In this document: one piece after another, positions 1 to 62,182 of the stretch
Layout of the letters: each line of letters opens with the position of its first letter
Position numbering within the stretch: position 1 is the first letter of the stretch
Source of the DNA: Parcubacteria group bacterium
GTDB taxonomy: Bacteria; Patescibacteriota; Minisyncoccia; Moranbacterales; UBA2206
Reading direction: 5' to 3'
Length of the DNA stretch: 62,182 bases
Assembly (NCBI GenBank): GCA_041675165.1
Contig: JBAYUI010000003.1
Location: 1 to 62,182 of the forward strand
The notes under the pieces: generated by a model
Told to the model about the DNA's origin: nothing
The model's input: only the letters and a program-made list of their open reading frames with translations
The model's database searches: none
Made by a program: the position numbers and the translations under genes

Positions 1-62
1 CTTACTTTGGTTGTAGAAAAAGATTCCATATGATATTTGAGTTAAGTTATTTTAAATCTGCT

Positions 63-3000
63 TTATATGTTCTGTTCTTCTTTTTCTCCTTCTTCTTCGC
101 TTTTCGCTCCCGTCAGTTCGACATTGAGCCCCAAGCCTTTGAGCTCGCTCACCAGCACATGGAAAGAAGCAGGGATATTCGGACTCTTGATCACTTCACC
201 CTTGATGATTGATTCATAGGCTTTGCTCCTGCCCATTACATCATCGGATTTGATGGTCAACATTTCTTGCAAAGTATAAGCCGCGCCATAACCTTCCAAG
301 GCCCACACTTCCATTTCTCCGAAACGCTGTCCTCCGAATTGCGCCTTACCGCCCAAAGGTTGCTGAGTGATGAGGGAATATGGTCCGATGGAACGCATAT
401 GAATCTTATCGTCCACCAAATGATGTAGCTTCATAACATACATCACACCCACTGTTGATTCATTATCGAAAAAGTCTCCTGTTCTTCCGTTAATCAGTTT
501 TATCTTGCCGGTTTCCGGCAGTCCCGCCTTCTTGAGCTCGGCTCTGATCTGGTCCTCGGTCACACCGTCCAAAGGAGCGGTAGCCGCCTTATAACCGAGC
601 TTCAAACCGGCCCAACCCAGATGAGTTTCCAGGATCTGTCCGATATTCATACGACTGGCCACGCCGAGCGGGTTCAAGATCATATCTACAGGCGTACCAT
701 CCGGCAAGTACGGCATATCCTCAACAGGAGCCACTCGTGAAATCACACCTTTGTTGCCATGCCGTCCCGCCAATTTGTCTCCGACGGAAATTTTCTTGAG
801 TTGCGCGACACTGACTTGGATCTGTTGGATGACACCCGTTGAAAGTTTGTCGCCTTGTTCGCGTGAGAAAATTTTGATATCCACCACCTTGCCATATTCG
901 CCGTGTGGCAGATAAAGAGAACTGTCTTTCACGTCTCTGGATTTTTCTCCAAAGATGGCACGCAGCAATCTTTCTTCGCTAGTCAGATCACCCTCGCCTT
1001 TCGGAGAGATTTTTCCGACCAAAATATCGCCGGAAGAAACTTCCGCGCCGATCCTGATGATTCCTGTTTCGTCCAGATTTTTAAGACGTTCTTCGCCGAT
1101 ATTCGGAATGTCGCGCGTCACCACCTCCGGTCCGAGTTTGGTGTCTCTCACGTCGATTGAAAAATCTTCAATATGGATGGAGCTGTAACGGTCATCTTGC
1201 ACCAGTTTCTCAGAAATGATAATGGCATCTTCATAGTTGGAACCTTCCCACGGAATGAAAGCCACCATAATATTTTGTCCCAGAGACAATTCACCATTAT
1301 CCGTGGAAGCTCCATCCGCCAACAGTTGGCCTTTTTTCACCACTTGTCCTTTCGCGACGCGCGGAATCTGGTTCATTGAAGTGAAGGCATTTGATTTCAC
1401 AAAAGTTTGCAGCCGATATTCTCTTTTTATGTAAGGTTTTTTCGCTCCCGCTGGTGCTTCTTCTTTGACAATGATATGATCAGCGTCCACTTCCACGATT
1501 TCTCCAGCCGCCTTTGAGATAACTACCTGTCCGGAATCGGCCGCCGCTTTATCTTCAATGCCGGTTCCGACAATCGGAGATTCCGGTTTCACACAGGACA
1601 CAGCCTGGCGCTGCATATTCGAACCCATAAGAGCACGGTTGGCATCATCATGTTCCAAGAATGGAATGAGCGCCGTCGCCACCGAGATACACTGCTTGGC
1701 ACTGACATCGATGTAATCCAATTTGGAAGCTTCGATTTCGGTCGCTTGGCTTTTCACTCTCGCACCCAAGATCTCCGCCATAATATTGCCATCGTCATCC
1801 ACATCGATTCCGCTGGAAGCGATATTTTTCCGGTCTTCTTTAGTCGCATTCAAATAATCGATCTCTTGGCTTATCCAGGGTTTGATTTTCACTGTCTTCT
1901 TTTCTTTTATCTTGGAAATTTTTTCCGCCATATTTTCATCAACCTTCGTTCCGGCAGAAAATTCCCCGACTTTTTCATCTAAAATTTTTCCAATAAGCAA
2001 TTCTTTCTCATTTTTCACTTCATGATAGATCTTAAGATAGGGCGTTTCCAAAAAGCCGTAAGAATTGACACGGGTATAGGTCGCCAAATGTCCCACCAGA
2101 CCGATGTTCGGACCTTCTGGAGTTTCTACGGGGCAGATACGGCCATAATGGGAAGGATGCACATCACGCACTTCGAAACCGGCCCGTTCTCTGGTGAGCC
2201 CACCTGGTCCCATCGCGCTTATTCGGCGTTTGTGTTCCAGCTCGGCCAACGGGTTGACCTGGTCCATAAATTGGGACAACTGCGAAGAGGAAAAAAATTC
2301 TTTGATAGCGGCCGCGATCGGACGGGAATTGACCAGTTGCCCAGGCACGACTGTCAAAAGATCACAAGTACTCATCCGGTCTTTGATATTGCGCACCGTT
2401 CGCGCGAAACCGACCCGCAATTTGTTCTGGATGAGTTCTCCGACGCTGCGCACTCGTCTGTTGCCCAAGTGGTCGATATCGTCAGCCATAGACATAGGAT
2501 CATTGTTGAGACGGATGATTTCTTTGATGATCAGATTCAAGTCTTCTTTAGTCAAGATGCGATGAGCTTCGTCATCCGGCATTTCGATGTCCAATCTTTG
2601 GTTCAAGCGGTAACGTCCCACGCCGCCGAAGTCATATTTTTCAAAACTGAAAAACATCGAGTCCACCACCGATTTAGCGTTCGATTCAGTGGCCAGATCT
2701 CCCGGTCGGATCCGCTTATAGACTTCTTTATATCCTTCGCCTTGGCTCTTAGTGGCGTCTTTTTCAATGGTCTTTTCGATGTAGCGGGTTTCTCCATTGT
2801 CGATATCTTTGAAAATTTCGGTCAGTGATTTATCGTTCGAATAGCCAAAAGCACGCAAAAGTGAAGTGATGGCGATTTTTCTCTTGCGATCGATCTTCAC
2901 GAAGATCGCACCGTCAAAGTCAGTTTCCAGCTCGAGCCAAGCTCCACGGTTCGGGATGATTTTGGCTCCGAAAAGTTTCTTGCCCTTGACATAGTTCATC

Positions 3001-3467
3001 GTGAAAAACACACCGGGGCTTCTTATAATCTGACTGACCACCACTCTTTCCACTCCGTTTATGATGAATGTGCCTCGCTCGGTCATCAGCGGGAAATCGC
3101 CCAGATACACCTCTTGCTCTTTCACCTCTCCGGTCTTTTTGATAATCAGTTGGACTTTGCAGCGTAAAGGCGCTTCATAAGAGATATTTTTGCTCTTGGC
3201 CAGCACTTCATCATATTTCGGTTCGTCCAGATAATATTCGCCAAAAGACAATTCCAAATCTTTTTCCGTGAAATCCGCAATCGGGTTGACTTCTTGCAAA
3301 AGTTCCTTGAGGCCTTTCTCCAAAAACCAATCGTATGAATCAGTCTGCGATTCGATCAAGTTCGGCAGAGACACCATCGACATGGTTTTGAAAAATTTTC
3401 GCTTGGACAAGGACGATTCTGAGCTGAAAATTTTCTTAACTTTCAACTTTTTTTCAATTTTAGTCAT
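63..3467 (-). CDS. rpoB: DNA-directed RNA polymerase subunit beta
   Basis: 1134 aa; hallmark motifs GTFIINGVERVVVSQ, GRICPVETPEGPNIGL, GDKLAGRHGNKGV, GGQRFGEMEVWALEGY. Confidence 0.99.
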   Translation of the reverse strand: MTKIEKKLKVKKIFSSESSLSKRKFFKTMSMVSLPNLIESQTDSYDWFLEKGLKELLQEVNPIADFTEKDLELSFGEYYLDEPKYDEVLAKSKNISYEAPLRCKVQLIIKKTGEVKEQEVYLGDFPLMTERGTFIINGVERVVVSQIIRSPGVFFTMNYVKGKKLFGAKIIPNRGAWLELETDFDGAIFVKIDRKRKIAITSLLRAFGYSNDKSLTEIFKDIDNGETRYIEKTIEKDATKSQGEGYKEVYKRIRPGDLATESNAKSVVDSMFFSFEKYDFGGVGRYRLNQRLDIEMPDDEAHRILTKEDLNLIIKEIIRLNNDPMSMADDIDHLGNRRVRSVGELIQNKLRVGFARTVRNIKDRMSTCDLLTVVPGQLVNSRPIAAAIKEFFSSSQLSQFMDQVNPLAELEHKRRISAMGPGGLTRERAGFEVRDVHPSHYGRICPVETPEGPNIGLVGHLATYTRVNSYGFLETPYLKIYHEVKNEKELLIGKILDEKVGEFSAGTKVDENMAEKISKIKEKKTVKIKPWISQEIDYLNATKEDRKNIASSGIDVDDDGNIMAEILGARVKSQATEIEASKLDYIDVSAKQCISVATALIPFLEHDDANRALMGSNMQRQAVSCVKPESPIVGTGIEDKAAADSGQVVISKAAGEIVEVDADHIIVKEEAPAGAKKPYIKREYRLQTFVKSNAFTSMNQIPRVAKGQVVKKGQLLADGASTDNGELSLGQNIMVAFIPWEGSNYEDAIIISEKLVQDDRYSSIHIEDFSIDVRDTKLGPEVVTRDIPNIGEERLKNLDETGIIRIGAEVSSGDILVGKISPKGEGDLTSEERLLRAIFGEKSRDVKDSSLYLPHGEYGKVVDIKIFSREQGDKLSTGVIQQIQVSVAQLKKISVGDKLAGRHGNKGVISRVAPVEDMPYLPDGTPVDMILNPLGVASRMNIGQILETHLGWAGLKLGYKAATAPLDGVTEDQIRAELKKAGLPETGKIKLINGRTGDFFDNESTVGVMYVMKLHHLVDDKIHMRSIGPYSLITQQPLGGKAQFGGQRFGEMEVWALEGYGAAYTLQEMLTIKSDDVMGRSKAYESIIKGEVIKSPNIPASFHVLVSELKGLGLNVELTGAKSEEEGEKEEQNI

Positions 3468-3777
3468 AAAAATAAGGCCCGTTTTGCCCGTTTTACGAAT
3501 TTTTTCGTGAAACGAAACAATACCGATGGGATTATAAAAAGGTATTTAATTATTTAATTTTATTGTTCAGAATTTTGAAATCCTAAAGACTTTTTAGGAT
3601 ATAAAAAGCAATAAATTTGAGGTAATGGTATTATACACGAAACGAAAAATAATGCAAGTGCCTTGCAGTCCAGATTCACCCATATAAATTTTTGTTGCAG
3701 TTTTTAGGAGTTTTTCGTCAAAAACGCTTCTCCTTATCCCTATTTTACTCCTCCCAAAAATCCTGTCAATGCCCGTC

Positions 3778-4041
3778 TTATCCACAGGTAAAATTCCAAG
3801 TCTCCGCCACCGTACGCGCAATCCGCGTAGTCGTGAACGCATCGTCCTGATCACTCAAAACCCGCACTTTCTCCACCTCTTTCACCTCCAGTTTGTTCCT
3901 CTTGAGCAATTCGTCAATCACCGGCAAAAGTTTCTTGGAAAGACTATGCTCTTCCACGATTTCCAGGCTGTCCACCTCTTTTTTACCGTCTAAGAGCTTG
4001 ATTTTAACCTTTTTTTCTTTAATTTCAATTAAAATTTCCAT
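3778..4041 (-). CDS. Short TsaB/YeaZ-like protein (N-terminal half only, degenerate)
   Basis: HSLSKKLLPVIDELLKRNKL...FTTTRIARTVA resembles the TsaB segment HSxxLLPxIDxLL...FTGLRIG; start placed at MEIL (4041), just after the amidase stop. Confidence 0.55.
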   Translation of the reverse strand: MEILIEIKEKKVKIKLLDGKKEVDSLEIVEEHSLSKKLLPVIDELLKRNKLEVKEVEKVRVLSDQDDAFTTTRIARTVAETWNFTCG

Positions 4042-4051
4042 AATTTTAGCT

Positions 4052-4843
4052 TTACTTTTCTTTCCCTCCAACCTTCCCCCAATCAAAATTCCACGGGTCG
4101 TCTTTGCGATCCGGAGCGATGTCGGAGTGGCCGAGGACGTATTTGATGTTATGTTCCCCTTTCAAGTAACTAATGAGACTTTTGAGCGCGCTATATTGAG
4201 CGGAATTAGGACTGTCTGATTTCGTTTCCACCACTTCAATACCGATGGAAAAATTGTTGACATTCGTGCGGCCGTCCGGCATCTTGGAGACTCCGGCGTG
4301 ATAGGCAATGTTCTGATCCGCCACTAAACGGTACACTTTGCCATCGCGGCCGATGATATAGTGCGGCGAAACGCCGTTCGGCTTGTATTCTTTGTTGATA
4401 ATATCATCCAAATCATATTCATCGCTGCCGACAGCGTTGTACGACGAATGGATGACAATGGTATCAATTTTTCTTCCGCTAGATTTGGCAAATCCCCAGC
4501 TGACCAAACGGTCGGTGATTTTGAATTTAGGAGTACTCACCGAGGCAGAATCCGCATTTTTATCGGCATTTTCTGGCACTGTGGCCACAGGAGCAGTAGT
4601 GTCCGCAGAACCTTCTTTAGTGGCAGCCGCGGGAGATTCTACTTTCTGATAATCATCCGCTTGAGGTTGCTGCGTATCCACAGAATTATTATTCTTCGCA
4701 TTCTCTTCCGCCGGAGCTTGCACTGCTTGATCATTATTCAAATTTATTTCCGTTTTTTTGGCCACATTCCCAAAAGAACACCCAGAAAAAACCCCAGCGG
4801 CCAAGACAACATATACTAATTTTATATTCAGATATTTTTGCAT
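4052..4843 (-). CDS. N-acetylmuramoyl-L-alanine amidase (Amidase_2), putative lipoprotein
   Basis: Lipobox-like FSGC; low-complexity linker; IVIHSS, VSPHYIIGRDG, IAYHAG, SIGIE, GHSDIAPDRKDDP catalytic motifs. Confidence 0.9.
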   Translation of the reverse strand: MQKYLNIKLVYVVLAAGVFSGCSFGNVAKKTEINLNNDQAVQAPAEENAKNNNSVDTQQPQADDYQKVESPAAATKEGSADTTAPVATVPENADKNADSASVSTPKFKITDRLVSWGFAKSSGRKIDTIVIHSSYNAVGSDEYDLDDIINKEYKPNGVSPHYIIGRDGKVYRLVADQNIAYHAGVSKMPDGRTNVNNFSIGIEVVETKSDSPNSAQYSALKSLISYLKGEHNIKYVLGHSDIAPDRKDDPWNFDWGKVGGKEK

Positions 4844-5002
4844 ATCAAAAGTTTAACACAAAACACTCCCCATTAAAAATGACAGAAGCGTTTGCAAACA
4901 TATTAAAATTATAAAAAATATTTTTATTATTTCGCCATCAAATCTTTTTTCTTTGCCTCAAATTCTTCCTTGCTTATCTCACTCTTGGCATAGCATTCTT
5001 TC

Positions 5003-5404
5003 TTATTCCGCGACAGGTCTGAATTTCAGTGCCACCCCATTCATACAATATCTCTTGCCGCTCGGTGCTGGTCCGTCCGGAAAAACATGCCCGAGATGCG
5101 ACTCGCAGCGTGCACACAGCACTTCTGTCCGTTCCACCCCCAACGCCCAATCTTCTTTTTCTTCGAGATTCTCCGGCAGATATGGTTCATAGAAACTCGG
5201 CCAACCAGTGCCGGATTCGAATTTGGTGCCCGATTTGAAAAGCGGCAAATCGCAGGCGGCGCAATGATAAATTCCTTCGCCTTTGAATTGTTTGAGTTCA
5301 CAAGCGAAAGGCCGCTCGGTGTTTTTTTCACGCATGACAGCGTACTGCTCCGGCGTCAGAATTTTTTCCCATTCCTCTTCAGTTTTTTGGATCTTTTCAA
5401 TCAT
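5003..5404 (-). CDS. msrB: Peptide-methionine (R)-S-oxide reductase
   Basis: KFESGTGWPSF, RTEVLCARCESHLGHVFPDGP, RYCMNG. Confidence 0.97.
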   Translation of the reverse strand: MIEKIQKTEEEWEKILTPEQYAVMREKNTERPFACELKQFKGEGIYHCAACDLPLFKSGTKFESGTGWPSFYEPYLPENLEEKEDWALGVERTEVLCARCESHLGHVFPDGPAPSGKRYCMNGVALKFRPVAE

Positions 5405-5423
5405 AAGACTCTTTGAAAAATTA

Positions 5424-5972
5424 TTAAACCTCTTGTTTCATTAGTCCCTGACATTTGTCGCGCAACTTTTTCAATTTCGGATCGATCACGACCCGGCAAT
5501 AGGGCGAGTTTTTATTCCTTTCATAATATGAATGATGATAATCTTCGGCCGGATAAAATTTCGAAAGCATCCCGACTTCAGTCACAACATTCAGGCCATC
5601 TTCGGCCTTCAGTCCGGCGATAAATTTTTCCGCTTCTTCTTTCTGTTCAGCAGTTTTGCACAAGATGAGCGAACGATATTGTGTTCCCGCATCATTCCCT
5701 TGCCGATTGAGCGTGGTCGGATCATGCGTCGCAAAAAAGACCGTCAGGAGATCCTCAAAATGAATTTTAGAAGGGTCATATCCGATTTCAATCACTTCCG
5801 CGTGTCCAGTCCTTCCACTGGAAACTTGATCATAAGTCGGATCCTTTGTTTCTCCTCCGGCGTAGCCGGGATGCACCGACAATATTCCGCGCAGACGAGC
5901 AAAAATTGCCTCTGCGCACCAAAAGCATCCCCCACCAAAAACTATTTTTTCTTTTTTTATACTCTGAAACAT
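5424..5972 (-). CDS. msrA: Peptide-methionine (S)-S-oxide reductase
   Basis: GGGCFWC, GYAGG, HDPTTLNRQGNDAGTQYRS, AEDYHHSY; start uncertain (5972 or 6008). Confidence 0.96.
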   Translation of the reverse strand: MFQSIKKEKIVFGGGCFWCAEAIFARLRGILSVHPGYAGGETKDPTYDQVSSGRTGHAEVIEIGYDPSKIHFEDLLTVFFATHDPTTLNRQGNDAGTQYRSLILCKTAEQKEEAEKFIAGLKAEDGLNVVTEVGMLSKFYPAEDYHHSYYERNKNSPYCRVVIDPKLKKLRDKCQGLMKQEV

Positions 5973-6028
5973 GTTGGTTATTAAATTACCGCGCGACTGC
6001 ACGTTCATAATACAATCTCCCACATTTT

Positions 6029-6760
6029 TTATTTTCCGCAAACATACAGACACGGGTCAATCCAGTCGGAAAGCGCAGCCTTGCTTTGCACGTAGCCCAA
6101 AATGCTGACCGCCGCCCCTTCATAGATTCCAAGGTGCAAGTGTTTTCTCTCGCCACTTGTCTCTGCGCTTTTGTTAGCACCTAAAATTCCCAGTGTATCG
6201 CCAGCCACCAATTTGTCCCCAACTTTGACAGGGATGCTTGAAAGTTTCAAATGGCCATACACGACCGTAATGGGAGCGCCGTTCAATGTGCACGTCTCCA
6301 CTGCCACCCCGCCGTAGCCCGAGGCATATTCTTTGAGTAGAAGTTTTCCATTGCAAATAGCATTCACTTGCACATCAGCCTTCAGTTCTTCCGGAAAAAT
6401 TTCAAAATCAGTGCCTGTATGATAGCCATGAAATTTTTCCGGTTGCACCGGGGAAGTTTGCGGGGTGATGAAAATGCCAAATGGTTTTTTCGTAACACGT
6501 TCTGCAGCCCGTGACAAAGGCGGCATAAAACCAGGCACCTTAACATCCGCAGGATTATTCTGTCCACCCATAACTGGGGCTGATTGAGCAGAATTCGCCG
6601 ACATAGTTTCGTTATTCACGACACTATTTTGTCCGGATAGTATTTTTTGTGACACTGGAATTGCTGGCGACATCAGGTGAAAACGAAACCGCGAAAAAAC
6701 AACTGCTGCAATTATTGCCAGCAACAAAAGAAATAATAAAATTATTTTTTTCTTGGTCAT
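6029..6760 (-). CDS. M23 family metallopeptidase with N-terminal membrane anchor
   Basis: HTGTD and HLHLG zinc motifs, YGHL; hydrophobic N-terminus. Confidence 0.9.
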   Translation of the reverse strand: MTKKKIILLFLLLLAIIAAVVFSRFRFHLMSPAIPVSQKILSGQNSVVNNETMSANSAQSAPVMGGQNNPADVKVPGFMPPLSRAAERVTKKPFGIFITPQTSPVQPEKFHGYHTGTDFEIFPEELKADVQVNAICNGKLLLKEYASGYGGVAVETCTLNGAPITVVYGHLKLSSIPVKVGDKLVAGDTLGILGANKSAETSGERKHLHLGIYEGAAVSILGYVQSKAALSDWIDPCLYVCGK

Positions 6761-6888
6761 CGGAATGATTATAATAATCTAAAACTATTACAATACATCT
6801 CCTATAAAGTTTCCACCAAGCGGAAGTTTTTATCGCAACAAACTTGAAGATGCTAACATGCTAAAATGTTAACATGCTGCAATGATTC

Positions 6889-6962
6889 TGGTCGGAGTGC
6901 TGGGAATTGAACCCAGTCGACATGCTCCCAAAGCATGCGTACTACCGGTATACGACACTCCG
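6889..6962 (-). tRNA. tRNA-Pro(TGG)
   Basis: Reverse complement folds as a cloverleaf; anticodon arm CATGC-TTTGGGA-GCATG; encoded CCA. Confidence 0.97.
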
Positions 6963-7115
6963 CTTTCCTCATCGCATGATGAGGTCGCCAATGAGGCGAC
7001 AACTTGACTTCATCAATACTATCCTCAATTTAAACACAAGTCAACCATCTTTTTGTAAATTTTACAATCCTTCAATTTATTGGTATAATATAGTTATAAA
7101 AATTCAAAAACAAAA

Positions 7116-7799
7116 ATGAAACAAACCATTGAGACAAAATTGGGGGTGACAATAATTTTAATTTTTGCGGTGACGGTCGGGGCGTTTGTGTGGAGGTGGG
7201 AAAAAGAGCAAGAGCAAAATGTTGTTGTAGGAATGCAGCAATCAATTGTTAATGCAAAAAAACAAGCATCAACACGAACATCAGCAATATATCAACAAGA
7301 TCAAACAAAAACGCAACCAGCAGTAACTAACAATTCTAGGCCAACTGCCATTGTTAAAATTAGTAGTGATAAAAAAAATTGGAAAAATTTTCAGGATACT
7401 AAAAGTGGTCTTAAATTAAGCTACCCATCCGAATTATCCGTAAACACATCACGAAAAGATATTATTTTAGGTATATATTCAATAAGTCATGACGATCCTT
7501 ATTATGGAGTGCCTGACGCCATGATAATGAATCAACTTACAATTCGTTCTGAGCAAAGAAATATAGATGATGTTATTAAAGAACAACAAGAAAATAATCC
7601 TAGTAATTTTACACAAAAAGGAATAAAAATTAATAACATTTCCGCAAAGCAGATATCGTATAGAGGCGCTTATGCAGGAGAATTGTGGATTAATACACTT
7701 ATAAAAAATGGATATGATACCATTATAGTTTCTTATCCTGGAGATAACCAAGAAAACGTAGATCTTTTCGAAAAAATAATTACTACCATACAGCTTTAA
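7116..7799 (+). CDS. Membrane-anchored hypothetical protein (PsbP-like C-terminal domain suspected)
   Basis: Single N-terminal TM helix; WKNFQDTKSGLKLSYP motif typical of PsbP-related CPR proteins; AT-rich. Confidence 0.5.
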   Translation: MKQTIETKLGVTIILIFAVTVGAFVWRWEKEQEQNVVVGMQQSIVNAKKQASTRTSAIYQQDQTKTQPAVTNNSRPTAIVKISSDKKNWKNFQDTKSGLKLSYPSELSVNTSRKDIILGIYSISHDDPYYGVPDAMIMNQLTIRSEQRNIDDVIKEQQENNPSNFTQKGIKINNISAKQISYRGAYAGELWINTLIKNGYDTIIVSYPGDNQENVDLFEKIITTIQL

Positions 7800-7820
7800 A
7801 TTAATCAGACAGGAAATTTA

Positions 7821-7853
7821 AAAGGGGTCTTGCATTTTTTGCAAAACCCCTTT
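7821..7853. terminator. Bidirectional hairpin between convergent genes
   Basis: aaaggggtcttgca...tgcaaaacccctttg between the stops at 7799 and 7878. Confidence 0.65.
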
Positions 7854-7877
7854 GTTTCTTAGCTACAATTCGAAATA

Positions 7878-9170
7878 TTATTCGTATGTGGCAGTTTCTG
7901 GGTCAATAAATTTTTCGGGAAACGCAAGATAGTCACAGCCATTCGCAACGGGCAAAGCTCCCGCATAAGATTCTGGCTCACTGTATGGTGTCATACGAAT
8001 GCCGAAGTGAAAATGAGTATCACTGCCTAAATCAGCTATAGTGGCTATTTGTTGTCCCTTTGTGACCGTATCATTCACGGCTAATGTTCCGTGTTTGATA
8101 ACGTGCCAGTAAACAGTTGTAAATTGACCGTCAGTGCTTTCAATCACAATAGCATCTGCCCATTGAGCATGATTTCCCGTGAATATTTTTTTCACCACAC
8201 CATCGTGAGCCGCATTAACTTCTTCTCCTATCGCACTATCGTAATCATAGGTGGCATGCAAATCAATTCCTGCGTGCAGCTTGTATGTTCCAGTCGGGCA
8301 CTCTCCATATGTCCACGTATCGCCCCAGTAGAAGTGTGCAAGTTTTCTTCCCTCCAACGTTCCAGATAATGGAAATTGAAGTATGGGCTTAAACACCCCC
8401 ATCACCCCTAACGCTCCACTCATCGTAAACGTATGCGGATTGTCAGTGGCGGTGTTGGCACCGTTGTTCCAGCTCCAATGATCGAAGGCATAGCCGTCAC
8501 TCGGGAAAGCCTTGAGCACTACATTGGAATTGTAGGCAAAGTTTACATTGCAATAATTGTACTGACATTCTCCGCATCTGATAGTGCTGTTATCATTGCA
8601 ATCCTCATTCACCCCATCCGGCAGACTGGCTACCCCGCCGCCGGCTTCAGAGGAACGGGCAACGGTCAGAGAATAGGTAATATTGGTTCCGGCTGGCACC
8701 AATAGCTGGCCATTGGTAATTATTCCGGTCAACCCATAGGCCGACCCGCCAGAAGGAAATGTCCAAGTATTTGAAGTATTCTTCACATTAACGGTGGTTT
8801 TTATTTGATCGGAAAGTGGCTTAGTGTGATCAAGCCAAACACTTGCAGGATTCCAATTATTATAAAACCAATAACTGGAAAATTGATAGCTGCCATATTG
8901 GCCAGTATTGCATTGTATCGCTCCTATTGAAATATAGTAAGGAGCAGTATAGCCAGTTACGACATTGTTGGTGTTCCAAGCTGTAGCATCGTTGCTGTCA
9001 GTGCAATACATAAGATATTCTGTGCCATTATGATCAAAAAACTGGACATAGTTTGTGTAAGTATAGCCATTAATACTAAAAGGTAATGCATGAGGTAAAT
9101 CATGGAAAGCAAACCCCTTCGGCACGAATCCTAAAAGGCAAAACAACGTCACAAACAAGATCTTTTTCAT
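7878..9170 (-). CDS. Secreted multidomain protein with C-terminal M23 peptidase domain
   Basis: Signal peptide; repeat-domain motif VVLKAFPSDGYAFDHWS; HAGID, YWH, HFHFG; SD aaggag upstream. Confidence 0.8.
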   Translation of the reverse strand: MKKILFVTLFCLLGFVPKGFAFHDLPHALPFSINGYTYTNYVQFFDHNGTEYLMYCTDSNDATAWNTNNVVTGYTAPYYISIGAIQCNTGQYGSYQFSSYWFYNNWNPASVWLDHTKPLSDQIKTTVNVKNTSNTWTFPSGGSAYGLTGIITNGQLLVPAGTNITYSLTVARSSEAGGGVASLPDGVNEDCNDNSTIRCGECQYNYCNVNFAYNSNVVLKAFPSDGYAFDHWSWNNGANTATDNPHTFTMSGALGVMGVFKPILQFPLSGTLEGRKLAHFYWGDTWTYGECPTGTYKLHAGIDLHATYDYDSAIGEEVNAAHDGVVKKIFTGNHAQWADAIVIESTDGQFTTVYWHVIKHGTLAVNDTVTKGQQIATIADLGSDTHFHFGIRMTPYSEPESYAGALPVANGCDYLAFPEKFIDPETATYE

Positions 9171-9338
9171 TTTACAGACTCCTTTTTGGTTTGAGTTTCA
9201 ATTCGATAAAACTTTCAGGATTTCAATCTAATTTTTCGCAATCAATGGCATCACCTCCTTTTTCGGTTGAATTTTATTGTTCAAGAACTGGGAAGTGAGT
9301 GTAGCAGGGGGGGGCGAGGGTTGTCAAATTTTTGCATA

Positions 9339-9368
9339 ATAAAATCCCGCTTTCACACGGGATTTTAT
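9339..9368 (-). terminator. Intrinsic terminator after hup
   Basis: ataaaatcccg-ctttcaca-cgggattttat inverted repeat. Confidence 0.7.
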
Positions 9369-9401
9369 CACTGTCTTTTATATATCGCAATTATAAATAG
9401 A

Positions 9402-9686
9402 CTATTTGATCGCTTCTTTCAAGGCCTTGCCAGCCGTAAATTTAGGCACGGTCATGGCCGGGATAGTGATTTGTTCTTTGGTCTGAGGGTTGATGCCGAT
9501 ACGCGCCGCGCGGGCTGAAGCCCGGAAAGTCCCAAAGCCTGTAAAAGTAACTTTTTCTCCGTTCTTAAGAGCCTTGGTGATTTCATCCGTCATCGTATCA
9601 ATCATCAGTTCGATGTCTTTTTTCGATAGATCAGTTTTTTCGGCGATCTTAGACACAAGAGCGTCTTTGTTTATGTTTTTTGCCAT
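9402..9686 (-). CDS. hup: DNA-binding protein HU
   Basis: VTFTGFGTF, RIGINPQT, VPKFTAGKALK; SD ggaaggtga before MAKN. Confidence 0.96.
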   Translation of the reverse strand: MAKNINKDALVSKIAEKTDLSKKDIELMIDTMTDEITKALKNGEKVTFTGFGTFRASARAARIGINPQTKEQITIPAMTVPKFTAGKALKEAIK

Positions 9687-9723
9687 AAATATCACCTTCC
9701 TTTCTAAGTTATGTTTTTTACAA

Positions 9724-11250
9724 TTATCGTGCGTATTCCGTCACTCGCACCTCTCTAATAACATTTACCTTTATTTCGCCAGGATATTTCAATTCCTTCT
9801 CAATCTTATCCGCAATGGCGCGCGTCAGTTTCATCGCGCCGAGGTCGTCGATCTTGTCCGGCTTCACAAAAACGCGGATTTCTCGACCGGCTTGGATGGC
9901 ATAAGTTTTTTCCACTTCAGGAAAAGAATTCGCCACCCCTTCCAATTCTTCCAAGCGCTTGAGATAGTTTTCCAAAGAATCTTTGCGCGCTCCCGGACGG
10001 GACGCTGAGATGGCATCGGCCGCGCTTATGATCATTGACTCCGGATTTTCAAACGGATAATCCTCATGATGCGACTTCATCGCGGTTATGACATCTTTCC
10101 CAATATTGAATTTTTCTAAAATCTTAATGCCGATTTCCACGTGCGTACCTTGCACTTCATGATCCACTGCTTTTCCGATGTCATGCAGCAATCCCGCCTT
10201 TTTGGCCAACGTCACGTCAGCGCCCAATTCTGCGGCGAGCGCCCCGGACAGATGCGCTACTTCGATGGAATGCAACAGAGCATTTTGTCCGAAACTGGTC
10301 CGATAACGCAAGCGTCCGATGATATGGATGAGTTTTGGATCAAGTCCCGCCACTCCCACATCATATACGGCAGTTTCTCCGGCTTCTTTGATTTTCTTGT
10401 TGATTTCAACCTTGGCAAATTCCACCGCTTCCTCGATCTTGGTCGGATGGATCCGTCCGTCTCCGATCAATTTGTCCAAAGCAATCTTGGCAATTTCACG
10501 CCGTACCGGATCAAAGCCGGAAATAACGATTGCCTCAGGAGTATCGTCCACGATAATTTCAATGCCCGTCAATCGTTCCAGAGCTTTGATGTTCCGACCT
10601 TCTCGCCCGATAATCCGGCCTTTCACTTCGTCACTGGGAATGCTCACCGTACTGGTTGTCACGTCCGCCGAATGCGATCCCGCGTATTTTTGGATCGCCC
10701 CCGTCATAATGTCCTTGGCTTTCTTCTCCAGATCTTCCCGACCATACGCTTCCAACTGCTTCATTTTCTTCGCCACAAAATCCCTGTTTTCTTCTTCGGT
10801 CAACTGCAACAGGATTTTTTTGGCCTGTTCTTTGTCCAGTCCCGCAATTTTTTCCAAACGTTTAAGTTCTTGTTTTCTGACCTCTTCCACTTCTTTCCTG
10901 ATTTTCCTGATTTCTTCCGCCTTATTCTCCAAGGCTGCTCGACCGCGGTCGATCTCGTTCATCTTTTCGTCCAAAATCACTTCCCTTTTTTCCATACGCT
11001 CTTCCATGCGCATGATCTGATTCTCTCTTTCTTGCTCCTTTTTCTTGGCTTCCTCCAAGATAGTTACGGCCTTATTTTTCGCTTCTATAAGCAATTCCTT
11101 GGTCTTTTTGTCTGCGTCATCAAGGATGATTGTAGCCCTGCCTTCAGCGGTGTGCAACTGCTTTTTAGCGATGCTTTGTCGAGTGAGATAGCCGGCAATC
11201 GATCCAATAGCCAAGCCTAAAAAACCGACAATAACTGTGCTCATTTCCAT
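9724..11250 (-). CDS. rny: Ribonuclease Y
   Basis: N-terminal TM helix, coiled coil, KH domain (KGRIIGREGRNI), HD domain (LLHDIGK), DAISASRPGAR. Confidence 0.98.
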   Translation of the reverse strand: MEMSTVIVGFLGLAIGSIAGYLTRQSIAKKQLHTAEGRATIILDDADKKTKELLIEAKNKAVTILEEAKKKEQERENQIMRMEERMEKREVILDEKMNEIDRGRAALENKAEEIRKIRKEVEEVRKQELKRLEKIAGLDKEQAKKILLQLTEEENRDFVAKKMKQLEAYGREDLEKKAKDIMTGAIQKYAGSHSADVTTSTVSIPSDEVKGRIIGREGRNIKALERLTGIEIIVDDTPEAIVISGFDPVRREIAKIALDKLIGDGRIHPTKIEEAVEFAKVEINKKIKEAGETAVYDVGVAGLDPKLIHIIGRLRYRTSFGQNALLHSIEVAHLSGALAAELGADVTLAKKAGLLHDIGKAVDHEVQGTHVEIGIKILEKFNIGKDVITAMKSHHEDYPFENPESMIISAADAISASRPGARKDSLENYLKRLEELEGVANSFPEVEKTYAIQAGREIRVFVKPDKIDDLGAMKLTRAIADKIEKELKYPGEIKVNVIREVRVTEYAR

Positions 11251-11466
11251 AGCTCTTTTTTCTATTCAATTGATAAATCATACGGTTTTTTGCAAATTTC
11301 ACAAAATATTTCCTTTATTTTACCCTTTTTATCAAGAGAAACTAGACTAATTTAAACAAATTAATTACATAACCTTCCTATCAAATACTACCGTAGCGGA
11401 CAGTTTTTGTCAAAGACACGTTCCGATGCTATCATTAGGGTGTAATCTATAAATGAAACAAAACTA

Positions 11467-13053
11467 ATGTCTGAAGAACAAAACTTTAATGGTCGACCGA
11501 AACCCGTAGCACTTGTCATTCTGGACGGATGGGGAATCGGAGAAAAAAATAAAGGCAATGCCATTGCAAATGCCGATCTGCCAACCTTCAAGGAACTGGA
11601 TGCCTATTATCCGCATATCGCCTTGCAAGCTTCCGGCATTTCCGTCGGTCTGCCGTGGGGAGAGGCCGGCAATTCAGAGGTGGGTCATATGACACTAGGG
11701 AGCGGCAAAGTCATCTACCAGAATATGCCGCGCATCACAATGTCCATTCAGAACGGAGAGTTTTTCCAAAATCCGATTTTCATAGAAGCTATCCAGCACG
11801 CCAAGAAGAACGATACGGCGATCCATCTTATGGGACTAGTCGGCAAAGGTTCGGTGCATTCCAACATCGAACATCTCTATGCTCTTTTGGAAATGATGAA
11901 GAGCTATGATATGAAAAAGGTTTTCATCCATCTTTTCACCGATGGCCGCGATAGCTCCCCCACTTCCGGACTGGAATCCGTGAGAGATCTTTCCAGTCGC
12001 ATCGAAAGATACGGCGTGGGACATATCGCTTCCATCGGCGGGCGATATTTCGCTATGGATAGGAATAATAACTGGGATCGCGTCCAGAAAGCCTATACCA
12101 CCATCGTCAAAGGTGAAGGACCGACGACTGAAAACCCAGAAGAATATATGAAAGCTTCCTACAAAAAAGAAATTTTTGATGAATTTATCGAACCGGCGGC
12201 AGTCTGCAAAGGCGGCGTGCCTATCGGGCAGATCACTGATGGCGACTCAGTCATCTTTTTCAATTATCGGGAAGACCGCGCGCGCCAGATCACTAAGGCT
12301 TTCGCGACACCTGATTTTTCCGATTTTCCTGTTTCCAAATTCAATGATCTGTTCTTCGTCACTATGACGCAATATGAAGAAAACTTGCCGGTCCACGTCG
12401 CTTTCCCCCCGATCAAAGTGATGATGTGTCTGGGAAAAGTTCTCAGCGAGAACAACTTGAAACAGCTGCGCATCGCTGAAACGGAAAAATTCGCCCATGT
12501 CACCTATTTTTTCAACGGCGGCAACGAAGAGTCTTTCGCCGGAGAAGATCGCGTCATCATTCCATCCAAGGATGTTGCCAATTACAACCTGTTTCCTAGG
12601 ATGAGCGCGCCGGAAATAACCGAACAGGTCTTGAATTTTGTAGAAATGGAAAAATATGATTTTATCCTTATCAATTTTGCCAATGCCGATATGGTCGGTC
12701 ACACCGGCGTGGAAGAAGCTACGATAGAAGCCACGGAAGCCATCGATGGATGCTTGGCGAAAATCATCGCTGCCATAACTTCTAAGGGCGGACAGCTGCT
12801 CATCACCGCCGACCATGGCAACGCGGAAGAAATGGTCAATCTTCACACGGGAGAAAAAGACACGGAGCACTCGGCCAACCCGGTGCCGCTCTGGTATGTC
12901 ACCGCCGAAAACCGGCGCGCTGAACCGTTGGAAGACGCACCGGTGGAAGTGGCAGGCCTCTTGAGCGACGTCGCCCCGACCGTCCTCGACATTATGCATC
13001 TCGAAAAACCGGACGAAATCACCGGGGAGAGCCTGTTGGATGTCTTGAAATAA
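11467..13053 (+). CDS. gpmI: 2,3-bisphosphoglycerate-independent phosphoglycerate mutase
   Basis: LVILDGWG, GNSEVGH, FTDGRD, AETEKFAHVT, DMVGHTG, TADHGNAE. Confidence 0.98.
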   Translation: MSEEQNFNGRPKPVALVILDGWGIGEKNKGNAIANADLPTFKELDAYYPHIALQASGISVGLPWGEAGNSEVGHMTLGSGKVIYQNMPRITMSIQNGEFFQNPIFIEAIQHAKKNDTAIHLMGLVGKGSVHSNIEHLYALLEMMKSYDMKKVFIHLFTDGRDSSPTSGLESVRDLSSRIERYGVGHIASIGGRYFAMDRNNNWDRVQKAYTTIVKGEGPTTENPEEYMKASYKKEIFDEFIEPAAVCKGGVPIGQITDGDSVIFFNYREDRARQITKAFATPDFSDFPVSKFNDLFFVTMTQYEENLPVHVAFPPIKVMMCLGKVLSENNLKQLRIAETEKFAHVTYFFNGGNEESFAGEDRVIIPSKDVANYNLFPRMSAPEITEQVLNFVEMEKYDFILINFANADMVGHTGVEEATIEATEAIDGCLAKIIAAITSKGGQLLITADHGNAEEMVNLHTGEKDTEHSANPVPLWYVTAENRRAEPLEDAPVEVAGLLSDVAPTVLDIMHLEKPDEITGESLLDVLK

Positions 13054-13078
13054 AAAAAATATTTTTCTTTTGACAAAC

Positions 13079-13111
13079 AAAAACTCCGGAAATTGAATCC
13101 GGAGTTTTTTT
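13079..13111. terminator. Bidirectional terminator between gpmI and clpP
   Basis: aaaaaactccgga-aattgaa-tccggagtttttt. Confidence 0.8.
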
Positions 13112-13132
13112 ATATCTTAAAGCGGAAAAAAA

Positions 13133-13726
13133 TTACTTTATGATCTTATCCACCACCCCATATTTCTTGGCTTCGTCGGCGCTCATAAAATAGTCGCGCT
13201 CGGCGTCACGTTCCACCTTGGCCAAAGCGTTGCCGGTGTGTTTGGAGAGAATTTCATTCAGTTTCTTCTTGATGCTGAGGATGTGGCGGGCGTGGATGTC
13301 GATGTCGGTGGCTTGGCCTTGGGTGCCGCCCATCACTTGGTGGATCATCACTTCGCCGTTGGGCAAAATCATCCGTTTGCCTTTTTCACCGGCGGCGAGA
13401 AGCAACGCCGCGGCGGAAGCAGCCATGCCGATGCAGATTGTCGACACATCCGGCTTCACGTGCTGCATCGTGTCATAGATGGCCAGAGCCGACGTCACTT
13501 GCCCGCCAGGAGAATTGATGTAAATCTTGATATCTTCCTTGGCATTCTGAGAGGCCAGAAAAAGCAACTGAGCGATGATCGAATTGGCCACAGCGTCATC
13601 GATCGGTCCGCCCAAAAAAATGATCCGATCTTTCAAAAGACGCGAATAAATATCATAGGCGCGCTCGCCATAGGAAGTTTTTTCAATGACAGTGGGGATT
13701 AGGTATTGATTAGTGATGTTATTCAT
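13133..13726 (-). CDS. clpP: ATP-dependent Clp protease proteolytic subunit
   Basis: [39 protein letters not shown]. Confidence 0.98.
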
Positions 13727-13738
13727 AAGATAATAATA

Positions 13739-13850
13739 AAATCCAAATTACAAAATCTAAATGTCAAATCAAATCCAAAGTTCAAATGTCAAAATTTTGG
13801 ATTTTAGATTTTGAGCTTTATTTGTCATTTGGATTTTGACATTTAGTTTT
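13739..13850. repeat. Inverted array of degenerate 7-mers (aatccaa/aatctaa/aatgtca and complements)
   Basis: Left half is tandem 7-mers, right half their reverse complements; between tig and clpP. Confidence 0.8.
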
Positions 13851-13873
13851 TAAACTGCAACAACCAGCGATGA

Positions 13874-15160
13874 CTATAGCTTTTCAAGGTATTCAAACAC
13901 CTTCTCATTCTCCAAAATCCCTTTGCTATAAGTATACAATCTCTCCATATCGATATTCTTCTCCATATCTTTCACGCCTTTGTAATATTGCAAAGTCTTA
14001 TTCATCTCCGCTTCCACTTCCGTGGTGTCGGCCACGATGTCTTGCATCTGGGCCGCTTCTTTGAGCACCAAAGCGCTCATCACTCGTTTCACTGCTTGCG
14101 GCTCCCAATCTTTTCTCAACTCCGCTTTGGTCTTTTTGAGCTGTTCCAGATATTGGTCCAGATTCATCCCCATCGAAGACAGCTGGTGTTCCATTTCATC
14201 CTCCATCTTTCGCACCTCTTCAGTCAAAAGAATTTCTGGCAGATCGCTTTTGGTGTGCTTGATAATCTCATCGAGATAGCTCGCGCGCCTCTCTTCTTTG
14301 ATCTTATGCTCATTCTCATGTTCCATTCCTTCGCGCATATTCCGCTTGAGATCTTCCAAGTCTTTGAATTTGCCGAGGCCCGCCGCGAATTCATCGGTCA
14401 GTTCGGGTGTTTTCCGTTCTTGCACCAGATTCATCTTGACCTTAAATGCCGCCGGTTTTCCCGCCAAATCTTTCTTGTGATAACTTTCCGGAAAAGACAA
14501 CTCGAATTCTTTTTCATCCCCTTCCCTCATACCGATCACTTGCTCTTCAAAACCGGGAATGAACACTCCTCGCCCGATGATCAAATTATGTTTTTTACTG
14601 GTGCCGTTTTCAATCGGAACTCCGCCCACCAGCACTTGGAAATCGATCTCCACATTATCATTCTTCCGCGCCTCACGCATCACCGTCACCAGTTGCACTC
14701 GGCTATTGGCCAACTTTTCCAGTTCCAATTCCAATTCTTCGTCCGCCACTTTCGGAGTCTTATTTTTGAACTCTTCATTTATTTTCTTGATACCTTTCAC
14801 ATAGCTTTCTTTGACCTCGACTTTCGGCATCACCGCTGCGATGGCTTTGTATTTCAGCTCTTTCCCCTCTTCTCCTTCCAAGACTTCTATTTTAGGACTA
14901 CCAATCACGTCCAATTTTTCTTTGGTGATGATGTCGATATAGCTGGCTTTCACAGCTTTTTCCGCGGCCACATTGAAAATAGCGGCCTTGCCAATTTTTT
15001 GTTCCACCAAATTACGCGGAGCTTTCCCCGGACGGAAGCCGGCAATCTTTATCTCTTCCGACGCTTCCGCCGCGGCAACGTCTAAATATTTTTCCCAATC
15101 CGCGGGGGCGATACTGACTTCAAACTCAATCTGCGATTTTGGTAATTTCTTGATATCCAT
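13874..15160 (-). CDS. tig: Trigger factor
   Basis: IAGFRPGKAP ribosome-binding motif; FKBP-like FIPGFEEQVIGM. Confidence 0.97.
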   Translation of the reverse strand: MDIKKLPKSQIEFEVSIAPADWEKYLDVAAAEASEEIKIAGFRPGKAPRNLVEQKIGKAAIFNVAAEKAVKASYIDIITKEKLDVIGSPKIEVLEGEEGKELKYKAIAAVMPKVEVKESYVKGIKKINEEFKNKTPKVADEELELELEKLANSRVQLVTVMREARKNDNVEIDFQVLVGGVPIENGTSKKHNLIIGRGVFIPGFEEQVIGMREGDEKEFELSFPESYHKKDLAGKPAAFKVKMNLVQERKTPELTDEFAAGLGKFKDLEDLKRNMREGMEHENEHKIKEERRASYLDEIIKHTKSDLPEILLTEEVRKMEDEMEHQLSSMGMNLDQYLEQLKKTKAELRKDWEPQAVKRVMSALVLKEAAQMQDIVADTTEVEAEMNKTLQYYKGVKDMEKNIDMERLYTYSKGILENEKVFEYLEKL

Positions 15161-15185
15161 TATTTTTTATTCACTATTAAACTTA

Positions 15186-16118
15186 TTATTTGGCCAGCTC
15201 CTCCGTCAATGGCGGAATGATCTGTTTTTTCCGAGAAACGATACCGGGCAGGACAATTTCATCCGCTTTGGCTTTGACTCTGAAAACTTTTTCCGCCACC
15301 GCCTTCTCCTTGTCGGAAAAAGCATACAGCACGCTATTCTGTTTGAGAATGTCCACCACGAAGAAAAAAAGATAATCCAGCCTCTCTTGGCTTTTTTTCT
15401 CTTTCAGAAATTTCACAATTTTTTCCTTATGCCTTTCGACCGACACCGGGTCAGCGGTTTCCCAAACAGCTGCCCCAACCTTGTTCTTCCCCATTTCAAA
15501 AAGCTTATAATCACTGTTCACTACCGTCGAAATCGAAACTCCAGTCAGGTCGGATTTGGCCGCGAACATTTCTTTGGCAAATTCCACCAATTTCAATTTA
15601 GCCGTTTTGTTCAATTCTTTCACCGCTTTTTTATCGACATCGGCCGTGGTCGGGCTGGTCAGGTTCAAAGTGTCTGACAGGATTCCCGCTACGAGCAATT
15701 TGGCAACGGCCGCCGGAATTTTTCTGCCGGCCTCCTTGTACAGGAATACCAAAAGAGTTGAGGTACTCCCGACAGTTTCCACGCGACAGCTAATAGGTTT
15801 TTCCGTCGCGATTTGCAATTTATGATGATCAATGATCCGTTCCACTTTGGAAAAATCCAGCCCGTCCGCCAATTGACTCGCTTCATTATGATCTACCAAG
15901 ACAATGCCGGCATTCGCGCCGACAGGACGGAACATCGCAGGCACACGCACTTTGAACTTGTCCAAGATAAATTTTGTTTCTTTATTGATGTTTCCCGCCC
16001 GCACCGGTTCAGCATCTTGCTTCAGGATATTTCTGCAATAATCCGCCCCCGCGATGCTGGCAATGATCGAATCCGTATCCGGATTCTTATGACCGACAAC
16101 GATTATTTTCTTCCCCAT
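15186..16118 (-). CDS. ppaC: Manganese-dependent inorganic pyrophosphatase
   Basis: GHKNPDTDS, LVDHNE, IDHH, ILSDTL, GIVSRKKQIIP. Confidence 0.96.
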   Translation of the reverse strand: MGKKIIVVGHKNPDTDSIIASIAGADYCRNILKQDAEPVRAGNINKETKFILDKFKVRVPAMFRPVGANAGIVLVDHNEASQLADGLDFSKVERIIDHHKLQIATEKPISCRVETVGSTSTLLVFLYKEAGRKIPAAVAKLLVAGILSDTLNLTSPTTADVDKKAVKELNKTAKLKLVEFAKEMFAAKSDLTGVSISTVVNSDYKLFEMGKNKVGAAVWETADPVSVERHKEKIVKFLKEKKSQERLDYLFFFVVDILKQNSVLYAFSDKEKAVAEKVFRVKAKADEIVLPGIVSRKKQIIPPLTEELAK

Positions 16119-16142
16119 AGGAATATAGTTAATTTTTTGATG

Positions 16143-17528
16143 TTATTTTTCGTCCGCCGGAGCATCGACGACTTCAGATCCTTCAGCTTCCTTCGGTTCG
16201 ACGACTGTTTCTTCACTCACAATTTTAGCTTTGTCTTCAACGATTTCGTCCGCTTTGCCTTCCTGTGCCTCTGTCTCTCCGCCGCCGACTTTGATTCCCG
16301 CAATATCGATCTTCCAACCCGTCAGCTTGGCCGCCAAGCGCACATTCTGTCCTCGTTTGCCGATCGCCAATGACAGTTGATCCTCCGGCACATGCGCCAC
16401 CGCCTCCTTCTGATCTTCATCAGTGTCCACTTTCAAAACTTTCGCCGGTGAAAGAGCGGCTGAGATGAATTTGGCGATATCCTTGTTCCAAAGGATGATG
16501 TCAATCTTTTCTCCGCCCAATTCATCGATGACCGCCTGCACCCGCGTGCCTTTTTGTCCGACGCAAGATCCGATCGGATCAATGCCTTCTTCGGAAGAAG
16601 CGACGGCTATCTTAGTTCTCTCTCCGGCTTCTCGAGCGATTGATTTTATCTCGACTGTCCCAGCAAAAATTTCCGGCACTTCCAGTTCGAACATCTTCTT
16701 CACCATTTCCGCATCCGTCCGACTCAAGGTTATCCCAGGACCGCGCGTACCGGCATCCACCTTAGAAACATACACTTTCAAACGCTGTCCGATGCGATAA
16801 TTCTCTCTTTCTATCTGTTCACTTGGGAAAAGCACGCCCACCGATTTTCCGATATCGATAAAAACATTGCGTCCTTCCACTCTTTGGACCACGCCGCTCA
16901 GAAGCTCACCTTCTTTATTCTTATATTCATCATACATCGCGTCTCTCTCAGCCTCCCTGATCCTTTGGATTATGACTTGCTTGGCAGTCTGAGCCGCCAC
17001 TCGGCCATAATCGCTCTTTTGCGGCAGTTCTATCTCAACAATGTCGCCAACTTTGGCATTTTTTTTGAATTCTTTGGCGTCGGCCACGATCAAATCACGC
17101 TCCGGATTGAAACGTGGCATTTTTTCCTCCTCATCTTCCGCAGCGGGAGCGGGAGCGGTTTTGTCAACATCTTCTTTATTTCCTTTCTCTGTTTTTTTAT
17201 CAGCCTTTTCCTCCCCGTCTTCCACTTCATCCGCGGCCTCCACGAATTCTCGCACCGTCTCATCCACCACCTCTTTCACTAAAAAGAATTTTGTAGCACC
17301 ACTCACTTCGTTGAAATCCGCCCGGATATTCTGGCCGCGCTTTCCATAATCCTTCTTGTACGCGGCCGCCAAAGCCGCTTCAATCGTCTCAATCACGCGA
17401 TCCTTGGAAATCCCCTTCTCTTCACAGAGTGCTGTAATGGCTCGGCCGAAATCTCCCGCGCCGCCTTCTTGATTATTTTCCTCCACTTTCACTTTTTTTC
17501 TTGGCATAAATTTTTTATTATTACTCAA
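16143..17528 (-). CDS. nusA: Transcription termination/antitermination factor NusA
   Basis: GRVAAQTAKQVI, AREAGERTKIAV, GSCVGQKGTRV, QLSLAIGKRGQNVRLA; acidic insert and tail. Confidence 0.98.
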   Translation of the reverse strand: MSNNKKFMPRKKVKVEENNQEGGAGDFGRAITALCEEKGISKDRVIETIEAALAAAYKKDYGKRGQNIRADFNEVSGATKFFLVKEVVDETVREFVEAADEVEDGEEKADKKTEKGNKEDVDKTAPAPAAEDEEEKMPRFNPERDLIVADAKEFKKNAKVGDIVEIELPQKSDYGRVAAQTAKQVIIQRIREAERDAMYDEYKNKEGELLSGVVQRVEGRNVFIDIGKSVGVLFPSEQIERENYRIGQRLKVYVSKVDAGTRGPGITLSRTDAEMVKKMFELEVPEIFAGTVEIKSIAREAGERTKIAVASSEEGIDPIGSCVGQKGTRVQAVIDELGGEKIDIILWNKDIAKFISAALSPAKVLKVDTDEDQKEAVAHVPEDQLSLAIGKRGQNVRLAAKLTGWKIDIAGIKVGGGETEAQEGKADEIVEDKAKIVSEETVVEPKEAEGSEVVDAPADEK

Positions 17529-17646
17529 TTACTCCTAATTATTACCGCTATTTAACAAAGAAAGTTCGCTCACGCGAACTCCATTCCAATCACTCCAACG
17601 GTTCAATCCTAGCAAAAAAAAGATTCTTTGTCAAATCAGGATGGCT

Positions 17647-18024
17647 CTAGAAAAATGAGACTCCCCCAAGTGCCCAATAGACCGCGTGAATGATGACCAA
17701 GCCAGAAAGGCCCACGATTACACCCAGAATCGAAGCGGTCATCGCGTTCTTGGCCGTCCCGATCATATTCTCATTTCCCGCAGCTAAAAGATACAAGAGG
17801 CCGGACAGGACGAACCCGATGACGCCCGCAATACCCAAGATTGCCAACAGCCAATCCAAAAGATTTAAGATGATATCATATATGGGCGTATCCGGAAGAC
17901 CTGAAAGAGCGGACAACTCATCGACATTCCAACCCTCCGCCAAAGCGGCACCGGCAAAAAATACGCTCCCGACAACCGCTACCATTGATGTTAATATTCT
18001 TTTTGTTTTATTCATTTTTTTCAT
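17647..18024 (-). CDS. Patescibacteria pilin-like protein (T4SS_pilin/TrbC-VirB2-like)
   Basis: Signal peptide plus two TM helices with SGLLYLLAAGNE...AKNAM...GVIVGL signature. Confidence 0.75.
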   Translation of the reverse strand: MKKMNKTKRILTSMVAVVGSVFFAGAALAEGWNVDELSALSGLPDTPIYDIILNLLDWLLAILGIAGVIGFVLSGLLYLLAAGNENMIGTAKNAMTASILGVIVGLSGLVIIHAVYWALGGVSFF

Positions 18025-18171
18025 TTGCCATTGCTGACAAAATTTATTTCTTATAGCTGTTAGCTGTGATCATATTATACCACCTTCTCCCGAATTAAAG
18101 AAACAAAAACAGCCGAGGAATTATCCACAGCCGTTCTTGTTTTTGAAATTTCAAAATGAAACTCTTTTTCC

Positions 18172-18525
18172 TTAGAATTGTGACGAGGCTCCCAACATAT
18201 TCTTGGCGAACTGCAGCGCCACCAATCCCGCCAAAGCTACGATCACTCCCGTAATGGAGGCTACCATCGCGCCCTTGGCTTTTCCGATCTTGGTTTCATC
18301 TCCCGCGGCCGTCAGATACAGAAGTCCGGCAATGGCAAACCCGATCACGCCGACAATGCCCACGATGGCCAGAAGCCAGTTCATAATATTGGAAATTATT
18401 CCGAATACGCTGGAACTGGAAAGTCCGGTGCCTTGAGGAGCGGAAAATTGAGCGCTGGCAAAAGCCGGAGCCACCAGACTGGCAGAAATCAGAGAATATC
18501 CGATCGATTTAATTTTATTTTTCAT
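18172..18525 (-). CDS. Patescibacteria pilin-like protein
   Basis: AGLLYLTAAGDE...AKGAM...GVIVAL signature; paralogue of 17647-18024. Confidence 0.75.
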   Translation of the reverse strand: MKNKIKSIGYSLISASLVAPAFASAQFSAPQGTGLSSSSVFGIISNIMNWLLAIVGIVGVIGFAIAGLLYLTAAGDETKIGKAKGAMVASITGVIVALAGLVALQFAKNMLGASSQF

Positions 18526-18590
18526 ATCGCACCTCCTATCTATTTTTATTTTTTTATCTTTTTAATTGGCTTGTTTTTTGTTTTTTATGC

Positions 18591-19217
18591 CTAACCTCCC
18601 AAAAGGGAATTGACCTGGCTGATGACCACCACAGCTGAAAGAGCCACTATTATACCGATGATGGAATATTTGAAAATTTCTTTCCCCTTATCTATCCTTC
18701 TTTCATCACCTGCGGCCGTCAAATACATAAGTCCCCCTATGATCATTGAAATCATAGCAATAATTCCGATGATTGACAACAACAGATCCAAGACATTGAC
18801 GGCGATGTCGCGAAGACTGAGAGCGCTGCTCACCCAGCTATCCGCGTTGCTACCTGTATTGCCATTGCCGCCCAAGATAGTTTTAATCGTCTTCAGAAAA
18901 GTCGGCGCCGCCATCGCGATGGCGAGGCCGATCACTGCGCCCGTCCAAGTTTTTTTGGCGCGCGTGACCATCGTTTCGTTTCCCGCCGAAGTCATATACA
19001 TTATCCCGCCGATGATGATGAAGATCAAAGATATGATCGCCAAGATCCCCATCAGATTGGTCAGAACAGAACTGAGCAATGCCGAGACAGTCGTGACCGA
19101 ACCTAATGGATTAGGAAACTCGACATCAGCCGCTTGGCATATTCGCACCGATCCGGCCAAAAATGTGCCAAAAATGAAGAGCGGGAATAGCCACAATGCT
19201 TTTCTTATCTTTTTCAT
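18591..19217 (-). CDS. Tandem two-domain pilin-like protein
   Basis: Signature occurs twice: GGIMYMTSAGNE...AKKT and GGLMYLTAAGDE...GKEI. Confidence 0.75.
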   Translation of the reverse strand: MKKIRKALWLFPLFIFGTFLAGSVRICQAADVEFPNPLGSVTTVSALLSSVLTNLMGILAIISLIFIIIGGIMYMTSAGNETMVTRAKKTWTGAVIGLAIAMAAPTFLKTIKTILGGNGNTGSNADSWVSSALSLRDIAVNVLDLLLSIIGIIAMISMIIGGLMYLTAAGDERRIDKGKEIFKYSIIGIIVALSAVVVISQVNSLLGG

Positions 19218-19231
19218 CTTATTTCAAAAGA

Positions 19232-20647
19232 TTAATTATTTAAGGCTTGCACCCTGATCGAGGCCGTTTTTAACGCGTCCGACACCGAAGACTGCCCTTT
19301 GTTCACGCGATCGACCATTTCAGCGAAAATAGCTTCAATCGCCTCAGGATCCGATTCCTTCCAGCTCTTATCGATCAGATTATCCGTCGCGAATACGCCG
19401 ATCCGAGGATCATTTTTCTGTTCTTCTATGATATCCCTTCTGGCCGCCGGCTCGCCGGTCTTTTCCAAAAAACTTTTAGCCGGATCAAAATTAGCACTCA
19501 CCACTTTCCCAAGTCCCGTACCGGAAGTCGGCGGGACAAAAGTCCCATCCGGCTTGGTCGTCAGATAAGTGAGAAAACGCCAAGCATCCGCCACGCGAGT
19601 ATCATTGCTGATGGGGGCCGCGTTCTTGGAACTGCCATAAGGACTGCTTTGCGGAACCTTATTCTTCGCCACCGCATATGCCCAATAATTGGCGAAGTTG
19701 ACCTTGGGCGTATCGGGGAACTGCGGCACGGGGGCAACCGCAAAATCAAGTTTGGGAGCCTTATTGGCAATCGTCGCCATATGCCATGAATAGTTGAACA
19801 TCATCGCCGTATGCCCTTCTGAAAAAGCATCAATTGAATAATGCAAATTGGGGTTCCATGTGTAGTTGGGCGAGCTGGAAACCGCGAATTGGGTGTAGAA
19901 ATTGAGCGCCGCTTCTCCTGGAAAGACAGTCCGCTCTACGGTCATATTTGAATCATTGAATCTCACTCGTCCATCATCGCCTACCATATTGGTTCCATTC
20001 TGAAGCATTATGAGATTCAAGACATCCGTGGAACGATTTATATTATATGCCGTACCGATCGCCGCGGCCGATTGAGTTATGTTTCCCGTGGCGTCGATCC
20101 GCGTCAGCTTCCGCACGTCAGCGATGAATTGGTTCCAATCAGCTGGAGGAGAAGTTATGCCCGCTTCATTGAAAAGACTCTTGTTGTAATATAGGCCAAG
20201 ACTGTCCACGGACAGAGGTGTGGCGTATATCTTTCCGGCATCCACAAAATCTTCCGCGGCCACATCCACGAAATTATTGCGGAATTTCTGTTCATTGACC
20301 ACGCCCACCGCATCCGGAGCAGCTACGATCTTATCCTTGAAAGAAGGCAGCCAAGTATTATTCATAAGGAAGATATCCGGACCTTGCCCTGAGGCCAGCG
20401 CGTCCACTAATTCTTTCTTATATGTATCGGTGGCAATTTTTTTATACGTGATATTGGAAATGTTCGGATCGATCTTCTTGTAATTTTCGAAAATTTCATT
20501 CAGTGCATCGCTTTGGTCCAAGGTTCCCCAGATTTCCAAGCTCAAGTCGTATTGATGGACGCCCGCTTTTTTGCAGCCGCAACCGGAGACCGTCAGAAGT
20601 CCGGCGAGAAATATGAAAGCTATGGCTATTCTTATTTTGTGATTCAT
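19232..20647 (-). CDS. Extracellular solute-binding lipoprotein (sugar ABC-type SBP)
   Basis: Lipobox VSGC, LASGQGPDIF, PLSVDSLGLYYNK, PPADWNQF, F.EG.TAMMFNY. Confidence 0.85.
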   Translation of the reverse strand: MNHKIRIAIAFIFLAGLLTVSGCGCKKAGVHQYDLSLEIWGTLDQSDALNEIFENYKKIDPNISNITYKKIATDTYKKELVDALASGQGPDIFLMNNTWLPSFKDKIVAAPDAVGVVNEQKFRNNFVDVAAEDFVDAGKIYATPLSVDSLGLYYNKSLFNEAGITSPPADWNQFIADVRKLTRIDATGNITQSAAAIGTAYNINRSTDVLNLIMLQNGTNMVGDDGRVRFNDSNMTVERTVFPGEAALNFYTQFAVSSSPNYTWNPNLHYSIDAFSEGHTAMMFNYSWHMATIANKAPKLDFAVAPVPQFPDTPKVNFANYWAYAVAKNKVPQSSPYGSSKNAAPISNDTRVADAWRFLTYLTTKPDGTFVPPTSGTGLGKVVSANFDPAKSFLEKTGEPAARRDIIEEQKNDPRIGVFATDNLIDKSWKESDPEAIEAIFAEMVDRVNKGQSSVSDALKTASIRVQALNN

Positions 20648-20680
20648 TTTATTTTTTAATCATTCTAAAAATTAGGCCGC

Positions 20681-21268
20681 CTATTTCCCCAAGATCATTC
20701 CGAAATAGAATTTATTGATATCCAATTCTTTTTTGATCCCTAGTCCGTTCTTCCTGACAAGCTTGATCAGATCCTCGTGCGCTATGCGCGTGCCCATTTC
20801 CGGCCCGAAAGAATTGTGGGAATTCTTCCAATCGATCAGAAGGATATGCCCGTCTTCTTTCAAGATCCTTTTCGCTTCTCCGAGAATGCGGCTTTTCTTA
20901 TCGTTCTGATAGAGCACATTGACCATAATGACCCAATCCGCACTGGCTTCTTCCAAAGTAGAGCCGTCTTTTTCTTCCAAATTGACTTTTTTCTCGATGA
21001 CATTTCTCAGTCCCAGATTCTTTGCCTGCGCGCGAATCATATCAATCTTATAATCCAAGATGTCCAAAGCCCAGATCTTTCCCGTCTCTCCAATCCGCGC
21101 CGCGATGGGAAAAGTGAAGTATCCGGTCCCACAGCCGAAGTGGGCCACTTTCATCCCGAGGCGCATCTCCAGTCCCGCCACGATATTTTGCGGATTTAAA
21201 AATTGGACCTCACCCGAAGACAGTGGAACGGTTCTTTTCGCTCTGGTTTCTTTTTTTTCTTCCGTCAT
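20681..21268 (-). CDS. Class I SAM-dependent methyltransferase
   Basis: VAHFGCGTG motif I variant, WALDI, LKEDGHILLIDW; start placed at MTEEKK. Confidence 0.85.
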   Translation of the reverse strand: MTEEKKETRAKRTVPLSSGEVQFLNPQNIVAGLEMRLGMKVAHFGCGTGYFTFPIAARIGETGKIWALDILDYKIDMIRAQAKNLGLRNVIEKKVNLEEKDGSTLEEASADWVIMVNVLYQNDKKSRILGEAKRILKEDGHILLIDWKNSHNSFGPEMGTRIAHEDLIKLVRKNGLGIKKELDINKFYFGMILGK

Positions 21269-21392
21269 TTTTTTGTTTTCCTTAACTATCCATATTCTAC
21301 AATAATTTTGAAAAATCAACAACCGTTTTTTCCACAACCCGCGCGCCAGTTGATAAGTTTGCGATATTTGTGTAGATTATTAGAGTAACTAT

Positions 21393-21482
<90 letters not shown>

Positions 21483-21492
21483 TCATCACGTT

Positions 21493-21520
21493 GTAGAGAC
21501 GCGATTAATCGCGTCTCTAC
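21493..21520. repeat. GTAG-type REP-like perfect palindrome (28 bp)
   Basis: gtagagacgcgatt|aatcgcgtctctac, 10 nt after tRNA-Ser. Confidence 0.8.
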
Positions 21521-21570
21521 GGCGACCCTTGCCATCCTTGACAACATTATCTTTTCCTATAAAATACTAA

Positions 21571-21597
21571 TTAGCAGTCTAACACTGCGAGTGCTAA
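21571..21597 (+). promoter_or_regulatory. CIRCE operator (HrcA site) upstream of groES
   Basis: ttagcagtc-N9-gagtgctaa (one mismatch to TTAGCACTC-N9-GAGTGCTAA); ttgaca at 21538. Confidence 0.9.
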
Positions 21598-21614
21598 TCA
21601 TTAATAAAACTACC

Positions 21615-23616
<2,002 letters not shown>

Positions 23617-23642
23617 AAAAAATTCTCAACATTAGTCTTTAT

Positions 23643-23670
23643 AAAAGAACTGCTCTAGGGCAGTTCTTTT
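23643..23670 (+). terminator. Intrinsic terminator after groEL
   Basis: aaaagaactgc-tctagg-gcagttctttt. Confidence 0.8.
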
Positions 23671-23768
23671 ACATTTCAACCTTGACAATCCTCCTCCTAT
23701 CCTGATAACCTATCGTTATTCATCAAAAACATTTTTTATCAAATAAAAATCATTCCGGGGGGTATATT

Positions 23769-24062
23769 ATGATTCTTGTTAAAATTAGTGGCCTTAGCGG
23801 ATATTACGTGCGAGGTGATGATAGCAGGTTCTTTACCTTAACAAAAGACAAGCCCTACGTGAAAGAACTCATTGTGACAAACTATTACAATAAGGAGAAC
23901 GGGGATAATAAAGGTTCAGAAAATGTTATTGAAATCTATTTCGAAAAAACTTCTACCGATGCCTGTTACGAACTCCTATCCGATCTGCAAGGAAATTTTA
24001 CAGACTATTCTATCATAGCCATAGAAGCAGCAACCATAATTCCCTGCAAAAAGAAAAATTAG
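23769..24062 (+). CDS. Hypothetical protein (97 aa)
   Basis: Own promoter (ttgaca at 23682, extended -10), SD-like ggggg, and terminator at 24093-24120. Confidence 0.6.
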   Translation: MILVKISGLSGYYVRGDDSRFFTLTKDKPYVKELIVTNYYNKENGDNKGSENVIEIYFEKTSTDACYELLSDLQGNFTDYSIIAIEAATIIPCKKKN

Positions 24063-24151
24063 CTATTCATTGAGCTATCCAAGTTACATCATAGGTTCAG
24101 ACCTCTCGTCTGAACCTTTTTTATTCCCTGCTTTCGTATTTCGTATTCTAA

Positions 24152-24330
24152 TTCAAGCCCTGCGTAGCGGACGGGAACAAATTCAAGCGAACGAGCGTTA
24201 AGAATTTATTCATAATTAGATGTTAAGGGGAGTTAATAAATTTAGTGAGAGAGCGAAGAATTTGTCCGGACGCTGAGCTGGCTTGAGAGTTTTCTTTTGT
24301 TACTTTTCTTTTGCGGAAAAAGAAAAGTGA
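24152..24330. repeat. Long imperfect hairpin element ending in a cttttcttttg...aaagaaaag hairpin
   Basis: Nested pairings tcaagcc/ggcttga, acaaattc/gaatttgt, aatttatt/aataaatt with purine-rich internal loops. Confidence 0.55.
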
Positions 24331-24394
24331 AAGCTTTACATTCCCCCGCTTTAATGCTAGCCTGAAGAAAGTAACCAGCAAAATTATCTCGGAA

Positions 24395-24910
24395 ATGGCC
24401 AACATCATCCAAACTTATTCCCCCTATCTTTTGCTTGGCTTTTTGTTTGCTTTCCTGATTTTCCTGATTTGGAACATTGCACTTCAGCTCCAATTCAGCC
24501 GCTTGAAAAAGAGAAGTTTTGAGTTTTTCGGCGGTAATAAAGTAAATAACCTCGAAGAGTTGTTGCTTTCCCAAACCAAATCGATAAAGCTCCTCGACAA
24601 AGACATCCAGGAACTCTATACTATCTCCAATCAAATCAATGCACTAGCTTTCAAAGGTTTTCACAAATTGGGTGTCGTCCGCTTCAATCCGTTCAAAGAT
24701 GTCGGCGGCGATCAAAGTTTTTCCGTGGCACTTTTGAATGGCAAAAATGACGGCTTGACCATTTCCTCGCTTTTCACTCGCGAAGGTTCTCGCGTCTATA
24801 CCAAAACCATAACAGGCGGCGTTTCGGAAAAACATCCTTTGACCGAAGAGGAAAAAGAGGCTATCCAACTCGCTATCAGCTCTAAAAATTTAATTGAAAA
24901 AACCAAATAA
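24395..24910 (+). CDS. DUF4446-like membrane-anchored coiled-coil protein
   Basis: KLGVVRFNPFKDVGGDQSFSVALL...SRVYTK...LTEEEKEAI; start placed at MANIIQ. Confidence 0.8.
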   Translation: MANIIQTYSPYLLLGFLFAFLIFLIWNIALQLQFSRLKKRSFEFFGGNKVNNLEELLLSQTKSIKLLDKDIQELYTISNQINALAFKGFHKLGVVRFNPFKDVGGDQSFSVALLNGKNDGLTISSLFTREGSRVYTKTITGGVSEKHPLTEEEKEAIQLAISSKNLIEKTK

Positions 24911-24912
24911 TC

Positions 24913-26697
24913 ATGATCGAAACTACGCCTACGCCCAAAAAAATATCTTTGCCGAAAGTTATCACCGTCAAAAAATTCGGGGAAGTTTTGAATTTGTCCA
25001 TCAGCGTTATCATCACCGAGCTGATGAAAAATGGCATCTTGGCCACCATCAATGAAAAAATAGACTTCGAAACTGCCTCGATCATCGCACAAGATCTAGG
25101 TTTTTCCGTTTCAGAAGAAGTAGCGGAAAACAGCGACGCTATGACCTTAGAAAATCTGAACGAGCTTCTTAAGAAAGAAAAATTCTCCGGAGAAAATTTG
25201 AAAGGCCGTTCGCCGATTGTCACTATCTTGGGACACGTCGATCACGGCAAAACCACTCTGCTTGATACCATCCGGAAAGCCAGCGTAGCCGCGGGAGAAT
25301 CCGGCGGCATCACGCAACACATCACCGCCTATCAAGTCAAGAAAAAGGGCCAGATGATCACTTTCGTTGATACCCCAGGACACGAGGCTTTCAGCGCCAT
25401 GCGTGAACGTGGCGTGAGCCTGGCTGATATTGCAGTTCTGGTAGTGGCCGCCGATGACGGCGTCAGACCTCAGACCAAAGAAGTAATCGACTATCTACTG
25501 GCCAAAAAGATCCCGACCGTAGTGGCGATAAACAAGATTGACAAACCGGAAGCCAACATCCAAAGAGTGAAACAGGAACTGGCCGACAACGGCATCGTGC
25601 TCGAAGAATGGGGTGGATCGGTCCTCGCTTCCAAAATCAGCGCCAAGAAAAATATAGGCATCGATGATTTACTCGATAATATCCTTCTCGTGGCTGAGGT
25701 GGAAGATTTCCAAGCCGACTATTCTCGCGATCCCTTAGGCGTCGTTTTGGAATCCCATCTCGACCCGCAAAAAGGTCCCGTTGCCACTGTTTTAGTCAAG
25801 ACCGGCACACTTAAAGAAGGCCAGGACATCGTAGCCGGAACCACTTTTGGCCGCGTCCGCCGCATTGAAAATTTCAAAGGGCAAAGGATTACCGAAGCCG
25901 GCCCATCCGCGCCTATCAGCCTTATAGGGCTCAACAGCGCGCCTAATTCCAATGATATTCTGCAAGTCGCGTCGAACAAAGCCACTGCCAGAAACCAAGC
26001 CCTCATAGGAAAATTCAACCAAGCAGGAATGCAAGACACTGGAAATACTCGGACTGTGATGAAAACCATTGTGGACGAAAAAGTGAAACGCCTGAACATC
26101 ATCTTGAAATCTGACGTGCAAGGCTCTTTGGAAGCCATCCAACAGATCCTCGGAGAGATCAAATCGGACGAGGTCGCCATCGACTACATCGAAATGGGTG
26201 TCAGCAACATCACTGAGTCGGATGTCCGCTTGGCAGGCAGCACAAGCGCTATCGTCTATGGCTTCAATGTCGAAGCCACCACCGTGGCTAAACGAATGGC
26301 AGACAACGCCAAAGTGGAAATCAAGAACTTCCGCGTCATCTACGAATTGGTGGATGACATCAAAAGCAAACTGATCGCTATGCTCCCACCGATCGTCGAA
26401 CGCACCGACTTCGGCAAATTGCAAGTCCTCGCCATTTTCAAAACCGGCCGCGGCGATATGATCGTGGGCGGGAAGATCCTTTCCGGCAAGATGGTCAATG
26501 GCACCCTCATCGAAGTGATGCGCGGCGAGAATGTTATCGGCAAAGGCACGCTGAAAAATCTGCAGGAGAACAAGGTGGACGTGGATGAAGTCACCAAGAA
26601 CAAAGAATGCGGTGTCACTTTCCTCGGCGAAACCAAGATCAAAGTCGATGATACCATCTTGTGCTATCGCGAAGAAATCAAAAAAAGAACATTGTAA
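24913..26697 (+). CDS. infB: Translation initiation factor IF-2 (short N-terminus)
   Basis: GHVDHGKTTLLD, GGITQHI, DTPGHEAF, NKID, KSDVQGSLEA. Confidence 0.98.
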   Translation: MIETTPTPKKISLPKVITVKKFGEVLNLSISVIITELMKNGILATINEKIDFETASIIAQDLGFSVSEEVAENSDAMTLENLNELLKKEKFSGENLKGRSPIVTILGHVDHGKTTLLDTIRKASVAAGESGGITQHITAYQVKKKGQMITFVDTPGHEAFSAMRERGVSLADIAVLVVAADDGVRPQTKEVIDYLLAKKIPTVVAINKIDKPEANIQRVKQELADNGIVLEEWGGSVLASKISAKKNIGIDDLLDNILLVAEVEDFQADYSRDPLGVVLESHLDPQKGPVATVLVKTGTLKEGQDIVAGTTFGRVRRIENFKGQRITEAGPSAPISLIGLNSAPNSNDILQVASNKATARNQALIGKFNQAGMQDTGNTRTVMKTIVDEKVKRLNIILKSDVQGSLEAIQQILGEIKSDEVAIDYIEMGVSNITESDVRLAGSTSAIVYGFNVEATTVAKRMADNAKVEIKNFRVIYELVDDIKSKLIAMLPPIVERTDFGKLQVLAIFKTGRGDMIVGGKILSGKMVNGTLIEVMRGENVIGKGTLKNLQENKVDVDEVTKNKECGVTFLGETKIKVDDTILCYREEIKKRTL

Positions 26698-26704
26698 AAA
26701 TATT

Positions 26705-26840
26705 GGCAATAACCAAGGTACAAGCAACAAGATACAAACAAATTTCAAATTACAATAATCAAAAATCAAACCATTTGGTTATTTGAAAATTGATTATTGA
26801 ATATTGTTTGGTTATTGTATCTTGTATCTTTATTGGGTTT
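26705..26840. repeat. Inverted array of degenerate 7-mers between infB and rbfA
   Basis: caagataca/caaattaca/caaaaatca units mirrored by tgattattg/tgtatcttg units. Confidence 0.75.
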
Positions 26841-26843
26841 ATT

Positions 26844-27173
26844 ATGTCCAATCGCATCATCAAAATCAACGACCTCATCCGCCAAAATGTGGATGAAATT
26901 TTACTGAAAGAGCTCTCTCTCAAAGAGGGTGTTTTTATAACTATCGCCAAGGTTGACACTTCTCCTGATCTCCGCTATACTCGGATATTCGTCAGTATTT
27001 TTCCTGAAAATGAAATCAGTTACGCGATCAAAACTTTGCAAAAAGAAGCCTACAAAATTCAAGGCAGCCTCAACAAGAAGCTGCACATGAAACCATTGCC
27101 CAAAGTCGAGTTCCGCGTTGATTTCACCGAGTCTAAAGCTGACGAAATAGAGAAATTACTAAAAACTATCTAG
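26844..27173 (+). CDS. rbfA: Ribosome-binding factor A
   Basis: RIIKINDLIR, ITIAKVDTSPDLRYTRIFVS, PKVEFRVD; follows infB. Confidence 0.93.
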   Translation: MSNRIIKINDLIRQNVDEILLKELSLKEGVFITIAKVDTSPDLRYTRIFVSIFPENEISYAIKTLQKEAYKIQGSLNKKLHMKPLPKVEFRVDFTESKADEIEKLLKTI

Positions 27174-27210
27174 TAGTCTTTGCAAAAAGACTTTCTGATC
27201 AAATTCCGTC

Positions 27211-28170
27211 ATGCCTAAATTCGCCCAAGACTTCAACACTCTTAATTTTGCCATCAAAGAATCTGCTCGGATTCTGCTTTTTGCGCATTCCCGTCCGGAC
27301 GGTGACACCATCGGATCAGTCCTGGCTTTGCGCGCTTATGCAGAAAGCCTAGGGAAAGATGTCGCCGTAGCTTGTTTCGATCCTTTTCCTGATTATCTAA
27401 AAAACGTCGCCCATGTCGATTTTTCCACCCCTGATCAACTCGACTTAAAGAAATACAATTTGATCATCGCCGCGGACAGCGTCGAGCGTGGTTTTGAAAA
27501 AATAAAAAATGATTTTCAGGAAAATCAGGTTGTCGCCCTCATCGATCATCATCCCGACATCACCATCCGCGCTGACATCAATATCATTGACGCAACCTAT
27601 TCTTCTGTTTGTGAAATTATTTATGATTTTTTTGAATCGGTTCCAGTGAAAATCACCCGCGACATGGCCACCTATCTTTTACTTGGTATCCTATCTGACA
27701 CTGGCATGTTCCAACATTCCAACACTACCCCACGCGTCATGAGCATTGCTTCAGCTCTCATGAAAGCCGGCGCCCCGATGGCCAAAATAGTCCAAACTTC
27801 TTTTGCCAATAAAAATATTGCCACTCTCCGCTTGTGGGGCAAAGCTTTTGAAAAAGCCCGCATCAATCCGAAAAACGGCATGATTGCGTCCGTCCTCACC
27901 CAAAAAGATCTGGAGGAATGCGGCGCCAGTACCGAAGACATCGCCCGCGTCTCCGAAATCCTCAACACTGTCCCCGGCACCAAATTCGCCCTGATCCTCA
28001 GCGAACGCGGCGACGGCACGATCAAAGGCAGCCTGCGTTCTGAAGAATACAAAGGTGTCGACGTCTCCGCTATCGCCGCCCAACTCGGCGGCGGCGGCCA
28101 CCGCCTCGCCTCCGGTTTTGAAATAAAAGGAACCATCAAGGAAACCGAAGATGGATGGGAGATTGTATAA
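27211..28170 (+). CDS. nrnA: DHH/DHHA1 bifunctional oligoribonuclease/PAP phosphatase
   Basis: HSRPDGDTIGS, IDHH, SDTGMF, GSLRS, GGGGHRLASG. Confidence 0.92.
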   Translation: MPKFAQDFNTLNFAIKESARILLFAHSRPDGDTIGSVLALRAYAESLGKDVAVACFDPFPDYLKNVAHVDFSTPDQLDLKKYNLIIAADSVERGFEKIKNDFQENQVVALIDHHPDITIRADINIIDATYSSVCEIIYDFFESVPVKITRDMATYLLLGILSDTGMFQHSNTTPRVMSIASALMKAGAPMAKIVQTSFANKNIATLRLWGKAFEKARINPKNGMIASVLTQKDLEECGASTEDIARVSEILNTVPGTKFALILSERGDGTIKGSLRSEEYKGVDVSAIAAQLGGGGHRLASGFEIKGTIKETEDGWEIV

Positions 28171-28247
28171 ACATTATTTTATAATATTCAAAAAAATAAA
28201 TGTAACCACGAAAACTAAGTCTAAAGAAAAAATAGATTAGACATTTT

Positions 28248-28282
28248 AAAAGCCTCAATCAATAATACTGATTGAGGCTTTT
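28248..28282. terminator. Bidirectional terminator
   Basis: aaaagcctcaatca-ataatac-tgattgaggctttt between convergent genes. Confidence 0.8.
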
Positions 28283-28290
28283 ACGAAGAC

Positions 28291-29019
28291 TTACTTTTTT
28301 GTTGCTTTTATTACGAGGTAGAATGGAACTTTATCTTCACACCCCCACATTTCTGAGTATTCCTTCATATCATCCTCATTAGCTTTTGGTTCGGACACTT
28401 CCTGAATCAAAAATCCACAACCGATCAATCCATTTAAATATTCTTCAAGCGTATGCTTTTTAGCTACTACCGAAAACTCTTGCTCGTCATTCGTTCGCAA
28501 GACAAGTCGATCTTCATTACCCCAATAATCTGGGTGTTGATTATTAAATTCTACCCATCTTGTCTTTAGCCTTGCTATATACATAGCAGGATGCGGAACA
28601 GCTAGGACAAAAACTCCACCGGACTTCAAGATTCTGCATGTCTCTCTCAACGACTGGTGCATTTCATTATTATTAAAATGCCCAAAAACCATAATTGAAA
28701 CAGCACATTCGAAAGACTCATCCTCTACCGATTTAAGATCCAAGGCCGATTCAATTCTGTATTCAATGCCTAAGTTATCGATTGTCTCTTGATTTATAGC
28801 TGATAGAATGAGTCCTTTGGATACATCCACTGCCGTAATTTTCGCGCCACGACTCGCCAAAATCCTCGATACATATCCGTCGCCACATCCAATATCTATG
28901 ATTCTTTTTCCTCGAACTTCGCTCAGAAGATCAATTGCTTGTGGTCGACAAATATAATCAGACTGAATTGTTTTTTTAGTCCTTCTCCAAAAATTAACAT
29001 TTTTATCATAGCTAGACAT
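28291..29019 (-). CDS. Class I SAM-dependent methyltransferase
   Basis: IIDIGCGDG, AVDVS, ILKSGGVFVLAVPHP; AT-rich. Confidence 0.88.
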   Translation of the reverse strand: MSSYDKNVNFWRRTKKTIQSDYICRPQAIDLLSEVRGKRIIDIGCGDGYVSRILASRGAKITAVDVSKGLILSAINQETIDNLGIEYRIESALDLKSVEDESFECAVSIMVFGHFNNNEMHQSLRETCRILKSGGVFVLAVPHPAMYIARLKTRWVEFNNQHPDYWGNEDRLVLRTNDEQEFSVVAKKHTLEEYLNGLIGCGFLIQEVSEPKANEDDMKEYSEMWGCEDKVPFYLVIKATKK

Positions 29020-29040
29020 GAGTTATTCTCCTTTTTGCTG

Positions 29041-29763
29041 TTATAGGGATTTAAGTTGTCTAACGGCATAATCGTATATCTTCTTATCAATTTCATACCC
29101 AATATACCGCCCGCCACGCCTCAGCACATGACAACCCAATTTCGCCGTTCCCATGAAAGGATCAAGCACCGTATCACCCTTTTTGAAATTACTCAGCATC
29201 AGGAATTTATCAATTATTTCCTGAGGAAATGGGCACGGATGCCTTTCCGTTAATTGTTCCATGCGATGATCTGGATATTTGGAATAATATATTTCTCCAT
29301 TTTTGAAATCGCAAGATTCTTTCTTGAAAATCAACCACTGCAAACAATTTGAATGATTCCCATCCGCACCAACCAAATTGAAATATTTTCCAAATTCTCC
29401 AATTGGATTTTCAATATAGTCACTTGCATCCATAAAATCAATATGCCGCGCCCCTAGAAACAACCCCGATTCAATGCAAAATGATTGAATCAGGCCAGCC
29501 AACTGCACGAAATACCCATCGCAAACAATCACATCAGCTGCTTCAATGATTGCGACTCCGTTCCGATTGAGAACGCGTGAGCACTCCGCCATGACATTTT
29601 TCATAACCTTAGAATATTGGCTGAGAGAATTTTTATCATGATATTCTCCAAAAATAAGGCCAACATTAAAAGGAATTGATGTGATTATAATATCCACGGA
29701 GTTACTTTCAACTTCTATCATTCTCTCAGAAGATTTATTGTATATAATCCAATTCTCTTTCAT
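29041..29763 (-). CDS. Beta-class N4-C/N6-A DNA methyltransferase-like protein with atypical motif IV (SIPF)
   Basis: VDIIITSIPFN, HPCPFP, VLDPFMGTA, YIGYEID in beta order; SD aagga before MKENW. Confidence 0.8.
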   Translation of the reverse strand: MKENWIIYNKSSERMIEVESNSVDIIITSIPFNVGLIFGEYHDKNSLSQYSKVMKNVMAECSRVLNRNGVAIIEAADVIVCDGYFVQLAGLIQSFCIESGLFLGARHIDFMDASDYIENPIGEFGKYFNLVGADGNHSNCLQWLIFKKESCDFKNGEIYYSKYPDHRMEQLTERHPCPFPQEIIDKFLMLSNFKKGDTVLDPFMGTAKLGCHVLRRGGRYIGYEIDKKIYDYAVRQLKSL

Positions 29764-29909
29764 AGCACCGTCCTTTTTCAGTTGATTTTTAAACAACTCT
29801 CTTTTCCCATCCCAACAAGCCATTATACCTGAAAATAAACTACTTGTCCATGATGTGGTTGTTTTATTATTTATTTCTAGTATATCTATGCCATTTTATC
29901 TCTTATTTA

Positions 29910-29938
29910 TTGACATTTCACCCACTTTTTGCTATACT
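29910..29938 (+). promoter_or_regulatory. Sigma70-type promoter for the TrmB-family gene
   Basis: ttgaca-N17-tatact. Confidence 0.75.
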
Positions 29939-29973
29939 GTATTTGATGACCGTTTTTTGGACATTTAATAATT

Positions 29974-30702
29974 ATGCTGCAAAAGAAACTGCAACAATTG
30001 GGTTTTGAAGAAAAAGAGGCGACGCTCTATGCCGCTCTCTTGGAATTGGGCGAAGCGGGCGTGGTGGATATCGCGCGAAAATCAGGCCTCAAAAGAACAA
30101 CTGTCTATCACATTTTAGACAACCTGAAGCTGCGTGGGCTTGTCAGTCAAACCAAAAAAGGCAAGCGAGTCATCTATCTCGCCGAAGACCCTCACTCTAT
30201 CGGAGAAGACCTGAAAGAAAAAGAAAAACTTTTTCAAAAAACATTGCCTGAACTTTTGTCGATTGCCAACCTGATGGAAAAGAAACCCATCATTAGATAT
30301 TTCGAAGGCCTAAATGGCATTAAAGAAGTTTATAAAGACGAACTAAAACAGAGCAATAGCGAACTTCTATGTTGGTGGGCAGAAAGTTATGAAATTTTTG
30401 GAGATGCTTTTGTAATTGATTACTATATGCCGGAACGCATAAAAAGAAAGATTTGGAACCGTTCAATTGTTCCGAAAAGTGAATACGCCCTTTATCATAA
30501 ACGATTTGACCAAGAAAGTTTGCGTCAGATCAGAATTGCCCCACTCGATCCTATTTTCGCCGAACTAGAACTTAGCCTTTATGCAAATAATAAAACATCC
30601 ATCAAATCCTTCCAAGAAAAATTCGCCCTCATCATCGAAAGCAAGGCACTCTACAATACGCTGAAAAATATTTTCGAATTACAGTGGAAAGGTCTAAAAT
30701 AA
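29974..30702 (+). CDS. TrmB-family transcriptional regulator (paralogue 1)
   Basis: LGFEEKEATLY.ALLELG...IARKSGLKRTTVY.IL..L...GLV; RYFEGLNGIKEVY. Confidence 0.88.
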   Translation: MLQKKLQQLGFEEKEATLYAALLELGEAGVVDIARKSGLKRTTVYHILDNLKLRGLVSQTKKGKRVIYLAEDPHSIGEDLKEKEKLFQKTLPELLSIANLMEKKPIIRYFEGLNGIKEVYKDELKQSNSELLCWWAESYEIFGDAFVIDYYMPERIKRKIWNRSIVPKSEYALYHKRFDQESLRQIRIAPLDPIFAELELSLYANNKTSIKSFQEKFALIIESKALYNTLKNIFELQWKGLK

Positions 30703-30765
30703 AGTGAATTTTATTTATCTATTTACTGTATTATACTAAACAATAGATATCTAATCCCAAATTTT

Positions 30766-31614
30766 ATGAACATTGGTTGTCATGTATCAATTGCAGGAGG
30801 AATTTTCAACGCTCCAGAGCGTGCGGCCGACCTTGGTGCGGAATGCTTCCAAATCTTCACCCGCTCCCCGCAGGGTGGCAAAGCGCCAGAATTAACGCCT
30901 GAAGTTTTAGAAAAATTTTCCGCTGAAATGAAAAAACATAAGCTGGAAAATTTTGTCGTACACACGCCCTATTACATCAACTTCGTTTCCGCCAACAATC
31001 GCGTGCGCTATGGCTCAGTTTCGGTCGTGCGTGACGAACTGGAACGCGCTTCCCTTCTCGGCGCCAGATTTGTTATGACCCATCTGGGCAGTGCCGGCGA
31101 CTTGGACGAAAAAGAGGCCACCGCCAAAACCGCCGAGATGATCGCCAAAACTCTGGACGGCTATACTGGCTCGACCGAACTCCTCATCGAAAATGCGGCT
31201 GGTGCCGGTCATATCATGGGCGCCACATTTTCACAAATTGCGGAAATCATTAGGCTCGTCAACCACCCAAAACTAAATGGGATTTGTATGGACACCCAAC
31301 ACTCCTTCGCCTCCGGCTACGATTGGCGCAAACTTAATGATGTACGGACAGGTCGCGACCTGTCCCTCCTTGAACAAATCGACCAAGAAATCGGCTTAAA
31401 AAAAATAAAACTCATCCACGCCAACGATTCCCTGACTGAATGCGGCTCCAAAAAGGACCGCCACGCCCACATCGGCGAAGGACTCATCGGTGCTGATGCT
31501 TTTCAAAATATAGTCGCCTTTGCCGAAAAGAATAATATCGATATGATTTTGGAAACGGAACATGGCAAAGTGGTGGAAGATATTGAACTGCTAAAATCTT
31601 TTCGCGCAAAATAA
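30766..31614 (+). CDS. nfo: Endonuclease IV
   Basis: IGCHVSIAGG, FQIFTRSPQ, VHTPYYIN, LIENAAG, CMDTQHSFASGY, IHANDS, DRHAHIGEG, ILET. Confidence 0.96.
   Translation: MNIGCHVSIAGGIFNAPERAADLGAECFQIFTRSPQGGKAPELTPEVLEKFSAEMKKHKLENFVVHTPYYINFVSANNRVRYGSVSVVRDELERASLLGARFVMTHLGSAGDLDEKEATAKTAEMIAKTLDGYTGSTELLIENAAGAGHIMGATFSQIAEIIRLVNHPKLNGICMDTQHSFASGYDWRKLNDVRTGRDLSLLEQIDQEIGLKKIKLIHANDSLTECGSKKDRHAHIGEGLIGADAFQNIVAFAEKNNIDMILETEHGKVVEDIELLKSFRAK
31342..31369. repeat. REP-like palindrome inside nfo
   Basis: gtac-ggacaggtcg|cgacctgtcc-ctcc; perfect 20-bp core at 31346-31365; encodes VRTGRDLSL. Confidence 0.65.
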
Positions 31615-32175
31615 TTTTTCTATCAGTTGTGGCAGGCGCTGACTGCTGAATCTTTTTAGATATTTTTTGATCTTATCTTTGTCTAACAACTTCAAATTCA
31701 TTTCTGCCGCGTCAAATTTGGCATAGCCATTCAGCGACAGATAAGCCAGATCCAAAAAAGCTTTCTCTGGTTCAGCGACTAAATAATTTTCTTTAAGCAT
31801 GTAGCCAAAATATAAATCTTTTTGTAGGTGGCGATAATTGATAATCTTATCCCCGATTTCTAAAGTTTTGGCCCGTTTCACAGTGACCAGCGTTAAGGCA
31901 TATGTCTTTTGGCTCAAAATATCATCTTGCCCTAAGACCCACTCTAAAGATAAATAACTCGGCGCATAAATTTCCAACGCCAATTTCGGCCAATCAACCT
32001 TGGCTTTATCCAGGCAATAATAGCCTTTTGCTAACGGACTTAATTTTCCAGCCTTAACCAAGCGACTGACCGTCACGCGTAAACTCGCGTCGTCCAGCTG
32101 CGCAATCTTTCGCAGATCAGAAAAAGTAAAATAGCTTTTCTGGATCTTATTCAGTTGTTTTTCCAAGTTGCTCAT
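31591..32175 (-). CDS. abiEi: Type IV TA antitoxin, AbiEi-like (wHTH)
   Basis: YFTFSDL...LRVTVSRLVKAGKL..LAKGYY; PSYLSLEWVL; AEPEKAFLD. Confidence 0.82.
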   Translation of the reverse strand: MSNLEKQLNKIQKSYFTFSDLRKIAQLDDASLRVTVSRLVKAGKLSPLAKGYYCLDKAKVDWPKLALEIYAPSYLSLEWVLGQDDILSQKTYALTLVTVKRAKTLEIGDKIINYRHLQKDLYFGYMLKENYLVAEPEKAFLDLAYLSLNGYAKFDAAEMNLKLLDKDKIKKYLKRFSSQRLPQLIEKLFCAKRF

Positions 32176-32842
32176 ACAATTGTCTTATGACTGGATAATA
32201 TTTCTTTGGCAAAAAAACTTTCAGCTCATTTTCAAATTCTCTTTTTCGGTACTGTGGTGTTTTTTTTGGCATCACAAAATTTTCTCGCAAAGTCTGGGCA
32301 ATATACCACAAGTCAAAAATGTCTCGCCCCTTCTTGCGTCCCGCCAGAGCTGCTTCTTTCAATCGTTGTAATTCTTTAAGTGTCGGCACGAGTAGCAGCG
32401 GTTCCGCCGCACTCATCGGACTTTTCACCAGCGCTAATTCTGTTTCTATTTTTGGTTTATGCTCAGGCTTATGCGCCTCAATCTTAATCGAAAACGCATG
32501 CTTCAGTTTTTCATCCTTGAGATTGATTAGCGCGAACATTGTCTGACGTTTATCCTTGATATCTTTCAATGTCCAGCTATCTTGTCTTTCCATCAAGCTG
32601 GCTATAAATTTTCCAAATTCAGCAAAGCTCGTTTTTTTCATCACTAATAAATCGATATCTTCTGAAAATCTGGGCGAACCATACACCAGGCGCAAAGCTG
32701 TGCCGCCATAAAAAACCCACTTGGCGCTCAGTTTATCCTTGGCGAACTCAGCCAAAATCTCCATTTCCGCCTCTTCCCTCAGGATCTGGTCGCGCGCAAT
32801 CCCCAATTCCCGAATATATTCATTTAATTGATTTTCGTTCAT
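32147..32842 (-). CDS. abiEii: Type IV TA toxin, AbiEii-like nucleotidyltransferase
   Basis: FYGGTALRLVYGSPRFSEDIDL, K..AL.GR..GRDIFDLW; overlaps abiEi. Confidence 0.88.
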   Translation of the reverse strand: MNENQLNEYIRELGIARDQILREEAEMEILAEFAKDKLSAKWVFYGGTALRLVYGSPRFSEDIDLLVMKKTSFAEFGKFIASLMERQDSWTLKDIKDKRQTMFALINLKDEKLKHAFSIKIEAHKPEHKPKIETELALVKSPMSAAEPLLLVPTLKELQRLKEAALAGRKKGRDIFDLWYIAQTLRENFVMPKKTPQYRKREFENELKVFLPKKYYPVIRQLYEQLGKTTE

Positions 32843-32973
32843 ATTTTAATGATACTTAATTATTAACACTTTTGTTAATAACATTGTATCATATAAAAAG
32901 ACGTCTGTCAAGCACAAACAAATTTAAATCACGCAAGGGCAGCTACATCATCGAAAGCTCTATAGATTCTAAA

Positions 32974-33090
32974 GCTTTTCAAAACATCGTCGCCTTCGCC
33001 GAAAAAAATAATATCGACATGGTTTTGGAAACTGAGCATGATAAGGTGGTGGAAGATATCGAGCTATTAAAGAAATCAAGGGATTCTTAA
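32974..33090 (+). pseudogene. Orphan diverged copy of the nfo 3' end (117 bp)
   Basis: AFQNIVAFAEKNNIDMVLETEHDKVVEDIELLK versus nfo AFQNIVAFAEKNNIDMILETEHGKVVEDIELLK (31498-31614). Confidence 0.9.
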
Positions 33091-33227
33091 CTTATTATTC
33101 TTGTGCATATATTTAACCAATAACCGTTATTATAATACAAAAAATATTTTTATGATAAATAAAGTGCTCACAAAAAACCTCGACGAGCATGATAGCTAAT
33201 CGAGGTTTTTTAATGACAAAATAAAAA

Positions 33228-33557
33228 TTATTTACAAATATCCTTGTACTCTAGGTTTGCATATTTTAGAAAATTCATAGAAAACCACAATCGTCTTATA
33301 TTATGAACTACCACTATGTGATCAATCTCGATAACATAAGCCACGTCAATATCTCCTGACAAGCACCTCCATTTCTCACAACAATTGCAATAATTCAATG
33401 AATCACCAACAACAACTGGGTACTCAATACCAGCGCGCTGCATCGTTTTCTCCCAAAAATCAACCTCCTCAATTGCTTCAGACTGAGATACGACTTTAAC
33501 CAGGGGATTATTCCGTGCTTCTTTCCATGTTAAGAAAAACATAATTTTTCCTCCCAA
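33228..33557 (-). CDS. Hypothetical protein (109 aa)
   Basis: ORF followed by a hairpin at 33172-33211; no family recognised. Confidence 0.5.
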   Translation of the reverse strand: MGGKIMFFLTWKEARNNPLVKVVSQSEAIEEVDFWEKTMQRAGIEYPVVVGDSLNYCNCCEKWRCLSGDIDVAYVIEIDHIVVVHNIRRLWFSMNFLKYANLEYKDICK

Positions 33558-33776
33558 TAAATAATTTTAACAGCTGAGACTATAAAAGAACATCTCCACT
33601 AAACACTAAAATCTATCTTCTTCCTAACAAATAATACTATCGTATGCACAACTATTAGTCAATTTTTATGTGCCTATTTTTGTCTGTTATTTGGTTTATT
33701 TGTAGCATATTTTATGATTTTTTTATTGTTCGACAATATTATTGACCAAATATTATATTTGTACTACAATGTCTAT

Positions 33777-34520
33777 ATGAACACTACAAATGCCTTGATT
33801 GGAATCGGCTTCACTGAAAAAGAAGCGCATGTCTATTTGACGCTTCTTTCTTTTAAAAAAGCCACCGCCTATTTAATTCACCAAAAAAGCGGACTCAAAA
33901 AGTCCACTGCTTATGTCATACTTGAAAATTTAGTTAAAAAAGGATTTGCTTTAAAAATACCCCAGCCAAAAAAAAGTCTATACATTGCAAAATCCCCGAC
34001 CGAATGTATTAAAACTTTTCAAGAAAAACTAAATGAAGCCAAAGATATCCTGCCCGAGATGATGGCAATCCAAAAAAAGGATGAGGAAAAAGTCAGTGTT
34101 TCATATTTTGAAGGTGTAGAGGGAATAAAGGAGGTATATAATGATACACTAAAATATAATGGTGAATTTGTAGCCTTCGGATCAGAAGATGTGGTAAAAT
34201 CATTGGGATATAGGTGGATGGACCAGTTTATCCAAGACAGAGTAAGAAAGAATATTTCTGTTCGTGCTATCGTTCCAACTACAAAGTATTTCAAGGATGA
34301 ACTTTTCCACAAAGACGAATCCGAACTTAGAGCGATAAAATTTATCAATCAAGAAGAATATCCATTCTCAATTGAAATAGATGTCTACGGAAACTCAAAA
34401 GTGTCCCTGATATCCGGCAAAGAAAATATGGGAGCAATTATTGAAAGTTCAGAAGTTCATAATACGATGAAGTTAATTTTTGAAATCCTTTGGAAAAATT
34501 TACCCAAATCAAGAAAATAA
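33777..34520 (+). CDS. TrmB-family transcriptional regulator (paralogue 2)
   Basis: IGFTEKEAHVYLTLL...KSGLKKSTAY.ILENL; SYFEGVEGIKEVY. Confidence 0.88.
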   Translation: MNTTNALIGIGFTEKEAHVYLTLLSFKKATAYLIHQKSGLKKSTAYVILENLVKKGFALKIPQPKKSLYIAKSPTECIKTFQEKLNEAKDILPEMMAIQKKDEEKVSVSYFEGVEGIKEVYNDTLKYNGEFVAFGSEDVVKSLGYRWMDQFIQDRVRKNISVRAIVPTTKYFKDELFHKDESELRAIKFINQEEYPFSIEIDVYGNSKVSLISGKENMGAIIESSEVHNTMKLIFEILWKNLPKSRK

Positions 34521-34524
34521 TTTT

Positions 34525-35049
34525 ATGCTCATCGCCATCACCTCCGACATCCACAACAACGAAGTAAACCTGCAAAAAGTATTGAACTATTGCCGAGAAA
34601 AGGAAATTCAAACCATGATATGTTGCGGCGATTTGGCGTCAAAAGAAACTTTGGATTTTTTGAATGATAATTTTTCTGGGAATATTTTATACACTTTTGG
34701 CAACATGGATTTTGACGATCTGCGCGATTTGGCCGAAGAGAAAAAATATCGCAACACCTATCTGTTCAAAAATTTCGGCGAAGCCGTCATCGAAAAAAAG
34801 AATGTGGCTTTCGTGCACTATCCGGACAAGGCCAAAAGTTTGGCCCGCACCGGCAAATATGATTTCGTCTTCTACGGCCACACCCACAAGCCTTGGATAG
34901 TCACCGCTCCAGCCCAAGACAATCCCGCGAAGAGTTGCACTCTCCTTAACCCCGGCACCACCGCCGGCGAAATATATCCCCCGACCTTCGCCACTTGGGA
35001 AACGGAAACGGGAAAATTTAATTTAATAAGAGTGCACGATTTGAAATAA
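34525..35049 (+). CDS. YfcE-like metallophosphoesterase
   Basis: SDIHNN, CCGDL, FGNMD, VHYP, YGHTHKP, NPG. Confidence 0.92.
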   Translation: MLIAITSDIHNNEVNLQKVLNYCREKEIQTMICCGDLASKETLDFLNDNFSGNILYTFGNMDFDDLRDLAEEKKYRNTYLFKNFGEAVIEKKNVAFVHYPDKAKSLARTGKYDFVFYGHTHKPWIVTAPAQDNPAKSCTLLNPGTTAGEIYPPTFATWETETGKFNLIRVHDLK

Positions 35050-35055
35050 AAAACG

Positions 35056-35640
35056 ATGTCCAAGCAATCCCAACTCAATCAACTCAACGCCAAGATGTCC
35101 GCCTGCTCCCTCTGCGCCCTGCGTTCGGGTTGCACACGCGTCGTGCCGGGGGCTGGTAGTACGACCGCGGAAATCATGTTCATAGGCGAAGCTCCGGGCA
35201 AAAAAGAGGATGAAACCGGCGTGCCTTTTGTCGGAGCGGCGGGAAAATTCCTAGACGAAATGCTCGGCACTATCAAACTCAAACGCGAAGAAGTTTACAC
35301 CGCCAATGTTTGCAAATGCCGTCCACCGAGCAACAGAGATCCTTTACCAGAAGAAGTAAAACTGTGTTGGCCGTGGCTTTTGCAACAGATCCAAATCATT
35401 CAGCCGAAACTGATCGTCACACTTGGTCGCCACTCTATGGAAAGATTCCTACCAGGTCAAAAAATTTCACAAGTCCACGGTCACGCGATGCGCCGCGACA
35501 TCGAAGGTATCGGCTCGCAAGTTTTTTATACTTTGTATCATCCTGCCGCCGCACTCTACAATGGCGGCATGCGCGAAACTCTTATCAAAGATTTCAAAAA
35601 AATCCCCAAGATTTTGAAAAAAATCAAAGAAGAAAAATAA
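35056..35640 (+). CDS. Uracil-DNA glycosylase family 4
   Basis: Fe-S Cys CSLCALRSG, IGEAPG, PFVGAAG, CKCRPP, LYHPAAALY. Confidence 0.94.
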   Translation: MSKQSQLNQLNAKMSACSLCALRSGCTRVVPGAGSTTAEIMFIGEAPGKKEDETGVPFVGAAGKFLDEMLGTIKLKREEVYTANVCKCRPPSNRDPLPEEVKLCWPWLLQQIQIIQPKLIVTLGRHSMERFLPGQKISQVHGHAMRRDIEGIGSQVFYTLYHPAAALYNGGMRETLIKDFKKIPKILKKIKEEK

Positions 35641-35691
35641 AATCGCTGGAAAGCGATTTTATTTTAAACTAAATACTAGATACTATTCAAG

Positions 35692-35774
35692 TACCCGGGG
35701 CGAGACTCGAACTCGCATGACCTTACGGTCGAGGGATTTTAAGTCCCTTGTGTCTACCATTCCACCACCCGGGC
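35692..35774 (-). tRNA. tRNA-Leu(TAA)
   Basis: Cloverleaf with variable arm; AGGGA-CTTAAAA-TCCCT; no intron. Confidence 0.96.
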
Positions 35775-35781
35775 AAAATTG

Positions 35782-35855
35782 AGGTCGCGGTGGGATTTGC
35801 ACCCACGAAATAGCGGTTTTGCAGACCGCCGCGTTAGCTACTTCGCCACACGACC
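35782..35855 (-). tRNA. tRNA-Cys(GCA)
   Basis: GCGGT-CTGCAAA-ACCGC; U discriminator; 5' end overlapped by the LAGLIDADG ORF. Confidence 0.93.
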
Positions 35856-36571
35856 TTATGCTTTTTTATTATTTTTTTCACCTCCTCATCGCTTCTTTTC
35901 GGCCTCAAAATAAAATATTCACAAAATTTTACATATTTTCTTCTTAGAAATTCTAACCCCTTTTTGCCGTAGATAAATTTAAAAATCTTTATACTATCCT
36001 CAGTCGAAAAAGCCAACATAAAAGATTTACATCCGTTATAAACTTTTTCTTGCTTAGTGTTTATAATATTTTTTGTTTTTTTAGCCAACGCTTCTAAAAA
36101 TTCTTTACTACCGCAAGTAAACACGACCCTTAGCCCCTTTATTATCTCCTCATCATCTTTATTCCTCCCCTTTCTTAATAATACACAGCCATCCCCATCA
36201 AAATATCCCAAAATAAAACTACTTAAATATTTTTTCGGTACATCTGGAAATTTTATTGTTAAAGATTTTTTCGGGAATAATCCAAGCCTCGTTAAATCAT
36301 CATACAAGACATGACTTCCGATTCTTAGAAGATATTGTTTTTGTCTTTTACTGTTAGGATGTTCCGTTTCAATTATATTATGTTCGGAAGATAGCCACTT
36401 TTTTATTCTTAATATATTTTCTCTGTCTACACTAGAAACCCTGACATATTTACCACGCAGATAACTAGCATCTTCAAGACTGCCATCAGCATATAAATAC
36501 CCCAAAACGTAGGCCATCTTATGCGACCATCTTTTGAAAAAATTTTCATTCACAGCATACTTTATTCCCAT
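35834..36571 (-). CDS. Free-standing double-motif LAGLIDADG endonuclease-like protein
   Basis: AYVLGYLYADGS and SFILGYFDGDGC motifs; AT-rich. Confidence 0.9.
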   Translation of the reverse strand: MGIKYAVNENFFKRWSHKMAYVLGYLYADGSLEDASYLRGKYVRVSSVDRENILRIKKWLSSEHNIIETEHPNSKRQKQYLLRIGSHVLYDDLTRLGLFPKKSLTIKFPDVPKKYLSSFILGYFDGDGCVLLRKGRNKDDEEIIKGLRVVFTCGSKEFLEALAKKTKNIINTKQEKVYNGCKSFMLAFSTEDSIKIFKFIYGKKGLEFLRRKYVKFCEYFILRPKRSDEEVKKIIKKHKVVWRSS

Positions 36572-36707
36572 ATCACAGGTGGTTATAAACTATACTGCAA
36601 TTATATACCAGCTGCACAAGAACAACAAGAACAGTCTACCAAAAAAAAACATGGTAGTCAAACAAAAATCCTCCCCGTTTCTAGGAAGGATTTTTTGTTA
36701 TTTTGAG

Positions 36708-37283
36708 TTAGCTCACAATTTCAGCCACTAGATTTTGTCGGCCGAAACCAAAAGCTTGGGTTTTGGTTTTCATATAGATGTCGACGTGATTGGCTTTGAT
36801 CGCTCCCCCACGATCTTCACAGACATAGATTCCCATCCCTTCGATTTGGATTTTTGTTCCAAAAGGAAATTGGGCGGGACACGCCAAGGTTTCATTTTCT
36901 CTGACCTTAACACCGGAAGCAGTGATGCCATCCGACTTTCCACATTCATCCGCCGCCGCCGTGTAGGCCGAAGCATTGATCACGAATTTTCCTTTCGGAA
37001 GCTTTTGTTTCTTTTCTTCAGAATTGAAACGCTCCAGAGCCGATTCTCTTTCAGGATCGATCTGTGCCATCGCCACCGTGTTTTTAAAGTTGTTCGGATC
37101 ATAAGCCAAAAGGCCATTCTCCTTATTTCCTAGCAAAATATTACCGCTAGAAAACCCAACCTCTTGTATTTTAAAATTTATTTTTGTTTCATTAGACCCG
37201 TTCGGCTCATCCGCCAACGCTGTTTCTGGTAAAACTAAGAGCGTCACGAATGCGATAGCCAGGCAAGCGCTAATGATACGCAT
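36708..37283 (-). CDS. 3D-domain cell-wall protein
   Basis: Signal peptide; ASAYT, ITASG, PFGTKIQIEG.G...CEDRGGAIK..HVDIY. Confidence 0.9.
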   Translation of the reverse strand: MRIISACLAIAFVTLLVLPETALADEPNGSNETKINFKIQEVGFSSGNILLGNKENGLLAYDPNNFKNTVAMAQIDPERESALERFNSEEKKQKLPKGKFVINASAYTAAADECGKSDGITASGVKVRENETLACPAQFPFGTKIQIEGMGIYVCEDRGGAIKANHVDIYMKTKTQAFGFGRQNLVAEIVS

Positions 37284-37538
37284 TAAATATCTTTTTAATT
37301 GTTAATTCGCCTCGACTTGTCTAGGTTTCCAAGTAAGACGGTCAATCAAACTTCTTTTCTGTTCCTATTTGATTGACCCACAATTATAGCAAACTATGAT
37401 CGAAAAGTCAAACGTTTTTCGCTCATTTACCTTATTTAAGCCTTTTTTCAAGAATAATCTCCTCCCTTTATGGCGGGAACAAAAGAAAAAAGCTCACAAT
37501 CGGGCTTTTTCTTCTTTTTTCCGCTATTTTAGGATTTT

Positions 37539-38711
37539 TCACTTCCCATTCTTCAAAAGATTGTTAATAATGCTCTCATCCTGACAAGTATACTCCCGAC
37601 TAGCACTATAGAAACGCTTTTTCGGCCCGTGACATCCGCCATTTTCCACATTCAGTGTGGCCATCATCGGCATAAGGAAGCCGATCCGTTTAGAAGTGAA
37701 ATAATTATACAATTTGCTCAGCGTGGCTTTCCTTTTGGCCGCGTCCATCCGCGCGAAAGAACTCATATCGTCAAATTTCAGACCGCTCCAATCCAGATGT
37801 ACCAAGACATTATTGGCCCGCGAAGCGTATTGATCGTGCCACAAGAGCGCCCAGCAGCTCTCAAGTTGGCTCCAGCATGGACCATTTTCTATGGTGCCAT
37901 CATCACCAATACCGACACCACCTTCGATATAATCGAATCTTCTCAAATAATTTTCATCGGTTATATTGCCCGTTTGCGCTCCGATTGCGATTTGAATGCC
38001 TTTCTTCTTAGCATAAGCTCGCATATCATCCAACACTTCTGGTAATTTAGACTGTCCCAAGTCGGGGTTATCTTGATAATATATCTGTCCGAAAAGAAAA
38101 CTTTGGATCCCGACATCCATCGCACGATGCGTAACAAAACTTAAATATTTGCGATATTCCTTGCTGCTGATGCTCGGCTTGCAGGTGTGCTCTCCCCAAG
38201 CATTCTCCGACCCCTTGCGACACATATCGGAAAAATTGAAATAACGATCTTCATCAGGATAAAAATATTTAACGTCCCGCCGGATATCCTCCGCCAAAAA
38301 CATGCCGTACATGACGTTGGGCTTAGTGATTTTTTGCATCACTTCCAAGGCCTTGGCGAAATCCGGTGGCGCCGCCCAAGTTTCCAAAGCACGATGTAAA
38401 TAAACACATTCCGAGCGATTGATCATGGCCGCTTCCGCGTCCGTGTCTTCCCCGTAGCCACTCAAAAGTCCATCCGTCACGCAGCCCTTGAGCTTCATGG
38501 TTTTCATGGACAGCGGCGGCGGATCATAATGATAAGGCGGGGCGAAAAAAATATCCTCCGTGTCTACGCGCGGAGGAGGAGGTGGTGGCACTTCTCTCAC
38601 AACTTTGACTTCGGTCTTTTTATGCGCGCGATACACCAAGAAAACCGTTACGCCCAGACACAAAAGGACTAATATGAAAAGAATAATTCTTTTTCTTGTG
38701 ATATAAAACAT
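37539..38711 (-). CDS. Membrane-anchored hypothetical protein (390 aa)
   Basis: N-terminal TM helix, poly-Pro linker, globular domain with no confidently recognised family. Confidence 0.65.
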   Translation of the reverse strand: MFYITRKRIILFILVLLCLGVTVFLVYRAHKKTEVKVVREVPPPPPPRVDTEDIFFAPPYHYDPPPLSMKTMKLKGCVTDGLLSGYGEDTDAEAAMINRSECVYLHRALETWAAPPDFAKALEVMQKITKPNVMYGMFLAEDIRRDVKYFYPDEDRYFNFSDMCRKGSENAWGEHTCKPSISSKEYRKYLSFVTHRAMDVGIQSFLFGQIYYQDNPDLGQSKLPEVLDDMRAYAKKKGIQIAIGAQTGNITDENYLRRFDYIEGGVGIGDDGTIENGPCWSQLESCWALLWHDQYASRANNVLVHLDWSGLKFDDMSSFARMDAAKRKATLSKLYNYFTSKRIGFLMPMMATLNVENGGCHGPKKRFYSASREYTCQDESIINNLLKNGK

Positions 38712-38835
38712 CTTTTTCTTTGGAAAAATTTAGAATTATCGGTGTCTTCCAAGACAAAATGAGCGCCGTTGACCTTCAAGCGTCTTATCCTCTAACACAA
38801 TCCGGTGGTCGAAAAATTCTGCTGAAAATTATCTC

Positions 38836-39342
38836 CTACTTTTCAACAATTTCCTTTTGCGAAGTTTTTCTCTTCAATAGCCTGTCTTTCAAGGCGATAA
38901 GGTCGGAATCAGCCAAGGCGATCAGAAAGATGATGATAACAGTGATGATCATGATGATGTCCGGCGTATCGGGAAAGATATAGGCGCATTGTTTGCTGGC
39001 ACTCGTGCAAGTGAGCAGCATCCCGATCTCATCCGCGAAAAGTCCCGTCCCCGTGCCGACGAGCGCGCTGGCAATTTTCATCCTTCTTTGGCTGCTGTCC
39101 AAAATCGCCAAGATTCCGCCCAGAAACAAAGCCGCCGTACCGAAATAGAAATGGTGGATGTGATAACCCCCGACATACACATACCGGCTGAAATGCAACG
39201 AATAGAAATGCACCACAAAAAAAGAAACTAAGAAAAAAACCAGAACGATGAACATCTTCTTCTTATTCTCCTTTTTCAGGTCGAACACTCCCCTTAATTT
39301 TATGCCCATACGGATAGAACCTATCGAATTATCGTTATTCAA
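38836..39342 (-). CDS. Small multi-pass membrane protein
   Basis: Four hydrophobic segments; HIHHFYFG and GLFADE motifs. Confidence 0.7.
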   Translation of the reverse strand: MNNDNSIGSIRMGIKLRGVFDLKKENKKKMFIVLVFFLVSFFVVHFYSLHFSRYVYVGGYHIHHFYFGTAALFLGGILAILDSSQRRMKIASALVGTGTGLFADEIGMLLTCTSASKQCAYIFPDTPDIIMIITVIIIFLIALADSDLIALKDRLLKRKTSQKEIVEK

Positions 39343-39427
39343 TTATACCATATCTCGACCGGCAGTGCCTTAAAAACATGCCCCTGCCCACATCAAGCAG
39401 GTACCGCTCTCAATCATTCTCCAAAAA

Positions 39428-39967
39428 TCATTCTTCAATCCGTTTTTTCCATTCCTTGGCTCGAATTTGTATGCTATCGAGAAGACCCGTCTTGCCACTA
39501 TAATAAGCTGCATAATTATCCCGATAAGAAGCGTACAAATCACGCTTAGTTGAAGCATAAAGTTCGCGATCTTTTTTATTCACTCGCATATAGTCTCTAA
39601 AAGTCTTATACTCCTCGATCCTAGGATTGCCCTTTTGGAGCGTATGGACACTCACTAGGCGATTTCCTTCCGGTGAGTCTTTAGTGAAATATTCATCGCC
39701 TTTCCTGGTATATCCTTGGCCACGTGGCACATATCCAAGTCTTATAAAAGATTCATAGCAATCCTTGACCACATCTAATTTCTTCACCACCACCAATATA
39801 TCTATTTGCGGTTTTGCGATCATTCCTTCAATCGAAGTGCTGCCTATATGTTCAATTTCAACGAGATTATCGCCGAAAATCGGTTTCAGCTCTTCTGCCG
39901 CAGCCAAAAACCGCCTTCTCCAAAGAGGATCATATTCCTTAAGCTCATATGGGCGATGTGGAACCAT
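39428..39967 (-). CDS. GrpB family nucleotidyltransferase-fold protein
   Basis: YDPLW, IEHIGSTSIEGMIAKPQIDI, FRDY, Y...K, Y..GK. Confidence 0.92.
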   Translation of the reverse strand: MVPHRPYELKEYDPLWRRRFLAAAEELKPIFGDNLVEIEHIGSTSIEGMIAKPQIDILVVVKKLDVVKDCYESFIRLGYVPRGQGYTRKGDEYFTKDSPEGNRLVSVHTLQKGNPRIEEYKTFRDYMRVNKKDRELYASTKRDLYASYRDNYAAYYSGKTGLLDSIQIRAKEWKKRIEE

Positions 39968-40052
39968 AATGATTTTATCCGAAAAACAAATCAATAGATT
40001 TCTCTAACTACGATAGACTAATGATATCAAAAGTTTCCATTGTTTGCCAACA

Positions 40053-40130
40053 AAAAACAAGACCTTTTTTAGTCTTGTTTTTCTATTTGGGCAGTTTAGT
40101 TAATACGGTGAGAAATGGATTTATGAAAAA
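40053..40130 (+). mobile_element. att-like hybrid repeat R1 (hairpin + tgggc core + conserved tail)
   Basis: aaaaacaagac..gtcttgttttt ctatt tgggc agtttagttaatacggtgagaaatggatttat; tail nearly identical to R2. Confidence 0.65.
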
Positions 40131-40246
40131 AGACCCTTCTTTTTAACTATACCAAAACAGTGCAATTGGTCAATTTACTTTTATAATCTTACTAGCAAGG
40201 TAAAACAGCTGAAACTGGCTTTATGGCAATCAATTAATCAAAGCAC

Positions 40247-41986
40247 CTAACCTTTATTTTTTGTTAGTGTATAAATTAACCTAGAGTTAGCGCCATCTCC
40301 AATTTCCATATATTTTATCTTATTATATTCAGAAGAATAGTATAATAAGCCTCTTTTTTTCTTCTTGTATTCTCCATTCACCAAGGAAGTTCCATTTTTT
40401 TCATATATATCAATTACCGAGCTATCATTAAATATTTTTCCATTAAGCCTAAAATATTCTTCATAATCATAGCTCAACAGCTTTCTGCTTATATTCCAGT
40501 TCGCTGTAATTTCATTGTCAATCACATCAATTTTAAAAATAACCCCATCTTCTGACAGCCATTCCCCAGAGACAGTTCTTAGAAGATTCCCCTTTATAAA
40601 CTTGGCCTCAGTAAAATTTAAAATAAATCTACGTAATAATAAGGCTTCGCGTATTTTTTCCTTTTCTATGTCGCTTTCTTTTTCAATTTTCTTTGGAATT
40701 TCAGACAAAGCCTCGTTCACATTTTGATGAACATTTTCTTTTCCCCTTGCTGAATTAAGAAGCTCTTTCGCTTCAGAAACAAACCCTATATTTAATAATC
40801 TGTACGCCAAGTTTGCACTTGCCAATGTGTTTCCTAGCTTCTCAGCCTCCTTATAGCTTTCGATTGATTTTATTGGCATTTGTAAATTATCATATTGAAC
40901 ACCAATATTATTCTGAACAGAGTCGTCTTTTGGATTTATACTCTTTGCATTTTTATAATGCAAAAGTGCTATTTCATCATATTTACCCTCTGCATACGAA
41001 TATCCAGCCTTAAATAGAAGTGCCGAATCGTTTGGTTTTAATTCTACTGCTTTGTCTATAGCAAATGCCTTATTTTCATAATCCTTTTCCTTGTCATATA
41101 TATCAGCCAATGCCTCATATATTCTGACCTTAGATTCATCATCTTGTACATTGGATAACACTTCACTTAAAACATTAACGGCTTCATCCATTTTATTATA
41201 TTTATACAAAATCACTGATAAATTTTGGACTGCTAATGATTTTTCATTATCATTAATTGCTAGTTTTAATGCTTGGTAATAAAAAAGCTCTGAATTTTTT
41301 AAATCATCAGAAATTTCATAGCAATAACCGATTGCCATATTAACCGCATGCATGATATCTCGACTGTTCAATAATCCCTTTAATTTGCTTATAGCGGTAG
41401 TGTCACCCAACTTATGGGATAATTCTAAATATAAAATTTCATCCTTTTTATTGTCGCCACCAAGTTCAAGCATTTTTTTATAGGCTGTATCCATTTTTTC
41501 TTTATCCTTATTAAGAATAGCAGCTATAAACATTTCTCTCTCCCAGTCATCCTTGGTAATGGGTTCTCTATCATTCTTTTTTTCTTGCTCCCTGCTTCCT
41601 TCTATATATTCATCATCACTTATTTGTTCTTCTTTTTTGTTTTGCTTGTTTGTCGCTCCTATTTCATCGCACGCTTCAGCCTCAATTCCTTTTTCTCCCG
41701 CACTAAACTTTTTCATTCTGCCAATAAACTTAGCGATTTGCTTATAAAATACGAAAATAAAAAAAATTAAGAATACTAATACCGCAAATGGCCAACCCAT
41801 TTGAAACAAAGAAGTATAAAATTCATTTTGACCAGAATTTTCCAGATTTTTCGAGTTAAGTCCGTTTTCTGGAACACTAAGAACACTTTTGTATAAAAAG
41901 AATGATACCAAAAATATTCCCAGCAAAAGAAATACAATTTTTTTATTAAGACCTATATATTTTAGAATAGAGACACCTCTTACCAT
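40247..41986 (-). CDS. Membrane-anchored TPR-repeat protein
   Basis: Two N-terminal TM helices; TPR-like units (KAVELKPND..LLFKAG; NPKDDSVQNNIG); very AT-rich. Confidence 0.75.
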   Translation of the reverse strand: MVRGVSILKYIGLNKKIVFLLLGIFLVSFFLYKSVLSVPENGLNSKNLENSGQNEFYTSLFQMGWPFAVLVFLIFFIFVFYKQIAKFIGRMKKFSAGEKGIEAEACDEIGATNKQNKKEEQISDDEYIEGSREQEKKNDREPITKDDWEREMFIAAILNKDKEKMDTAYKKMLELGGDNKKDEILYLELSHKLGDTTAISKLKGLLNSRDIMHAVNMAIGYCYEISDDLKNSELFYYQALKLAINDNEKSLAVQNLSVILYKYNKMDEAVNVLSEVLSNVQDDESKVRIYEALADIYDKEKDYENKAFAIDKAVELKPNDSALLFKAGYSYAEGKYDEIALLHYKNAKSINPKDDSVQNNIGVQYDNLQMPIKSIESYKEAEKLGNTLASANLAYRLLNIGFVSEAKELLNSARGKENVHQNVNEALSEIPKKIEKESDIEKEKIREALLLRRFILNFTEAKFIKGNLLRTVSGEWLSEDGVIFKIDVIDNEITANWNISRKLLSYDYEEYFRLNGKIFNDSSVIDIYEKNGTSLVNGEYKKKKRGLLYYSSEYNKIKYMEIGDGANSRLIYTLTKNKG

Positions 41987-42224
41987 AAAAGATACCAGAA
42001 TAATTTAATAATTTAAGGATACCACCCTAAAACATTAAAAACAAGCCTCGTATGTTCAATATTAACTCAAATTTATTTTACAAAATCCGCGACCAAACAT
42101 TATGTTTTCCGTTATTTGAAACCTTTTTTCGTTTGATTGAGATGTTTTTGCTTTGAATAAGCCTGTTTTTAGGACAAATTACCTCAAGCCAACCCGATGA
42201 TTGCCTTGTTTAAGACAAATTCTG

Positions 42225-42254
42225 TTGACATATAAATATTATAAAGCATATACT
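42225..42254 (+). promoter_or_regulatory. Sigma70-type promoter upstream of the ParB-like gene
   Basis: ttgaca-N18-tatact. Confidence 0.6.
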
Positions 42255-42365
42255 AAATAGCAGGAGGGAACAGCAACGAACCTTGTCCTTTAACCGTCAT
42301 TTTTGTCAATTTACCGCTTTTGCAACGATTTTCCATCAACCACCAACATTCGAGAGGAGGATCCA

Positions 42366-43253
42366 ATGAACACCAGCGCACAAATTATTCCGATTCGTCA
42401 AGAAATGCCAGTGACAGGATTACCGAGTGTTCCAGTGTCTTCGATCAGACGATTCAAAGATCAACCGCGAATCATATTCGATCAAGACAAGCTCAAGGCG
42501 CTTGCAGACAGTATCAAAGAATACGGCTTGCAACAGCCCATCAGTGTCGTCGTGCTCAGGGGTGATGAGCAACATGATTATGAGCTTAAGGATGGCGAAC
42601 GCAGATGGCTCGCACATCAAATTGCCGGAATCGAACGCATCGACGTTATTATCGACCACGAAACAAGACCGGGGACGCAGCACCTCCAATCTCTCATCGC
42701 GAATTTCAATAGAGAAGGCCATACCTATATGGAAACCTCCAACGCGCTCGTTAAAGAGAAACAGAATGGGGTGCCGGCTGAATCTCTGGCAACGGCCTGC
42801 GGCAAATCGGTTGGTTGGGTCTATCAACATCTTGCACTGCAAAATCTCCACCCTGATCTGCAAAAACTGCTAAACGCAGGGAGCAACAAGAAAAAACTTC
42901 GGTTTAATCCAGCGTATGAATTGTCAAAACTTCCACTGGAACAACAAGTGTCTGCCTACAATAAGATGCGAAAAATCCCTGGAGCAGCTGAAAGGATTAA
43001 CTTTATCAAATCTAAAGGCGGCAATCCGATTGCGCCACGCGCGAAAAGGCCAGCACGAGAAGCAAAAAGTTTGAAAAATTTGGTTTACATGGTGAAATCC
43101 GGCGTTGAAAGATTTGCCAATCTAAAGAAAACTGATTTCAAGGCAATGATGGAAAAGCTTGAGCCTGCGGAAATTCCTGCTTTGATTAGTCAATTGAAAG
43201 CAGGTGCAGAATCATTGCAAGAATTGGCAAGTTTTGTGGAGAATTTTCAATGA
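42366..43253 (+). CDS. ParB/RepB/Spo0J-family protein without ParA
   Basis: QPR..FD...L.ALA.SIKEYGLQQPI; KDGERRWLA; ANFNRE; HTH; SD gaggagg before MNTSAQ. Confidence 0.88.
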   Translation: MNTSAQIIPIRQEMPVTGLPSVPVSSIRRFKDQPRIIFDQDKLKALADSIKEYGLQQPISVVVLRGDEQHDYELKDGERRWLAHQIAGIERIDVIIDHETRPGTQHLQSLIANFNREGHTYMETSNALVKEKQNGVPAESLATACGKSVGWVYQHLALQNLHPDLQKLLNAGSNKKKLRFNPAYELSKLPLEQQVSAYNKMRKIPGAAERINFIKSKGGNPIAPRAKRPAREAKSLKNLVYMVKSGVERFANLKKTDFKAMMEKLEPAEIPALISQLKAGAESLQELASFVENFQ

Positions 43254-43329
43254 GTAATGTCGTTACAGAACCAGCAACATGATCCTCAGTCACACCATTC
43301 GTGATTGGGGATTTATTTTTTTGCAAAAC

Positions 43330-43409
43330 AAAAACAGCCACTTTCAAGGCCGTTTTTGCTGTTATGAGCAGTTTAGTTCATACGGTGAGAAATGGATTTA
43401 TAGAAAAAA
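43330..43409 (+). mobile_element. att-like hybrid repeat R2
   Basis: aaaaacagcc..ggccgttttt gctgtta tgagc agtttagttcatacggtgagaaatggatttat. Confidence 0.65.
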
Positions 43410-43434
43410 CTTTATTTTCCGGGTAACTTAAATC

Positions 43435-43755
43435 TTATTTCCAAACTCTTTTTTTGTTCAATTCTTCCTTTTCCCTAAATGCCTGCTCTAAATCAATATC
43501 GAACCGATTGGCGATTGTACAAATCAGAATGATAACATCGGCCAGTTCTTCATCAATTGAGCCGAACTTGGAATTATGATCCACTTTAGTTACCTTATTT
43601 TTTTTTCTTACCGACTTAAACAATTCACCGATTTCTTCGCCCAAAAGCAAGCATTTCTGGGAAACATCCTCTTTTTCAAAACCTCGTTCTTTTTCCAATT
43701 CCCGAACATATTCCTGAAAATCTTTTAGAGTAGGGATTTCTTTTAAAATTGGCAT
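43435..43755 (-). CDS. MazG-like nucleotide pyrophosphohydrolase
   Basis: LGEEIGELFKSVRK and IDEELADV acidic motifs. Confidence 0.9.
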   Translation of the reverse strand: MPILKEIPTLKDFQEYVRELEKERGFEKEDVSQKCLLLGEEIGELFKSVRKKNKVTKVDHNSKFGSIDEELADVIILICTIANRFDIDLEQAFREKEELNKKRVWK

Positions 43756-43908
43756 AATTTTTTTTAATTCATTTTAGTAAAATTATCTCCCTCTAGTATA
43801 TCATAAAAAAATCAAGGTGTGAGCGTATCGCCCACACCTTTTTGCATTCCAGTTTTCTGGTTATAAAAGTTTCTCAAACTCCTTTCTGATGTAAGCAATT
43901 AAAAAATC

Positions 43909-43987
43909 AAAAAACGGCCTTACAAAGCCATTCTATTAATTTGGAGCTGGCTAGTACATACAGTTAGAACTGGATTTATGGATAAAA
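43909..43987 (+). mobile_element. att-like hybrid repeat R3 (more diverged)
   Basis: aaaaaacggccttacaaagccatt..ggagc tggctagtacatacagttagaactggatttatg. Confidence 0.55.
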
Positions 43988-44079
43988 GCCTTATCTGAGC
44001 TCAGTGTTCAAAAATGAAATTCGAGCCATTTTCAAAAGATAAGGTTGCATTCGAATCAATGAATTATTATAAGTGACTC

Positions 44080-44589
44080 CTAATTCCCATTGTAGGCATT
44101 TTGTAATTTTGCCATGTCAATCTTTTTCATCTCCAATACTGCCGCCATAACTCTTTCGACCTTGTTCTTGTCTTTATCTTGAAGCATTTTTTCAATAAAC
44201 GCAGGTCCTATTTGCCAAGACAGGCCAAATCGATCTTTGAGCCAGCCACACACTTGAGCATTTTCATCCCCACCTTCCTTCAGTGCATCCCAATAATAGT
44301 CGATTTCTTTTTGTGTATCGCAATTTATAACTAAGGAAAAAGCTTCGGAAAGTCTAAATGGCTCTCCACCATTAATGGCAGTAAAATTTTGCCCAGCCAA
44401 ATTGAAAGATACTGTCATTACGGATCCAGCTGGTTTCCCAGAAACTTTTTCTGTCACTTTAGGATAGTGGCTGATACCGAAAATTCCTGCTTTTTCACCA
44501 GCCTTGGTGAAAACTGAAACATAGAACTCAGCTGCTTCCTTAGCCTCATCATTAAACCAAATAAATGGGGTTATTTTTTGCATTTGCAT
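44080..44589 (-). CDS. VOC/PhnB-like protein (3-demethylubiquinone-9 methyltransferase-like family)
   Basis: KITPFIWF, A.EFY.SVF, AINGG, CGWLKDRFGLSWQI, MKKID. Confidence 0.92.
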   Translation of the reverse strand: MQMQKITPFIWFNDEAKEAAEFYVSVFTKAGEKAGIFGISHYPKVTEKVSGKPAGSVMTVSFNLAGQNFTAINGGEPFRLSEAFSLVINCDTQKEIDYYWDALKEGGDENAQVCGWLKDRFGLSWQIGPAFIEKMLQDKDKNKVERVMAAVLEMKKIDMAKLQNAYNGN

Positions 44590-44607
44590 ATGTTTTCAAT
44601 TAATTGT

Positions 44608-44994
44608 TTAGAGGCTGACAATTGATTTGAAACCTCCATAAGCCATACGCTTCATATCAAAAGGCATGACTATATCTTTATTTTTTGGATCGTTCATTGT
44701 TGGATCTTTCATCATTTTTGCATTGACCGCATCTCTGTGAGCGCGTGATTTGTAAACAATGAAAGAAAACACAACAGTCTCGCCTTTCTTGACTTTGGCC
44801 AACTCAGGAAACTTTACAAAACTCATCCCGTCCATCCCCATCATCTTAGGATTCAAGTCATCTCCAACCGCTTCGATATAATCAAGGGCGCCATATTTTT
44901 TCATTAATTTTACCATTGGCAAGGCCATCTTACGATACTCTGGCAGTTTTTTTATAGGAACCGGAAGAACAAAACCATCTATATATTTTGTCAT
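44608..44994 (-). CDS. DUF1428 family protein
   Basis: YIDGFVLPVP, YGALDYIE..GDDL, ETVVFS, HRDAVNAK.M.D, MPFDMKRMAYGGF. Confidence 0.9.
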   Translation of the reverse strand: MTKYIDGFVLPVPIKKLPEYRKMALPMVKLMKKYGALDYIEAVGDDLNPKMMGMDGMSFVKFPELAKVKKGETVVFSFIVYKSRAHRDAVNAKMMKDPTMNDPKNKDIVMPFDMKRMAYGGFKSIVSL

Positions 44995-45044
44995 ATTATT
45001 ATGTATTATAAGTTATAAAATATACTACAATTAAGTTATCAAAT

Positions 45045-45290
45045 TTATTTATCATCCTTTGCAGATCTGTATTTCAATAAACGAAAAACTCCCTTGGAAG
45101 GTTTATATACCTTTTCTGGATATTTTGATATTAGTTTCCAGATACTGCCATTAATTGTTTTTGGATGAAAACTTGAATCAGATGCTTTAACTTTTGAGAG
45201 CAACTCTGACCAACGCAAACCAGCAGGATATTGTTCGAGCAATTCAAATATTGTTTCATTCATACGATCTGTAATTGTGAGATTACTCAT
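45045..45290 (-). CDS. Small winged-helix hypothetical protein
   Basis: 81 aa; helical N-half ending VYKPSKGVFRL, a wing-like motif. Confidence 0.6.
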   Translation of the reverse strand: MSNLTITDRMNETIFELLEQYPAGLRWSELLSKVKASDSSFHPKTINGSIWKLISKYPEKVYKPSKGVFRLLKYRSAKDDK

Positions 45291-45341
45291 ATTTACAAAG
45301 TTATAAAATCTTAGTTTAAATACTGTCAGATTTTTGAAAAA

Positions 45342-45935
45342 TTAAGATGATACTGTTTCCACCTTACCGGCACGTTCATAGTTTGCAATAATAACACCAC
45401 TTGGCGATATTTTACTATAAGATAATTTGAATGCTGCTGGAATCGTGCCTTCAGCAAATAAGCGTTTGCCCGTACCAATCGTGATGGGAAATATTTTAAG
45501 CCACAATTCATCTACCAAATCATTCTCAAGCAATGTCTGAACAAGATTGCCACTGCCCCAAACTTGAATGTCGCCGCCTTTTGATTGTTTAAGTTTTTTT
45601 ATATCCGACAGACTGCTCAAAAATACTGAGTTTTTCCAATCTGACTTTTTCATTGTATTAGACATAATATATTTTGTGCCATCATTGATGCCTGGCCAAA
45701 TTTCTGCATGCTGCGGCCAGTAGCTGGCAAAAATATCAAATGTTTTTCTACCTAAAAGATACTCCGCAGGTTCCATCTGTTTACCCATCTCTTGACCCAA
45801 GTCTTTGTCTTTATCAAAGTACGGAGTCGCCCAACCGCCAAACTTAAAACCCTCACTTGCGTCTTCCCTGGAGCCACCAGGTGCTTGCATTATTCCATCC
45901 AATGTCACAAACTCGATTACGATTATTTTTCTCAT
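45342..45935 (-). CDS. Dihydrofolate reductase-like (RibD C-terminal) protein
   Basis: FVTLDGIMQAPGG, LLGRKTFD, IQVWGSGNLVQTL...DLVDE, GTGKRLF. Confidence 0.92.
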   Translation of the reverse strand: MRKIIVIEFVTLDGIMQAPGGSREDASEGFKFGGWATPYFDKDKDLGQEMGKQMEPAEYLLGRKTFDIFASYWPQHAEIWPGINDGTKYIMSNTMKKSDWKNSVFLSSLSDIKKLKQSKGGDIQVWGSGNLVQTLLENDLVDELWLKIFPITIGTGKRLFAEGTIPAAFKLSYSKISPSGVIIANYERAGKVETVSS

Positions 45936-45954
45936 ATTATTTTATTTTTTAGTT

Positions 45955-46344
45955 TTATTCTGGCTTCCAATCTGTTCCTTGCATCAAGGCAAAACGATTA
46001 CCTTCAGTGTCCTTAGCGCTAGCAAACCAGCCCACGCCCTTAAGTTCACTCTTTTCCCTCGTAATTACACCGCCATTCGCCTTAACCATCTCAATCGCAT
46101 TATCAATATTTTCAACCAAAATTGTGTCATCATAAGTATAAATCTTATCATCTTCTGGCCTCTTATACATGCCACCTCCTATACCTGGGCCTTTACCGGT
46201 GTCCAACATCCAATAATCCATAGGATCTCCTTTTTCTGTCGACATTGCCTGATTAATTTTCCAACCAAAAGTATTCTCATAGAACTTTTTTGCTCGTTCC
46301 GCATCATCTGCTTGAATTTCAAAATGTATTATTCTGTTACTCAT
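45955..46344 (-). CDS. VOC/glyoxalase family protein
   Basis: IIHFEI.ADD.ERAKKFY...FGW, IGGG, GVGWFA..KDTEGNRFAL. Confidence 0.92.
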   Translation of the reverse strand: MSNRIIHFEIQADDAERAKKFYENTFGWKINQAMSTEKGDPMDYWMLDTGKGPGIGGGMYKRPEDDKIYTYDDTILVENIDNAIEMVKANGGVITREKSELKGVGWFASAKDTEGNRFALMQGTDWKPE

Positions 46345-46504
46345 ATATTTATGTATTAAATTTAATTAATCCTGAACTTACATTCATGTATAATTAATAC
46401 GAAAAAATAACAGATATATTTCGTGATTTCTGCAGCTTTCAGTTCTGATATTTGTTTTGGATACAAAAAAACAGGCTTTAAACAAAGCCTGTTTTTTAAT
46501 TTTG

Positions 46505-46576
46505 AGCGGGTAACGGGAATCGAACCCGTGTCACTAGATTGGCAACCTAGTGTAATAGCCACTATACGATACCCGC
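46505..46576 (-). tRNA. tRNA-Gly(GCC)
   Basis: CTAGG-TTGCCAA-TCTAG; U73; no encoded CCA; downstream hairpin at 46465-46497. Confidence 0.95.
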
Positions 46577-46578
46577 TT

Positions 46579-47265
46579 TTAGCTATAATCAGATTTTAAA
46601 CCATCTATCCAGCCGATAACTTTAAAAAATAATTTTACATCATTTATTCTAATGTGAACAGTGCCGTGAGTCAAGCTGTCTTCATCTCTTTTGCCTTGAC
46701 TTGATTTGCTTACCGAACAACACGTTTTGATGAATTGGTCTTGTGGAATATTTGTCAGGCTAGACCAGTACGTCACTGACTTTTCAATATCCACGTTTTT
46801 ATGCGCTATCAGCTGGACTTTTATCTTATCTTCTTTAATTTTTAAAAATTTTTTGAAAAATCTTACCATGATCACTACCATCTTCGGATCAGAATTGGTA
46901 AAATCTATCGCTTTCCATTTACTGCCTTGTGCGCCCTTCTTATATCCTTCCGCCCAATATAAAGAAATTCCAACCAAAAATAATTTATCTTTTTTTAAGA
47001 TAGAAAACTCTTTTTTTGCCAGGGAGCGAATTTTAGCTGCCCTTTCCTTGGCCAATTTCGTCTGGTTCCTATTTCTATTTATGAGTCCCTTGACACTACC
47101 TTCAAAAACTCTGCTTGCCAATCTTTTTTTCGCTTTCTGAGAAATTTCGATACCTGCCAACCAATAGCTCAATGTGCTTTTAGGAACTTTCAGCCTATCT
47201 CCTATTTCATTATAGCTGTACCCTTGTTTTCTTAGTTTTACAGCTTGCAGTTTATCTTTTCTCAT
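46579..47265 (-). CDS. HTH + degenerate LAGLIDADG-like protein
   Basis: N-terminal HTH (LRKQGYSYNEI..RLKVPKSTLSYW); GISLYWAEG; FTNSDP..V; stop 2 nt before tRNA-Gly. Confidence 0.75.
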   Translation of the reverse strand: MRKDKLQAVKLRKQGYSYNEIGDRLKVPKSTLSYWLAGIEISQKAKKRLASRVFEGSVKGLINRNRNQTKLAKERAAKIRSLAKKEFSILKKDKLFLVGISLYWAEGYKKGAQGSKWKAIDFTNSDPKMVVIMVRFFKKFLKIKEDKIKVQLIAHKNVDIEKSVTYWSSLTNIPQDQFIKTCCSVSKSSQGKRDEDSLTHGTVHIRINDVKLFFKVIGWIDGLKSDYS

Positions 47266-47324
47266 ATAAATTGAACCTACGATATATATACCATAATTAT
47301 ATCATAGGTTCAATTTTTGTACAG

Positions 47325-47641
47325 TGGTGCCGGGTCCCAGGATTGAACTGGGGACACAAGGATTTTCCTTGATAATTTTTCTTGGATTTCCCCAAGGATC
47401 GGACTATTTCATCATCCTGAAATAAAATCAGGAGTTGGGCGCTATTGCAAGATTATTGTTGGGACTCACTTGCTAGTCTCTACACTTTCCTCAAAACTTA
47501 AACCCTCTGAGGCTTAGCTCGAGATTACCTTATTGTTTTTCAACAACTTAGGCTTCCTCGAATTCACCCAATTTTCATTTCCAAATTACTCTGGAACGGA
47601 CCGAAAATCAGTCCTCTGCTCTACCACTGAGCTAACCCGGC
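47325..47641 (-). tRNA. tRNA-Phe(GAA), intron-containing (exons 47610-47641 and 47325-47367)
   Basis: Joined exons give GAGGA-CT|GAAAA-TCCTT and a full cloverleaf with CCA. Confidence 0.93.
47368..47609 (-). ncRNA. Group I self-splicing intron (242 nt, no ORF) after U33 of tRNA-Phe
   Basis: P1 GGACU/GGUCC with U.G at the splice site; terminal G; P3 UUGGGUG/CGCCCAA; P7 GACUA/UAGUC; P2, P8 and P9 hairpins. Confidence 0.9.
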
Positions 47642-47647
47642 CCTTAT

Positions 47648-47745
47648 CATATTATCATTTTAACATATTAGCATTTTAGCAAACTAGGCTATGATTGCTA
47701 AAAGTTTTTTGTTAATATGTTAAAATGTTAGTATGTTAAAATGCT
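47648..47745. repeat. Inverted array of degenerate 8-mers (ttaacata/ttagcatt vs atgttaaa)
   Basis: Between tRNA-Phe and tRNA-Val; a related half-array (atgctaac/atgctaaa/atgttaac) is at 6850-6885. Confidence 0.65.
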
Positions 47746-47749
47746 TCTG

Positions 47750-47823
47750 TGGACCCTATAGGACTCGAACCTATGACATCCTCGGTGTAAACGAGGCGCT
47801 CTAGCCAACTGAGCTAAGGATCC
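47750..47823 (-). tRNA. tRNA-Val(TAC)
   Basis: CCTCG-TTTACAC-CGAGG cloverleaf. Confidence 0.96.
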
Positions 47824-47832
47824 CGCGCCATG

Positions 47833-47917
47833 TGCGAACGAGAGGACTTGAACCTCCAAGGGATTGCTCCCACAAGCACCTCAAGCTTGCGCGTATACCA
47901 AATTCCGCCACGTTCGC
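47833..47917 (-). tRNA. tRNA-Leu(GAG)
   Basis: CAAGC-TTGAGGT-GCTTG; variable arm. Confidence 0.95.
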
Positions 47918-48002
47918 TTACAAAACATTCTCTATTGAATTTTGATAGAAATATGCAGGCCGTTGACTATTTATCCTTCTTGACTTCCTTGACTTCCTTG
48001 GA

Positions 48003-48497
48003 TTATTCAGCTTTCTCAGCTTTTTGAGCAGTTTCTTTCTTTTTTGGAGCAACTTCCTTTTCCATGTCTTTCTCAACCGCCTTAATATCTTCTTCGTTCA
48101 ATTTTTCGTCCACAGCTTCCGCTTCTTTTTCCGCCGCGACAAATTCTTTCATATCCTTATATTTCATACGGCTCTGTTTCGGAGTCAGGCTTCTGACATA
48201 ATACAATTTGGATCTTCTCACTTTGGCTTTCTTGATAAGTTCGATCTTTTGCACATTTTTGGACAAGACCGGCACGATCATTTCCACACCCACCGTATGC
48301 GAGACTTTCCGCACGGTGATTGTCAAAGAAGAGCTTTGGCGGCCCTTGACGGCGATGACCAAACCTTCAAAAACCTGTACTCTTTCCTTGGCACCTTCCT
48401 TAATCTTGAGATGGACCTTAACAATGTCTCCGGCATGAAAGTTGGCTGGTTCCTCTCCACGTAATACCTTGTTAAACTCGATGATTTCCTGTTTCAT
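48003..48497 (-). CDS. rplS: 50S ribosomal protein L19 with charged C-terminal extension
   Basis: FHAGDIVKVH.KIKEG.KERVQVFEG, TVRKVS..VGVE, KVRRSKLYY. Confidence 0.97.
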   Translation of the reverse strand: MKQEIIEFNKVLRGEEPANFHAGDIVKVHLKIKEGAKERVQVFEGLVIAVKGRQSSSLTITVRKVSHTVGVEMIVPVLSKNVQKIELIKKAKVRRSKLYYVRSLTPKQSRMKYKDMKEFVAAEKEAEAVDEKLNEEDIKAVEKDMEKEVAPKKKETAQKAEKAE

Positions 48498-48603
48498 AGT
48501 TTTTATTATAACAATAATTATCTAAATAAAAAAGTCTCAAAACTTAACTTTGAGCATTTTTTCAGAATTTTAGCTCTGTTTTTAGCTTTTCTATACTATC
48601 CTT

Positions 48604-49557
48604 TTATCCTCTTTTAGTCAACCCCTTCGGAGAAAGTCCGTTCTTTTCCAAGAAATCCCGAAAATCGCTCGGCAGCGGCACTTCCAATCGATATTTTTTA
48701 GTGCCCAGTCCGAACTCCAGCTTCTTGGCATGCAGCATAAGTCTATTCGCGCCGGCGTTGTCAGTGAATTTCTTCTGTGCATATTTTTCATCGCCTACAA
48801 TCGGGTGACCGATAGATGATAAATGCACCCGAATCTGATGCGTCCGTCCCGTCTTGGGAGAAACTTCCAAGAGAGCAAATCTGTCATTTTTTTCCAGCAC
48901 TTCATATTCCGTCACCGCTGCGCGAATCATTGTCCGCGTTTTTCCATTGGCCACTATCTGTTTTTTATAGTTGGCCGCTCGCGCCAGCGGCGCGTCAATC
49001 ACTCCATTTTTTTCCGGTGCGCCATGCACCACCGCCCAGTACTTTTTTTTCATCTCACGATCTTTGAATTTTTTCTTGAGCGACAAGAATGTTTCTTGGT
49101 TCCTCGCCACCACCAGAATGCCACTAGTGCCAAGGTCCAAGCGATGGACTATTCCAGGGCGGATCGCCGGCGCATCCCCGACCTTTTCAATTTCCGGAAA
49201 TTTGTCCAAAAGGCCATTGACCAAAGTGTCCTTTTCATTCCTTGCGCTCGGATGGACTTGCAAGCCGGCCGGCTTATCTACGACAATGATATTCTCATCC
49301 TGACTGATAATGCCAAACCTTACCTTTTCATTCGGTAAAATTCTATTTTCTTTTTCTGCGATATCCATTGCGATTTCGTCGTTCTCCTTGAGCACATAAC
49401 TGGGCTTTATCTTTTTTCCATTTACTAGGATCTTCCCGTCTTTTATCTGGCGGATGATTTCTCCGCGTGTCATTTCCATATTCAAAAAAATTTCCTCTTT
49501 CAGGAATTTATCAATTCTTTGTTTTGCATTTTTTTTGAAAATGATTATTTTTTCCAT
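48604..49557 (-). CDS. rluD: RluA/RluD-family pseudouridine synthase with S4 domain
   Basis: RIDKFL S4 domain; VDKPAGL; IVHRLDLGTSG; KTGRTHQIRVH; IVGDEKY. Confidence 0.9.
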   Translation of the reverse strand: MEKIIIFKKNAKQRIDKFLKEEIFLNMEMTRGEIIRQIKDGKILVNGKKIKPSYVLKENDEIAMDIAEKENRILPNEKVRFGIISQDENIIVVDKPAGLQVHPSARNEKDTLVNGLLDKFPEIEKVGDAPAIRPGIVHRLDLGTSGILVVARNQETFLSLKKKFKDREMKKKYWAVVHGAPEKNGVIDAPLARAANYKKQIVANGKTRTMIRAAVTEYEVLEKNDRFALLEVSPKTGRTHQIRVHLSSIGHPIVGDEKYAQKKFTDNAGANRLMLHAKKLEFGLGTKKYRLEVPLPSDFRDFLEKNGLSPKGLTKRG

Positions 49558-49654
49558 GATAGTATAAAAAATGAGAAACACTTACACACTACCTATCCTC
49601 GTTATTGGCGTGAGCATCATACTCACACCAATAATATCACTCATTACAGGATAT

Positions 49655-51091
49655 CTAGACATTCTTAAATTTTCTTTCATAATCAAGCTCCATAGAATAA
49701 GGGAACTCTTCGTAGCTGTATAGGCAAATATTCTTCGGGCCTTTGATATATTTTTCAATGGCTTCTGAAAATTTATTTTTCAAAGCATCATCCGGTGTGA
49801 TATTTTTCCTTAGCTGGATCTCAATTTTGAATTTGTCATCCCCCACACTCAACCTGAAATAGCCTGTGGTTGCCCCAGCCAGTTCAAAATTTTCATAGAT
49901 ACCTTGCTTGATCTCTTCCGGTGATGCAGAAAAATTTCCTATCCGGAGCGTTTTTTCATTCCGGCCGCCCAAAATGACTAGCGGCAATTTCAACTCCGGT
50001 GCCAGATGTACATATCCATTATCTTCCAATATTTTTTTCAATTCATCATAACTCATCAGACTCCCATTATCCTTGATATTATAACGCATAAGCGGCGTCA
50101 GCAGGGTTGGGCTGAGCATGGAAAAAACCAGCTCCGGCTTTCCTCCCGGTTCACTGACAGTTTCAATATATGACCTGTGCGGATAATAATGAAAGATGTT
50201 CGGGCAAACCTCCACTCCTTCTCCGAACAAGGCATAACGCAATTTTTTGTCTTTTTGCGCCGCCTGCCTGATCATGATGGACTGGACAGACTCATGGAAC
50301 AGATTCAACTCCAATTCAGCCGAACCGAAAGTGATTGCCACCAGCCCCTCTTCGCGCTTCATATTTTCCGATCCCAACAGATGGCAAAGATATCCTCGCA
50401 TGCTTTCTGAAATCCAATCCTCACCCATAATGATGTGCACGCAATGTTTTTTCCAGTCGATTCCCTGCTCAATGCCTTCTTCAAGGAGATTCTTGATCAC
50501 ATGCGGGTCACTGATGAAAATGACTTGGTCGAATTCCGGGATGATCTTTTTGAATATCGCCAGAGCCATATCAAGCCTGACACTCGTATCGGCATATTTC
50601 AAACTGGTCGGAACCCGCACGCCCATCGGCAAACAATTCATAAGGAAAGTTTTTCTATTGGATATATCAAAGGCATAGTCCAACGCCGTGTCGATCGAGC
50701 GTTCTGCTTTTTTCAGATTCTCTTCCGTATTCAAGCCGAAAGAAAACACCCCGGAAAACCCGGAGCTGGTCATAACACTCTTCACCTCTTCCGTCGAAGC
50801 GTCCAAGCAATAGTCCTTCAATTCATTTTGCGGAAAAATATCAGTCTTGCAAACGATCGGCACAAATTTCTTGAATGTTTCCAGATCCTTCACTTTTTCC
50901 AGATCAACTTTTTTGTCCTGCAAAAACTTTGCATAAGCCGGCAAATGCCTAGCCGCTCGCAAAAAAGCCGGCACTACCATATCTTCTCCATATTTGACTA
51001 TCCGACTCGGTTCGGTCTGAGTAAGGATTTTAATCGTTTTCCTTCTCAACCATTTTTCATAATTGGCTTTGATTTTTTTTGTGATTTTCAT
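49655..51091 (-). CDS. Phenylacetate-CoA-ligase (PaaK)-like adenylate-forming enzyme
   Basis: PAYAKFL, FVPIVCKTD, TSSGFSG P-loop-like motif, FGSAE, PLMRYNIKD, GGR; start placed at MKITKK, 5 nt after the upstream stop. Confidence 0.72.
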   Translation of the reverse strand: MKITKKIKANYEKWLRRKTIKILTQTEPSRIVKYGEDMVVPAFLRAARHLPAYAKFLQDKKVDLEKVKDLETFKKFVPIVCKTDIFPQNELKDYCLDASTEEVKSVMTSSGFSGVFSFGLNTEENLKKAERSIDTALDYAFDISNRKTFLMNCLPMGVRVPTSLKYADTSVRLDMALAIFKKIIPEFDQVIFISDPHVIKNLLEEGIEQGIDWKKHCVHIIMGEDWISESMRGYLCHLLGSENMKREEGLVAITFGSAELELNLFHESVQSIMIRQAAQKDKKLRYALFGEGVEVCPNIFHYYPHRSYIETVSEPGGKPELVFSMLSPTLLTPLMRYNIKDNGSLMSYDELKKILEDNGYVHLAPELKLPLVILGGRNEKTLRIGNFSASPEEIKQGIYENFELAGATTGYFRLSVGDDKFKIEIQLRKNITPDDALKNKFSEAIEKYIKGPKNICLYSYEEFPYSMELDYERKFKNV

Positions 51092-51096
51092 ATTTT

Positions 51097-51993
51097 TTAT
51101 TTCATCATCTTGGTAGCCATCTCCGCCAACGTCACATATGAACTCTGGCACTTTTTTTCCATCATATCAGTAAAATTAGTCGCAAAGATTTTCTCCTTCA
51201 ACTCATCGCTGATTTCCAAATCTTTAATCAGTTCAACAAAAGTTTTCATCGTATGGATCTCGCCCGTAAATGACATCGGATAATCGGTCCCGAAAATTAT
51301 CTTATTCTCCCCGATCCGCTTAATCATATTCTCATTCAAAATCTCTTTCAGCTCATATGGATAGGCGGCAGTATCGATATATACATTTGGATTTTTTTCC
51401 ACCACCATAAAAGCCTCATTCTGCCACAAAGTGCCCAGATGAGTCAGGACAATTTTCAGGTCAGGAAACTTGACCGCCACTTCATCAAGGAGCAGTGGAT
51501 TAGCCTGATCCAATCGGCACATCGCCCCAAAGGGCGTGGTTCCTACATGGAAAACGACTGGAATGCCAAGCTCTTGCGCTTTTTCATAGACCGAAAAAAC
51601 CGCTTCATCATTGGGATAAAAATTTTGCAGTGGCGGATGGAGCTTTAATCCCTTAAGCCCTAGCTCGGTTACGGCTTTTTCCAAAACCTCTGCTGCATCT
51701 TTTTCTTTTGGATCAACTGAAGCGAAACCGATGAATCTATCCGGATATTTCTGGCAAAGTCCAGCCACCATTTCATTGGAACAATACACCATCGGCGCTT
51801 CGACCGCAAAAAGAACCGTCTTTTCGATCCCCGCTTCATCCATCTGTCTTATCACTTCCTCTTCATTGAGGAGCGGCAAAAGCCGACTAAGGTCGCCCAT
51901 GACAGAAATTCCGTCCGCCAGCTTAAGATCCGGATATTTATTGACCATCCCCATCAGGTCGATCAAATGCACATGGGAATTGATAATTTTCAT
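51097..51993 (-). CDS. Amidohydrolase_2 family metal-dependent hydrolase/decarboxylase
   Basis: HVH, GLKLHP, FHVG, THLG, YIDTA, FGTDYP. Confidence 0.9.
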   Translation of the reverse strand: MKIINSHVHLIDLMGMVNKYPDLKLADGISVMGDLSRLLPLLNEEEVIRQMDEAGIEKTVLFAVEAPMVYCSNEMVAGLCQKYPDRFIGFASVDPKEKDAAEVLEKAVTELGLKGLKLHPPLQNFYPNDEAVFSVYEKAQELGIPVVFHVGTTPFGAMCRLDQANPLLLDEVAVKFPDLKIVLTHLGTLWQNEAFMVVEKNPNVYIDTAAYPYELKEILNENMIKRIGENKIIFGTDYPMSFTGEIHTMKTFVELIKDLEISDELKEKIFATNFTDMMEKKCQSSYVTLAEMATKMMK

Positions 51994-52019
51994 ATACTTG
52001 TAAATTAAATTATTAATTA

Positions 52020-52823
52020 TTAAGACTTTGGAATCTTATGGGTAAATGGATCATAAACATAAAAGTCAGGCGCCCAAGCGATCTTTCCCCATCTCAAAAT
52101 GACCTTGATCGTTTCCAGACTCATCGCACAGGATGTTTGCCAGACTAAAGGAGCGAAAGAAGGATTTTCATTGGCCATTATCCGCTTGATTGCTTCTCCA
52201 TTATAATAAGCTGACAGTCCCTCTATTTTCAACAGGCTTTTCAACATTGCGAAACTAGCAGCATTGAATTCTTCCTCGGATATTTCAGTCACTTTCTTGC
52301 CTGCAGTAGGAAGATCATATTCAGTTTCCAAATCATTGGTGTTTTCTCCAAAAACCCTGACATTAGTGAAAGGAATCGCCCAACCCTCCACCAATGGAAT
52401 TTTCATCTCTGCTGCCTTCCGACCGATAATAATGACCGGCTTCGCTTTATCGATGGCCAAAACCGCCACGTCGCATCCGGAAAATATACTCCCGATATTT
52501 TCCTCATCTAAATGATCATACTTCTCCAAAATCAACTCCGAGTTGATATCTTTTAAAAATTTTTCAGCCACATCAATCTTATCCTCTCCGAGAGTGGACC
52601 GGAAAGAAAAAACATCTCTATTCAGATTAGTGGCCTCCAATTTGTCATTATCGATTATTTTGATCTTCCCGATGCCGGAGCGGACTAACAGCTCAGCTAC
52701 AACTTCTCCGAGACCGCCCATCCCGAAAACTGCCACGCAAGAATTTTTCAATTTTTCCTGTTGTGTTTTTGTAATTACCCCGATATTCCGATTAGTCAGT
52801 TGGGCATAAAGTTCGTCTTCCAT
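52020..52823 (-). CDS. ThiF/E1-like adenylyltransferase family protein
   Basis: VAVFGMGGLGE, RSGIGKIKIIDND.LEATNLNR, K.DVA..FLKDIN, AID; no CxxC pairs. Confidence 0.88.
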   Translation of the reverse strand: MEDELYAQLTNRNIGVITKTQQEKLKNSCVAVFGMGGLGEVVAELLVRSGIGKIKIIDNDKLEATNLNRDVFSFRSTLGEDKIDVAEKFLKDINSELILEKYDHLDEENIGSIFSGCDVAVLAIDKAKPVIIIGRKAAEMKIPLVEGWAIPFTNVRVFGENTNDLETEYDLPTAGKKVTEISEEEFNAASFAMLKSLLKIEGLSAYYNGEAIKRIMANENPSFAPLVWQTSCAMSLETIKVILRWGKIAWAPDFYVYDPFTHKIPKS

Positions 52824-53007
52824 ATTTTTTTGTTAATTTGATTTAAAAAAAAACAACAAGACAATATCCTACACTTTTTATTATATGACTTTTGTCCCTA
52901 TTTGCCTAGTCCACTTTTAAATACGCCGTATGCGAAACAAGCCTCAGCTGCGCCCCAATGGCAACATAAAAACCGGCAAACGCCGGCCTGCTTGAGTTAC
53001 ATTATAG

Positions 53008-53091
53008 TGCCTTGGGGGAGACTCGAACTCCCAATCCCTTGCGAGAACATGCTCCTGAAGCATGCGCGTATACCAATTCCGCCACCAAGGC
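53008..53091 (-). tRNA. tRNA-Leu(CAG)
   Basis: CATGC-TTCAGGA-GCATG; variable arm. Confidence 0.96.
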
Positions 53092-53300
53092 AATATCTAT
53101 TTCTTATCGTTCATCTTGTGCAAAAAATGGTCTGATTTTCGAATTTGCGACCTTTCTACAATCTACCCTAACATAGAATTTTATTTAGAACAAATAACGG
53201 AATTAATACGGGAGTAGGATTGGTTAATTAAATAAAAAAGCCTGCAAGATTCTCAATCTTGAACAGGCTATTTGAATTTGAAAATGATATTTCAATAATT

Positions 53301-53783
53301 TTAAATTTCCATCTGTTCTGCTTGGATGCGCCGGTCTTTTTCCAACTGAACCAGCATATTAAGGTTTGTCAGGACGATTTCAGCGATGGCTTCATCTGCC
53401 CAGGCTTTGGCACCTGAAGCAGATGCTCCGCCTATGCCTGCGCGATAGGCACCACCGGCATATAAGAAGTCCCCCTCTTCTAATAGAGCTGGGTAGAGAG
53501 CCACAATGACGCTGGTGTTCATCCGATGTTTCATTACCACATCAAGTTTTCTGGCGGCAATATTTAAGAAATCTTCCGGCTTTCTCCATTTGGGATCCCA
53601 TTCAGCATTCTCTTCCGCATCAAAGCGAAAGCGGATTATTTCTCCCAATCCGTAGGCCCTGACGTATCCGCCAACTGATTTGGGTCCCTAGATTGCACCT
53701 TCCACTCGCAATATTGCGCTTGCGGAATGCTGTGCCAACATGATTGCGTGCAGAACTAATGTTCTAGTGATAATCTTGCTCAT
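53301..53783 (-). pseudogene. GlcG/HbpS-like (heme-binding fold) gene interrupted by one in-frame TAG at 53688-53690
   Basis: ORFs 53688-53885 and 53301-53648 share a frame; SD aaggag before MSKII; C-terminal GGA...GIGGASASGA...DEAIA. Confidence 0.6.
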
Positions 53784-53820
53784 CCTTTTCTCCTTGTTAA
53801 TTTGGGTTTTTATATTACTA

Positions 53821-54411
53821 TTAAGCACATCTCCTTTTAATAAAGCGGAAGGCCTTGCGATATATCCGCTCATTCGTATAGCCAAATTCTTCGTCTGGTG
53901 GCATTTGCTCTTCGGAAAACCACTCCATAGAACCCATTTGGCTATAGGAAGGCACTTCGCCTAAAATCTGGATAAGATAGACCGGTCCGACATTATGCTC
54001 TTTGCCGGGATCTTGCATCCACTGATTGTCTGGTTTTTCTTTTCGATACTGCGTTACATCAAAGGGTGATTCGGCAATTTCAATTTCCACTCCGAAGTCT
54101 TCGCGAAAATGTCTTTTAAGAGCGTCCTTCGTACTTTCTCCTTTGGCAATTGTTCCGCCTTCCAGAACAAGCTTATCCGGATAGGCACCTGAGTTGCGGC
54201 GAATAGCCATCAACTCAATCTTACCTTTTGCATTGTGTTTGTAGGGTATGCCGTCGACACAAACTGTCGCTCCTAAAACCTTACGCAGTTCAAATGCTGG
54301 TGAAATCAACAACCCATGATTTTCTTCTAAGAAAAGCTCAGTTTGTCTTGCAATCAAAGCTTCAATGAGTACTTCAATCGGAATCGTGCTCAAACTATTT
54401 TTCATTTGCAA
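53821..54411 (-). CDS. NUDIX-fold hydrolase
   Basis: GGTIAKGESTKDALKRHFREDFG degenerate Nudix box. Confidence 0.85.
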   Translation of the reverse strand: MQMKNSLSTIPIEVLIEALIARQTELFLEENHGLLISPAFELRKVLGATVCVDGIPYKHNAKGKIELMAIRRNSGAYPDKLVLEGGTIAKGESTKDALKRHFREDFGVEIEIAESPFDVTQYRKEKPDNQWMQDPGKEHNVGPVYLIQILGEVPSYSQMGSMEWFSEEQMPPDEEFGYTNERIYRKAFRFIKRRCA

Positions 54412-54668
54412 CCTCCTGCCTTTTAGGCTTAATTTATCTTATTTACAAGCTATTTATTGTTAAAAAAACTGATTCTGTAGTCTATAGAAGTTTAAGCCTT
54501 GTGTCAAACGAAATTACAGTTAAATTACAGTTCGAGTCCTGTTCTTATATTAAAAATAAAGACTCAAAAAAGGCATCTGGAATGCCTTTTATTTTTTATT
54601 TTCGAACCGCTAGTCAGGGCTTTGCAAAGGCCTAAGCTAACAATAAAGAAAACTGTCGTCCTGCTAGG

Positions 54669-54752
54669 TGCCCAGAAGAGGACTCGAACCTCCAATCCTT
54701 TTCAGGAACCAGTTCCTAAGACTGGCGCGTATACCAATTCCGCCATCTGGGC
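54669..54752 (-). tRNA. tRNA-Leu(TAG)
   Basis: CCAGT-CTTAGGA-ACTGG; variable arm. Confidence 0.96.
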
Positions 54753-54762
54753 ATTTATCTTT

Positions 54763-55056
54763 TTATCCTAGAATCGCTTTCAACCTTCGCACTTCTTCGG
54801 CCAACGCCCCCGTATTTTCATATTCACCATGATGACGCGTATCCTCACCATAGGTTTCCTTTTTCGCGTCCAGATGGATATTGATCTTCATATCCATGCC
54901 ACTCATTTTAACATACATATGGAACCGCGGATAACCTGAAGCACCAAATGGTTTCACAAAACTCATTTCCTCCCCTTCGTTCCGCTGAAAAGAATAGCCG
55001 AGCCTACGCAGCGCGTTAACAGGATTTTCTTTGATATTTTTAACTTCAATTACCAT
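54763..55056 (-). CDS. Conserved CPR-type hypothetical protein
   Basis: LRRLGYS, SGYPRFHMY, NIHLD...Y....HHGEY; follows folD. Confidence 0.6.
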   Translation of the reverse strand: MVIEVKNIKENPVNALRRLGYSFQRNEGEEMSFVKPFGASGYPRFHMYVKMSGMDMKINIHLDAKKETYGEDTRHHGEYENTGALAEEVRRLKAILG

Positions 55057-55912
55057 ATTTTCGTATTTCGTAAAACATCTTAGCCGCCGCAACTGTGTTT
55101 TTCATCAGCATCGCAATCGTCATCGGTCCCACCCCGCCCGGCACCGGTGTAATAGCACCCGCCACCTCGGAAACTTTTTCAAAATCAACATCGCCCGCCA
55201 ACTTCCCATCCTCGCCACGGTTGATTCCGACATCCACAACAACTGCTCCTTGTTTTATCATATCTGCCGTAATTAGTCCAGCCCGACCAACCGCCGCAAC
55301 CAAGATATCTGCCTGTTTAGCGACTACGGCCAAGTTTTTGGTTTTCGAATGAGCGATCGTCACCGTTGCATTTTCCTTGAGCATCATAACAGCCAAAGGC
55401 TTTCCTACGATATTGCTTCTTCCGACAATAACCACGTTTTTCCCCGAAATTTCAATTTCATATCTTTTCAGCATTTCCATTATTCCAGCCGGCGTGCAAG
55501 GCAAAAATATAGGCTCGCCCAAAAACATCCGCCCCACATTTTCTGGATGGAAACAATCGACGTCTTTTTTCGGAGAAATAGCCGAAATAATTTTTTGTGG
55601 ATCGAGGTGCGCCGGCAAAGGCAACTGCACTAGGATTCCATGGATTTTCTCATCCGCGTTCAATTTCGCAATCAAAGCCAGAATTTCTGCTTCTTTGACA
55701 TCTTCATCCAATCGATGCACTTCAGAAAAAATCCCCAGACTCTCGCAAGCTCGTTCTTTGTTGCGCACATAGATCTGAGAAGCCGCGCTTTTCCCTGCCA
55801 GAATCACTGCCAATCCGGGAACAACTCCTTCTTTTTTCATTTCTGAAATTTCCAGCCTGAGTTCCACCCTCATCTCTTCCGCTATTTTTTTCCCATCCAA
55901 AATTTTTATCAT
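55046..55912 (-). CDS. folD: Methylenetetrahydrofolate dehydrogenase/cyclohydrolase
   Basis: ILDGKKIA, HGILVQLPLP, KDVDCFHP, PCTPAG, GRSNIVGKP, PVPGGVGPMT. Confidence 0.98.
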   Translation of the reverse strand: MIKILDGKKIAEEMRVELRLEISEMKKEGVVPGLAVILAGKSAASQIYVRNKERACESLGIFSEVHRLDEDVKEAEILALIAKLNADEKIHGILVQLPLPAHLDPQKIISAISPKKDVDCFHPENVGRMFLGEPIFLPCTPAGIMEMLKRYEIEISGKNVVIVGRSNIVGKPLAVMMLKENATVTIAHSKTKNLAVVAKQADILVAAVGRAGLITADMIKQGAVVVDVGINRGEDGKLAGDVDFEKVSEVAGAITPVPGGVGPMTIAMLMKNTVAAAKMFYEIRKYGN

Positions 55913-55926
55913 TTTTTTATTATTAT

Positions 55927-56072
55927 TTTATTGCTAGTGATTTTTTAAAAAATTCCTGTCTGAGAAAGTTTATTTTTTCCAAAATTATTTTGTTCAGCCG
56001 TCGGTCGTCAAAATTATTTTGGATAAAAAATAAGCTTTCGAGTTAATTTTTTAAAAAATCACTAGCAATAAA
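55927..56072. repeat. 146-nt palindromic element E1 between fhs and folD
   Basis: Perfect 28-bp terminal inverted repeat (55927-55954 / 56045-56072), inner stem, and loop motifs shared with E2. Confidence 0.85.
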
Positions 56073-56074
56073 GC

Positions 56075-57745
56075 TTAAAACAAGCCGGAAATTTTCCCTT
56101 CCTCGTTCACATCGATCTTTTCCGCCGCCGGAACTTTTGGTAAACCGGGCATCGTCATAATATCGCCCGCCAAAGCTACGATGAATCCCGCTCCATTGGA
56201 AATGCGCAACTCCGAAATCGTCAGCGTGAAACCTTTCGGCCGCCCGAGCAGTTTCGGATTGTCCGACAGAGAATATTGGGTCTTCGCGATACAGATCGGC
56301 AATTTATCCAATTTATCTTGCTGCAATTTTTCCATTTGTCTCACCGCCTTCGTGCTAAATTCCACTTTGCTCGCGCCATAGACATGCTGCGCGATCGCCT
56401 CTACCTTATTTTTGATATGTTGAGTTTCGCTGTAGGTGAATTTGAAATTGGAACGCTTCTTTTCCAAAGTTTCCAAAACCGCGCGCGCCAAGTCTTCTCC
56501 GCCCGCCCCGCCTTTTTCCCAGACCCGTGACACCGCGCACACCGCGCCTGATTTTTTAACCGCTTCTTCTAAAAATTTTAATTCCTTTTTCGTATCTGTT
56601 GGAAAAACATTGATGGCCACCACCACGGGCACGCCAAAACGTTTCAGGTTCTCAATATGTTTTTCCAAATTAGGCATTCCTCTTTTCAAAAAGACTGTGC
56701 TCGGCAGAGGCAAAGACTCCTTATCCATCCCGCCATTATACTTCAAGGCGCGCACCGTGGCAGTGAGCACCACTGCGTCCGGCTTGAGTTTAGCCGCGCG
56801 GCATTTAATGTTGAAAAATTTTTCCGCCCCGAGATCCGCCCCGAACCCCGCTTCCGTGATAAGATAGTCTCCCAGTTTCAAGCCATAGCGGGTCGCTAGA
56901 ACACTATTACATCCATGCGCGATATTGGCAAATGGTCCGCCATGCACCAAAACCGGCGTGTGTTCCAAAGTTTGCACCAAATTCGGCTTGATCGCATCTT
57001 TGAGCAATGTCGCCAGCGCTCCGATCACTTTCAATTCACGCGCAAACACAGGCTTGTTCTCAAAATTATATCCGACAATGATTTTCTCCAATCTTTTTTT
57101 GAGATCATTGATATTTTCCGCGAGGCACAGTATGGCCATAATCTCCGAAGCCACCGTAATGTTGAAACCGTCCTCCCGCGGCACGCCGTTAGTTTTTCCA
57201 CCGAGGCCCACCACAATTTCCCGCAATGCCCGGTCATTCAGATCCATTGCGCGCTTCCAAAGGATCCTTTGTGGATCAATTCCAAGAGCATTGCCATGAA
57301 AAATATGATTATCAATCACCGCCGAAAGCAAATTATTAGCCGTGGTAATGGCGTGCAGGTCCCCCGTGAAATGCAGATTGATATCCTCCATCGGCATCAC
57401 TTGTGAAAATCCGCCGCCGGCCGCGCCGCCTTTCATCCCCATACACGGCCCGAGTGACGGTTCCCGGATGGCCAGCATGGCCTTTTTCCCCAGTCTCCTC
57501 ATCGCCATCGCGAGACCAATAGAAGTCGTCGTCTTGCCCTCACCGGCTGGCGTCGGATTGATGGCCGTGACCAAAATCAGTTTTCCGTCTTTATTCTTTT
57601 TGATCCGCTCCCACAGCTCCGGCTTGAGTTTTGCCTTATACTCTCCATATAACTCCAATTCTTTTTCATCTATTCCAGCCATACCAGCAAGTTCTTTAAT
57701 ATTCTTCATCTTCGCCCCCTGTGCAATTTCAATATCAGTCTTCAT
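56075..57745 (-). CDS. fhs: Formate--tetrahydrofolate ligase
   Basis: [64 protein letters not shown]. Confidence 0.98.
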
Positions 57746-57795
57746 AAAATTATTATTATAAGATTACATTTCACCCCTCTTCCCTATTCCTCTAA

Positions 57796-57938
57796 GTGTT
57801 TTGTAAAATTTATTTTTTAATTCCTGTTTGAGAGCGCGGATTTTTTCTAAAATTTTCCGTACCAGCCGTCGACTTATGAAAATTTTAGCAAAAAAATGCG
57901 CGCTCGAGTTCAATTAAAAAATAAATTTTACAAAACAC
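57796..57938. repeat. 143-nt palindromic element E2 upstream of fhs
   Basis: Perfect 27-bp terminal inverted repeat (57796-57822 / 57912-57938); cctgtttgag, cagccgtcg and tcgagtt motifs as in E1. Confidence 0.85.
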
Positions 57939-57941
57939 GAT

Positions 57942-58589
57942 TCACACCACCTCCCGCCACACCTTCCTCAAAATATCTTTTACTTTTTCATTTTGGCGCA
58001 ATTCCCGCACGCTCGCCATAATCCCATCCACCTCTTTCAGTAGTCCTGGTTGCTTGATCAGAAAAGTCCTGATGCTTTTGTCATCCGGTTTCTTTTCGAT
58101 GTATCTCGCAATCATGGCATACCACAGATAGAAGCTGGCTGGATCAAAATCCAATCCGGTTTCGGCCAATGGCGGATTGTTGAAATAATTGACCAGCTTC
58201 TCCCAATTATTATATTCGTCATAGACCAACTCGTCTTCCAGATCTTTCGCAGGCTGATTATATACATCCGTCGTATGAGGCAATTCGTAAAACTTATATT
58301 CATTCAAAATATCCTCCCGGCGCATATCACAATACAGATGGAACTTCCAGCCGGCGCGAAAAGATGACAACCCGGCAAAATTCAGATCGAGCGGATCAAA
58401 ACACAAATGTGTGTCCCGTCTTTTTATCGTGGCATCAATCCGGCGCATATCCGGGAAAACACAGCCCAACAAAAATTCTTCCTTGTCTAACCGGATTGCA
58501 CATTCAACTTTCCCAGCTTCCAGCTGCTCAAAATATCTTTTAGCATAGACAATATGTGAAATTTGCGAAGCCATAAACTTTTCTTCCAT
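57942..58589 (-). CDS. Hypothetical putative zinc-binding hydrolase
   Basis: N-terminal HIVYA, LLGCVFPD, GWKFHLYCD pattern recalls phospholipase C/HD-like metalloproteins; start uncertain. Confidence 0.55.
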   Translation of the reverse strand: MEEKFMASQISHIVYAKRYFEQLEAGKVECAIRLDKEEFLLGCVFPDMRRIDATIKRRDTHLCFDPLDLNFAGLSSFRAGWKFHLYCDMRREDILNEYKFYELPHTTDVYNQPAKDLEDELVYDEYNNWEKLVNYFNNPPLAETGLDFDPASFYLWYAMIARYIEKKPDDKSIRTFLIKQPGLLKEVDGIMASVRELRQNEKVKDILRKVWREVV

Positions 58590-58724
58590 TATAGCACACC
58601 GTCTCATCCACTGAGTTCAAGAATTAATTGACAGATCGACCATTCCTTGCTGTCATATAATGCCCCAAACAAAAAGCCAAAACCCCTCGCGGTTCTGGCT
58701 TTTTTTATTTTCACAAAGACATTT

Positions 58725-60344
58725 TCACTCCACGTGATATTTATGCTTAATCAATTTTTCTTCCTCTTTCTGTTCTTCTTTGATTTTTTCTTTCGCTTGT
58801 CTTCGCAAATCTTCGACATCTTCCTTGTCTAATTCCTTGGCGCGGGAAAGTAATTTCTCTTTGTCATTGAGATTAGCGTCTTCAATCACTTCTGCAAGTA
58901 ATACATCCAAAATAGTTCCAATCTTTGGTCCGGGTTTCATTTTGAGTTCGGACATCAAATCATTGCCATTGATTTTGAGCTGCTTGACTGACACCGCGTC
59001 ATGCGAAACTTTTTCCACCATGAATTTGAAATGGCGCAGCTTATACGGCACCGCTTTCGGTACGCCACTCCCCAATCGGTCAGCAATCCGCACGTCGATC
59101 AGATCATTGATGTTTTCCAAACCGACTTTCCGCACCACACGACGCACACCCGCTTCGCCCACTTCGTCGACGTTATAATAGAACATATGATTTCGCACAA
59201 GCAAAACTACTTTTTCAATGACTTTGGTCGAGAAGCGCAGTCTCTTCAAAATCTGTTCCGCCATCCGCGCGCCGACATATTCGTGATTGTAAAATGTAGC
59301 ATTCTCTCCTTGCCCCCGTTTCACATTTGGCTTCCCCACGTCATGCAGCAGCGCCGCCAAACGCACTTCTAATTTAGGCGATGGACATTTTTCCAGACTA
59401 GCGATGAGATGTTTATAAACTGTGTTGTAGGGACCATAATAATGATGATGGCTCTGTGTCACATCATACCCGATTTCAACTTCCGGCATGATAAATTGCA
59501 AAAGTCCGACTTCGTGCAACATCTCCATGCCCGCCGCCGGTGCCGGCGATAAAATTATTTTCTCAAATTCATCATGAATTCTTTCCTGCGAAATGTATTT
59601 TAAATTACCCGCATTCTTTTTGATAGCTGCAAAAGTATTTTCCTCAATGGTCCACCCCCTCCCCGTTGTATTCCCCTTCCCCTGTAACCAGGGGAAGGCT
59701 GGGATGGGGTTGTTGGGGAGGTGTCCCGACGTACTCGTTGGGACGGAGGGGTTGAGGAGTTGGCACGCGAACCGCACTGCCCGCATCATCCGAAGTGCAT
59801 CCTCATCAAATCTCTCCTCCGCCCCCCCCACTGCCCGAATAATTTTATTCTCCAAATCTTTTTGTCCGCCAAACAAATCAATCAACTCTAAGTCTGCCCC
59901 CTCCCCTGTACTCAGGGGAGGGCTGGGGAGGGGTTGAGAAGCGTCAGAAAAAATTTTCAGCGCCATCGCATTCATCGTAAAATCTCTGCGCGACAAATCT
60001 TCTTCCAAAGTATCGGCGAATTTAACTTCATCCGGATGCCGTTTATCGGAATATTTCGACTCGATCCGGTACGTTGTCACTTCCACCACGCCCAAATCTT
60101 CTTCTTTACCAGTCAGATATTTCACCGGCAACATCACTGTCCCAAATCCATTCTCATATTTACCATCCGGAAAAATTTGCAGCACATTTTCCGGCTTGGC
60201 TGAAGTCGCAATGTCCCAGTCCTGCGGCTCTTTTTGAAGTAGTATATCCCGCACGCAGCCGCCCACCAAATACGCCTCAAAACCAGCCTCTTCAAGAGCT
60301 GTCACGACTTTCTCAATATATTCTGGGATTTTTATCTTTTCCAT
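58725..60344 (-). CDS. cca: CCA-adding tRNA nucleotidyltransferase with HD domain, carrying in-frame palindromic inserts
   Basis: LVGGCVRD, DWDIAT, EVTTYR, DLSRRDFTMNAMA, RFDEDALRMMRAVRF, SQERI..E, LLHDVGKP. Confidence 0.93.
   Translation of the reverse strand: MEKIKIPEYIEKVVTALEEAGFEAYLVGGCVRDILLQKEPQDWDIATSAKPENVLQIFPDGKYENGFGTVMLPVKYLTGKEEDLGVVEVTTYRIESKYSDKRHPDEVKFADTLEEDLSRRDFTMNAMALKIFSDASQPLPSPPLSTGEGADLELIDLFGGQKDLENKIIRAVGGAEERFDEDALRMMRAVRFACQLLNPSVPTSTSGHLPNNPIPAFPWLQGKGNTTGRGWTIEENTFAAIKKNAGNLKYISQERIHDEFEKIILSPAPAAGMEMLHEVGLLQFIMPEVEIGYDVTQSHHHYYGPYNTVYKHLIASLEKCPSPKLEVRLAALLHDVGKPNVKRGQGENATFYNHEYVGARMAEQILKRLRFSTKVIEKVVLLVRNHMFYYNVDEVGEAGVRRVVRKVGLENINDLIDVRIADRLGSGVPKAVPYKLRHFKFMVEKVSHDAVSVKQLKINGNDLMSELKMKPGPKIGTILDVLLAEVIEDANLNDKEKLLSRAKELDKEDVEDLRRQAKEKIKEEQKEEEKLIKHKYHVE
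59655..59752 (-). repeat. Nested palindromic insert in cca (outer element containing a 39-nt inner element at 59673-59711)
   Basis: Coding strand cccctcc-gtccc..gggac-acctcccc [aaccccatcccagccttcccct-ggttac-aggggaagggg] ..ggggaggggg; encodes PSVPTSTSGHLPNNPIPAFPWLQGKGNTTGRG. Confidence 0.8.
59897..59935 (-). repeat. 39-nt palindromic insert in cca
   Basis: 33/39 identical to 59673-59711 with a compensatory C-G to T-A stem change; encodes QPLPSPPLSTGEG. Confidence 0.85.
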
Positions 60345-60460
60345 ATCCTTAAACTAACACGCCCCCCTTCTAAAATCAACTTACCCAGCTGCTTTACGCC
60401 CATTTTACATCCTGCCTATCCGCGTTATAATTTATATAATTAACTATTATTCAAATTAAT

Positions 60461-60925
60461 ATGCCTGACAACAAAAAATCCATCATCAAACTTTTTGAAG
60501 AGAATGAACTCAACATCAGTTTGCTTTATGATTTATATGCCAAACACATTCACACTAACAAAGATTTTTGGAAAAAACTTTCTTTGGAAGAAATCGCCCA
60601 CGCCAAGGCTATCGCCGAAGCCTTCAAAGAAATCCGCAGTGAAGAAGAATATTTCCAAGAGAACAATTTTTCCCGCGGCATTATAAAATATATCAGTGAC
60701 TTTGTGGCAGAAAAGATTATCGAAGCAGAAAACAATACGCCTACTCATATTGGAGCCATCGAGATTGCTCTCCGCGTCGAACAATCCATGCTGGAAAAAA
60801 AATGTTTCGAGATTTTCATCCCCACCGACGCCTCGCTGAAAAGTGTCCTGCAAAGACTTAACAAAGATACCGAGCGGCACGCCGCCAGCTTGCGAGAAGA
60901 ATTAAAGAAGTGCCAGAAGAAATAA
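60461..60925 (+). CDS. Ferritin-like (rubrerythrin-type four-helix) protein
   Basis: ENELNISLLY, EEIAH, VEQSMLE, DTERH carboxylate/His motifs. Confidence 0.7.
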   Translation: MPDNKKSIIKLFEENELNISLLYDLYAKHIHTNKDFWKKLSLEEIAHAKAIAEAFKEIRSEEEYFQENNFSRGIIKYISDFVAEKIIEAENNTPTHIGAIEIALRVEQSMLEKKCFEIFIPTDASLKSVLQRLNKDTERHAASLREELKKCQKK

Positions 60926-60945
60926 TTTCTTTAACTTTTAATCTG

Positions 60946-61017
60946 TGTCCTCACCAAGAATCGAACTTGGATCTAGGGCTTAGGAGTCCCTTGTTCTATC
61001 CGTTGAACTATGAGGAC
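60946..61017 (-). tRNA. tRNA-Arg(CCT)
   Basis: AGGGA-CTCCTAA-GCCCT cloverleaf. Confidence 0.93.
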
Positions 61018-61272
61018 AGTTTTAATTTAATTTTTTAACAGGCGCAAAGCCTGTTATTTTTTTTATTTCTCGATCAAATTTTTCATGCCAATTATACCCA
61101 GCAGCCGGAACTTCAATAATCTCCAAGCCTATCTCTTTTAGTTTAGCGCCACTTCATTAAGTTTTATGTCCTCTCCCCAAACATTTATTCCTTCCCCTAG
61201 TTTAAAATATTCCCGAGAATACATCCAACCAGGAATAAAAATAATCTTTTTGTTTTGATCCATAAATTTAAT

Positions 61273-61346
61273 TGGTGGACCCAGCGAGAATCGAACTCGC
61301 GCCTCCGCAATGCGAATGCGGCATTGTACCACTTAACTATGGGCCC
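61273..61346 (-). tRNA. tRNA-Ala(CGC)
   Basis: CCGCA-TTCGCAT-TGCGG; G3.U70; encoded CCA. Confidence 0.95.
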
Positions 61347-61364
61347 GATCCGATATTTTTGCTG

Positions 61365-61438
61365 TGGACGATACTGGACTCGAACCAGTGACCTTTCGAA
61401 TGTGAATCGAACGCTCTAACCAACTGAGCTAATCGTCC
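61365..61438 (-). tRNA. tRNA-Val(CAC)
   Basis: TTCGA-TTCACAT-TCGAA cloverleaf. Confidence 0.95.
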
Positions 61439-61452
61439 AAATATAAAAAACG

Positions 61453-61525
61453 TGGACCCTATCGGACTCGAACCGATCACCTCATCCATGCCATGGATGC
61501 GCTCTACCAGATGAGCTAAGGGCCC
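61453..61525 (-). tRNA. tRNA-Ala(GGC)
   Basis: CATCC-ATGGCAT-GGATG with the A32-U38 typical of Ala(GGC); G3.U70. Confidence 0.95.
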
Positions 61526-61616
61526 AAACTTTTTTTGCAACATTCTAATCATATTCGATTTATCGCGTACGGTCAATGGTTTTTTCACCGATTTAGGTTA
61601 TAATTGAAACACAGCT

Positions 61617-62182
61617 ATGAAAAAATACGCTTATAACCTTTGGAATAAAATCAAAAACCAAGCAGATATCTGGTTTTTCTTTGGATTTTTATTGACTTTT
61701 CCCTTGGGTGTCCGCAAAGTTCTTTTCTTCCACCCGATCCAAAAAGCCTTTAATGAATACGCCAGTGGATATCTTTATATCTCTGATATCTTTTTTATCT
61801 GCACTATCCTTAGTTTTATACTATTTTTATTATGCAACAATGATAGCTTTTTGTCAATTGGCACACTCCCGTCGCTTTCTACACCAAAAAAGGCTTATTT
61901 ATCTATTCCGCTATTATTAATCATTTTTTCTTTTGTTTCCATCTGCTGGTCGGATCATCGAGAGATAGCCATCTACCGATCCCTCAAACTACTCGAGGCT
62001 TATCTGATTTACGCCTATCTAATCATCCGCTTCATTCCATATCGATTGTTTCATATGAAACAATCAAAGAAACAAACAGAACAGTCTCAATCTAACTCAG
62101 TCACCAATGTTCCACGTGGAACATTGGATGCCTCTCGGGCACCTAAAAACAGTTACTTTTGTTCCGAAAAGAATAAGTCTGA
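61617..62182 (+). CDS. Polytopic membrane protein, 5' part only (O-antigen ligase-like suspected)
   Basis: Open frame from ATG 61617 to the window end (188 codons, no stop, absent from the ORF track); several TM segments; FNEY..LYISD. Confidence 0.55.
   Translation, partial: MKKYAYNLWNKIKNQADIWFFFGFLLTFPLGVRKVLFFHPIQKAFNEYASGYLYISDIFFICTILSFILFLLCNNDSFLSIGTLPSLSTPKKAYLSIPLLLIIFSFVSICWSDHREIAIYRSLKLLEAYLIYAYLIIRFIPYRLFHMKQSKKQTEQSQSNSVTNVPRGTLDASRAPKNSYFCSEKNKS
62047..62062. promoter_or_regulatory. parS-like palindrome
   Basis: tgtttcatatgaaaca (2 central mismatches to TGTTTCACGTGAAACA), within a 22-bp perfect palindrome. Confidence 0.6.
62108..62123. promoter_or_regulatory. parS centromere-like site
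   Basis: tgttccacgtggaaca fits the bacterial parS consensus; within a 24-bp perfect palindrome (62104-62127). Confidence 0.85.

Follow-up and report, generated by a model that had tools for sequence, protein, structure and literature searches.

Downstream of a tRNA-Gly(GCC) gene in a Parcubacteria group bacterium, three small groups of genes are bounded by copies of a short repeat, which raises the question of what this repeat is and how such modules came to be lined up at one tRNA. To our knowledge, mobile DNA and gene flow in Patescibacteria are poorly charted. We analysed the locus within a stretch of 62,182 nucleotides (contig JBAYUI010000003.1), hereafter the window. The original prediction, made from the letters of the window alone, proposed successive site-specific integrations at the acceptor end of the tRNA, with a repeat that could encode the C-terminus of a recombinase. 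This reading proved largely right, and we consider it very probable that the array arose by accretion where one family of Moranbacteria/Patescibacteria integrative elements, which use a large serine recombinase (LSR), has its attachment site.

Junctions and modules at the tRNA-Gly gene

Four junctions in the window have the common layout that had been proposed for them, in which a hairpin is followed after 12-14 nt by the core GAGC, or more generally G(A/G)GC (Table 1). This distance, taken from the end of the stem, equals the 5-8 nt given originally once the T-run is subtracted. At three junctions the core continues into a conserved tail of ~50 nt, and at the fourth into tRNA-Gly(GCC), where the shared core is the complement of tRNA positions 71-74 (discriminator/acceptor end). 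A 28-nt degenerate consensus matches the 62 kb exactly three times, at the three tail copies, with no match expected from 100 shuffles. The additional copy near J1 is uncertain, as only a weak nhmmer match (E=1.3) was obtained for it.

The module genes that had been named from the translations agree with Pfam. In Module 1, the ParB gene runs in the direction an LSR gene would have and has a GC content of 0.46-0.48, compared with 0.31-0.34 in adjoining genes. The claim that no recombinase gene is present also stands for the 62-kb window, where Pfam and further domain searches revealed no recombinase domain; the rest of the genome was not seen. A second sample carries an array identical to that of the window and provides no variant. 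The ends of a Logan contig (L002; window 39933-46529) were considered as island boundaries, but one end lies inside GrpB and they are therefore ordinary assembly breaks. A 228-aa HTH protein encoded beside tRNA-Gly was rejected as a recombinase candidate, given that it has no catalytic domain match (Pfam, NCBIfam, PDB) and is absent from locus L010, which nevertheless has an array. It was used as a synteny marker and led to locus L028, which is described below.

Table 1. Features of the array in the window. P0187 and P0174 are LSRs of relatives.
Feature	Position	Strand	Details
J1, distal array end (attR-like)	40003-40146	+	hairpin 40053-40082; core GGGC 40089-40092; tail 40096-40146; translation YLGS-LVNTVRNGFMKKDPSF-stop; nhmmer E=7e-14; tblastn to P0187 aa 506-547
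Possible decayed extra tail copy	40196-40228	+	22/30 consensus matches; QGKTAETGFM vs LVNTVRTGFM
Module 1	40247-43253		TPR protein and ParB_N protein (Pfam, NCBIfam)
TPR protein, Module 1	40247-41986	-	579 aa
ParB_N protein, Module 1	42366-43253	+	295 aa
J2, LSR 3′ remnant	43310-43426	+	hairpin 43329-43358; core GAGC 43366-43369; tail 43373-43426; translation FCKTKTATFKAVFAVMSS-LVHTVRNGFIEKTLFSG-stop; nhmmer E=4e-13; tblastn to P0187 aa 515-548, 62% identity, E=4e-5
Module 2	43435-43755	-	lone MazG-like gene, 106 aa (Pfam MazG)
J3, LSR 3′ remnant	43882-43998	+	hairpin ~43912-43935; core GAGC 43944-43947; tail 43951-43998; translation WSW-LVHTVRTGFMDKSLI-stop; nhmmer E=7e-16; tblastn to P0187 aa 513-550, 47% identity
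Module 3	43951-46503	-	five small genes, all in tRNA direction (ORFs, Pfam)
3-dmu-9_3-mt/VOC, Module 3	44080-44589	-	ORF, Pfam
DUF1428, Module 3	44608-44994	-	ORF, Pfam
81-aa ORF, Module 3	45045-45290	-	ORF list
RibD_C, Module 3	45342-45935	-	ORF, Pfam
Glyoxalase/Ble-like, Module 3	45955-46344	-	ORF, Pfam
J4 (attL-like), remnant of LSR 3′ end reading into tRNA	46451-46513	+	hairpin 46466-46497; core GAGC 46504-46507; translation FVLDTKKQALNKACFLILSG-stop; 13/20 identical to LSR C-terminus FALDKTKTAQSKAVFELLSG (P0174; counted by hand)
tRNA-Gly(GCC), attachment target	46504-46576	-	ARAGORN; Rfam tRNA 64.2 bits, full length

The repeat and the recombinase gene

The tail occurs in ~26 distinct copies on other contigs (Patescibacteria/Moranbacteria). 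The motif was recovered at 5 metagenome and 12 GTDB genome loci, always with the hairpin-GAGC-tail layout; all are Patescibacteria-type, including four that bear another label. Viral contigs, phage records and plasmid records yielded no match. Wherever a tRNA is in reach, the tail is invariably found on the downstream side of tRNA-Gly(GCC) and with unchanged orientation, frequently in arrays of 3-5 (by profile search, five copies in L020, 3-4 each in L010 and L008, and three in L029), and this tRNA also anchors arrays in L007, L010, L018, L020, L023, L026-L028 and L031-L033. Both flanks are kept in relatives, with a UDG / tRNA-Leu(TAA) / tRNA-Cys / 3D-protein block on one side and tRNA-Gly(GCC) / tRNA-Phe or Met / tRNA-Val / tRNA-Leu(GAG) / L19 on the other. 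The gene content between tRNA-Gly and the motif is different in every relative, which is the variability that the original prediction had proposed to look for.

The tail evolves like coding sequence ending in LVNTVRTGFMNKSFV-stop, and the codon-conservative differences originally noticed among the window copies are upheld on the 26 copies from other contigs. Variable sites in its 29-nt core fall mostly at third codon positions, with exchanges among Arg codons (AGA/CGA), Ser codons (AGC/AGT/TCC) and stops (TAA/TAG/TGA, at one fixed codon). Such codon-like conservation with a fixed stop, the 41-aa ORF that spans each of J1 and J2, and a block start resembling an acceptor stem might also be expected if the repeat were a small gene of its own (encoding a peptide of 19-41 aa, or else a small RNA or tRNA-like RNA) that was copied beside terminators and is unrelated to mobile DNA. 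We give this idea practically no credence. The start codon is not conserved (ATG, GTG, TTG, CTG, TGG, CTA or TAG at the position), Rfam gave no family match, and a 550-aa protein (P0187) has this peptide as its C-terminus. When both strands of three junctions were folded, only terminator hairpins emerged, and a 6-bp CTAGTT/AACTGG stem showed no compensatory change. Nor is the tail a 5′ or 3′ half of a tRNA, since inspection by eye and alignment to tRNA-Gly revealed no T-arm or anticodon arm. A protein word search with three tails concatenated brought up nothing but a spurious 69-aa ORF, a false-negative outcome given that P0187 does carry the tail.

P0187 has Resolvase, Recombinase and Zn_ribbon domains, and like P0122 and P0174 it exceeds the Pfam thresholds for PF00239, PF07508 and PF13408. 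Its intact form carries the full tail (FESMSS-LVNTVRTGFMGKSFV-stop), which identifies the repeat as the 3′-terminal part of an LSR gene, as had been suspected for a recombinase in general. Homologues number 1,921 at E<=1e-10. In relatives, LSRs of 535-550 aa read through the hairpin and core into the 3′ end of tRNA-Gly, an arrangement that the original prediction had recommended searching for. At L028, a 537-aa Resolvase+Recombinase+Zn_ribbon_recom gene crosses the hairpin, enters the tRNA and terminates in AKTGVFAPVFDTMSG-stop, and L031, L032 and L033 are alike in this respect. Among the 120 best LSR homologues, 94 end in SG-stop, where SG-stop is the translated core plus acceptor stem, and 9 continue through the tRNA antisense.

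At L032, the tail motif is found 10.2 kb away, at the opposite end of the element. The attR there (CCTGAGCGGG followed by CTAGTT) and the attL (TTCTGAGCGGG followed by TAAGCAG) have CTGAGCGGG in common, and the exact crossover dinucleotide is undetermined. The contig that encodes P0187 (L030) has ends identical over 101 nt, which yields a circle of 8,511 bp, albeit from a single contig at 3.8x coverage. Its LSR gene is intact at 550 aa with a 3′ end of hairpin, GAGC and tail, in keeping with the proposal that the recombinase is complete only in circular form. Judged from sequence, the enzyme behind the tails is an LSR. Because this gene reads into the tRNA when integrated and is intact on the circular contig, attP is placed inside its last ~35 codons, and integration would remove 17 residues that remain at the far end of the element.

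These observations suggest the following mechanism. Autonomous elements of ~8.5-10 kb, as seen in relatives, carry an LSR ORF in which a short hairpin, ~13 nt, the core GAGC and 17 further codons (the tail) follow one another. Recombination at the GAGC of the discriminator/acceptor end would keep the tRNA intact and set the LSR-encoded hairpin directly behind it, while the integrated LSR would stop early at SG, the stop being supplied by the acceptor stem, with its tail stranded at the far end. Each new integration at the tRNA-proximal core would displace earlier arrivals outward, and internal junctions would thereby become hairpin-core-tail, a rebuilt attP-like LSR 3′ end. Successive integration, as first proposed, is supported by the recombinases reading into the tRNA and by the variable content of the locus. 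Crossover within GAGC is inferred, as are the ability of the LSR to recombine attP with attB at a central dinucleotide, in the absence of assay data, and termination of the tRNA transcript by the hairpin, including the J4 hairpin that would double as tRNA terminator. More speculatively, the 17-residue tail might switch the enzyme between a free form competent for integration and an integrated form.

Modules without a recombinase

Integrons and CALINs are co-oriented arrays of small cargo growing at a fixed site, and integrase-less arrays exist. The locus is similar in its co-oriented cassettes, its lack of a nearby integrase and its junction repeats, which are alike within a genome. There is a hairpin at each junction whose stem is kept while hairpin sequences differ, and the types of cargo (glyoxalase, MazG, NUDIX and toxin-antitoxin parts) are reminiscent of integrons. 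It is nevertheless highly improbable that an IntI-like or Xer-like tyrosine recombinase moves cassettes here via folded attC-like hairpins. The Phage_integrase domain is absent from the window and from every array locus examined, and no IntI beside an attI was found there. The junction also fails as an attC: the hairpin is a plain terminator-like stem that, with the conserved block, forms the 3′ end of the LSR ORF, and this block is non-palindromic coding sequence without covariation. By eye, integron R boxes (R''/R'), dif/Xer 11-6-11 sites and IS200/IS605-type end hairpins all fail to fit. Unlike in integrons, the recombination site here is a coding remnant rather than a folded attC with R/L boxes, and at least two cassettes in L020/L010 seem to have a promoter-like sequence of their own.

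If the array is instead the product of LSR-mediated accretion, the origin of its recombinase-less members must be explained. The three window modules carry no LSR and, if circularised, would rebuild just its last ~35-45 codons (attP-sized). The att-type repeats that flank these modules and the cassettes of L020 are the same as those around autonomous elements at this site, which is what characterises accretion arrays of the CIME or pseudo-SCC type. At L029, an ars cassette adjoins an LSR-bearing element, and at L008 LSR-less cassettes lie distal to an L032-type element.

The modules could be dead remnants of complete LSR elements that integrated successively and later each lost the LSR by deletion, never having moved as LSR-less cassettes. 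LSR-bearing elements do integrate at the tRNA-Gly site, the window is without an LSR, the LSR-wise ParB gene of Module 1 ends ~50 nt before the LSR remnant of J2, and lineage-specific changes (GGTGAGAAATGG) in the tails of J1 and J2 suggest age. However, random deletion predicts fragments of all lengths, and ~30 junctions hold no more than 45 codons (the last 20-45 at the four window junctions, by tblastn and translation). No junction of any locus has an LSR match upstream of aa 506, such that the gene is either whole or reduced to 45 codons or fewer. Furthermore, two MAGs (L010 and L020) have in common an LSR-less PHP cassette, with 98.3% identity over 901 nt; it occupies different array positions in them, and the shared part begins and ends at the core. 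Cassettes of only 0.6-1 kb (MazG in the window, a lipoprotein-like ORF in L007) and a hairpin-plus-promoter head common to several L020 cassettes also speak against wholesale decay, which we regard as unlikely without dismissing it.

With accretion by LSRs as the preferred reading, it can be proposed only tentatively, and with less than even confidence, that the LSR 3′ end may recreate a usable site upon each integration, making tRNA-Gly(GCC) a self-renewing capture platform for micro-cassettes of 0.6-3 kb moved in trans. That LSR-less modules were inserted, or are still movable, by an LSR from elsewhere or from a neighbouring element is inferred, and movement in trans as in an integron is an analogy that rests on one shared cassette, without demonstration. 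Neither an empty site nor a circle of an LSR-less module was found, and the short motif-bearing contigs L004, L006 and L007 lack terminal overlap. Phage-type LSRs normally do not use an attL-type hybrid site as attB. Therefore, repeated integration would require tolerance for an LSR-derived left half-site or CcrB-like behaviour. Nothing shows that the window array is active now; an LSR is absent from the 62 kb, and other parts of the genome were unseen.

Relation to known elements and biological meaning

The system belongs with known LSR elements, and its closest counterparts are the ssrA islands of Dehalococcoides and SCC elements. The former lie in tandem downstream of ssrA with short direct repeats and a conserved element-side motif, and carry a serine recombinase (DsiB, ~540 aa) beside attL, on the reverse strand and directed toward the small stable-RNA gene (PMC3146451). 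Their integration module includes a ParB-domain protein, and islands without this module have been discussed as cis-mobilizable elements acquired by accretion (PMC3146451). The likeness thus extends to recombinase size and layout, tandem islands, recombinase-less members and ParB. In contrast, integration here is directed at a true tRNA, tRNA-Gly GCC, and at its extreme 3′ end, whereas the islands use the T-loop of tmRNA. The shared core spans a mere 4-9 nt, compared with 20 bp in the islands, modules are as small as 0.6 kb, and the host is a Patescibacterium. Here attP also lies inside the recombinase ORF, so that the repeat is the recombinase's own C-terminus.

In SCC/SCCmec, a large serine recombinase drives integration at the 3′ end of a conserved gene (rlmH). 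Composite tandem arrays have short repeats between their members, and ccr-less pseudo-SCC elements persist and can be moved by Ccr from another element. LSR integration, tandem arrays and recombinase-less members are thus common to both systems, whereas the repeat of SCC derives from the 3′ end of the target gene and ours from that of the recombinase gene, and the target here is a tRNA.

An attP inside the integrase ORF is described for Mx8 IntP (PMC4383910) and SSV-type integrases (PMC7253208). In these systems, tRNA integration likewise alters or splits the integrase frame and only the free form has the intact gene, but these are tyrosine recombinases, whereas the enzyme here is a serine recombinase that would lose just 17 residues. 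The 2014 Islander paper cites ORF-embedded attP for tyrosine integrases alone and notes that no serine-family integrase was known to use a tRNA gene as its target (PMC4383910). Islands of tRNA-targeting tyrosine integrases are recognised there by tens of nucleotides of displaced tRNA 3′ sequence at the far end of the island. The locus lacks this hallmark, since the repeated portion of the tRNA end amounts to just 4-9 nt; beyond these the repeat neither aligns with tRNA-Gly nor contains a T-arm. Searches of the literature on Patescibacteria or the candidate phyla radiation for integrons, serine recombinases and tRNA-linked islands yielded nothing relevant, and the element family is not described in the papers searched.

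For the window itself the meaning is modest: it holds an orphan accessory-gene array that records past integrations. More broadly, the findings define a widespread integration system of Patescibacteria whose attB, attP, attL and attR can be read from sequence, and which unites a serine integrase at a tRNA with an ORF-embedded attP. The same DNA is put to dual use, as coding sequence for the LSR C-terminus and as a terminator-like hairpin that lands directly behind the tRNA. In practice, the motif can serve to mark the principal variable locus in these genomes, and the system is a source of natural LSR/att pairs that can be tested. tRNA-Gly is marked as a docking site used repeatedly by a family of mobile elements. 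If the platform does renew itself, each integration would again leave a terminator hairpin beside the tRNA with constant spacing to GAGC, and an LSR acting in trans would insert, shuffle and export micro-cassettes whose only part of the LSR gene is an attP-sized stretch. Such a system would correspond to the integron, but with a serine recombinase and in bacteria with very small genomes.

Junctions and modules beside tRNA-Gly(GCC)

Four identically built junctions (J1, distal, to J4, at the tRNA) lie to the left of the tRNA-Gly(GCC) gene on the plus strand, each consisting, in order, of an A-run, a hairpin, a T-run, 12–14 nt counted from the end of the stem, and a core, G(A/G)GC. The rightmost core, complementary to tRNA-Gly positions 71–74, runs on into the tRNA, and the other three are followed by a conserved tail. 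A degenerate 28-mer derived from these tails matches only those three places in 62 kb, with 0 matches expected by chance, and this result, together with the shared hairpin-spacer-core build, confirms the repeated layout described in the original prediction. The predicted content of the three modules is likewise matched by Pfam: TPR plus ParB_N; MazG alone; and VOC/3-dmu-9_3-mt, DUF1428, an 81-aa ORF, RibD_C and glyoxalase. As also predicted, the window has no recombinase gene, in that no large serine recombinase (LSR) was found anywhere in the 62 kb. The GC content of the array is 0.31–0.39, ParB excepted, and that of the flanks is 0.40–0.48. We found no RNA structure common to the junctions beyond the hairpin.

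Coordinates of features in the window and, where named, in loci L006 and L020
Feature	Position	Strand	Remark
tRNA-Gly(GCC)	46504-46576	-	attachment end of array
J1 hairpin	40053-40082	+	
J1 core	40089-92	+	LSR frame: ...FYLGS-LVNTVRNGFMKKDPSF, stop
J1 tail	40096-40146	+	
J2 hairpin	43329-43358	+	
J2 core	43366-69	+	LSR frame: FCKTKTATFKAVFAVMSS-LVHTVRNGFIEKTLFSG, stop
J2 tail	43373-43426	+	
J3 hairpin	about 43912-43935	+	
J3 core	43944-47	+	LSR frame: ...KAILLIWSW-LVHTVRTGFMDKSLI, stop
J3 tail	43951-43998	+	
J4 hairpin	46466-46497	+	
J4 core	46504-07	+	LSR frame: FVLDTKKQALNKACFLILSG, stop
228-aa HTH protein	46579-47265	-	stops 2 nt before tRNA-Gly
tRNA-Phe(GAA)	47327-47645	-	
Group I intron	47380-47619		Rfam Intron_gpI, 82.7 bits
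LAGLIDADG ORF	35834-36571	-	LGYLYADGS, ILGYFDGDG
tRNA-Cys	35781-35855		
AbiEi/AbiEii pair	31591-32842	-	
L020 shared heads, first pair	2337-2420 with 4240-4330		
L020 shared heads, second pair	3322-3400 with 5975-6049		
L006 orphan tRNA-Gly fragment	about 785-800		reverse complement

Elsewhere in the window, a group I intron splits the anticodon loop of tRNA-Phe(GAA); both exons are legible in the sequence, and the interrupted gene was missed by ARAGORN. A free-standing, double-motif LAGLIDADG ORF overlaps with its 3′ end the 5′ end of tRNA-Cys. According to precomputed Pfam annotation, a toxin-antitoxin-type AbiEi/AbiEii pair, with an N6_N4 methyltransferase nearby, sits amid otherwise housekeeping genes.

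The tail motif in related genomes

An exact-pattern scan of metagenome contigs yielded five loci, and a codon-degenerate pattern scanned against one genome per GTDB species yielded 12, all from Patescibacteria, Parcubacteria or Moraniibacteriota MAGs, including four under a doubtful ‘Bdellovibrionales’ label. These four ‘uncultured Bdellovibrionales’ MAGs (L014, L016, L017 and L019) carry the Patescibacteria motif and synteny. Since L019 matches the Parcubacteria contig L010 at 100% identity across 1,917 nt, the labels probably reflect mistakes in binning or naming. Searches of viral, phage and plasmid collections gave no match to the motif.

The layout is the same in every copy, with a conserved unit of ~57 nt: (T/G)GAGC NNN YTAGTTAATACGGTTAGAACTGGATTTATG AAT AAA AGC TTT GTT TAA. 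A profile search with the copies revealed arrays in a single orientation; wherever the tRNA could be reached, they lie downstream of tRNA-Gly(GCC). L020 has five copies, L010 and L008 have three or four each, and L029 has three; single copies lie 0.7–2.6 kb from the tRNA in L007, L018, L023, L026 and L027. The variable content anticipated for this locus in relatives was found. The flanks are kept in synteny with the window (UDG, tRNA-Leu(TAA), tRNA-Cys and a 3D-domain protein on one side; tRNA-Phe or Met, tRNA-Val, tRNA-Leu(GAG) and L19 on the other), and the stretch from tRNA-Gly to the motif holds different genes in every genome compared (among them PHP, TrmB, HD, bestrophin-like, MFS, SocA, GIY-YIG, Ham1, DUF3800, NUDIX, radical SAM, reverse transcriptase and an ars operon). 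In locus L006, an orphan 16-nt tRNA-Gly 3′ fragment (GAGCGGGTAAGCAGAA) stands behind a hairpin, with a full copy of the motif ~170 nt away, which suggests a rearranged or deleted junction.

The codon-conservative differences from which the tail had been read as the 3′ end of a gene hold over 26 distinct copies. Within a 29-nt core of the tail, most variable sites fall at the third codon position of the frame originally proposed, synonymous choices occur for Arg (AGA/CGA) and Ser (AGC/AGT/TCC), amino acids change from Val to Ile and from Arg to Lys, and a stop (TAA, TAG or TGA) falls at the same codon. Neither a conserved start codon nor a long ORF leading into the tail was found in any of these 26 copies. 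When concatenated tails were run through a word-index protein search, the only return was a spurious 69-aa ORF. This result was later shown to be a false negative; the search missed the LSR homologue P0187 despite the LVNTVRTGFM that this protein contains. Negatives from such searches are unreliable for very short conserved stretches.

A large serine recombinase that ends in the tail

Relatives were fetched by using as synteny markers the homologues of a 228-aa protein encoded beside tRNA-Gly, which has an N-terminal HTH_23 domain and ~190 uncharacterised residues. There are 343 homologues of about 227 aa, mostly from Moranbacteria; the position is conserved in L020 and L026–L028, the protein is absent in L010, and its C-terminal part has no PDB or family match.

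The gene following tRNA-Gly in locus L028 encodes, on the opposite strand, a 537-aa protein with Resolvase, Recombinase and Zn_ribbon_recom domains, an LSR architecture above Pfam thresholds. Its ORF passes through the hairpin and core into the tRNA, ending in ...LDKAKTGVFAPVFDTMSG and a stop. This LSR has 1,921 homologues (E<=1e-10), and 94 of the best 120 have a C-terminal SG, which is encoded by the core plus GGG of the acceptor stem and followed by an acceptor-stem TAA or TAG; nine of the best 120 continue through the tRNA antisense (..ESNP..). P0187, an intact form of 550 aa, carries the full tail and ends in ...DKTKTAQSKAVFESMSS-LVNTVRTGFMGKSFV. Both expectations, a recombinase that ends in the tail and one that reads into the 3′ end of tRNA-Gly, are thus met, the latter also in L032 and L033.

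Contig L030, which encodes P0187, has identical 101-nt ends, implying a circle of 8,511 bp on which a restriction-modification pair and an M78 peptidase accompany the LSR. On this contig attP, taken as ~120 bp, lies around positions 1880–1990. The full tail of P0187 on this implied circle bears out the guess that the recombinase C-terminus is whole only in the free form. P0187 also occurs on L029; there it belongs to an array, and its C-terminus is made whole again by the tail that follows. An entire integrated element, ~10.2 kb long, is present in L032 and L033, with the tail motif at one end and the LSR overlapping tRNA-Gly by 10 nt at the other (attR ..CCTGAGCGGG/CTAGTT; attL ..TTCTGAGCGGG/TAAGCAG), and L008 contains the distal part of this same element, then LSR-less cassettes. 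Small genes of 58–60 aa and 102 aa beside the LSR are conserved in three different elements (L030, L032 and L028); they have no family match and are candidates for directionality factors.

The window junctions were translated in the LSR frame and compared with FALDKTKTAQSKAVFELLSG in P0174, another homologue. In tblastn searches with LSRs, covering the window and all other loci, junctions match only from P0187 residue 506 on, and no LSR-body fragments were found at any junction. Hairpin, spacer, core and tail are therefore the last 35–45 codons of an LSR, and the three window modules bear only this attP-sized piece.

Integration and the status of the window modules

The attP site lies within the 3′ coding end of the LSR, and integration occurs at the discriminator/acceptor end of tRNA-Gly(GCC) through a shared core of 4–9 nt. 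Upon integration the LSR loses 17 residues, the tail is left at the far end, and arrays exist at this site. We infer that crossover takes place inside GAGC, because to its right the tRNA keeps GGG, whereas the tails keep TGG, AGT, TAC and others. The hairpin encoded by the LSR 3′ end would land directly behind the tRNA and may serve as its terminator, and arrays presumably grow at the tRNA-proximal core.

Comparable behaviour is known from SCC elements at rlmH. The nearest described system is that of the Dehalococcoides ssrA islands, which lie in tandem on the downstream side of the tmRNA gene and carry, beside attL on the reverse strand, a CcrB-like serine recombinase of ~540 aa; some lack an integration module and have been discussed as cis-mobilizable elements (PMC3146451). 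Among tyrosine integrases, those of Mx8 and of SSV-type elements are known to carry attP within their own ORF (PMC4383910; PMC7253208). As of 2014, tRNA genes were stated not to be known as targets of serine-family integrases (PMC4383910). We found no paper on such a system in Patescibacteria. An integron was rejected: unlike integrons, the Moranbacteria array has neither IntI nor attC architecture, and the enzyme family differs. The original interpretation was essentially correct, including its reading of the tail as the C-terminus of a recombinase; the enzyme is an LSR.

Movement of LSR-less modules has not been demonstrated, and four points favour it. Junction state is bimodal, the LSR being present in full or as <=45 codons only; modules are sometimes very small; and several L020 cassettes begin with a common hairpin-plus-promoter head. 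These heads span the first 70–112 nt of cassettes within one array and share the same hairpin and a promoter-like TTGAGC-N17-TACAAT, or a GGAGG-ATGGATGAA that starts a short ORF, which hints at a modular cassette head. Finally, L010 and L020 share a PHP cassette, with 98.3% identity across 901 nt, at different array positions; identity begins and stops at the core, and mismatches are concentrated in the junction parts. Current activity of the window array is disfavoured, because the window has no LSR, a second sample has an identical array, and neither circles nor empty sites turned up. The window modules are recombinase-less passengers or relics.

Follow-up and report, generated by a model that had tools for sequence, protein, structure and literature searches.

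Does a bacterial genome in which no gene for tRNA-Phe is reported really lack it, or is the gene present in a form that tRNA finders overlook? The question is raised by a genome of Candidatus Moranbacteria, members of the Patescibacteria or CPR (assembly GCA_041675165.1), in which ARAGORN with default settings lists 42 tRNAs over the whole genome, none of them tRNA-Phe. The window analysed here is the whole 62,182-nucleotide stretch of contig JBAYUI010000003.1, and within it both reading of the sequence and the intron mode of ARAGORN place an interrupted tRNA-Phe(GAA) gene on the minus strand, from 47641 down to 47325. We conclude with high confidence that this single tRNA-Phe(GAA) gene carries a functional group I intron between U33 and G34.

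A split tRNA-Phe gene

The split gene (minus strand, 47325..47641) is 317 nt long and comprises a 75-nt tRNA and a 242-nt intron. All features of the gene described below lie on the minus strand. The 5' exon (47610..47641), as read from the sequence, covers G1 to U33 in 32 nt with position 17 absent, and has the canonical U33 as its last nucleotide. The intron (47368..47609; 242 nt), supported by the Rfam model RF00028 and by covariation among 61 homologues, begins with a G (47609) and ends with the omega-G (47368). The 3' exon (47325..47367; 43 nt) covers G34 to A76, opens with the anticodon G34-A35-A36 and has the CCA encoded. At the borders, the minus-strand letters are GCCGGGUUAGCUCAGUGGUAGAGCAGAGGACU for the 5' exon, GAUUUUCGG...AUUAUCAAG for the intron and GAAAAUCCUUGUGUCCCCAGUUCAAUCCUGGGACCCGGCACCA for the 3' exon. 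When joined, the exons form a perfect canonical tRNA-Phe(GAA) cloverleaf of 75 nt as judged by ARAGORN, and the 5' exon is 100% identical (query 1-34) to the intronless tRNA-Phe genes of G001 and G002, two genomes of the same genus.

The sequence alone permits a cut after either U33 or G34. The call made by ARAGORN in intron mode, tRNA-Phe c[47325,47641] (gaa) i(34,242), is off by one base because the intron and the 3' exon both start with G. According to the rules for group I introns, which demand U at position -1 and G at omega, the cut is placed after U33, the only option that gives both U-1 and a terminal G.

The original prediction had described an insert of 242 nt without an open reading frame (ORF) after U33 of tRNA-Phe(GAA), and coordinates and length proved exact. 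No ORF is confined to the intron, as all four ORFs of at least 20 aa found there (32-48 aa) run into an exon or the flank. It had also been anticipated that standard scanners might overlook the gene and that the genome would then seem to be devoid of tRNA-Phe. This is indeed the case, since the split gene escapes ARAGORN at its default settings as well as the Rfam tRNA model, and no second tRNA-Phe was found in the assembly (859 kb in 27 contigs, 91.95% complete).

Fold of the intron and its support from covariation

The Rfam model RF00028 (Intron_gpI) matches positions 47619..47380 of the minus strand over its full length (model positions 1-253) with 82.7 bits, against a gathering score of 50, and an E-value of 1.6e-19. 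For an independent view of the fold, 61 distinct split tRNA-Phe genes were aligned with MAFFT and compared with a structure written from the sequence of the window. In the 61 homologues, 92% of the cells are paired vs 78.4% after shuffling, and 41 pairs have changed on both sides, where 30 are expected. A covariation score of 0.418 was obtained vs 0.172 for shuffled alignments, and none of the 500 shuffles matched it; when, as a control, the pairing partners were slid by one to three columns, the score did not exceed 0.149. Compensatory changes are seen in P2, P3, P4, P6, P6a, P7.1 and P9.

P1 (47598..47614) is formed by the exon sequence GGACU (47614..47610) and the guide GGUCC of the intron (47602..47598). 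The wobble of U33 (47610) with G (47602) marks the 5' splice site, and U.G is found at this position in all 61 homologues. The P1 pairs next to it switch together with the exon sequence (GC in 34 and CG in 27 homologues for one pair, CG in 33 and AU in 28 for the other). The P1 loop holds the P10 guide AUUUUC (47603..47608), which complements the opening six bases of the 3' exon, GAAAAU (47367..47362), so that both the omega-G at 47368 and a P10 of six base pairs are present. One P10 pair, CG in 32 and UA in 28 homologues, tracks the A37/G37 difference between two exon types. Exons ending in GGACU and resuming with GAAAAU go with the guide UUUUC-GGUCC, and those with GCCCU and GAAGAG go with UCUU-UGGGGC. 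Such co-evolution of exon and guide is hard to explain unless selection acts on splicing.

P2 (47579..47596) is a hairpin with the stem UUCCAGA/UUUGGAA and a GUAA tetraloop of the GNRA type; it is paired at 94%, and all seven pairs change on both sides. P3 (47571..47565 with 47441..47435, spanning 47435..47571) is paired at 99.5% with four compensatory pairs; inside it lie P4, P5, P6 and P6a as well as the 5' strand of P7. P4 is paired at 100%, and P6 and P6a at 97-99% with compensatory pairs. P5, which lies in a poorly aligned variable region, is paired at 56.6%, and P8 (47433..47429 with 47419..47415) at 71.5%; these low values result from misalignment of variable loops by MAFFT. P9 (47396..47392 with 47385..47381) has a GAAA-type loop, is paired at 96% with all five pairs compensatory, and is missing from about half of the homologues.

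P7 (47478..47474 with 47406..47402) has the strands GACUA and UAGUC, corresponds to P7 in the Rfam alignment and crosses P3 as a pseudoknot. It is invariant in 61 of 61 sequences and for this reason gives no covariation signal within the Phe family. Judging from other group I introns, P7 would be the guanosine-binding helix. The elements that had been named from the sequence at the outset, that is P1 with its U.G pair, P3, P7, a P7.1-like hairpin, P8, P9 and the terminal G, are all present and are borne out by the comparison. The data thus support the assignment of the insert as a group I intron between U33 and G34 of tRNA-Phe(GAA). Its core is compact and IC3-like; P2 and P9 are both capped by GNRA loops, and there is an extra P7.1 hairpin.

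The P7.1 hairpin and its putative contact with P6a

The P7.1 hairpin (47447..47473) consists of a GCAAG/CUUGC stem capped by a loop of 17 nt, UGAGUCCCAACAAUAAU. Four of its five stem pairs co-vary among the 61 homologues, and the loop is almost invariant, with 12 of the 17 positions strictly so in the 61 sequences. The loop includes the triplet CCC (47463..47461), for which the GGG in the P6a loop (47503..47505) is the proposed partner. Within the Phe family the CCC is invariant, as are G138 and G139 of the P6a loop, and G137 is nearly so; being invariant or almost invariant, the two loops carry no covariation signal inside the family.

The seed alignments of Williams (bioRxiv 2020, 10.1101/2020.01.27.920355) hint at possible pairing between the variable core of the P7.1 loop and the first bases of the P6a loop. 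Sister introns were collected with a scan for P7.1 loops starting with GAGGA and ending with CAAUAA, which returned at least 120 loci, mostly in tRNA-Asn(GUU) and from many phyla. In 63 distinct sister introns, the core of L7.1 is complementary to the bases that follow the leading GAA of L6a, and the two loops change jointly (L7.1:L6a pairs UGACC:GGUCA, ACCUG:CAGGU, CAGA:UCUG, GCGUU:AACGC, AUCC:GGAU and CCCC:GGGG). The mean complementarity of L7.1 with its own L6a is 3.9 bases vs 3.0 for mismatched partners (permutation p<=2e-4, 63 sister introns). On the strength of these sequence comparisons, the loops of P7.1 and P6a appear to pair with each other, P7.1 serving as the arm of a loop-loop tertiary helix. 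In the Phe intron, the P7.1 hairpin probably stabilises the core in this manner, through pairing of its CCC with the GGG of the P6a loop. Nothing specific on a P6a-P7.1 contact was returned by a literature search, in which the older group I literature was partly covered.

Proposed splicing pathway and RNA data

The intron is most probably self-splicing. By analogy with other group I introns, the 317-nt precursor transcript would be processed in two steps. The guide 5'-AUUUUC-GGUCC-3' would pair with both exon ends, forming P1 with its U33.G wobble and P10 with G34-U39. A free guanosine held at P7 would then attack after U33, and the released 3'-OH of U33 would in turn attack after the terminal G (47368). 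Ligation of the exons would yield a normal tRNA-Phe, in which GGACU is followed directly by GAAAAUCC, and the intron would be set free.

Matching RNA data consist of environmental metatranscriptome contigs, all of which derive from relatives. Some of them (X25 record 5 and X26 record 8) span an exon-intron boundary and look unspliced. A further one (X27 record 12) joins the two exons and could equally stem from an intronless relative, since the exons of intronless congeners are identical.

A gene family linked to intron-bearing tRNA genes

Sixty nt downstream of the tRNA-Phe gene there is an ORF for a protein of 228 aa (46579..47265, minus strand), which stops 2 nt before tRNA-Gly. Between the 3' end of tRNA-Phe and this ORF, a repeat search revealed a 19-bp inverted repeat (47268..47316; 95%), which holds a TATAAT-like stretch and is conserved in the genome G012. 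The protein has an N-terminal HTH_23 domain and an alpha/beta domain with the motifs LYWAEGYK, NSDP, YWS and YGT, and its AlphaFold2 model has a pLDDT of 94.

The genetic linkage of this protein family to intron-bearing tRNA genes is real. A gene of the family lies within 300 nt in 32 of the 62 split tRNA-Phe loci with full flanks vs none of nine intronless loci. When loci were picked by protein similarity alone, an intron-bearing tRNA was found within 450 nt in 48 of 59, or in 42 of the 47 with full flanks; in most cases the tRNA immediately precedes the gene in the same orientation (median gap, 63 nt). The 48 intron-linked loci are distributed over tRNA-Phe (38), Leu-CAA (5), Met (2) and Tyr (1), the remaining two being called Glu and Ser by ARAGORN. 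Also, different subfamilies go with different host tRNAs, namely Phe, Leu(CAA), Met, Tyr and Thr(GGU); the members that adjoin split tRNA-Thr(GGU) in four relatives are more distant ones. Among related genomes, orthologues with at least 52% identity are present in 8 of the 12 that bear the intron (the genome studied here included) and in none of the 49 intronless ones.

These linkage data speak for a reading in which the intron is not autonomous in the cell and in which its efficient splicing or its spread would depend on the 228-aa HTH protein. Acting in trans, the protein would be an RNA cofactor resembling a maturase, or a homing endonuclease encoded outside the ORF-less intron that it mobilises. 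The LYWAEG region also gave a weak match to I-DmoI in a PDB profile search (E-value 0.015), a hint of a LAGLIDADG relationship. We nevertheless consider such a dependence rather unlikely. The gene is found at just those 32 of the 62 intron-bearing tRNA-Phe loci, it is missing from G003, a genome of the same genus which has the intron, and a few family members adjoin intronless tRNAs. With the gene missing from about half of the loci, the intron evidently persists, and presumably splices, without it.

In addition, no nuclease or maturase family was recognised in the protein. Pfam and NCBIfam gave the HTH alone, as did Pfam on 56 relatives. Foldseek searches of the PDB returned nothing significant, the best match being to OmpA-like domains with an E-value of 0.1, and those of the viral BFVD library returned HTH matches alone. 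Assignment to the LAGLIDADG proteins was rejected, since the hhalign comparison with the genuine LAGLIDADG_3 family was not significant (probability 0.6%) and the confident structural model, examined for the alpha-beta-beta-alpha-beta-beta-alpha fold, matches no LAGLIDADG structure. Any other known nuclease was likewise dismissed, as Pfam, NCBIfam, PDB profiles, Foldseek and hhalign yielded nothing significant beyond the HTH. The LAGLIDADG_3 gene that served for this comparison lies elsewhere in the window (35834..36571), where it abuts tRNA-Cys.

The intron most probably splices by itself, and for its linked neighbour a role as homing factor, maturase or regulator is possible. In T4-like phages and cyanophages, ORF-less group I introns reportedly spread by collaborative homing together with free-standing endonuclease genes. 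The arrangement described here resembles such a pair in that an ORF-less intron is tightly linked to a free-standing gene which tracks intron-bearing targets. It differs from the phage systems in that the neighbour has no recognisable nuclease domain and in that the setting is a cellular tRNA cluster and not a phage gene. Our broader proposal, which we put forward tentatively and with limited confidence, is that the ORF-less tRNA introns of Patescibacteria (Phe, Leu-CAA, Met, Tyr and Thr-GGU) are each partnered with a dedicated gene of a single family, characterised by an HTH and a new alpha/beta LYWAEG domain and located some 60 nt downstream, which may move them (collaborative homing with a nuclease of unrecognised type) or aid their splicing. 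Separately, and as part of the same tentative proposal, P7.1-bearing introns may form a subclass held together by the L6a-L7.1 helix.

Distribution among relatives

In a DNA search of 61 related genomes, 12, this one included, proved to have the insert at the identical position of tRNA-Phe. The 12 intron copies are 72-92% identical, have insert lengths of 234-299 nt and lie in a syntenic Leu-Val-Phe-Gly tRNA cluster. A wider scan with the P7.1 motif, using one genome per species, gave at least 119 loci, and 55 of the first 80 are in tRNA-Phe(GAA); most of the Phe loci retrieved belong to Patescibacteria. Within the genus the intron is patchy. G003 has a copy that is 92% identical, G001 and G002 are intronless with tRNA-Phe genes that have the sequence of the spliced product, and the Phe-Gly spacers of four congeners are mutually unrelated.

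The same comparison bears on whether the locus could be a decayed, non-functional copy, with a working tRNA-Phe gene hidden in the unassembled 8% of a genome that is 91.95% complete. This is very improbable, considering that both exons are undamaged and have the sequence of functional alleles in congeners, that the whole catalytic core is conserved and co-varying, and that in eight other intron-bearing genomes with a completeness of 94-100% the split gene is the sole match of the query's exon halves. An assembly chimera or an insert of another kind (an IS element, a group II intron or an archaeal-type protein-spliced intron) has a negligible probability, given that the insert recurs at the identical position in assemblies produced independently by many studies, the full-length match to the group I model, and the finding of neither an internal ORF nor terminal repeats. 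The pseudogene, chimera and other-intron readings are all rejected.

Comparison with known tRNA introns

The IC3 introns in tRNA-Ile(CAU) of Azoarcus and in tRNA-Leu(UAA) of Anabaena and plastids are compact (200-250 nt), ORF-less and situated in the anticodon loop. Introns of this kind have GNRA tetraloops on P2 and P9, lack P5abc and form P1 and P10 with sequences of the anticodon arm. The Phe intron shares with them its size, the absence of an ORF, the GNRA loops L2 and L9, the lack of P5abc and the P1/P10 arrangement, and differs in site and host and in the extra P7.1 between P7 and the 3' strand of P3. When the IC3 criteria (no P5abc, GNRA loops L2 and L9, no P7.1/P7.2) are applied, the intron is small with L2 GUAA and L9 GAAA, yet P7.1 is present. 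The 33/34 site itself is shared with the classical tRNA-fMet intron of cyanobacteria ('fMet.2Ug'), which resides in another host tRNA and in another lineage (Biniszkiewicz et al., 1994).

Bacterial tRNA group I introns have been sorted into 21 host/site types, and the four classical hosts, Leu(UAA), fMet, Ile(CAU) and Arg(CCU), carry introns that belong to IC3 (Williams, 2020). The original prediction had named these four as the classical hosts and noted that Phe was not one of them, in agreement with that survey. The novelty that it implied did not hold, a risk that it had itself pointed out. The seed alignment includes 'Mba55.Phe.2Ug', representing the class 'Phe.2Ug', which is given there with neither structure-function detail nor a neighbouring gene (Williams, 2020), and the element is widespread in Patescibacteria.

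The locus and Mba55.Phe.2Ug have in common the host tRNA-Phe, the site after the second base of the anticodon loop (U33), U-1 and the omega-G. The core motifs AAUUCGGGGAA, GUAGAGACUA, AGCGCCC and GAUAGUCC, compared by eye and unscored, are shared as well, and in the P7.1 loop, ugagucccaacaauaau, all 17 nt agree. The differences concern the exon type, which is GGACU followed by GAAAAU here and GCCCU in Mba55.Phe.2Ug, with P1 and P10 following suit, and P9, which is present here and reduced there. Nothing essential differs, and the locus is a further member of the catalogued Phe.2Ug class, which is documented in a preprint alone. Other literature searches gave no further description of this intron type.

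The P7.1 architecture is also shared by the seeds Pam37.Asn.4Ug and Dba165.Lys.2Ug (Williams, 2020). In introns of the Asn.4Ug/Lys.2Ug type, the P7.1 loop opens with GAG and closes with CAAUAA, and its variable core complements the first bases of the P6a loop. They occupy other host tRNAs and sites, with 65 of the at least 120 loci in tRNA-Asn, and are spread over Cyanobacteria, Nitrospirota, Bacteroidota and Acidobacteriota, whereas the Phe loci are mostly from Patescibacteria.

Implications for tRNA annotation

Lui et al. (2021; PMC8172020) remarked that some tRNAs of CPR genomes are difficult to find on account of group I introns. With default tRNA finders, many CPR genomes, including this one, are reported to be without tRNA-Phe. 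A missed tRNA-Phe distorts estimates of genome completeness and the inferences drawn on codon use or tRNA import, and an intron-aware search corrects the artefact. For group I introns as such, the locus offers nothing categorically new. What goes beyond an already catalogued and widespread intron type is the linked protein family and the proposed contact of L6a with L7.1. The former provides a handle on how ORF-less bacterial tRNA introns spread. Also, the ribozyme is compact and well conserved, and its roughly one hundred natural variants make it handy for structure-function work, for example on L6a-L7.1.

A second intron in tRNA-Thr(GGU)

In the same genome, the intron mode of ARAGORN revealed another interrupted gene, tRNA-Thr(GGU) on contig 2 (62616-62893), which is split after U36 by an insert of 204 nt and is otherwise missing from the genome. 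Neither this insert nor its seven homologues are matched by the Rfam model RF00028. Folding of the alignment gave P2, P4-P5, P6, P7 (GACUG/CAGUC), P8 and P9, with 19 of the 45 pairs compensatory, and CCC/GGGG stretches are placed for P3. The insert can be described as a second intron, group-I-like and invisible to Rfam, and it recurs in 8 of the 61 genomes.

Split tRNA-Thr in the same genome

A split tRNA-Thr(GGU) gene is located on contig 2 of the same genome (C2:62616-62893, + strand; positions 317-594 of the retrieved locus L002), and the default tRNA list of this genome contains no tRNA-Thr(GGU). The 204-nt insert is placed after U36, with U at position -1 and G at its end, and it was found in 8 of the 61 related genomes. 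Neither this insert nor any of its seven homologues was matched in a search with the Rfam group I intron model RF00028 at an E<1 cut-off. Alignment folding gave P2, P4-P6, P7 (GACUG/CAGUC), P8 and P9, with compensatory pairs in 19 out of 45 cases, and the predicted layout is compact and group-I-like.

Protein genes and repeats near the tRNA genes

The 228-aa ORF (window 46579-47265, - strand) belongs to a family of proteins of roughly 200-245 aa, consisting of an HTH and an unknown domain that carries the LYWAEG motif. Among the 59 loci selected by similarity to this protein alone (L304-L362), intron-bearing tRNA genes adjoin the family genes at 42 of the 47 with full flanks, and the subfamilies follow the host tRNA. 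No nuclease or maturase domain was recognisable in the window protein or its relatives. Between the tRNA-Phe 3' end and this ORF lies an inverted repeat of 19 bp (95%; window 47268-47316) whose centre resembles TATAAT. This repeat is kept in the related genome G012 and may be either the promoter/operator of the ORF or a tRNA terminator. The AT-rich tRNA-Val/tRNA-Phe spacer contains an imperfect palindrome with 30-nt arms, 84-87% complementary (window 47644-47743), possibly a promoter/operator or processing signal. Elsewhere in the window, the end of a free-standing, double-motif LAGLIDADG_3 gene (35834-36571, - strand; Pfam E 2.7e-12) overlaps the 5' part of an intronless tRNA-Cys (35781-35855).

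Distribution of P7.1-bearing introns and split tRNAs

The P7.1-loop pattern scan (at least 120 loci, L172-L291) revealed P7.1-bearing group I introns in Cyanobacteria, Nitrospirota, Bacteroidota, Acidobacteriota and others, most commonly in tRNA-Asn(GUU). In these introns the start of the P6a loop co-varies with the P7.1 loop core, which implies that the two would form a loop-loop tertiary helix.

The split tRNA-Phe genes of G009 and G057, listed under different genera and G057 under another family, are identical except for how far the call extends at their 3' ends. Since G009 (170 contigs) also contains two differing copies of the split gene and its neighbour ORF, mixed strains or contigs in common are suggested for these bins. 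In another related genome (G051:C16, 779-1478; L006) the split tRNA-Phe has tRNA-Leu(CAA) as its neighbour tRNA, in which ARAGORN called a 627-nt intron that could accommodate an ORF.

Follow-up and report, generated by a model that had tools for sequence, protein, structure and literature searches.

A small family of long hairpin elements beside stop codons in Moranbacteria-like genomes

Introduction

In a 62,182-nucleotide stretch of DNA from a Parcubacteria group bacterium (hereafter the window), two long palindromes flank the formate-tetrahydrofolate ligase gene fhs, one preceding fhs itself and the other preceding folD. Do they regulate the folate genes, or are they elements of another kind that have come to lie there? 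A first-pass annotation of the locus had proposed either an undescribed cis-regulatory RNA for one-carbon folate genes or a folded ssDNA or RNA element, mobile or processed, that inserts after stop codons. To our knowledge, the tiny, tightly packed genomes of CPR/Patescibacteria have so far yielded few descriptions of non-coding or repeat elements, and a search of the literature on Moranbacteria/Patescibacteria repeats or RNA motifs returned nothing relevant.

Results

Structure of the two hairpins

The two palindromes, E1 and E2, are hairpins of about 145 nt, and folding and coordinates bear out the geometry first proposed for them (Table 1). Outer arms that are 100% complementary (28 nt in E1, 55927-55954 with 56045-56072; 27 nt in E2, 57796-57822 with 57912-57938) form an outer stem, P1, which encloses two long inner stems: 55964-55978 / 56025-56039 and 55979-55992 / 56009-56022 in E1, and 57832-57846 / 57890-57905 and 57847-57857 / 57878-57888 in E2. 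The stem sequences of the two elements are unrelated. What they share, as had been noticed, is three unpaired motifs: CCTGTYTGA in the 5' internal loop, CAGCCGTCG at the apex and GAGTT in the 3' internal loop, the last within a common TCGAGTT (56038-56044 in E1, 57904-57910 in E2). The apical motif occurs just twice in the 62 kb, in these two loops, and none of 100 shuffled sequences contained it at least twice. Folding z-scores were -11.9 for E1 and -9.4 for E2 on the plus strand and -10.8 and -10.4 on the minus strand; on neither strand did any of 200 shuffles fold equally well.

Both elements follow closely on a stop codon, as the first-pass annotation had placed them. E1 lies 2 nt past the fhs stop codon (TTA at 56075-56077 on the plus strand) and 14 nt short of the folD ATG (55912), and E2 lies 3 nt past the stop codon of the 221-aa gene (57942-57944) and 50 nt short of the fhs ATG (57745). 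In the window and in most relatives, folD in turn overlaps the next gene or comes within a few nt of it. By eye, a TATAAT-like box can be made out between E2 and fhs.

Table 1. Coordinates of E1, E2, their parts and the adjoining genes in the window.
Feature	Position	Strand	Remarks
E1, complete element, 'alpha' core subtype	55927..56072	+	perfect 28-bp outer inverted repeat; fold -57.9 kcal/mol; covariance-model score 134.7 bits
E1 P1 5' arm	55927..55954	+	pairs with 56045-56072; sequence varies among copies, pairing retained
E1 5' internal-loop motif CCTGTCTGA	55955..55963	+	invariant but for two C/T positions
E1 P2 and P3 5' arms	55964..55992	+	
E1 apical loop	55993..56008	+	contains CAGCCGTCG at 55995-56003
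E1 P3 and P2 3' arms	56009..56039	+	2-nt bulge at 56023-56024
E1 3' internal-loop motif GAGTT	56040..56044	+	invariant
E1 P1 3' arm	56045..56072	+	ends 2 nt from fhs stop codon
E2, complete element, 'beta' core subtype	57796..57938	+, oriented as E1	perfect 27-bp outer inverted repeat; fold -53.9 kcal/mol; covariance-model score 137.2 bits
E2 5' internal-loop motif CCTGTTTGA	57823..57831	+	
E2 apical-loop motif CAGCCGTCG	57863..57871	+	
E2 3' internal-loop motif GAGTT	57906..57910	+	
folD (downstream of E1; context only)	55046..55912	-	PF00763/PF02882
fhs (formate-tetrahydrofolate ligase, between E2 and E1; context only)	56075..57745	-	PF01268
221-aa gene (stop codon 3 nt from E2; context only)	57942..58607	-	weak Zn_dep_PLPC match

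A family of covarying hairpins

E1 and E2 are members of a small, undescribed family of hairpin elements that is known only from a Moranbacteria-like clade of the CPR. Scanning with patterns and a covariance model, together with contig look-ups, gave about 18 copies, which occupy about 8 independent sites in some 10 Moranbacteria-like genomes or metagenome contigs; CPR affiliation follows the labels as deposited, one of which reads Bdellovibrionales. The copies measure 118-148 nt and number 1-3 per genome by motif pattern, with 8-62 kb covered in each, and a scan of the window with the family model returned E1 and E2 alone. Paired cells make up 97% of the family alignment, and both-side changes occur in 38 of 53 pairs, including all 25 pairs of P1, a result matched in none of 500 shuffles. 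When control alignments were slid, the paired fraction fell to 40-64%. An Rfam cmscan of the window at gathering thresholds gave no match to E1 or E2, in keeping with the novelty that had been suspected. A BLAST search against 72,556 plasmids found no match, and BLAST against phages and a motif scan of IMG/VR found no real ones. The family model, R1, can be used to annotate these elements.

Constraint and the favoured strand

Judged by sequence divergence, the surviving copies are under strong constraint, with a core conserved far beyond the neutral expectation. Between the window and one relative (L125), four-fold sites of fhs differ by 51%, and the element core is 93-100% identical. The differences are graded along the hairpin: divergence is 16-25% in P1, where substitutions are compensated and indels occur, 3-10% in P2/P3, and 0% in the loops outside three variable positions (two C/T positions in the 5' motif and one base after GAGTT).

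The predicted folds favour the strand antisense to the neighbouring genes, which for E1 is the plus strand, antisense to both fhs and folD. Read on this forward strand, stem mismatches are G·T in 22 cases versus A·C in 4 (17 versus 4 as distinct events), and it is the more stable strand in 13 of 18 copies, with a mean gain of 3.9 kcal/mol (p=0.008). One C/T loop position lies opposite an invariant G in the predicted fold (C-G 7, U-G 7), and the second was placed opposite another invariant G by eye. We considered mutational bias as the source of the G·T excess and rejected it, as polarised four-fold changes run the opposite way.

Sites occupied by the copies

Besides the fhs/folD surroundings, copies were found between an ABC exporter gene and proS, between a response regulator gene and aspS, before a DUF167 gene and between folD and a 97-aa gene. 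Two further copies sit between convergent genes with nothing downstream (GNAT with a 379-aa gene, UbiA with KsgA), and divergent pairs are absent among the sites found. All of the approximately 8 sites with readable flanks place the element downstream of an ORF, in a unidirectional or convergent pair; the upstream gene of the L135 copy lies beyond the contig end. Orientation is one and the same throughout. The stop codon is 0-13 nt from the element in all cases but one, and at about 6 sites the next start codon follows 9-15 nt beyond it.

Insertion, exchange and loss

In most relatives the gap between fhs and folD is no longer than 11-65 nt (L230-L234, L226, L227 and others among those without an element), which shows the elements to be insertions. 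Presence is patchy among relatives with Fhs 81-94% identical: most, some of the nearest among them (Fhs 94%, 91% and 86% identical), are without one or both copies and have fhs-folD intact. The gene order PLPC-like/fhs/folD/97-aa is kept across Moranbacteria with or without the elements. For the copy between the ABC exporter gene and proS, even the nearest ABC homologues do not exceed 68% identity, which leaves no clean empty site for comparison.

Individual loci record turnover of several kinds. In L058, one copy (L058_A) has rewritten the C-terminus of folD and supplies its stop codon, and the two copies of that contig have near-identical cores and different distal stems. An E2-type outer stem holds an alpha core in L222, and a truncated beta core occupies the E1 site in L221. 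A truncated second copy stands head-to-head with a full one in L127, the motifs have decayed in L225, and arm remnants are left in L140 and L224. We considered whether a pre-existing terminator hairpin had served as the insertion target, L140 having an 11-bp stem equal to the distal part of E2 P1, and set the idea aside. L224 and L125 show that what was retained is the old 3' arm, which makes a deletion remnant the likelier account of L140; MAFFT alignments were ambiguous.

Inspection of the flanks by eye revealed no consistent direct repeat indicative of target-site duplication, and there are no conserved terminal inverted repeats, the outer-stem sequences being unrelated among copies; the elements thus lack both hallmarks of classical MITEs. 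Neither the window nor the genes adjoining any copy yielded a transposase, recombinase or reverse transcriptase, and mobilisation is accordingly something that we infer. The proposal of a mobile or processed element that inserts after stop codons stands in large part, through the spacer insertions, the proximity to stops, the turnover and the truncated remnants.

A folate riboswitch does not account for the elements

That the hairpins form a riboswitch or another cis-regulatory RNA controlling one-carbon folate genes is now hardly credible. The idea draws on the 3 of about 8 independent sites that lie around fhs/folD, in two distant lineages; however, local duplication or exchange accounts for this clustering as well as function does, and the suggested link to the two genes holds only to that extent. 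The first-pass annotation had itself named copies scattered before unrelated genes as evidence against a riboswitch, and such copies exist: the genes downstream are fhs, folD, proS, aspS, the DUF167 gene and the 97-aa ORF, not a coherent set behind a sense 5' UTR, and other copies have convergent neighbours. Moreover, the favoured strand is antisense to the folate genes, the element is missing from most fhs-folD loci, those of close relatives included, and the TATAAT-like box would lie between E2 and fhs. Rfam searches at E<=10 over 55800-58100 returned generic long-hairpin miRNA models only, far below threshold, and no THF-I, THF-II or ZTP model matched near its gathering score, in agreement with the mismatch to the THF and ZTP consensus seen at first pass. 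A false riboswitch candidate for folate metabolism is thereby removed.

Discussion

Likeness to known palindromic elements

In behaviour and position, the elements resemble intergenic palindromes of the REP/REPIN/ERIC type, not a metabolite riboswitch. REPs occur chiefly after ORFs, in the gaps of unidirectional and convergent gene pairs, and each unit is a 20-40 nt palindrome with an unpaired GTAG or CGTC tag at the stem end (PMC3733652); REPINs form hairpins that reach about 100 nt (PMC3116915). The family elements are likewise intergenic palindromes downstream of ORFs, never between divergent genes; like REPs and REPINs they form hairpins, persist vertically and have conserved unpaired nucleotides, and their apical motif contains the tetranucleotide CGTC. 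By contrast, each is a single hairpin of about 145 nt, not a 20-40-nt unit or doublet, its motifs are internal and apical with no GTAG/CGTC tag at the stem foot, its stems are not conserved in sequence, and copies number 1-3 per genome, with no RAYT gene found in the 8-62 kb examined of each and no Y1_Tnp domain in the window. In RAYT systems, conserved unpaired 'tag' nucleotides are read on a folded single strand.

ERIC/IRU sequences are imperfect palindromes of about 100-150 bp, transcribed, intergenic, patchy and more conserved than neutral, and they can add stops or alter gene ends (PMC2229807). Palindrome size, intergenic place, patchy presence, above-neutral conservation and altered gene ends are points of likeness between our elements and ERIC/IRU, Correia and RUP. 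However, ERIC, Correia and RUP are conserved in sequence from end to end, and here only the loops and inner core are; ERIC orientation is variable, and that of the elements is fixed. Correia and RUP elements duplicate a TA target and are served by known transposases, whereas this family shows neither feature in the data examined.

The architecture also recalls the ssoA type of single-strand origin in rolling-circle plasmids, a long orientation-dependent ssDNA hairpin with variable stems, a conserved internal RSB (TTATGCCGAGAAAATTT) and an apical CS-6 (TAGCGT) (PMC4598088). Variable stems with conserved internal and apical unpaired motifs are common to both, but our elements are chromosomal, lie among housekeeping genes, lack both a Rep gene and a dso, and carry neither RSB nor CS-6; the resemblance in motifs goes no further than GAGA(A) and AGC-GT, probably by chance. 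A retron msr-msd would have a reverse transcriptase gene beside it; here the flanking genes encode no RT domain, a few flanking ORFs having no Pfam match.

Other readings of the hairpins

Could the hairpin act on the sense strand, as an intercistronic or 3'-UTR mRNA element like ERIC or REP that is co-transcribed with its neighbours and influences how stable the mRNA is, how RNase III processes it or how far adjacent cistrons are insulated in translation? A sense transcript almost certainly exists, the elements span the interval from stop codon to next start, their orientation is fixed relative to transcription, as would suit a role at the RNA level, and REPs too occur mainly downstream of ORFs in unidirectional or convergent pairs. 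However, on the sense strand the transition mismatches become A·C (22) and not G·U (4), the sense fold is less stable, the conserved loops contain no recognisable sense-strand motif, and the flanks, by eye, lack a U-tract for termination in both directions. We consider this reading distinctly unlikely. An intrinsic terminator was rejected separately, as most copies have no U-tract on either strand.

The antisense preference would instead suit an independent small structured RNA gene, in which the core of about 90 nt (P2-P3 with the loops) is functional and P1 serves to close the structure or to have it processed, for instance by RNase III, and has only to pair. Invariant loops, covarying stems, G·U-type intermediates on one strand only and core conservation well above the neutral expectation all speak for it, and a tRNA-Phe of the same clade lies within a perfect 19-bp flanking stem (L143, 9372-9486), so long perfect stems around stable RNAs do occur in the clade. 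Such stems are not a general feature of its tRNAs; the L143 tRNA-Phe alone has one. Against an RNA gene, the antisense strand shows no consistent promoter upstream or terminator downstream (flanks judged partly by eye): the AT-rich -10-like boxes are inconsistent, and many are the reverse complement of start-codon contexts. All co-directional contexts are antisense, which would be odd for a free-standing gene; of the window's 13 tRNA genes, 12 are on the minus strand, as are roughly two thirds of its ORFs. Bacterial RNAs do not usually contain near-perfect helices of about 60 bp, no Rfam family matches, and close relatives have repeatedly lost the element, the motifs of which have decayed in L225. 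On balance an RNA gene is unlikely, if less so than an mRNA hairpin.

Integron attC sites are 57-141 nt long, start at an ORF stop, fold on the antisense strand and conserve structure over sequence. The elements also start at or a few nt from an ORF stop, fold antisense, on the presumed leading-strand template, and combine variable stems with asymmetric unpaired features within 118-148 nt; layouts such as 221aa-E2-fhs-E1-folD and fhs-B-folD-A (L058) alternate ORF and site, and neighbouring sites have exchanged cores. Even so, it is very unlikely that they are folded ssDNA recombination sites whose recombinase reads the antisense strand and for which fhs and folD are exchangeable modules. By motif reading, the R''/R' pairing (RYYYAAC/GTTRRRY) is absent: the P1/loop junction has an unpaired 6-7/7 match to RYYYAAC on one side, with no GTT to partner it. 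Neither in the window nor nearby did an integrase turn up, there are 2-3 sites at most and no cassette array, and the flanked genes are housekeeping genes in an order conserved across Moranbacteria whether or not elements are present.

By eye, the elements do not fit a hammerhead core (CUGANGA/GAA), a K-turn, a sarcin-ricin/loop E motif, a T-box specifier loop, CsrA GGA sites or SECIS; loop R/Y positions are unrelated to the amino acid of the downstream aaRS gene, and GGA is missing in 5 copies.

A proposed history

We tentatively favour, at somewhat less than an even chance, a palindromic family akin to REP, REPIN and ERIC that inserted after stops and was later kept by selection, with loops that are probably a protein recognition surface. 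The comparisons show that the elements entered very short spacers right after stop codons, between co-directional or convergent genes, and that copies were later duplicated, swapped among adjacent sites, cut short or lost. The strand with CCTGTYTGA...CAGCCGTCG...GAGTT, antisense to the neighbours, may fold as a long hairpin, either as RNA or as single-stranded DNA. Its outer stem would need pairing alone, and its asymmetric internal loop and apical loop would present a fixed recognition surface to a putative trans-acting protein, which may both mobilise and maintain the element.

Classical REP/MITE families have tens to hundreds of copies, and the 1-3 per genome seen here, in partial genomes, count against the palindromic-element reading. 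So does the near-tRNA conservation of the core at orthologous sites, a level met more often in functional RNA genes than in selfish DNA. It is possible, if less probable than the history just outlined, that the element is not selfish and represents a new strand-specific class of functional nucleic acid in the CPR: an antisense RNA of about 90 nt cut from a processing stem, or an ssDNA site for a recombinase or HUH enzyme, with a putative protein reading the loops and insertional spread distributing a module useful to the host.

Three properties together make the family unusual: conservation limited to shape and three short unpaired motifs, a core that stays near-constant where silent sites are near saturation, and repeated deletion in sister lineages. 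If a partner protein were found, it would offer a handle on how folded single strands of small mobile or structured modules are recognised in the CPR, and the family bears on whether REPIN-like 'domesticated replicators' exist beyond Proteobacteria. The favoured strand is the presumed leading-strand template, a poor fit to ssDNA transposition of the IS200/IS605 type. The swapping of cores between E1 and E2 could also have come about by gene conversion in place of transposition.

Hairpin elements flanking fhs belong to a structurally conserved family

The twin hairpins reported on either side of fhs in the first-pass annotation, E1 and E2, are present as described: perfect outer inverted repeats (28 bp with arms 90 nt apart in E1, 27 bp with arms 89 nt apart in E2) enclose two inner stems apiece. 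Fold z-scores on the + strand were -11.9 for E1 and -9.4 for E2, and 0 of 200 shuffles equalled either. The stem sequences of the two are unrelated, and the unpaired motifs CCTGTYTGA, CAGCCGTCG and (T)CGAGTT recur at matching positions. The reported placement also held: read along the coding (-) strand, E1 begins 2 nt beyond the stop codon of fhs and reaches to 14 nt before the folD ATG, while E2 begins 3 nt beyond the stop codon of a 221-aa gene and reaches to 50 nt before the fhs ATG. As had been anticipated for the THF and ZTP riboswitches, an Rfam search gave no family match for E1 or E2, only generic miRNA-hairpin models far under threshold.

A covariance model (R1), together with contig look-ups and motif-anchored scans across collections of genomes and metagenomes, extended the pair to 18 copies from about 10 genomes or contigs, a set that includes several mutual orthologues and whose hosts are, from record titles, Moranbacteria-like CPR bacteria. 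Searches of IMG/VR and of phage and plasmid collections gave no copy. One element-bearing contig (L131 / L133) is labelled a Bdellovibrionales MAG; an AT-rich sequence and the presence of an element from a CPR-restricted family suggest a binning error. All copies have a single architecture: an outer stem, P1, of 25-29 bp and free sequence; an internal loop with CCTGTYTGA on its 5' side and GAGTT(N) on its 3' side; an inner stem, P2, of about 14 bp; a 2-nt bulge; an innermost stem, P3, of about 14 bp that begins CYAAAATT; and the apical loop CAGCCGTCGA. In the model alignment 97% of cells are paired, with both-side changes in 38 of 53 pairs; no shuffle equalled it, and sliding the partners gave 40-64% pairing. 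The family has two core subtypes, alpha (E1 type) and beta (E2 type).

Elements are not tied to folate genes

Sites found independently of fhs lie between genes for an ABC exporter and proS (L002, L129), a response regulator and aspS (L132), and folD and a 97-aa gene (L058_A), beside a DUF167 gene (L135), and within the convergent pairs GNAT/379-aa gene (L127) and UbiA/KsgA (L131). The convergent sites have no gene downstream, and no site found lies in a divergent gene pair. Most Moranbacteria fhs-folD loci lack any element, their fhs/folD spacer being only 11-65 nt. We therefore rejected the earlier suggestion of an undescribed riboswitch or cis-regulatory RNA for folate genes: copies lie by unrelated or convergent genes, and most fhs-folD loci are element-free.

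Around fhs/folD lie 3 of the approximately 8 independent sites, and they occur in two distant lineages. Cores of both subtypes, alpha and beta, move from one neighbouring site to the other, and other small repeats occupy the same slots (a TACGAAT-rich repeat and, in L228, an unrelated 140-nt hairpin). This clustering is most simply read as elements being duplicated or exchanged locally within permissive spacers; a locus-specific role may also exist, but nothing found requires one.

Elements are inserted after stop codons and turn over

The elements are insertions, as the short, empty spacers of most relatives show. The folD gene overlaps or nearly abuts the next gene in the window and in most relatives; in L058, the copy that follows folD covers its final three codons, provides the stop codon and substitutes for the C-terminus that relatives have. 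The sister contig L136 has a different, TACGAAT-rich repeat at this junction. The two L058 copies have near-identical cores and different distal stems, and L127 carries a truncated copy (5' motif CTCCTGTTTGAGAA plus a P2 arm) head-to-head with a full one. In the clade nearest the window, element presence is patchy.

State of the two fhs-flanking sites in the window and its nearest relatives
Locus	Fhs identity to window	E2 site	E1 site
Window	100%	present (beta)	present (alpha)
L221	94%	absent	truncated beta core within a P1
L222	91%	alpha core within E2-type P1	absent
L125	90%	present (beta)	present (alpha)
L140	86%	arm remnant only	arm remnant only
L224	86%	alpha copy, new P1, beside old E2 3' arm	5'-arm remnant
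L225	81%	present, invariant motifs decayed	present, invariant motifs decayed

The proposal of a mobile or processing element inserted after stop codons was thus largely upheld as to insertion and turnover. Window genes are housekeeping with a few accessory genes only, and no transposase, recombinase or reverse transcriptase was found among them; nor did element flanks and ends show target-site duplications or conserved terminal repeats.

Surviving elements are constrained

Between the window and L125, 51% of fhs four-fold sites differ. Orthologous elements differ by 16-25% in P1, where substitutions and even indels are compensated in both arms, and by 3-10% in P2/P3; loops are identical outside the two C/T sites of the 5' motif and the single variable base that follows GAGTT. 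Since these differences are well below those at four-fold sites, surviving elements are strongly constrained, the core at the level expected of a stable RNA. Decayed motifs in L225 and repeated deletions show that constraint can lapse, the pattern expected if a trans-acting partner were lost.

Mismatches and stability favor folding of the forward strand

On the forward strand, which carries the CCTGTYTGA and GAGTT motifs (+ in the window), transition-type stem mismatches are G·T in 22 cases versus A·C in 4 (17 versus 4 distinct events). One variable C/T loop position pairs with an invariant G in the predicted fold (C-G 7, U-G 7); the other lies opposite a second invariant G, as placed by eye. 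The forward strand is more stable in 13 of 18 copies (mean 3.9 kcal/mol, p=0.008). Polarised fhs four-fold substitutions revealed no bias able to create the G·T excess, the commonest forward-strand transition, T>C, being one that would yield A·C. The evolutionary signature of the element looks RNA-like.

At every one of the 6-7 independent co-directional sites the forward strand runs antisense to its neighbors, and its 3' end abuts the stop codon. A search for a consistent promoter or terminator of an antisense RNA found none; the only RNA certain to exist across the elements is the sense transcript. In rival readings, the element may be a noncoding RNA gene, transcribed antisense and carrying a processing stem, a sense-strand intercistronic hairpin, or an attC-like ssDNA site. 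GC skew on the + strand is negative throughout the window, a block of + strand genes included, so the forward strand is probably the leading-strand template; the favored strand differs from that exposed on the lagging-strand template. In the mechanism we propose, the folded forward strand would present an asymmetric internal loop and the apical loop to a protein, and pairing would be the sole requirement on the outer stem.

These hairpin insertions after stop codons, structurally conserved, fixed in orientation, and subject to turnover and strong local constraint, form a new, narrow family. Its position and dynamics come closest to those of REP/REPIN/BIME and ERIC-type intergenic palindromes (PMC3733652, PMC3116915, PMC2229807). 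The family belongs to none of these, nor to attC, because the defining sequence features of each are missing: the GTAG/CGTC foot tag, conserved terminal repeats and target duplications, and the attC R box. ssoA also combines variable stems with conserved internal and apical motifs on ssDNA (PMC4598088), a likeness by analogy only. The find is a conserved CPR hairpin element of a new kind, and the identity of its acting strand and of any partner protein can be tested.

Other repeats and tRNA loci

Coordinates of features in the window and in loci (L) from related genomes or contigs
Sequence	Positions	Strand	Feature
Window	55927-56072		E1
Window	57796-57938		E2
L127	3205-3240	+	truncated copy
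L127	3257-3403		full copy
L228	11675-11814		different hairpin, directly after fhs stop
L058	4546-4616		TACGAAT-rich repeat
L136	6328-6398	reverse complement	TACGAAT-rich repeat
L230	5935-6000		TACGAAT-rich repeat
L141	1006-1135		long hairpin
Window	13133-13726		clpP
Window	13737-13852		AT-rich tract
Window	13874-15160		trigger factor gene
Window	47320-47660	-	split tRNA-Phe(GAA)
Window	47380-47619		group I intron
Window	46579-47265		HTH_23 ORF
Window	47644-47743		AT-rich inverted-repeat region
L143	9372-9486		tRNA-Phe with flanking stem
L143	9398-9470		tRNA-Phe
Window	35834-36571	-	LAGLIDADG-type ORF
Window	35781-35855		tRNA-Cys
Window	35691-35774		tRNA-Leu
Window	29041-29823		accessory genes
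Window	31591-32842		accessory genes
Window	32147-32842		AbiEii-family toxin

The ~140-nt L228 hairpin, from the genome that carries L129, combines a perfect, GC-richer stem of 21 bp with an unrelated interior of 95 nt, and folds better on the antisense strand (-62 vs -52 kcal/mol). The TACGAAT-rich repeat (about 71 nt, with the perfect palindrome TACGAATTCGTA) recurs in fhs/folD spacers of the UBA2206 lineage and may represent an operator or a further family of small repeats; the L136 folD ORF extends into it. The L141 hairpin has 38-nt arms, 82% complementary, with 54 nt between, and an interior unrelated to the element family. In the window, the spacer between clpP and the trigger factor gene holds a ~115-nt tract, palindromic or repetitive, whose 62-nt arms overlap and are 74% complementary.

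The window's tRNA-Phe(GAA) gene carries a group I intron (RF00028, 82.7 bits) that splits the anticodon loop, and ARAGORN finds the tRNA only in the sequence spliced in silico. Just downstream lies a 228-aa HTH_23 ORF, and just upstream a ~100-nt inverted-repeat region. The L143 tRNA-Phe, from a related Moranbacteria genome, is intron-less and enclosed by a perfect 19-bp stem (duplex -38 kcal/mol), unmatched around the other 28 tRNAs checked. A homing endonuclease ORF adjoins, and slightly overlaps, tRNA-Cys and tRNA-Leu. Accessory genes amid the housekeeping ones include an N6/N4 DNA methylase, and the toxin gene adjoins a 194-aa ORF without a Pfam match.

Follow-up and report, generated by a model that had tools for sequence, protein, structure and literature searches.

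The cca gene of a Parcubacteria group bacterium carries three in-frame copies of a triplex-motif repeat: one unit at site 1, and an outer and an inner unit at site 2. They were studied within a contiguous stretch of 62,182 nucleotides, here called the window. The inserts are likely to be dispersed structured DNA repeats of the intrastrand triplex motif class (BoxC/PIT/TM), of a sequence subfamily different from TMECO. Repeats of this class have been known for decades and, to our knowledge, neither their spreading route nor a function has been found. The window units indicate that triplex-motif repeats can reside inside genes in CPR-type bacteria.

Features of the cca gene and its two insert sites (positions are those of the window)
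Feature	Position	Strand	Description
cca ORF, host of the inserts	58725-60344	minus	539 aa; class II CCA-adding enzyme with HD domain
Site 1, short-form unit	59897-59935	+	39 nt (13 codons); G-rich strand is the + strand, antisense to cca
Site 1, layout			C-arm CCCCCTCCCCTG, loop TACT, G-arm CAGGGGAGGG, turn CT, mirror tail GGGGAGGGGTT
Site 1, conceptual translation			QPLPSPPLSTGEG; aa 137-149 of the cca product
Site 2, composite	59653-59759	+	net 99 nt (33 codons) relative to an orthologue empty here (L002: QL-NF-TIE)
Site 2, conceptual translation			LNPSVPTSTSGHLPNNPIPAFPWLQGKGNTTGRGW; aa 197-231 of the cca product
Outer long-form C-arm (CCCCCTCCCC)	59655-59664	+	pairs with 59715-59721 in the DNA fold
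Junction leader GTTGTATT	59665-59672	+	outer C-arm to inner unit
Inner short-form unit	59673-59711	+	C-arm CCTTCCCC, G-arm GGGGAAGG, tail GGGATGGGG; 33/39 identical to site 1
Outer long-form G-arm GGGGAGG	59715-59721	+	DNA fold
Second small hairpin of the long form	59723-59744	+	GTCCCGACG TACT CGTTGGGAC, between G-arm and tail; DNA fold
Outer-unit tail	59745-59759	+	GGAGGGG, exact mirror of the G-arm GGGGAGG; then TTGAGGAG

On the G-rich strand, a unit reads in the order pyrimidine arm, 4-nt loop, complementary purine arm, 2-nt turn and mirror purine tail. Two forms were found, a short one of 39 nt (13 codons) and a long one of ~60 nt (20 codons), in which an extra small hairpin separates the purine arm from the tail. 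The arms at site 1 (CCCTCCCCTG / CAGGGGAGGG) pair at 10 of 10 positions, as do those of the inner unit of site 2, and the whole site 1 unit is identical (39/39) to copies within other genes. At site 2, a variant 39-nt unit occupies the first hairpin loop of a long-form unit of ~60 nt. An initial annotation of this DNA had described a composite of ~98 nt at 59655-59752; the composite was confirmed and its extent revised to the borders given in the table. Its nested structure agreed with the DNA fold obtained with ViennaRNA, which does not model triplexes: the outer arms paired, the inner unit lay in their loop and the extra hairpin was formed. We also reproduced the reported identity between the two 39-mers together with its compensatory stem pair. 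The 39-mers differ at six positions, namely two in the loop, two in the tail and the two of this stem pair, where C>T in the C-arm is matched by G>A in the G-arm. The arms and the tail of the inner unit show a three-way covariation relative to site 1. The altered loop turns TGA into TGG in the frame that is used.

The architecture of the outer unit recurs in four other loci (L132, L135, L140 and L160). Homologous hairpins (CGACGTAMTCGT) stand at the matching position in the first three, and a different hairpin is found there in L160. The junction type TG[TC]ATT also precedes the inner units of L124, L151 and L132, and the inner-unit variant of site 2 is present in L124.

A chance origin of the units is excluded. 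A general triplex-motif finder recovered the two units as its only G/C-rich hits in the 62 kb, with 0 hits in 20 shuffles, and the full 39-mer has a chance expectation of 0.00 occurrences. The unit hairpins were more stable than those of shuffled sequences, with z-scores of -2.6 to -3.3. Neither sequence searches nor the triplex-motif finder detected a further copy of the unit within the window.

We assigned the unit to the triplex motif class because its G-rich tail mirrors the G-arm. This had been missed when the inserts were annotated as palindromic elements; the hairpin was correctly recognised, but the unit is not just a palindrome. The hairpin of the class has pyrimidine and complementary purine blocks of 6-15 nt and a loop of 1-6 nt (PMC4666352), and the window units show this geometry. 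They also have the mirror block, since the finder recovered both with at most one mismatch in total over 8 triples, and they are dispersed and multicopy as other members of the class are. When 181 units were compared, 96.9% of the triples were isomorphic in the mirror register and 88.8% at the informative A positions, whereas the direct-repeat register gave 89.1% and 61.7%. The alternative hairpin, in which the tail would repeat the G-arm directly, was rejected as the poorer fit. The variable pairs in the G-arm and the tail covary although they were left free in the search pattern: GGGGAGGG goes with GGGG[A/T]GGGG and GGGGGAGG with GGG[A/T]GGGGG, computed with TG/CA anchors on the arms. The mirror register is kept across phyla and thus provides comparative evidence of selection on the third-strand interaction.

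As single-stranded DNA, the tail may fold onto the hairpin to form a third strand, with G.G-C, A.A-T and T.A-T triples (class II purine motif). Triplex formation in vitro has been demonstrated for TMECO of E. coli (PMC4666352), and we infer the same folding for the window sequence itself. Holder et al. 2015 did not observe a stable triplex in vivo or in duplex DNA, nor did they find triplex motifs linked to mobile elements (PMC4666352). The window units do not match the TMECO consensus (CCCTCNCCC N3-6 GGGNGAGGG N3 GGGNGAGGG). They read GGGGAGGG CT GGGGAGGGG, with another arm sequence and a second loop of 2 nt, and by this comparison they appear to be a sister subfamily of TMECO. A search of Rfam with both strands of 59400-60200 (E-value mode) returned sub-threshold noise only and no family match.

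The copies outside the window were sought in metagenomes and reference genomes. In the source landfill metagenome run, the word depth was 365-595 over the unit and 8-9 in its flanks (~40-70x), other contigs with different flanks matched the unit and the assembly broke inside it. In metagenomes, 29 stretches matched the pattern, and 28 of 29 distinct full units lay within long ORFs. Low-GC, Moranbacteria-like contigs carried near-identical 39-mers in ~15 further gene families. The Pfam assignments of the hosts include Dus, TGT, LigA, HypF-like, class I aaRS, Fpg and FemAB, and further TilS-type PP-loop, UvrA, UvrB, RT, aminotransferase, GalT and Fe-hydrogenase-like proteins. The initial annotation had proposed a dispersed element that adds peptides to proteins, a view that would have failed if the 39-mer had no other genomic copies; the source run contains copies in abundance, and in metagenomes many lie inside other genes. 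Among the host genes, 17 units were C-sense and 12 G-sense. The reading frames in use are QPLPSPPLxTGEG, TPPQPSPxYRGGG, PLPCxQGRAGEGL and PSPVxRGGLGRG. Five of the six frames of the 39-mer are stop-free; four are used, and a fifth used frame occurs only after a loop change has removed the stop. With lengths of 39 or ~60 nt, five open frames and the stop repaired in the sixth, the units look shaped for coding sequence.

In reference genomes, more than 117 stretches with the pattern were found among the matches listed, and among these the near-identical core also lies in intergenic DNA of many phyla. In Xanthomonadales, the copies are arranged as doublets and arrays with a spacing of 156-192 bp. 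A phage as the vehicle of the units was also considered, and 2.9 million viral contigs gave one match (L152).

An aminotransferase gene on another contig (L124) contains the nested composite of site 2 as well, sharing its junction and its inner-unit variants. The composite therefore spread as one piece, and the suggestion that the element targets hairpin loops is not borne out. Other compound copies (L151 and L132) are joined in the tail and not in the loop.

The breaking of assemblies inside the unit, seen in Logan contigs, could raise the suspicion that the inserts are artefacts or chimeras at a repeat. We regard the chance of this as negligible, as the window and an independent ENA contig had 0 mismatches across cca, 19 contigs of ENA, JGI and Logan samples carried the site 1 unit of the orthologue P0002, and the frame was preserved throughout. 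By breaking assemblies and inflating the variation of protein length in CPR bacteria, the units affect annotation and the alignment of orthologues.

The product of the host gene contains the Pfam domains PolyA_pol head, RNA-binding, HD and tRNA_NucTran2_2. It retains every residue that is invariant among 70 orthologues, and its catalytic motifs are intact. The AlphaFold model had a mean pLDDT of 83.3, and values below 50 were confined to the segments 144-149 and 200-228, which lie within the two inserts. Compared with the solved CCA enzymes 6ibp and 1miv, both insert stretches aligned as surplus, one after NAMA and the other after RF..QL. The inserts lie in surface loops that are predicted to be disordered, a location that the initial annotation had proposed to examine by structure prediction. 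Judging from the open frames, they are probably translated as Pro/Gly-rich floppy surface loops of the CCA enzyme. ARAGORN identified 13 tRNA genes in the window, of which 3 encode CCA. The enzyme should still be needed because 10 of the 13 genes do not; the previous count of 4 of 14 was corrected in both numbers. With net insertions of 39 and 99 nt, open frames and a confident predicted fold, the view that the inserts preserve the frame and leave the enzyme intact was borne out as far as sequence and model can tell.

The orthologues differ in their state of insertion. The CCA enzyme of P0002/L002, which is 80% identical, has a unit at the same position of site 1 with one stem mismatch and is empty at site 2, and the orthologue P0005 is without either insert. 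TMECO-like units are found at site 2 in L162 and at site 1 in L163, and their sequences (GAGAGGG TTG/TTA GGGTGAG) nearly match the TMECO consensus. Hence, the orthologues have no inserts or different ones; the initial annotation had expected the inserts to be absent from them. The alignments identify the units as insertions in the cca lineage and indicate that different subfamilies have hit the same two CCA loops repeatedly and independently. No filled and empty pair among the loci compared was near enough for reading exact junctions, target duplications or a target preference. The three cca units share one orientation with the single unit of each of three orthologues, with the G-rich strand on the template strand. 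This uniformity could hint at an unexplained constraint.

The expansion of the same two loops in many orthologues might suggest that the inserted peptides were selected as adaptive CCA loops and that the DNA structure is incidental. We consider this extremely unlikely, since it is the DNA that is conserved and not the peptide: different hosts read the 39-mer in four to five frames and from either strand, its near-identical core also lies in intergenic DNA, among the matches listed, and the inserts are predicted by AlphaFold to be disordered.

A role in cis, in the DNA or the RNA, by which polymerase pausing, a G-quadruplex or mRNA stability would tune the expression of cca, is very unlikely. 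The uniform template-strand position of the G-rich strand in cca and the stability of the unit hairpins relative to shuffles would fit such a role, and the G-arm and tail of site 1 form a textbook G4 motif (GGGG A GGG CT GGGG A GGGG). However, the unit occurs in ~15 unrelated gene families in both orientations, and close CCA orthologues manage without it. The PIT elements, credited to Hoyne and Maher 2000, have neither promoter nor terminator activity in E. coli (PMC4666352). The G-quadruplex was rejected as the primary conserved feature because, in the second common variant (GGGGGAGG/GGGAGGGGG), a GG run weakens the G4 while the mirror symmetry is retained.

We favour the view that the units arrived in cca as DNA insertions. 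Their persistence would be explained by lengths divisible by three, by the absence of stops from five of the six frames and by the fact that the insertions fell into two tolerant loops of the enzyme.

For the spreading itself, our best guess from the comparative analysis is that the DUF559 nuclease is the partner enzyme that copies the units. DUF559 proteins, small Vsr-like nucleases of the PD-(D/E)XK fold, are not known as transposases. In the loci selected by the motif, 5 of 5 DUF559 genes lay within ~170 nt of units. When loci were picked by the DUF559 protein alone (L155, L157, L159, L160 and L161), each gene had a G-sense unit upstream of its ATG, no more than ~90 nt away, and a C-sense unit directly after its stop. 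In L155 and L157, these flanking units were the only G/C-rich units in 17-20 kb. The inverted G-sense/C-sense flanks recur in Portnoybacteria, Gracilibacteria, Moranbacteria and Xanthomonadales, with unit sequences that are lineage-specific. In E. coli, which has 18 genomic TMECO loci, the ycjD gene is located 168 nt from TMECO no. 9. The link to a DUF559/Vsr-like endonuclease, which the initial annotation had mentioned, thus held in every lineage examined. In the 62-kb window, a Pfam scan of ~50 ORFs revealed neither a DUF559 gene nor an HUH/RAYT, Y1_Tnp or other transposase. A DUF559 contig from the same sample (L154) had a depth of 12-14 compared to 8-9 for the window and therefore probably belongs to another genome.

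In the proposed mechanism, DUF559 would cut at or near folded units, and repair or strand copying would then spread them, as RAYT relates to REP/REPIN. It is possible, though rather unlikely, that the units spread without DUF559, by template switching, slipped repair at stalled forks or some transposase, and that DUF559 is a selfish or homing-type gene landing on existing units. In L140/L154, the DUF559 ORF is located between direct repeats of the 3' half of the long-form unit, as if it had inserted into a unit. Its gene is present at single-copy depth while the units reach 100-200x, and Holder et al. tied triplex motifs to replication-associated instability (PMC4666352). The recurrent inverted flanks with lineage-specific units fit a coevolving enzyme and substrate equally with a landing-site model. 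Returning to DUF559 as the copying enzyme, we tentatively suggest that nucleases of the YcjD type are the missing partners of BoxC/PIT/triplex-motif repeats across bacteria. The cassette of ~0.5 kb with inverted units would be the autonomous or domesticated source and the solo units its REP/MITE-like offspring, of which a stop-poor version of 39/60 nt colonised CPR coding sequence. If this is true, the essential enzymes CCA, Dus, TGT, LigA and UvrA/B carry translated copies of the repeat. The bracketing of DUF559 by units, from Gracilibacteria to ycjD/TMECO no. 9 of E. coli, offers a candidate enzyme in a model organism. In the limited literature collection searched, where absence is not proof, no paper connected these repeats with DUF559 or with coding regions of CPR bacteria, and the literal unit sequence appeared only in an unrelated herpesvirus G4 paper.

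Among the known repeat systems, the window units are most directly compared with BoxC/PIT/TMECO. They share the three blocks (pyrimidine arm, purine arm and mirror purine tail) with short loops, and are likewise G/C-rich, highly conserved, multicopy and frequently arranged in inverted pairs. In addition to the arm sequence and the second loop described above, they differ from TMECO in their fixed length of 39 or ~60 nt and in the existence of a long form and of nested composites. In E. coli, TMECO is 'always intergenic' (PMC4666352), whereas units of the window type lie inside ORFs and are probably translated. A nuclease link of triplex motifs is not mentioned in that paper (PMC4666352).

The units resemble REP/REPIN-RAYT (PMC3116915, PMC3733652) in being short hairpin repeats found as inverted doublets, and in that the repeats flank one small enzyme gene and are otherwise present as hundreds of solo copies. 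In contrast, they have no GTAG/CGTC tag and no flanked Y1 HUH transposase gene, the bracketed gene being DUF559, and REPs are extragenic by definition whereas these units are found inside genes. MITEs have terminal inverted repeats that match a parent IS, and target-site duplications. The DUF559 cassettes carry inverted units at both ends, but no filled and empty pair was close enough for the junctions to be read. In small size, hairpin and nesting, the units may also resemble the very small mobile repeats of cyanobacteria (SDRs). These were reportedly described by Elhai et al. in 2008 as tiny hairpin repeats (<40 nt) that are apparently mobile and often nested. We know of no enzyme for them.

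The Rickettsia palindromic elements (RPEs), mentioned in PMC1779305 and PMC10969869, are also structured repeats that lie in frame in housekeeping genes, add surface peptides and leave the function intact, in bacterial hosts with small, gene-dense genomes. They are not known to have a mirror tail or a sequence relation to the window units. Ogata et al. reportedly described them in 2000 as A/T-rich, ~100-150 bp long and restricted to Rickettsia, and we know of no partner enzyme. The length, the G/C-richness and the non-rickettsial hosts appear to place the window units outside that family, and the likeness is one of behaviour. The window units would be a second, independent case of 'selfish DNA in proteins', the first having come from Rickettsia.

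The cca gene of the window encodes a CCA-adding enzyme with the poly(A) polymerase head, RNA-binding, HD and tRNA_NucTran2_2 domains (Pfam). A repeat search of the window yielded two 45-nt copies with 82% identity, each containing a perfect 10-bp hairpin. Their 39-nt cores were identical at 33 of 39 positions, and a third copy of the core was absent throughout the window. Alignment with the solved CCA enzymes 6ibp and 1miv identified the residues after NAMA (site 1) and after RF..QL (site 2) as extra. Since only 3 of the 13 tRNA genes in the window encode CCA, the enzyme is needed. In the AlphaFold model (70-sequence alignment, mean pLDDT 83.3), values below 50 were confined to the segments 144-149 and 200-228, located between the strands 128-131 and 152-155 and between the helices 184-195 and 235-250, respectively. 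The model thus places both inserts in predicted loops, a point that the initial annotation had left to a predicted structure. As read from the sequence, the inserts are probably translated, and it is well supported that they are tolerated because the frame is preserved, the frames used contain no stops and the loops are permissive.

The inserted unit consists of a C-arm, a loop, a G-arm, a turn and a mirror tail, with a short form of 39 nt and a long form of about 60 nt. At site 1, the tail is the mirror of the G-arm. The register was tested with 181 units with a G-rich tail from all compared loci (L-numbers), where G with G-C and A or T with A-T were defined as allowed triples. In the mirror register, 96.9% of the positions and 88.8% of the informative A positions formed allowed triples, versus 89.1% and 61.7% in the direct-repeat register. 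Two variable pairs, both unconstrained in the search pattern, covaried: GGGGAGGG occurred with GGGG[A/T]GGGG and GGGGGAGG with GGG[A/T]GGGGG. The inner unit of site 2 differed from the site 1 unit at six positions, namely two loop bases, a C to T change in the C-arm, the pairing G to A change in the G-arm and two tail changes at mirrored positions. The arm and tail changes together show a three-way covariation. With a general triplex-motif finder, these two units were the sole G/C-rich matches in the window, and none was found in 20 shuffles. The anatomy matches the intrastrand triplex motifs already described as BoxC, PIT and TMECO in E. coli; in vitro, a class II purine-motif triplex is formed by the TMECO sequence (PMC4666352). 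We infer that the window units fold likewise. That the cca inserts are triplex-motif repeat insertions is well supported.

Features of the cca inserts, of the window and of the E. coli ycjD region
Feature	Position	Strand	Sequence or remark
cca ORF	60344 to 58725	minus	539 aa
45-nt repeat copies	59668-59712; 59892-59936		
Site 1 unit (39-nt core)	59897-59935	plus (antisense to cca)	C-arm CCCCCTCCCCTG, loop TACT, G-arm CAGGGGAGGG, turn CT, tail GGGGAGGGGTT
Site 2, outer long-form C-arm	59655-59664		
Site 2, inner short unit (39-nt core)	59673-59711		in first-hairpin loop; preceded by GTTGTATT
Site 2, outer long-form G-arm	59715-59721		GGGGAGG
Site 2, second hairpin of long form	59723-59744		GTCCCGACG-TACT-CGTTGGGAC
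Site 2, outer tail	from 59745		GGAGGGG, exact mirror of outer G-arm
Sole other triplex-motif candidate in window	24305-24345	both	A/T-rich, TTTCTTTT..AAAAGAAA.., DUF4446 gene start
NusA N-terminal domain	16143-17528	minus	~50-aa acidic low-complexity insertion, no relation to repeat
N6/N4 DNA methylase, TrmB-type regulator, AP endonuclease 2, AbiEi/AbiEii toxin-antitoxin pair	29041-32842		cluster adjoins low-GC stretch (33-34 kb, GC 0.32)
LAGLIDADG_3 homing-endonuclease-like ORF	35834-36571	minus	beside tRNA-Leu; 3' end abuts/overlaps tRNA-Cys (35781-35855)
ycjD downstream region	L153 11200-11440; NC_000913.3 about 1351200-1351440		TMECO no. 9, degenerate hairpin, duplicated 3' fragment

At site 2, a short unit fills the loop of the first hairpin of a long-form unit. 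The net insertion of this composite is 99 nt against the closest empty orthologue (about 60 + 39). Long forms without nesting were found inside a HypF-like ORF (L132) and, in L135, L140 and L160, a short distance upstream of DUF559 genes. The identical nested arrangement recurred in an aminotransferase gene of another contig (L124), where both the junction and the inner-unit variants matched those at site 2; the composite was thus copied in one piece. Other compound copies, in L151 and L132, have a unit joined after CTGGG(G) of the preceding tail. Units do tend to lie in or beside other units; the specific preference for hairpin loops that had been proposed from the nesting was not borne out by the whole-copied composite and the tail-joined copies.

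CCA enzymes of Moranbacteria and related CPR bacteria were compared next to the window protein. They measured 487-624 aa, plus one outlier of 722 aa, and nearly all of the length variation was at the two insert sites. The expected absence of the inserts from orthologues was confirmed: P0005 had neither, and P0002, which is 80% identical and is represented by 19 contigs of various sample sources, carried the unit at site 1, mismatched at one stem position, and nothing at site 2 (QL-NF-TIE). TMECO-like units occupied site 2 in L162 (CCCTCTC..GAGAGGG TTG GGGTGAG) and site 1 in L163, showing that the same two loops were independently struck by different subfamilies. A closely related filled/empty pair was not found among the compared loci. 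P0004, from the same sample as the window, had A/T-rich inserts unrelated to the unit. In other Moranbacteria, the same two loops of the CCA enzyme are filled by a second, A/T-rich family of in-frame inserts (ISNFKFQISNQ, FQFPISNQFSNSNDKISKQ, KSQISNSKLQN), which was also observed in LigA, FemAB and HypF-like genes (L005 2290-2400 and 2520-2610; ORFs in L132, L134, L149 and L151).

Further copies, on whose existence the initial annotation depended, were abundant. The CPR-type pattern matched 29 metagenome stretches, most with 34-46% GC, and at least 17 copies came from one single sample. When 366 kb of low-GC loci were searched with a profile, 29 distinct full units were recovered, 28 of them inside long ORFs; by the C-rich or G-rich strand, 17 were C-sense and 12 were G-sense. 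Four reading frames were regularly used; a fifth, normally with TGA, was used solely by the window's inner unit, where the loop change converts TGA to TGG. The host genes (Pfam) were Dus, TGT, LigA, HypF-like, class I aaRS, Fpg, FemAB, PP-loop/TilS, UvrA, UvrB, reverse transcriptase, aminotransferase, GalT and Fe-hydrogenase-like. The reference MAG L063 had a 39/39-identical copy in frame in its Dus gene. In the landfill run containing the window contig, word depth was 365-595 over the unit versus 8-9 alongside, and contigs with different flanks also matched the unit. A looser pattern matched more than 117 stretches among the listed reference-genome matches, nearly all with the full three-block architecture, in Xanthomonadales, Devosia, Rhodospira, Chloroflexota, Armatimonadota, Acidobacteriota, Cyanobacteria, Bacteroidota, Phycisphaerae and Eremiobacterota.

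Several individual loci were also recorded. At one site of the Dus orthologues, an intact unit (L063 7605-7643) faced a decayed, expanded one (NPLHCTQERCPASGGTEGL; L137 2934-2992), and L137 had an additional unit at a second Dus site that L063 lacked. A reverse transcriptase ORF (RVT_1, YADD motif; L145 387-1451, minus strand) carried an in-frame unit ahead of its GLPLG motif, and in L131 a unit near 5418-5452 lay a few hundred nt from the 5' end of an ORF with an RT-like YADD motif (by eye). Tandem unit arrays with a spacing of 156-192 bp were present in Xanthomonadales (Rhodanobacter, Dyella, Stenotrophomonas; L061, L072, L074, L085, L086). The viral contig collection gave one motif match (L152 242-264, IMGVR_UViG_3300015692_000002).

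The link to DUF559, a small Vsr-like nuclease family, suggested in the initial annotation held up in motif-selected and protein-selected loci and in E. coli. In L140, a DUF559 ORF confirmed by Pfam adjoined units, and all five DUF559 genes in the compared loci (tblastn and HMM) had a unit no further than about 170 nt away; the same searches found none in the window. Because loci selected by the motif are biased, contexts were also retrieved by protein identity. Units lay on both sides of the DUF559 gene in L155, L157, L159 (Portnoybacteria), L160 (Gracilibacteria) and L161, with the G-sense unit at most about 90 nt ahead of the ATG and the C-sense unit after the stop. Their sequences were lineage-specific, and in L155 and L157 they were the only G/C-rich units detected by the finder in 17-20 kb. 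In Xanthomonadales, the DUF559 gene lay between inverted doublets. In E. coli K-12, the annotated DUF559 protein gene ycjD, which we take to be the only one of this strain, and TMECO no. 9, among 18 TMECO loci in all, are 168 nt apart. A degenerate hairpin contains the ycjD stop codon, and part of the 3' end of the gene is duplicated alongside; the arrangement resembles a scar left by rearrangement at the unit. For the copying of the unit, the DUF559 cassette would be the preferred candidate. Alternatively, DUF559 genes may merely land in existing units, which fits the direct repeats flanking the DUF559 gene in L140 and L154. No paper linking triplex-motif repeats to DUF559 was found in the literature searched.

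In E. coli, the motifs BoxC, PIT and TMECO are described as 'always intergenic', and no route of spread is known for them (PMC4666352). The arrangement of the DUF559 cassette resembles RAYT/REPIN systems, and the Xanthomonadales arrays of inverted doublets with a conserved spacer resemble REPINs.
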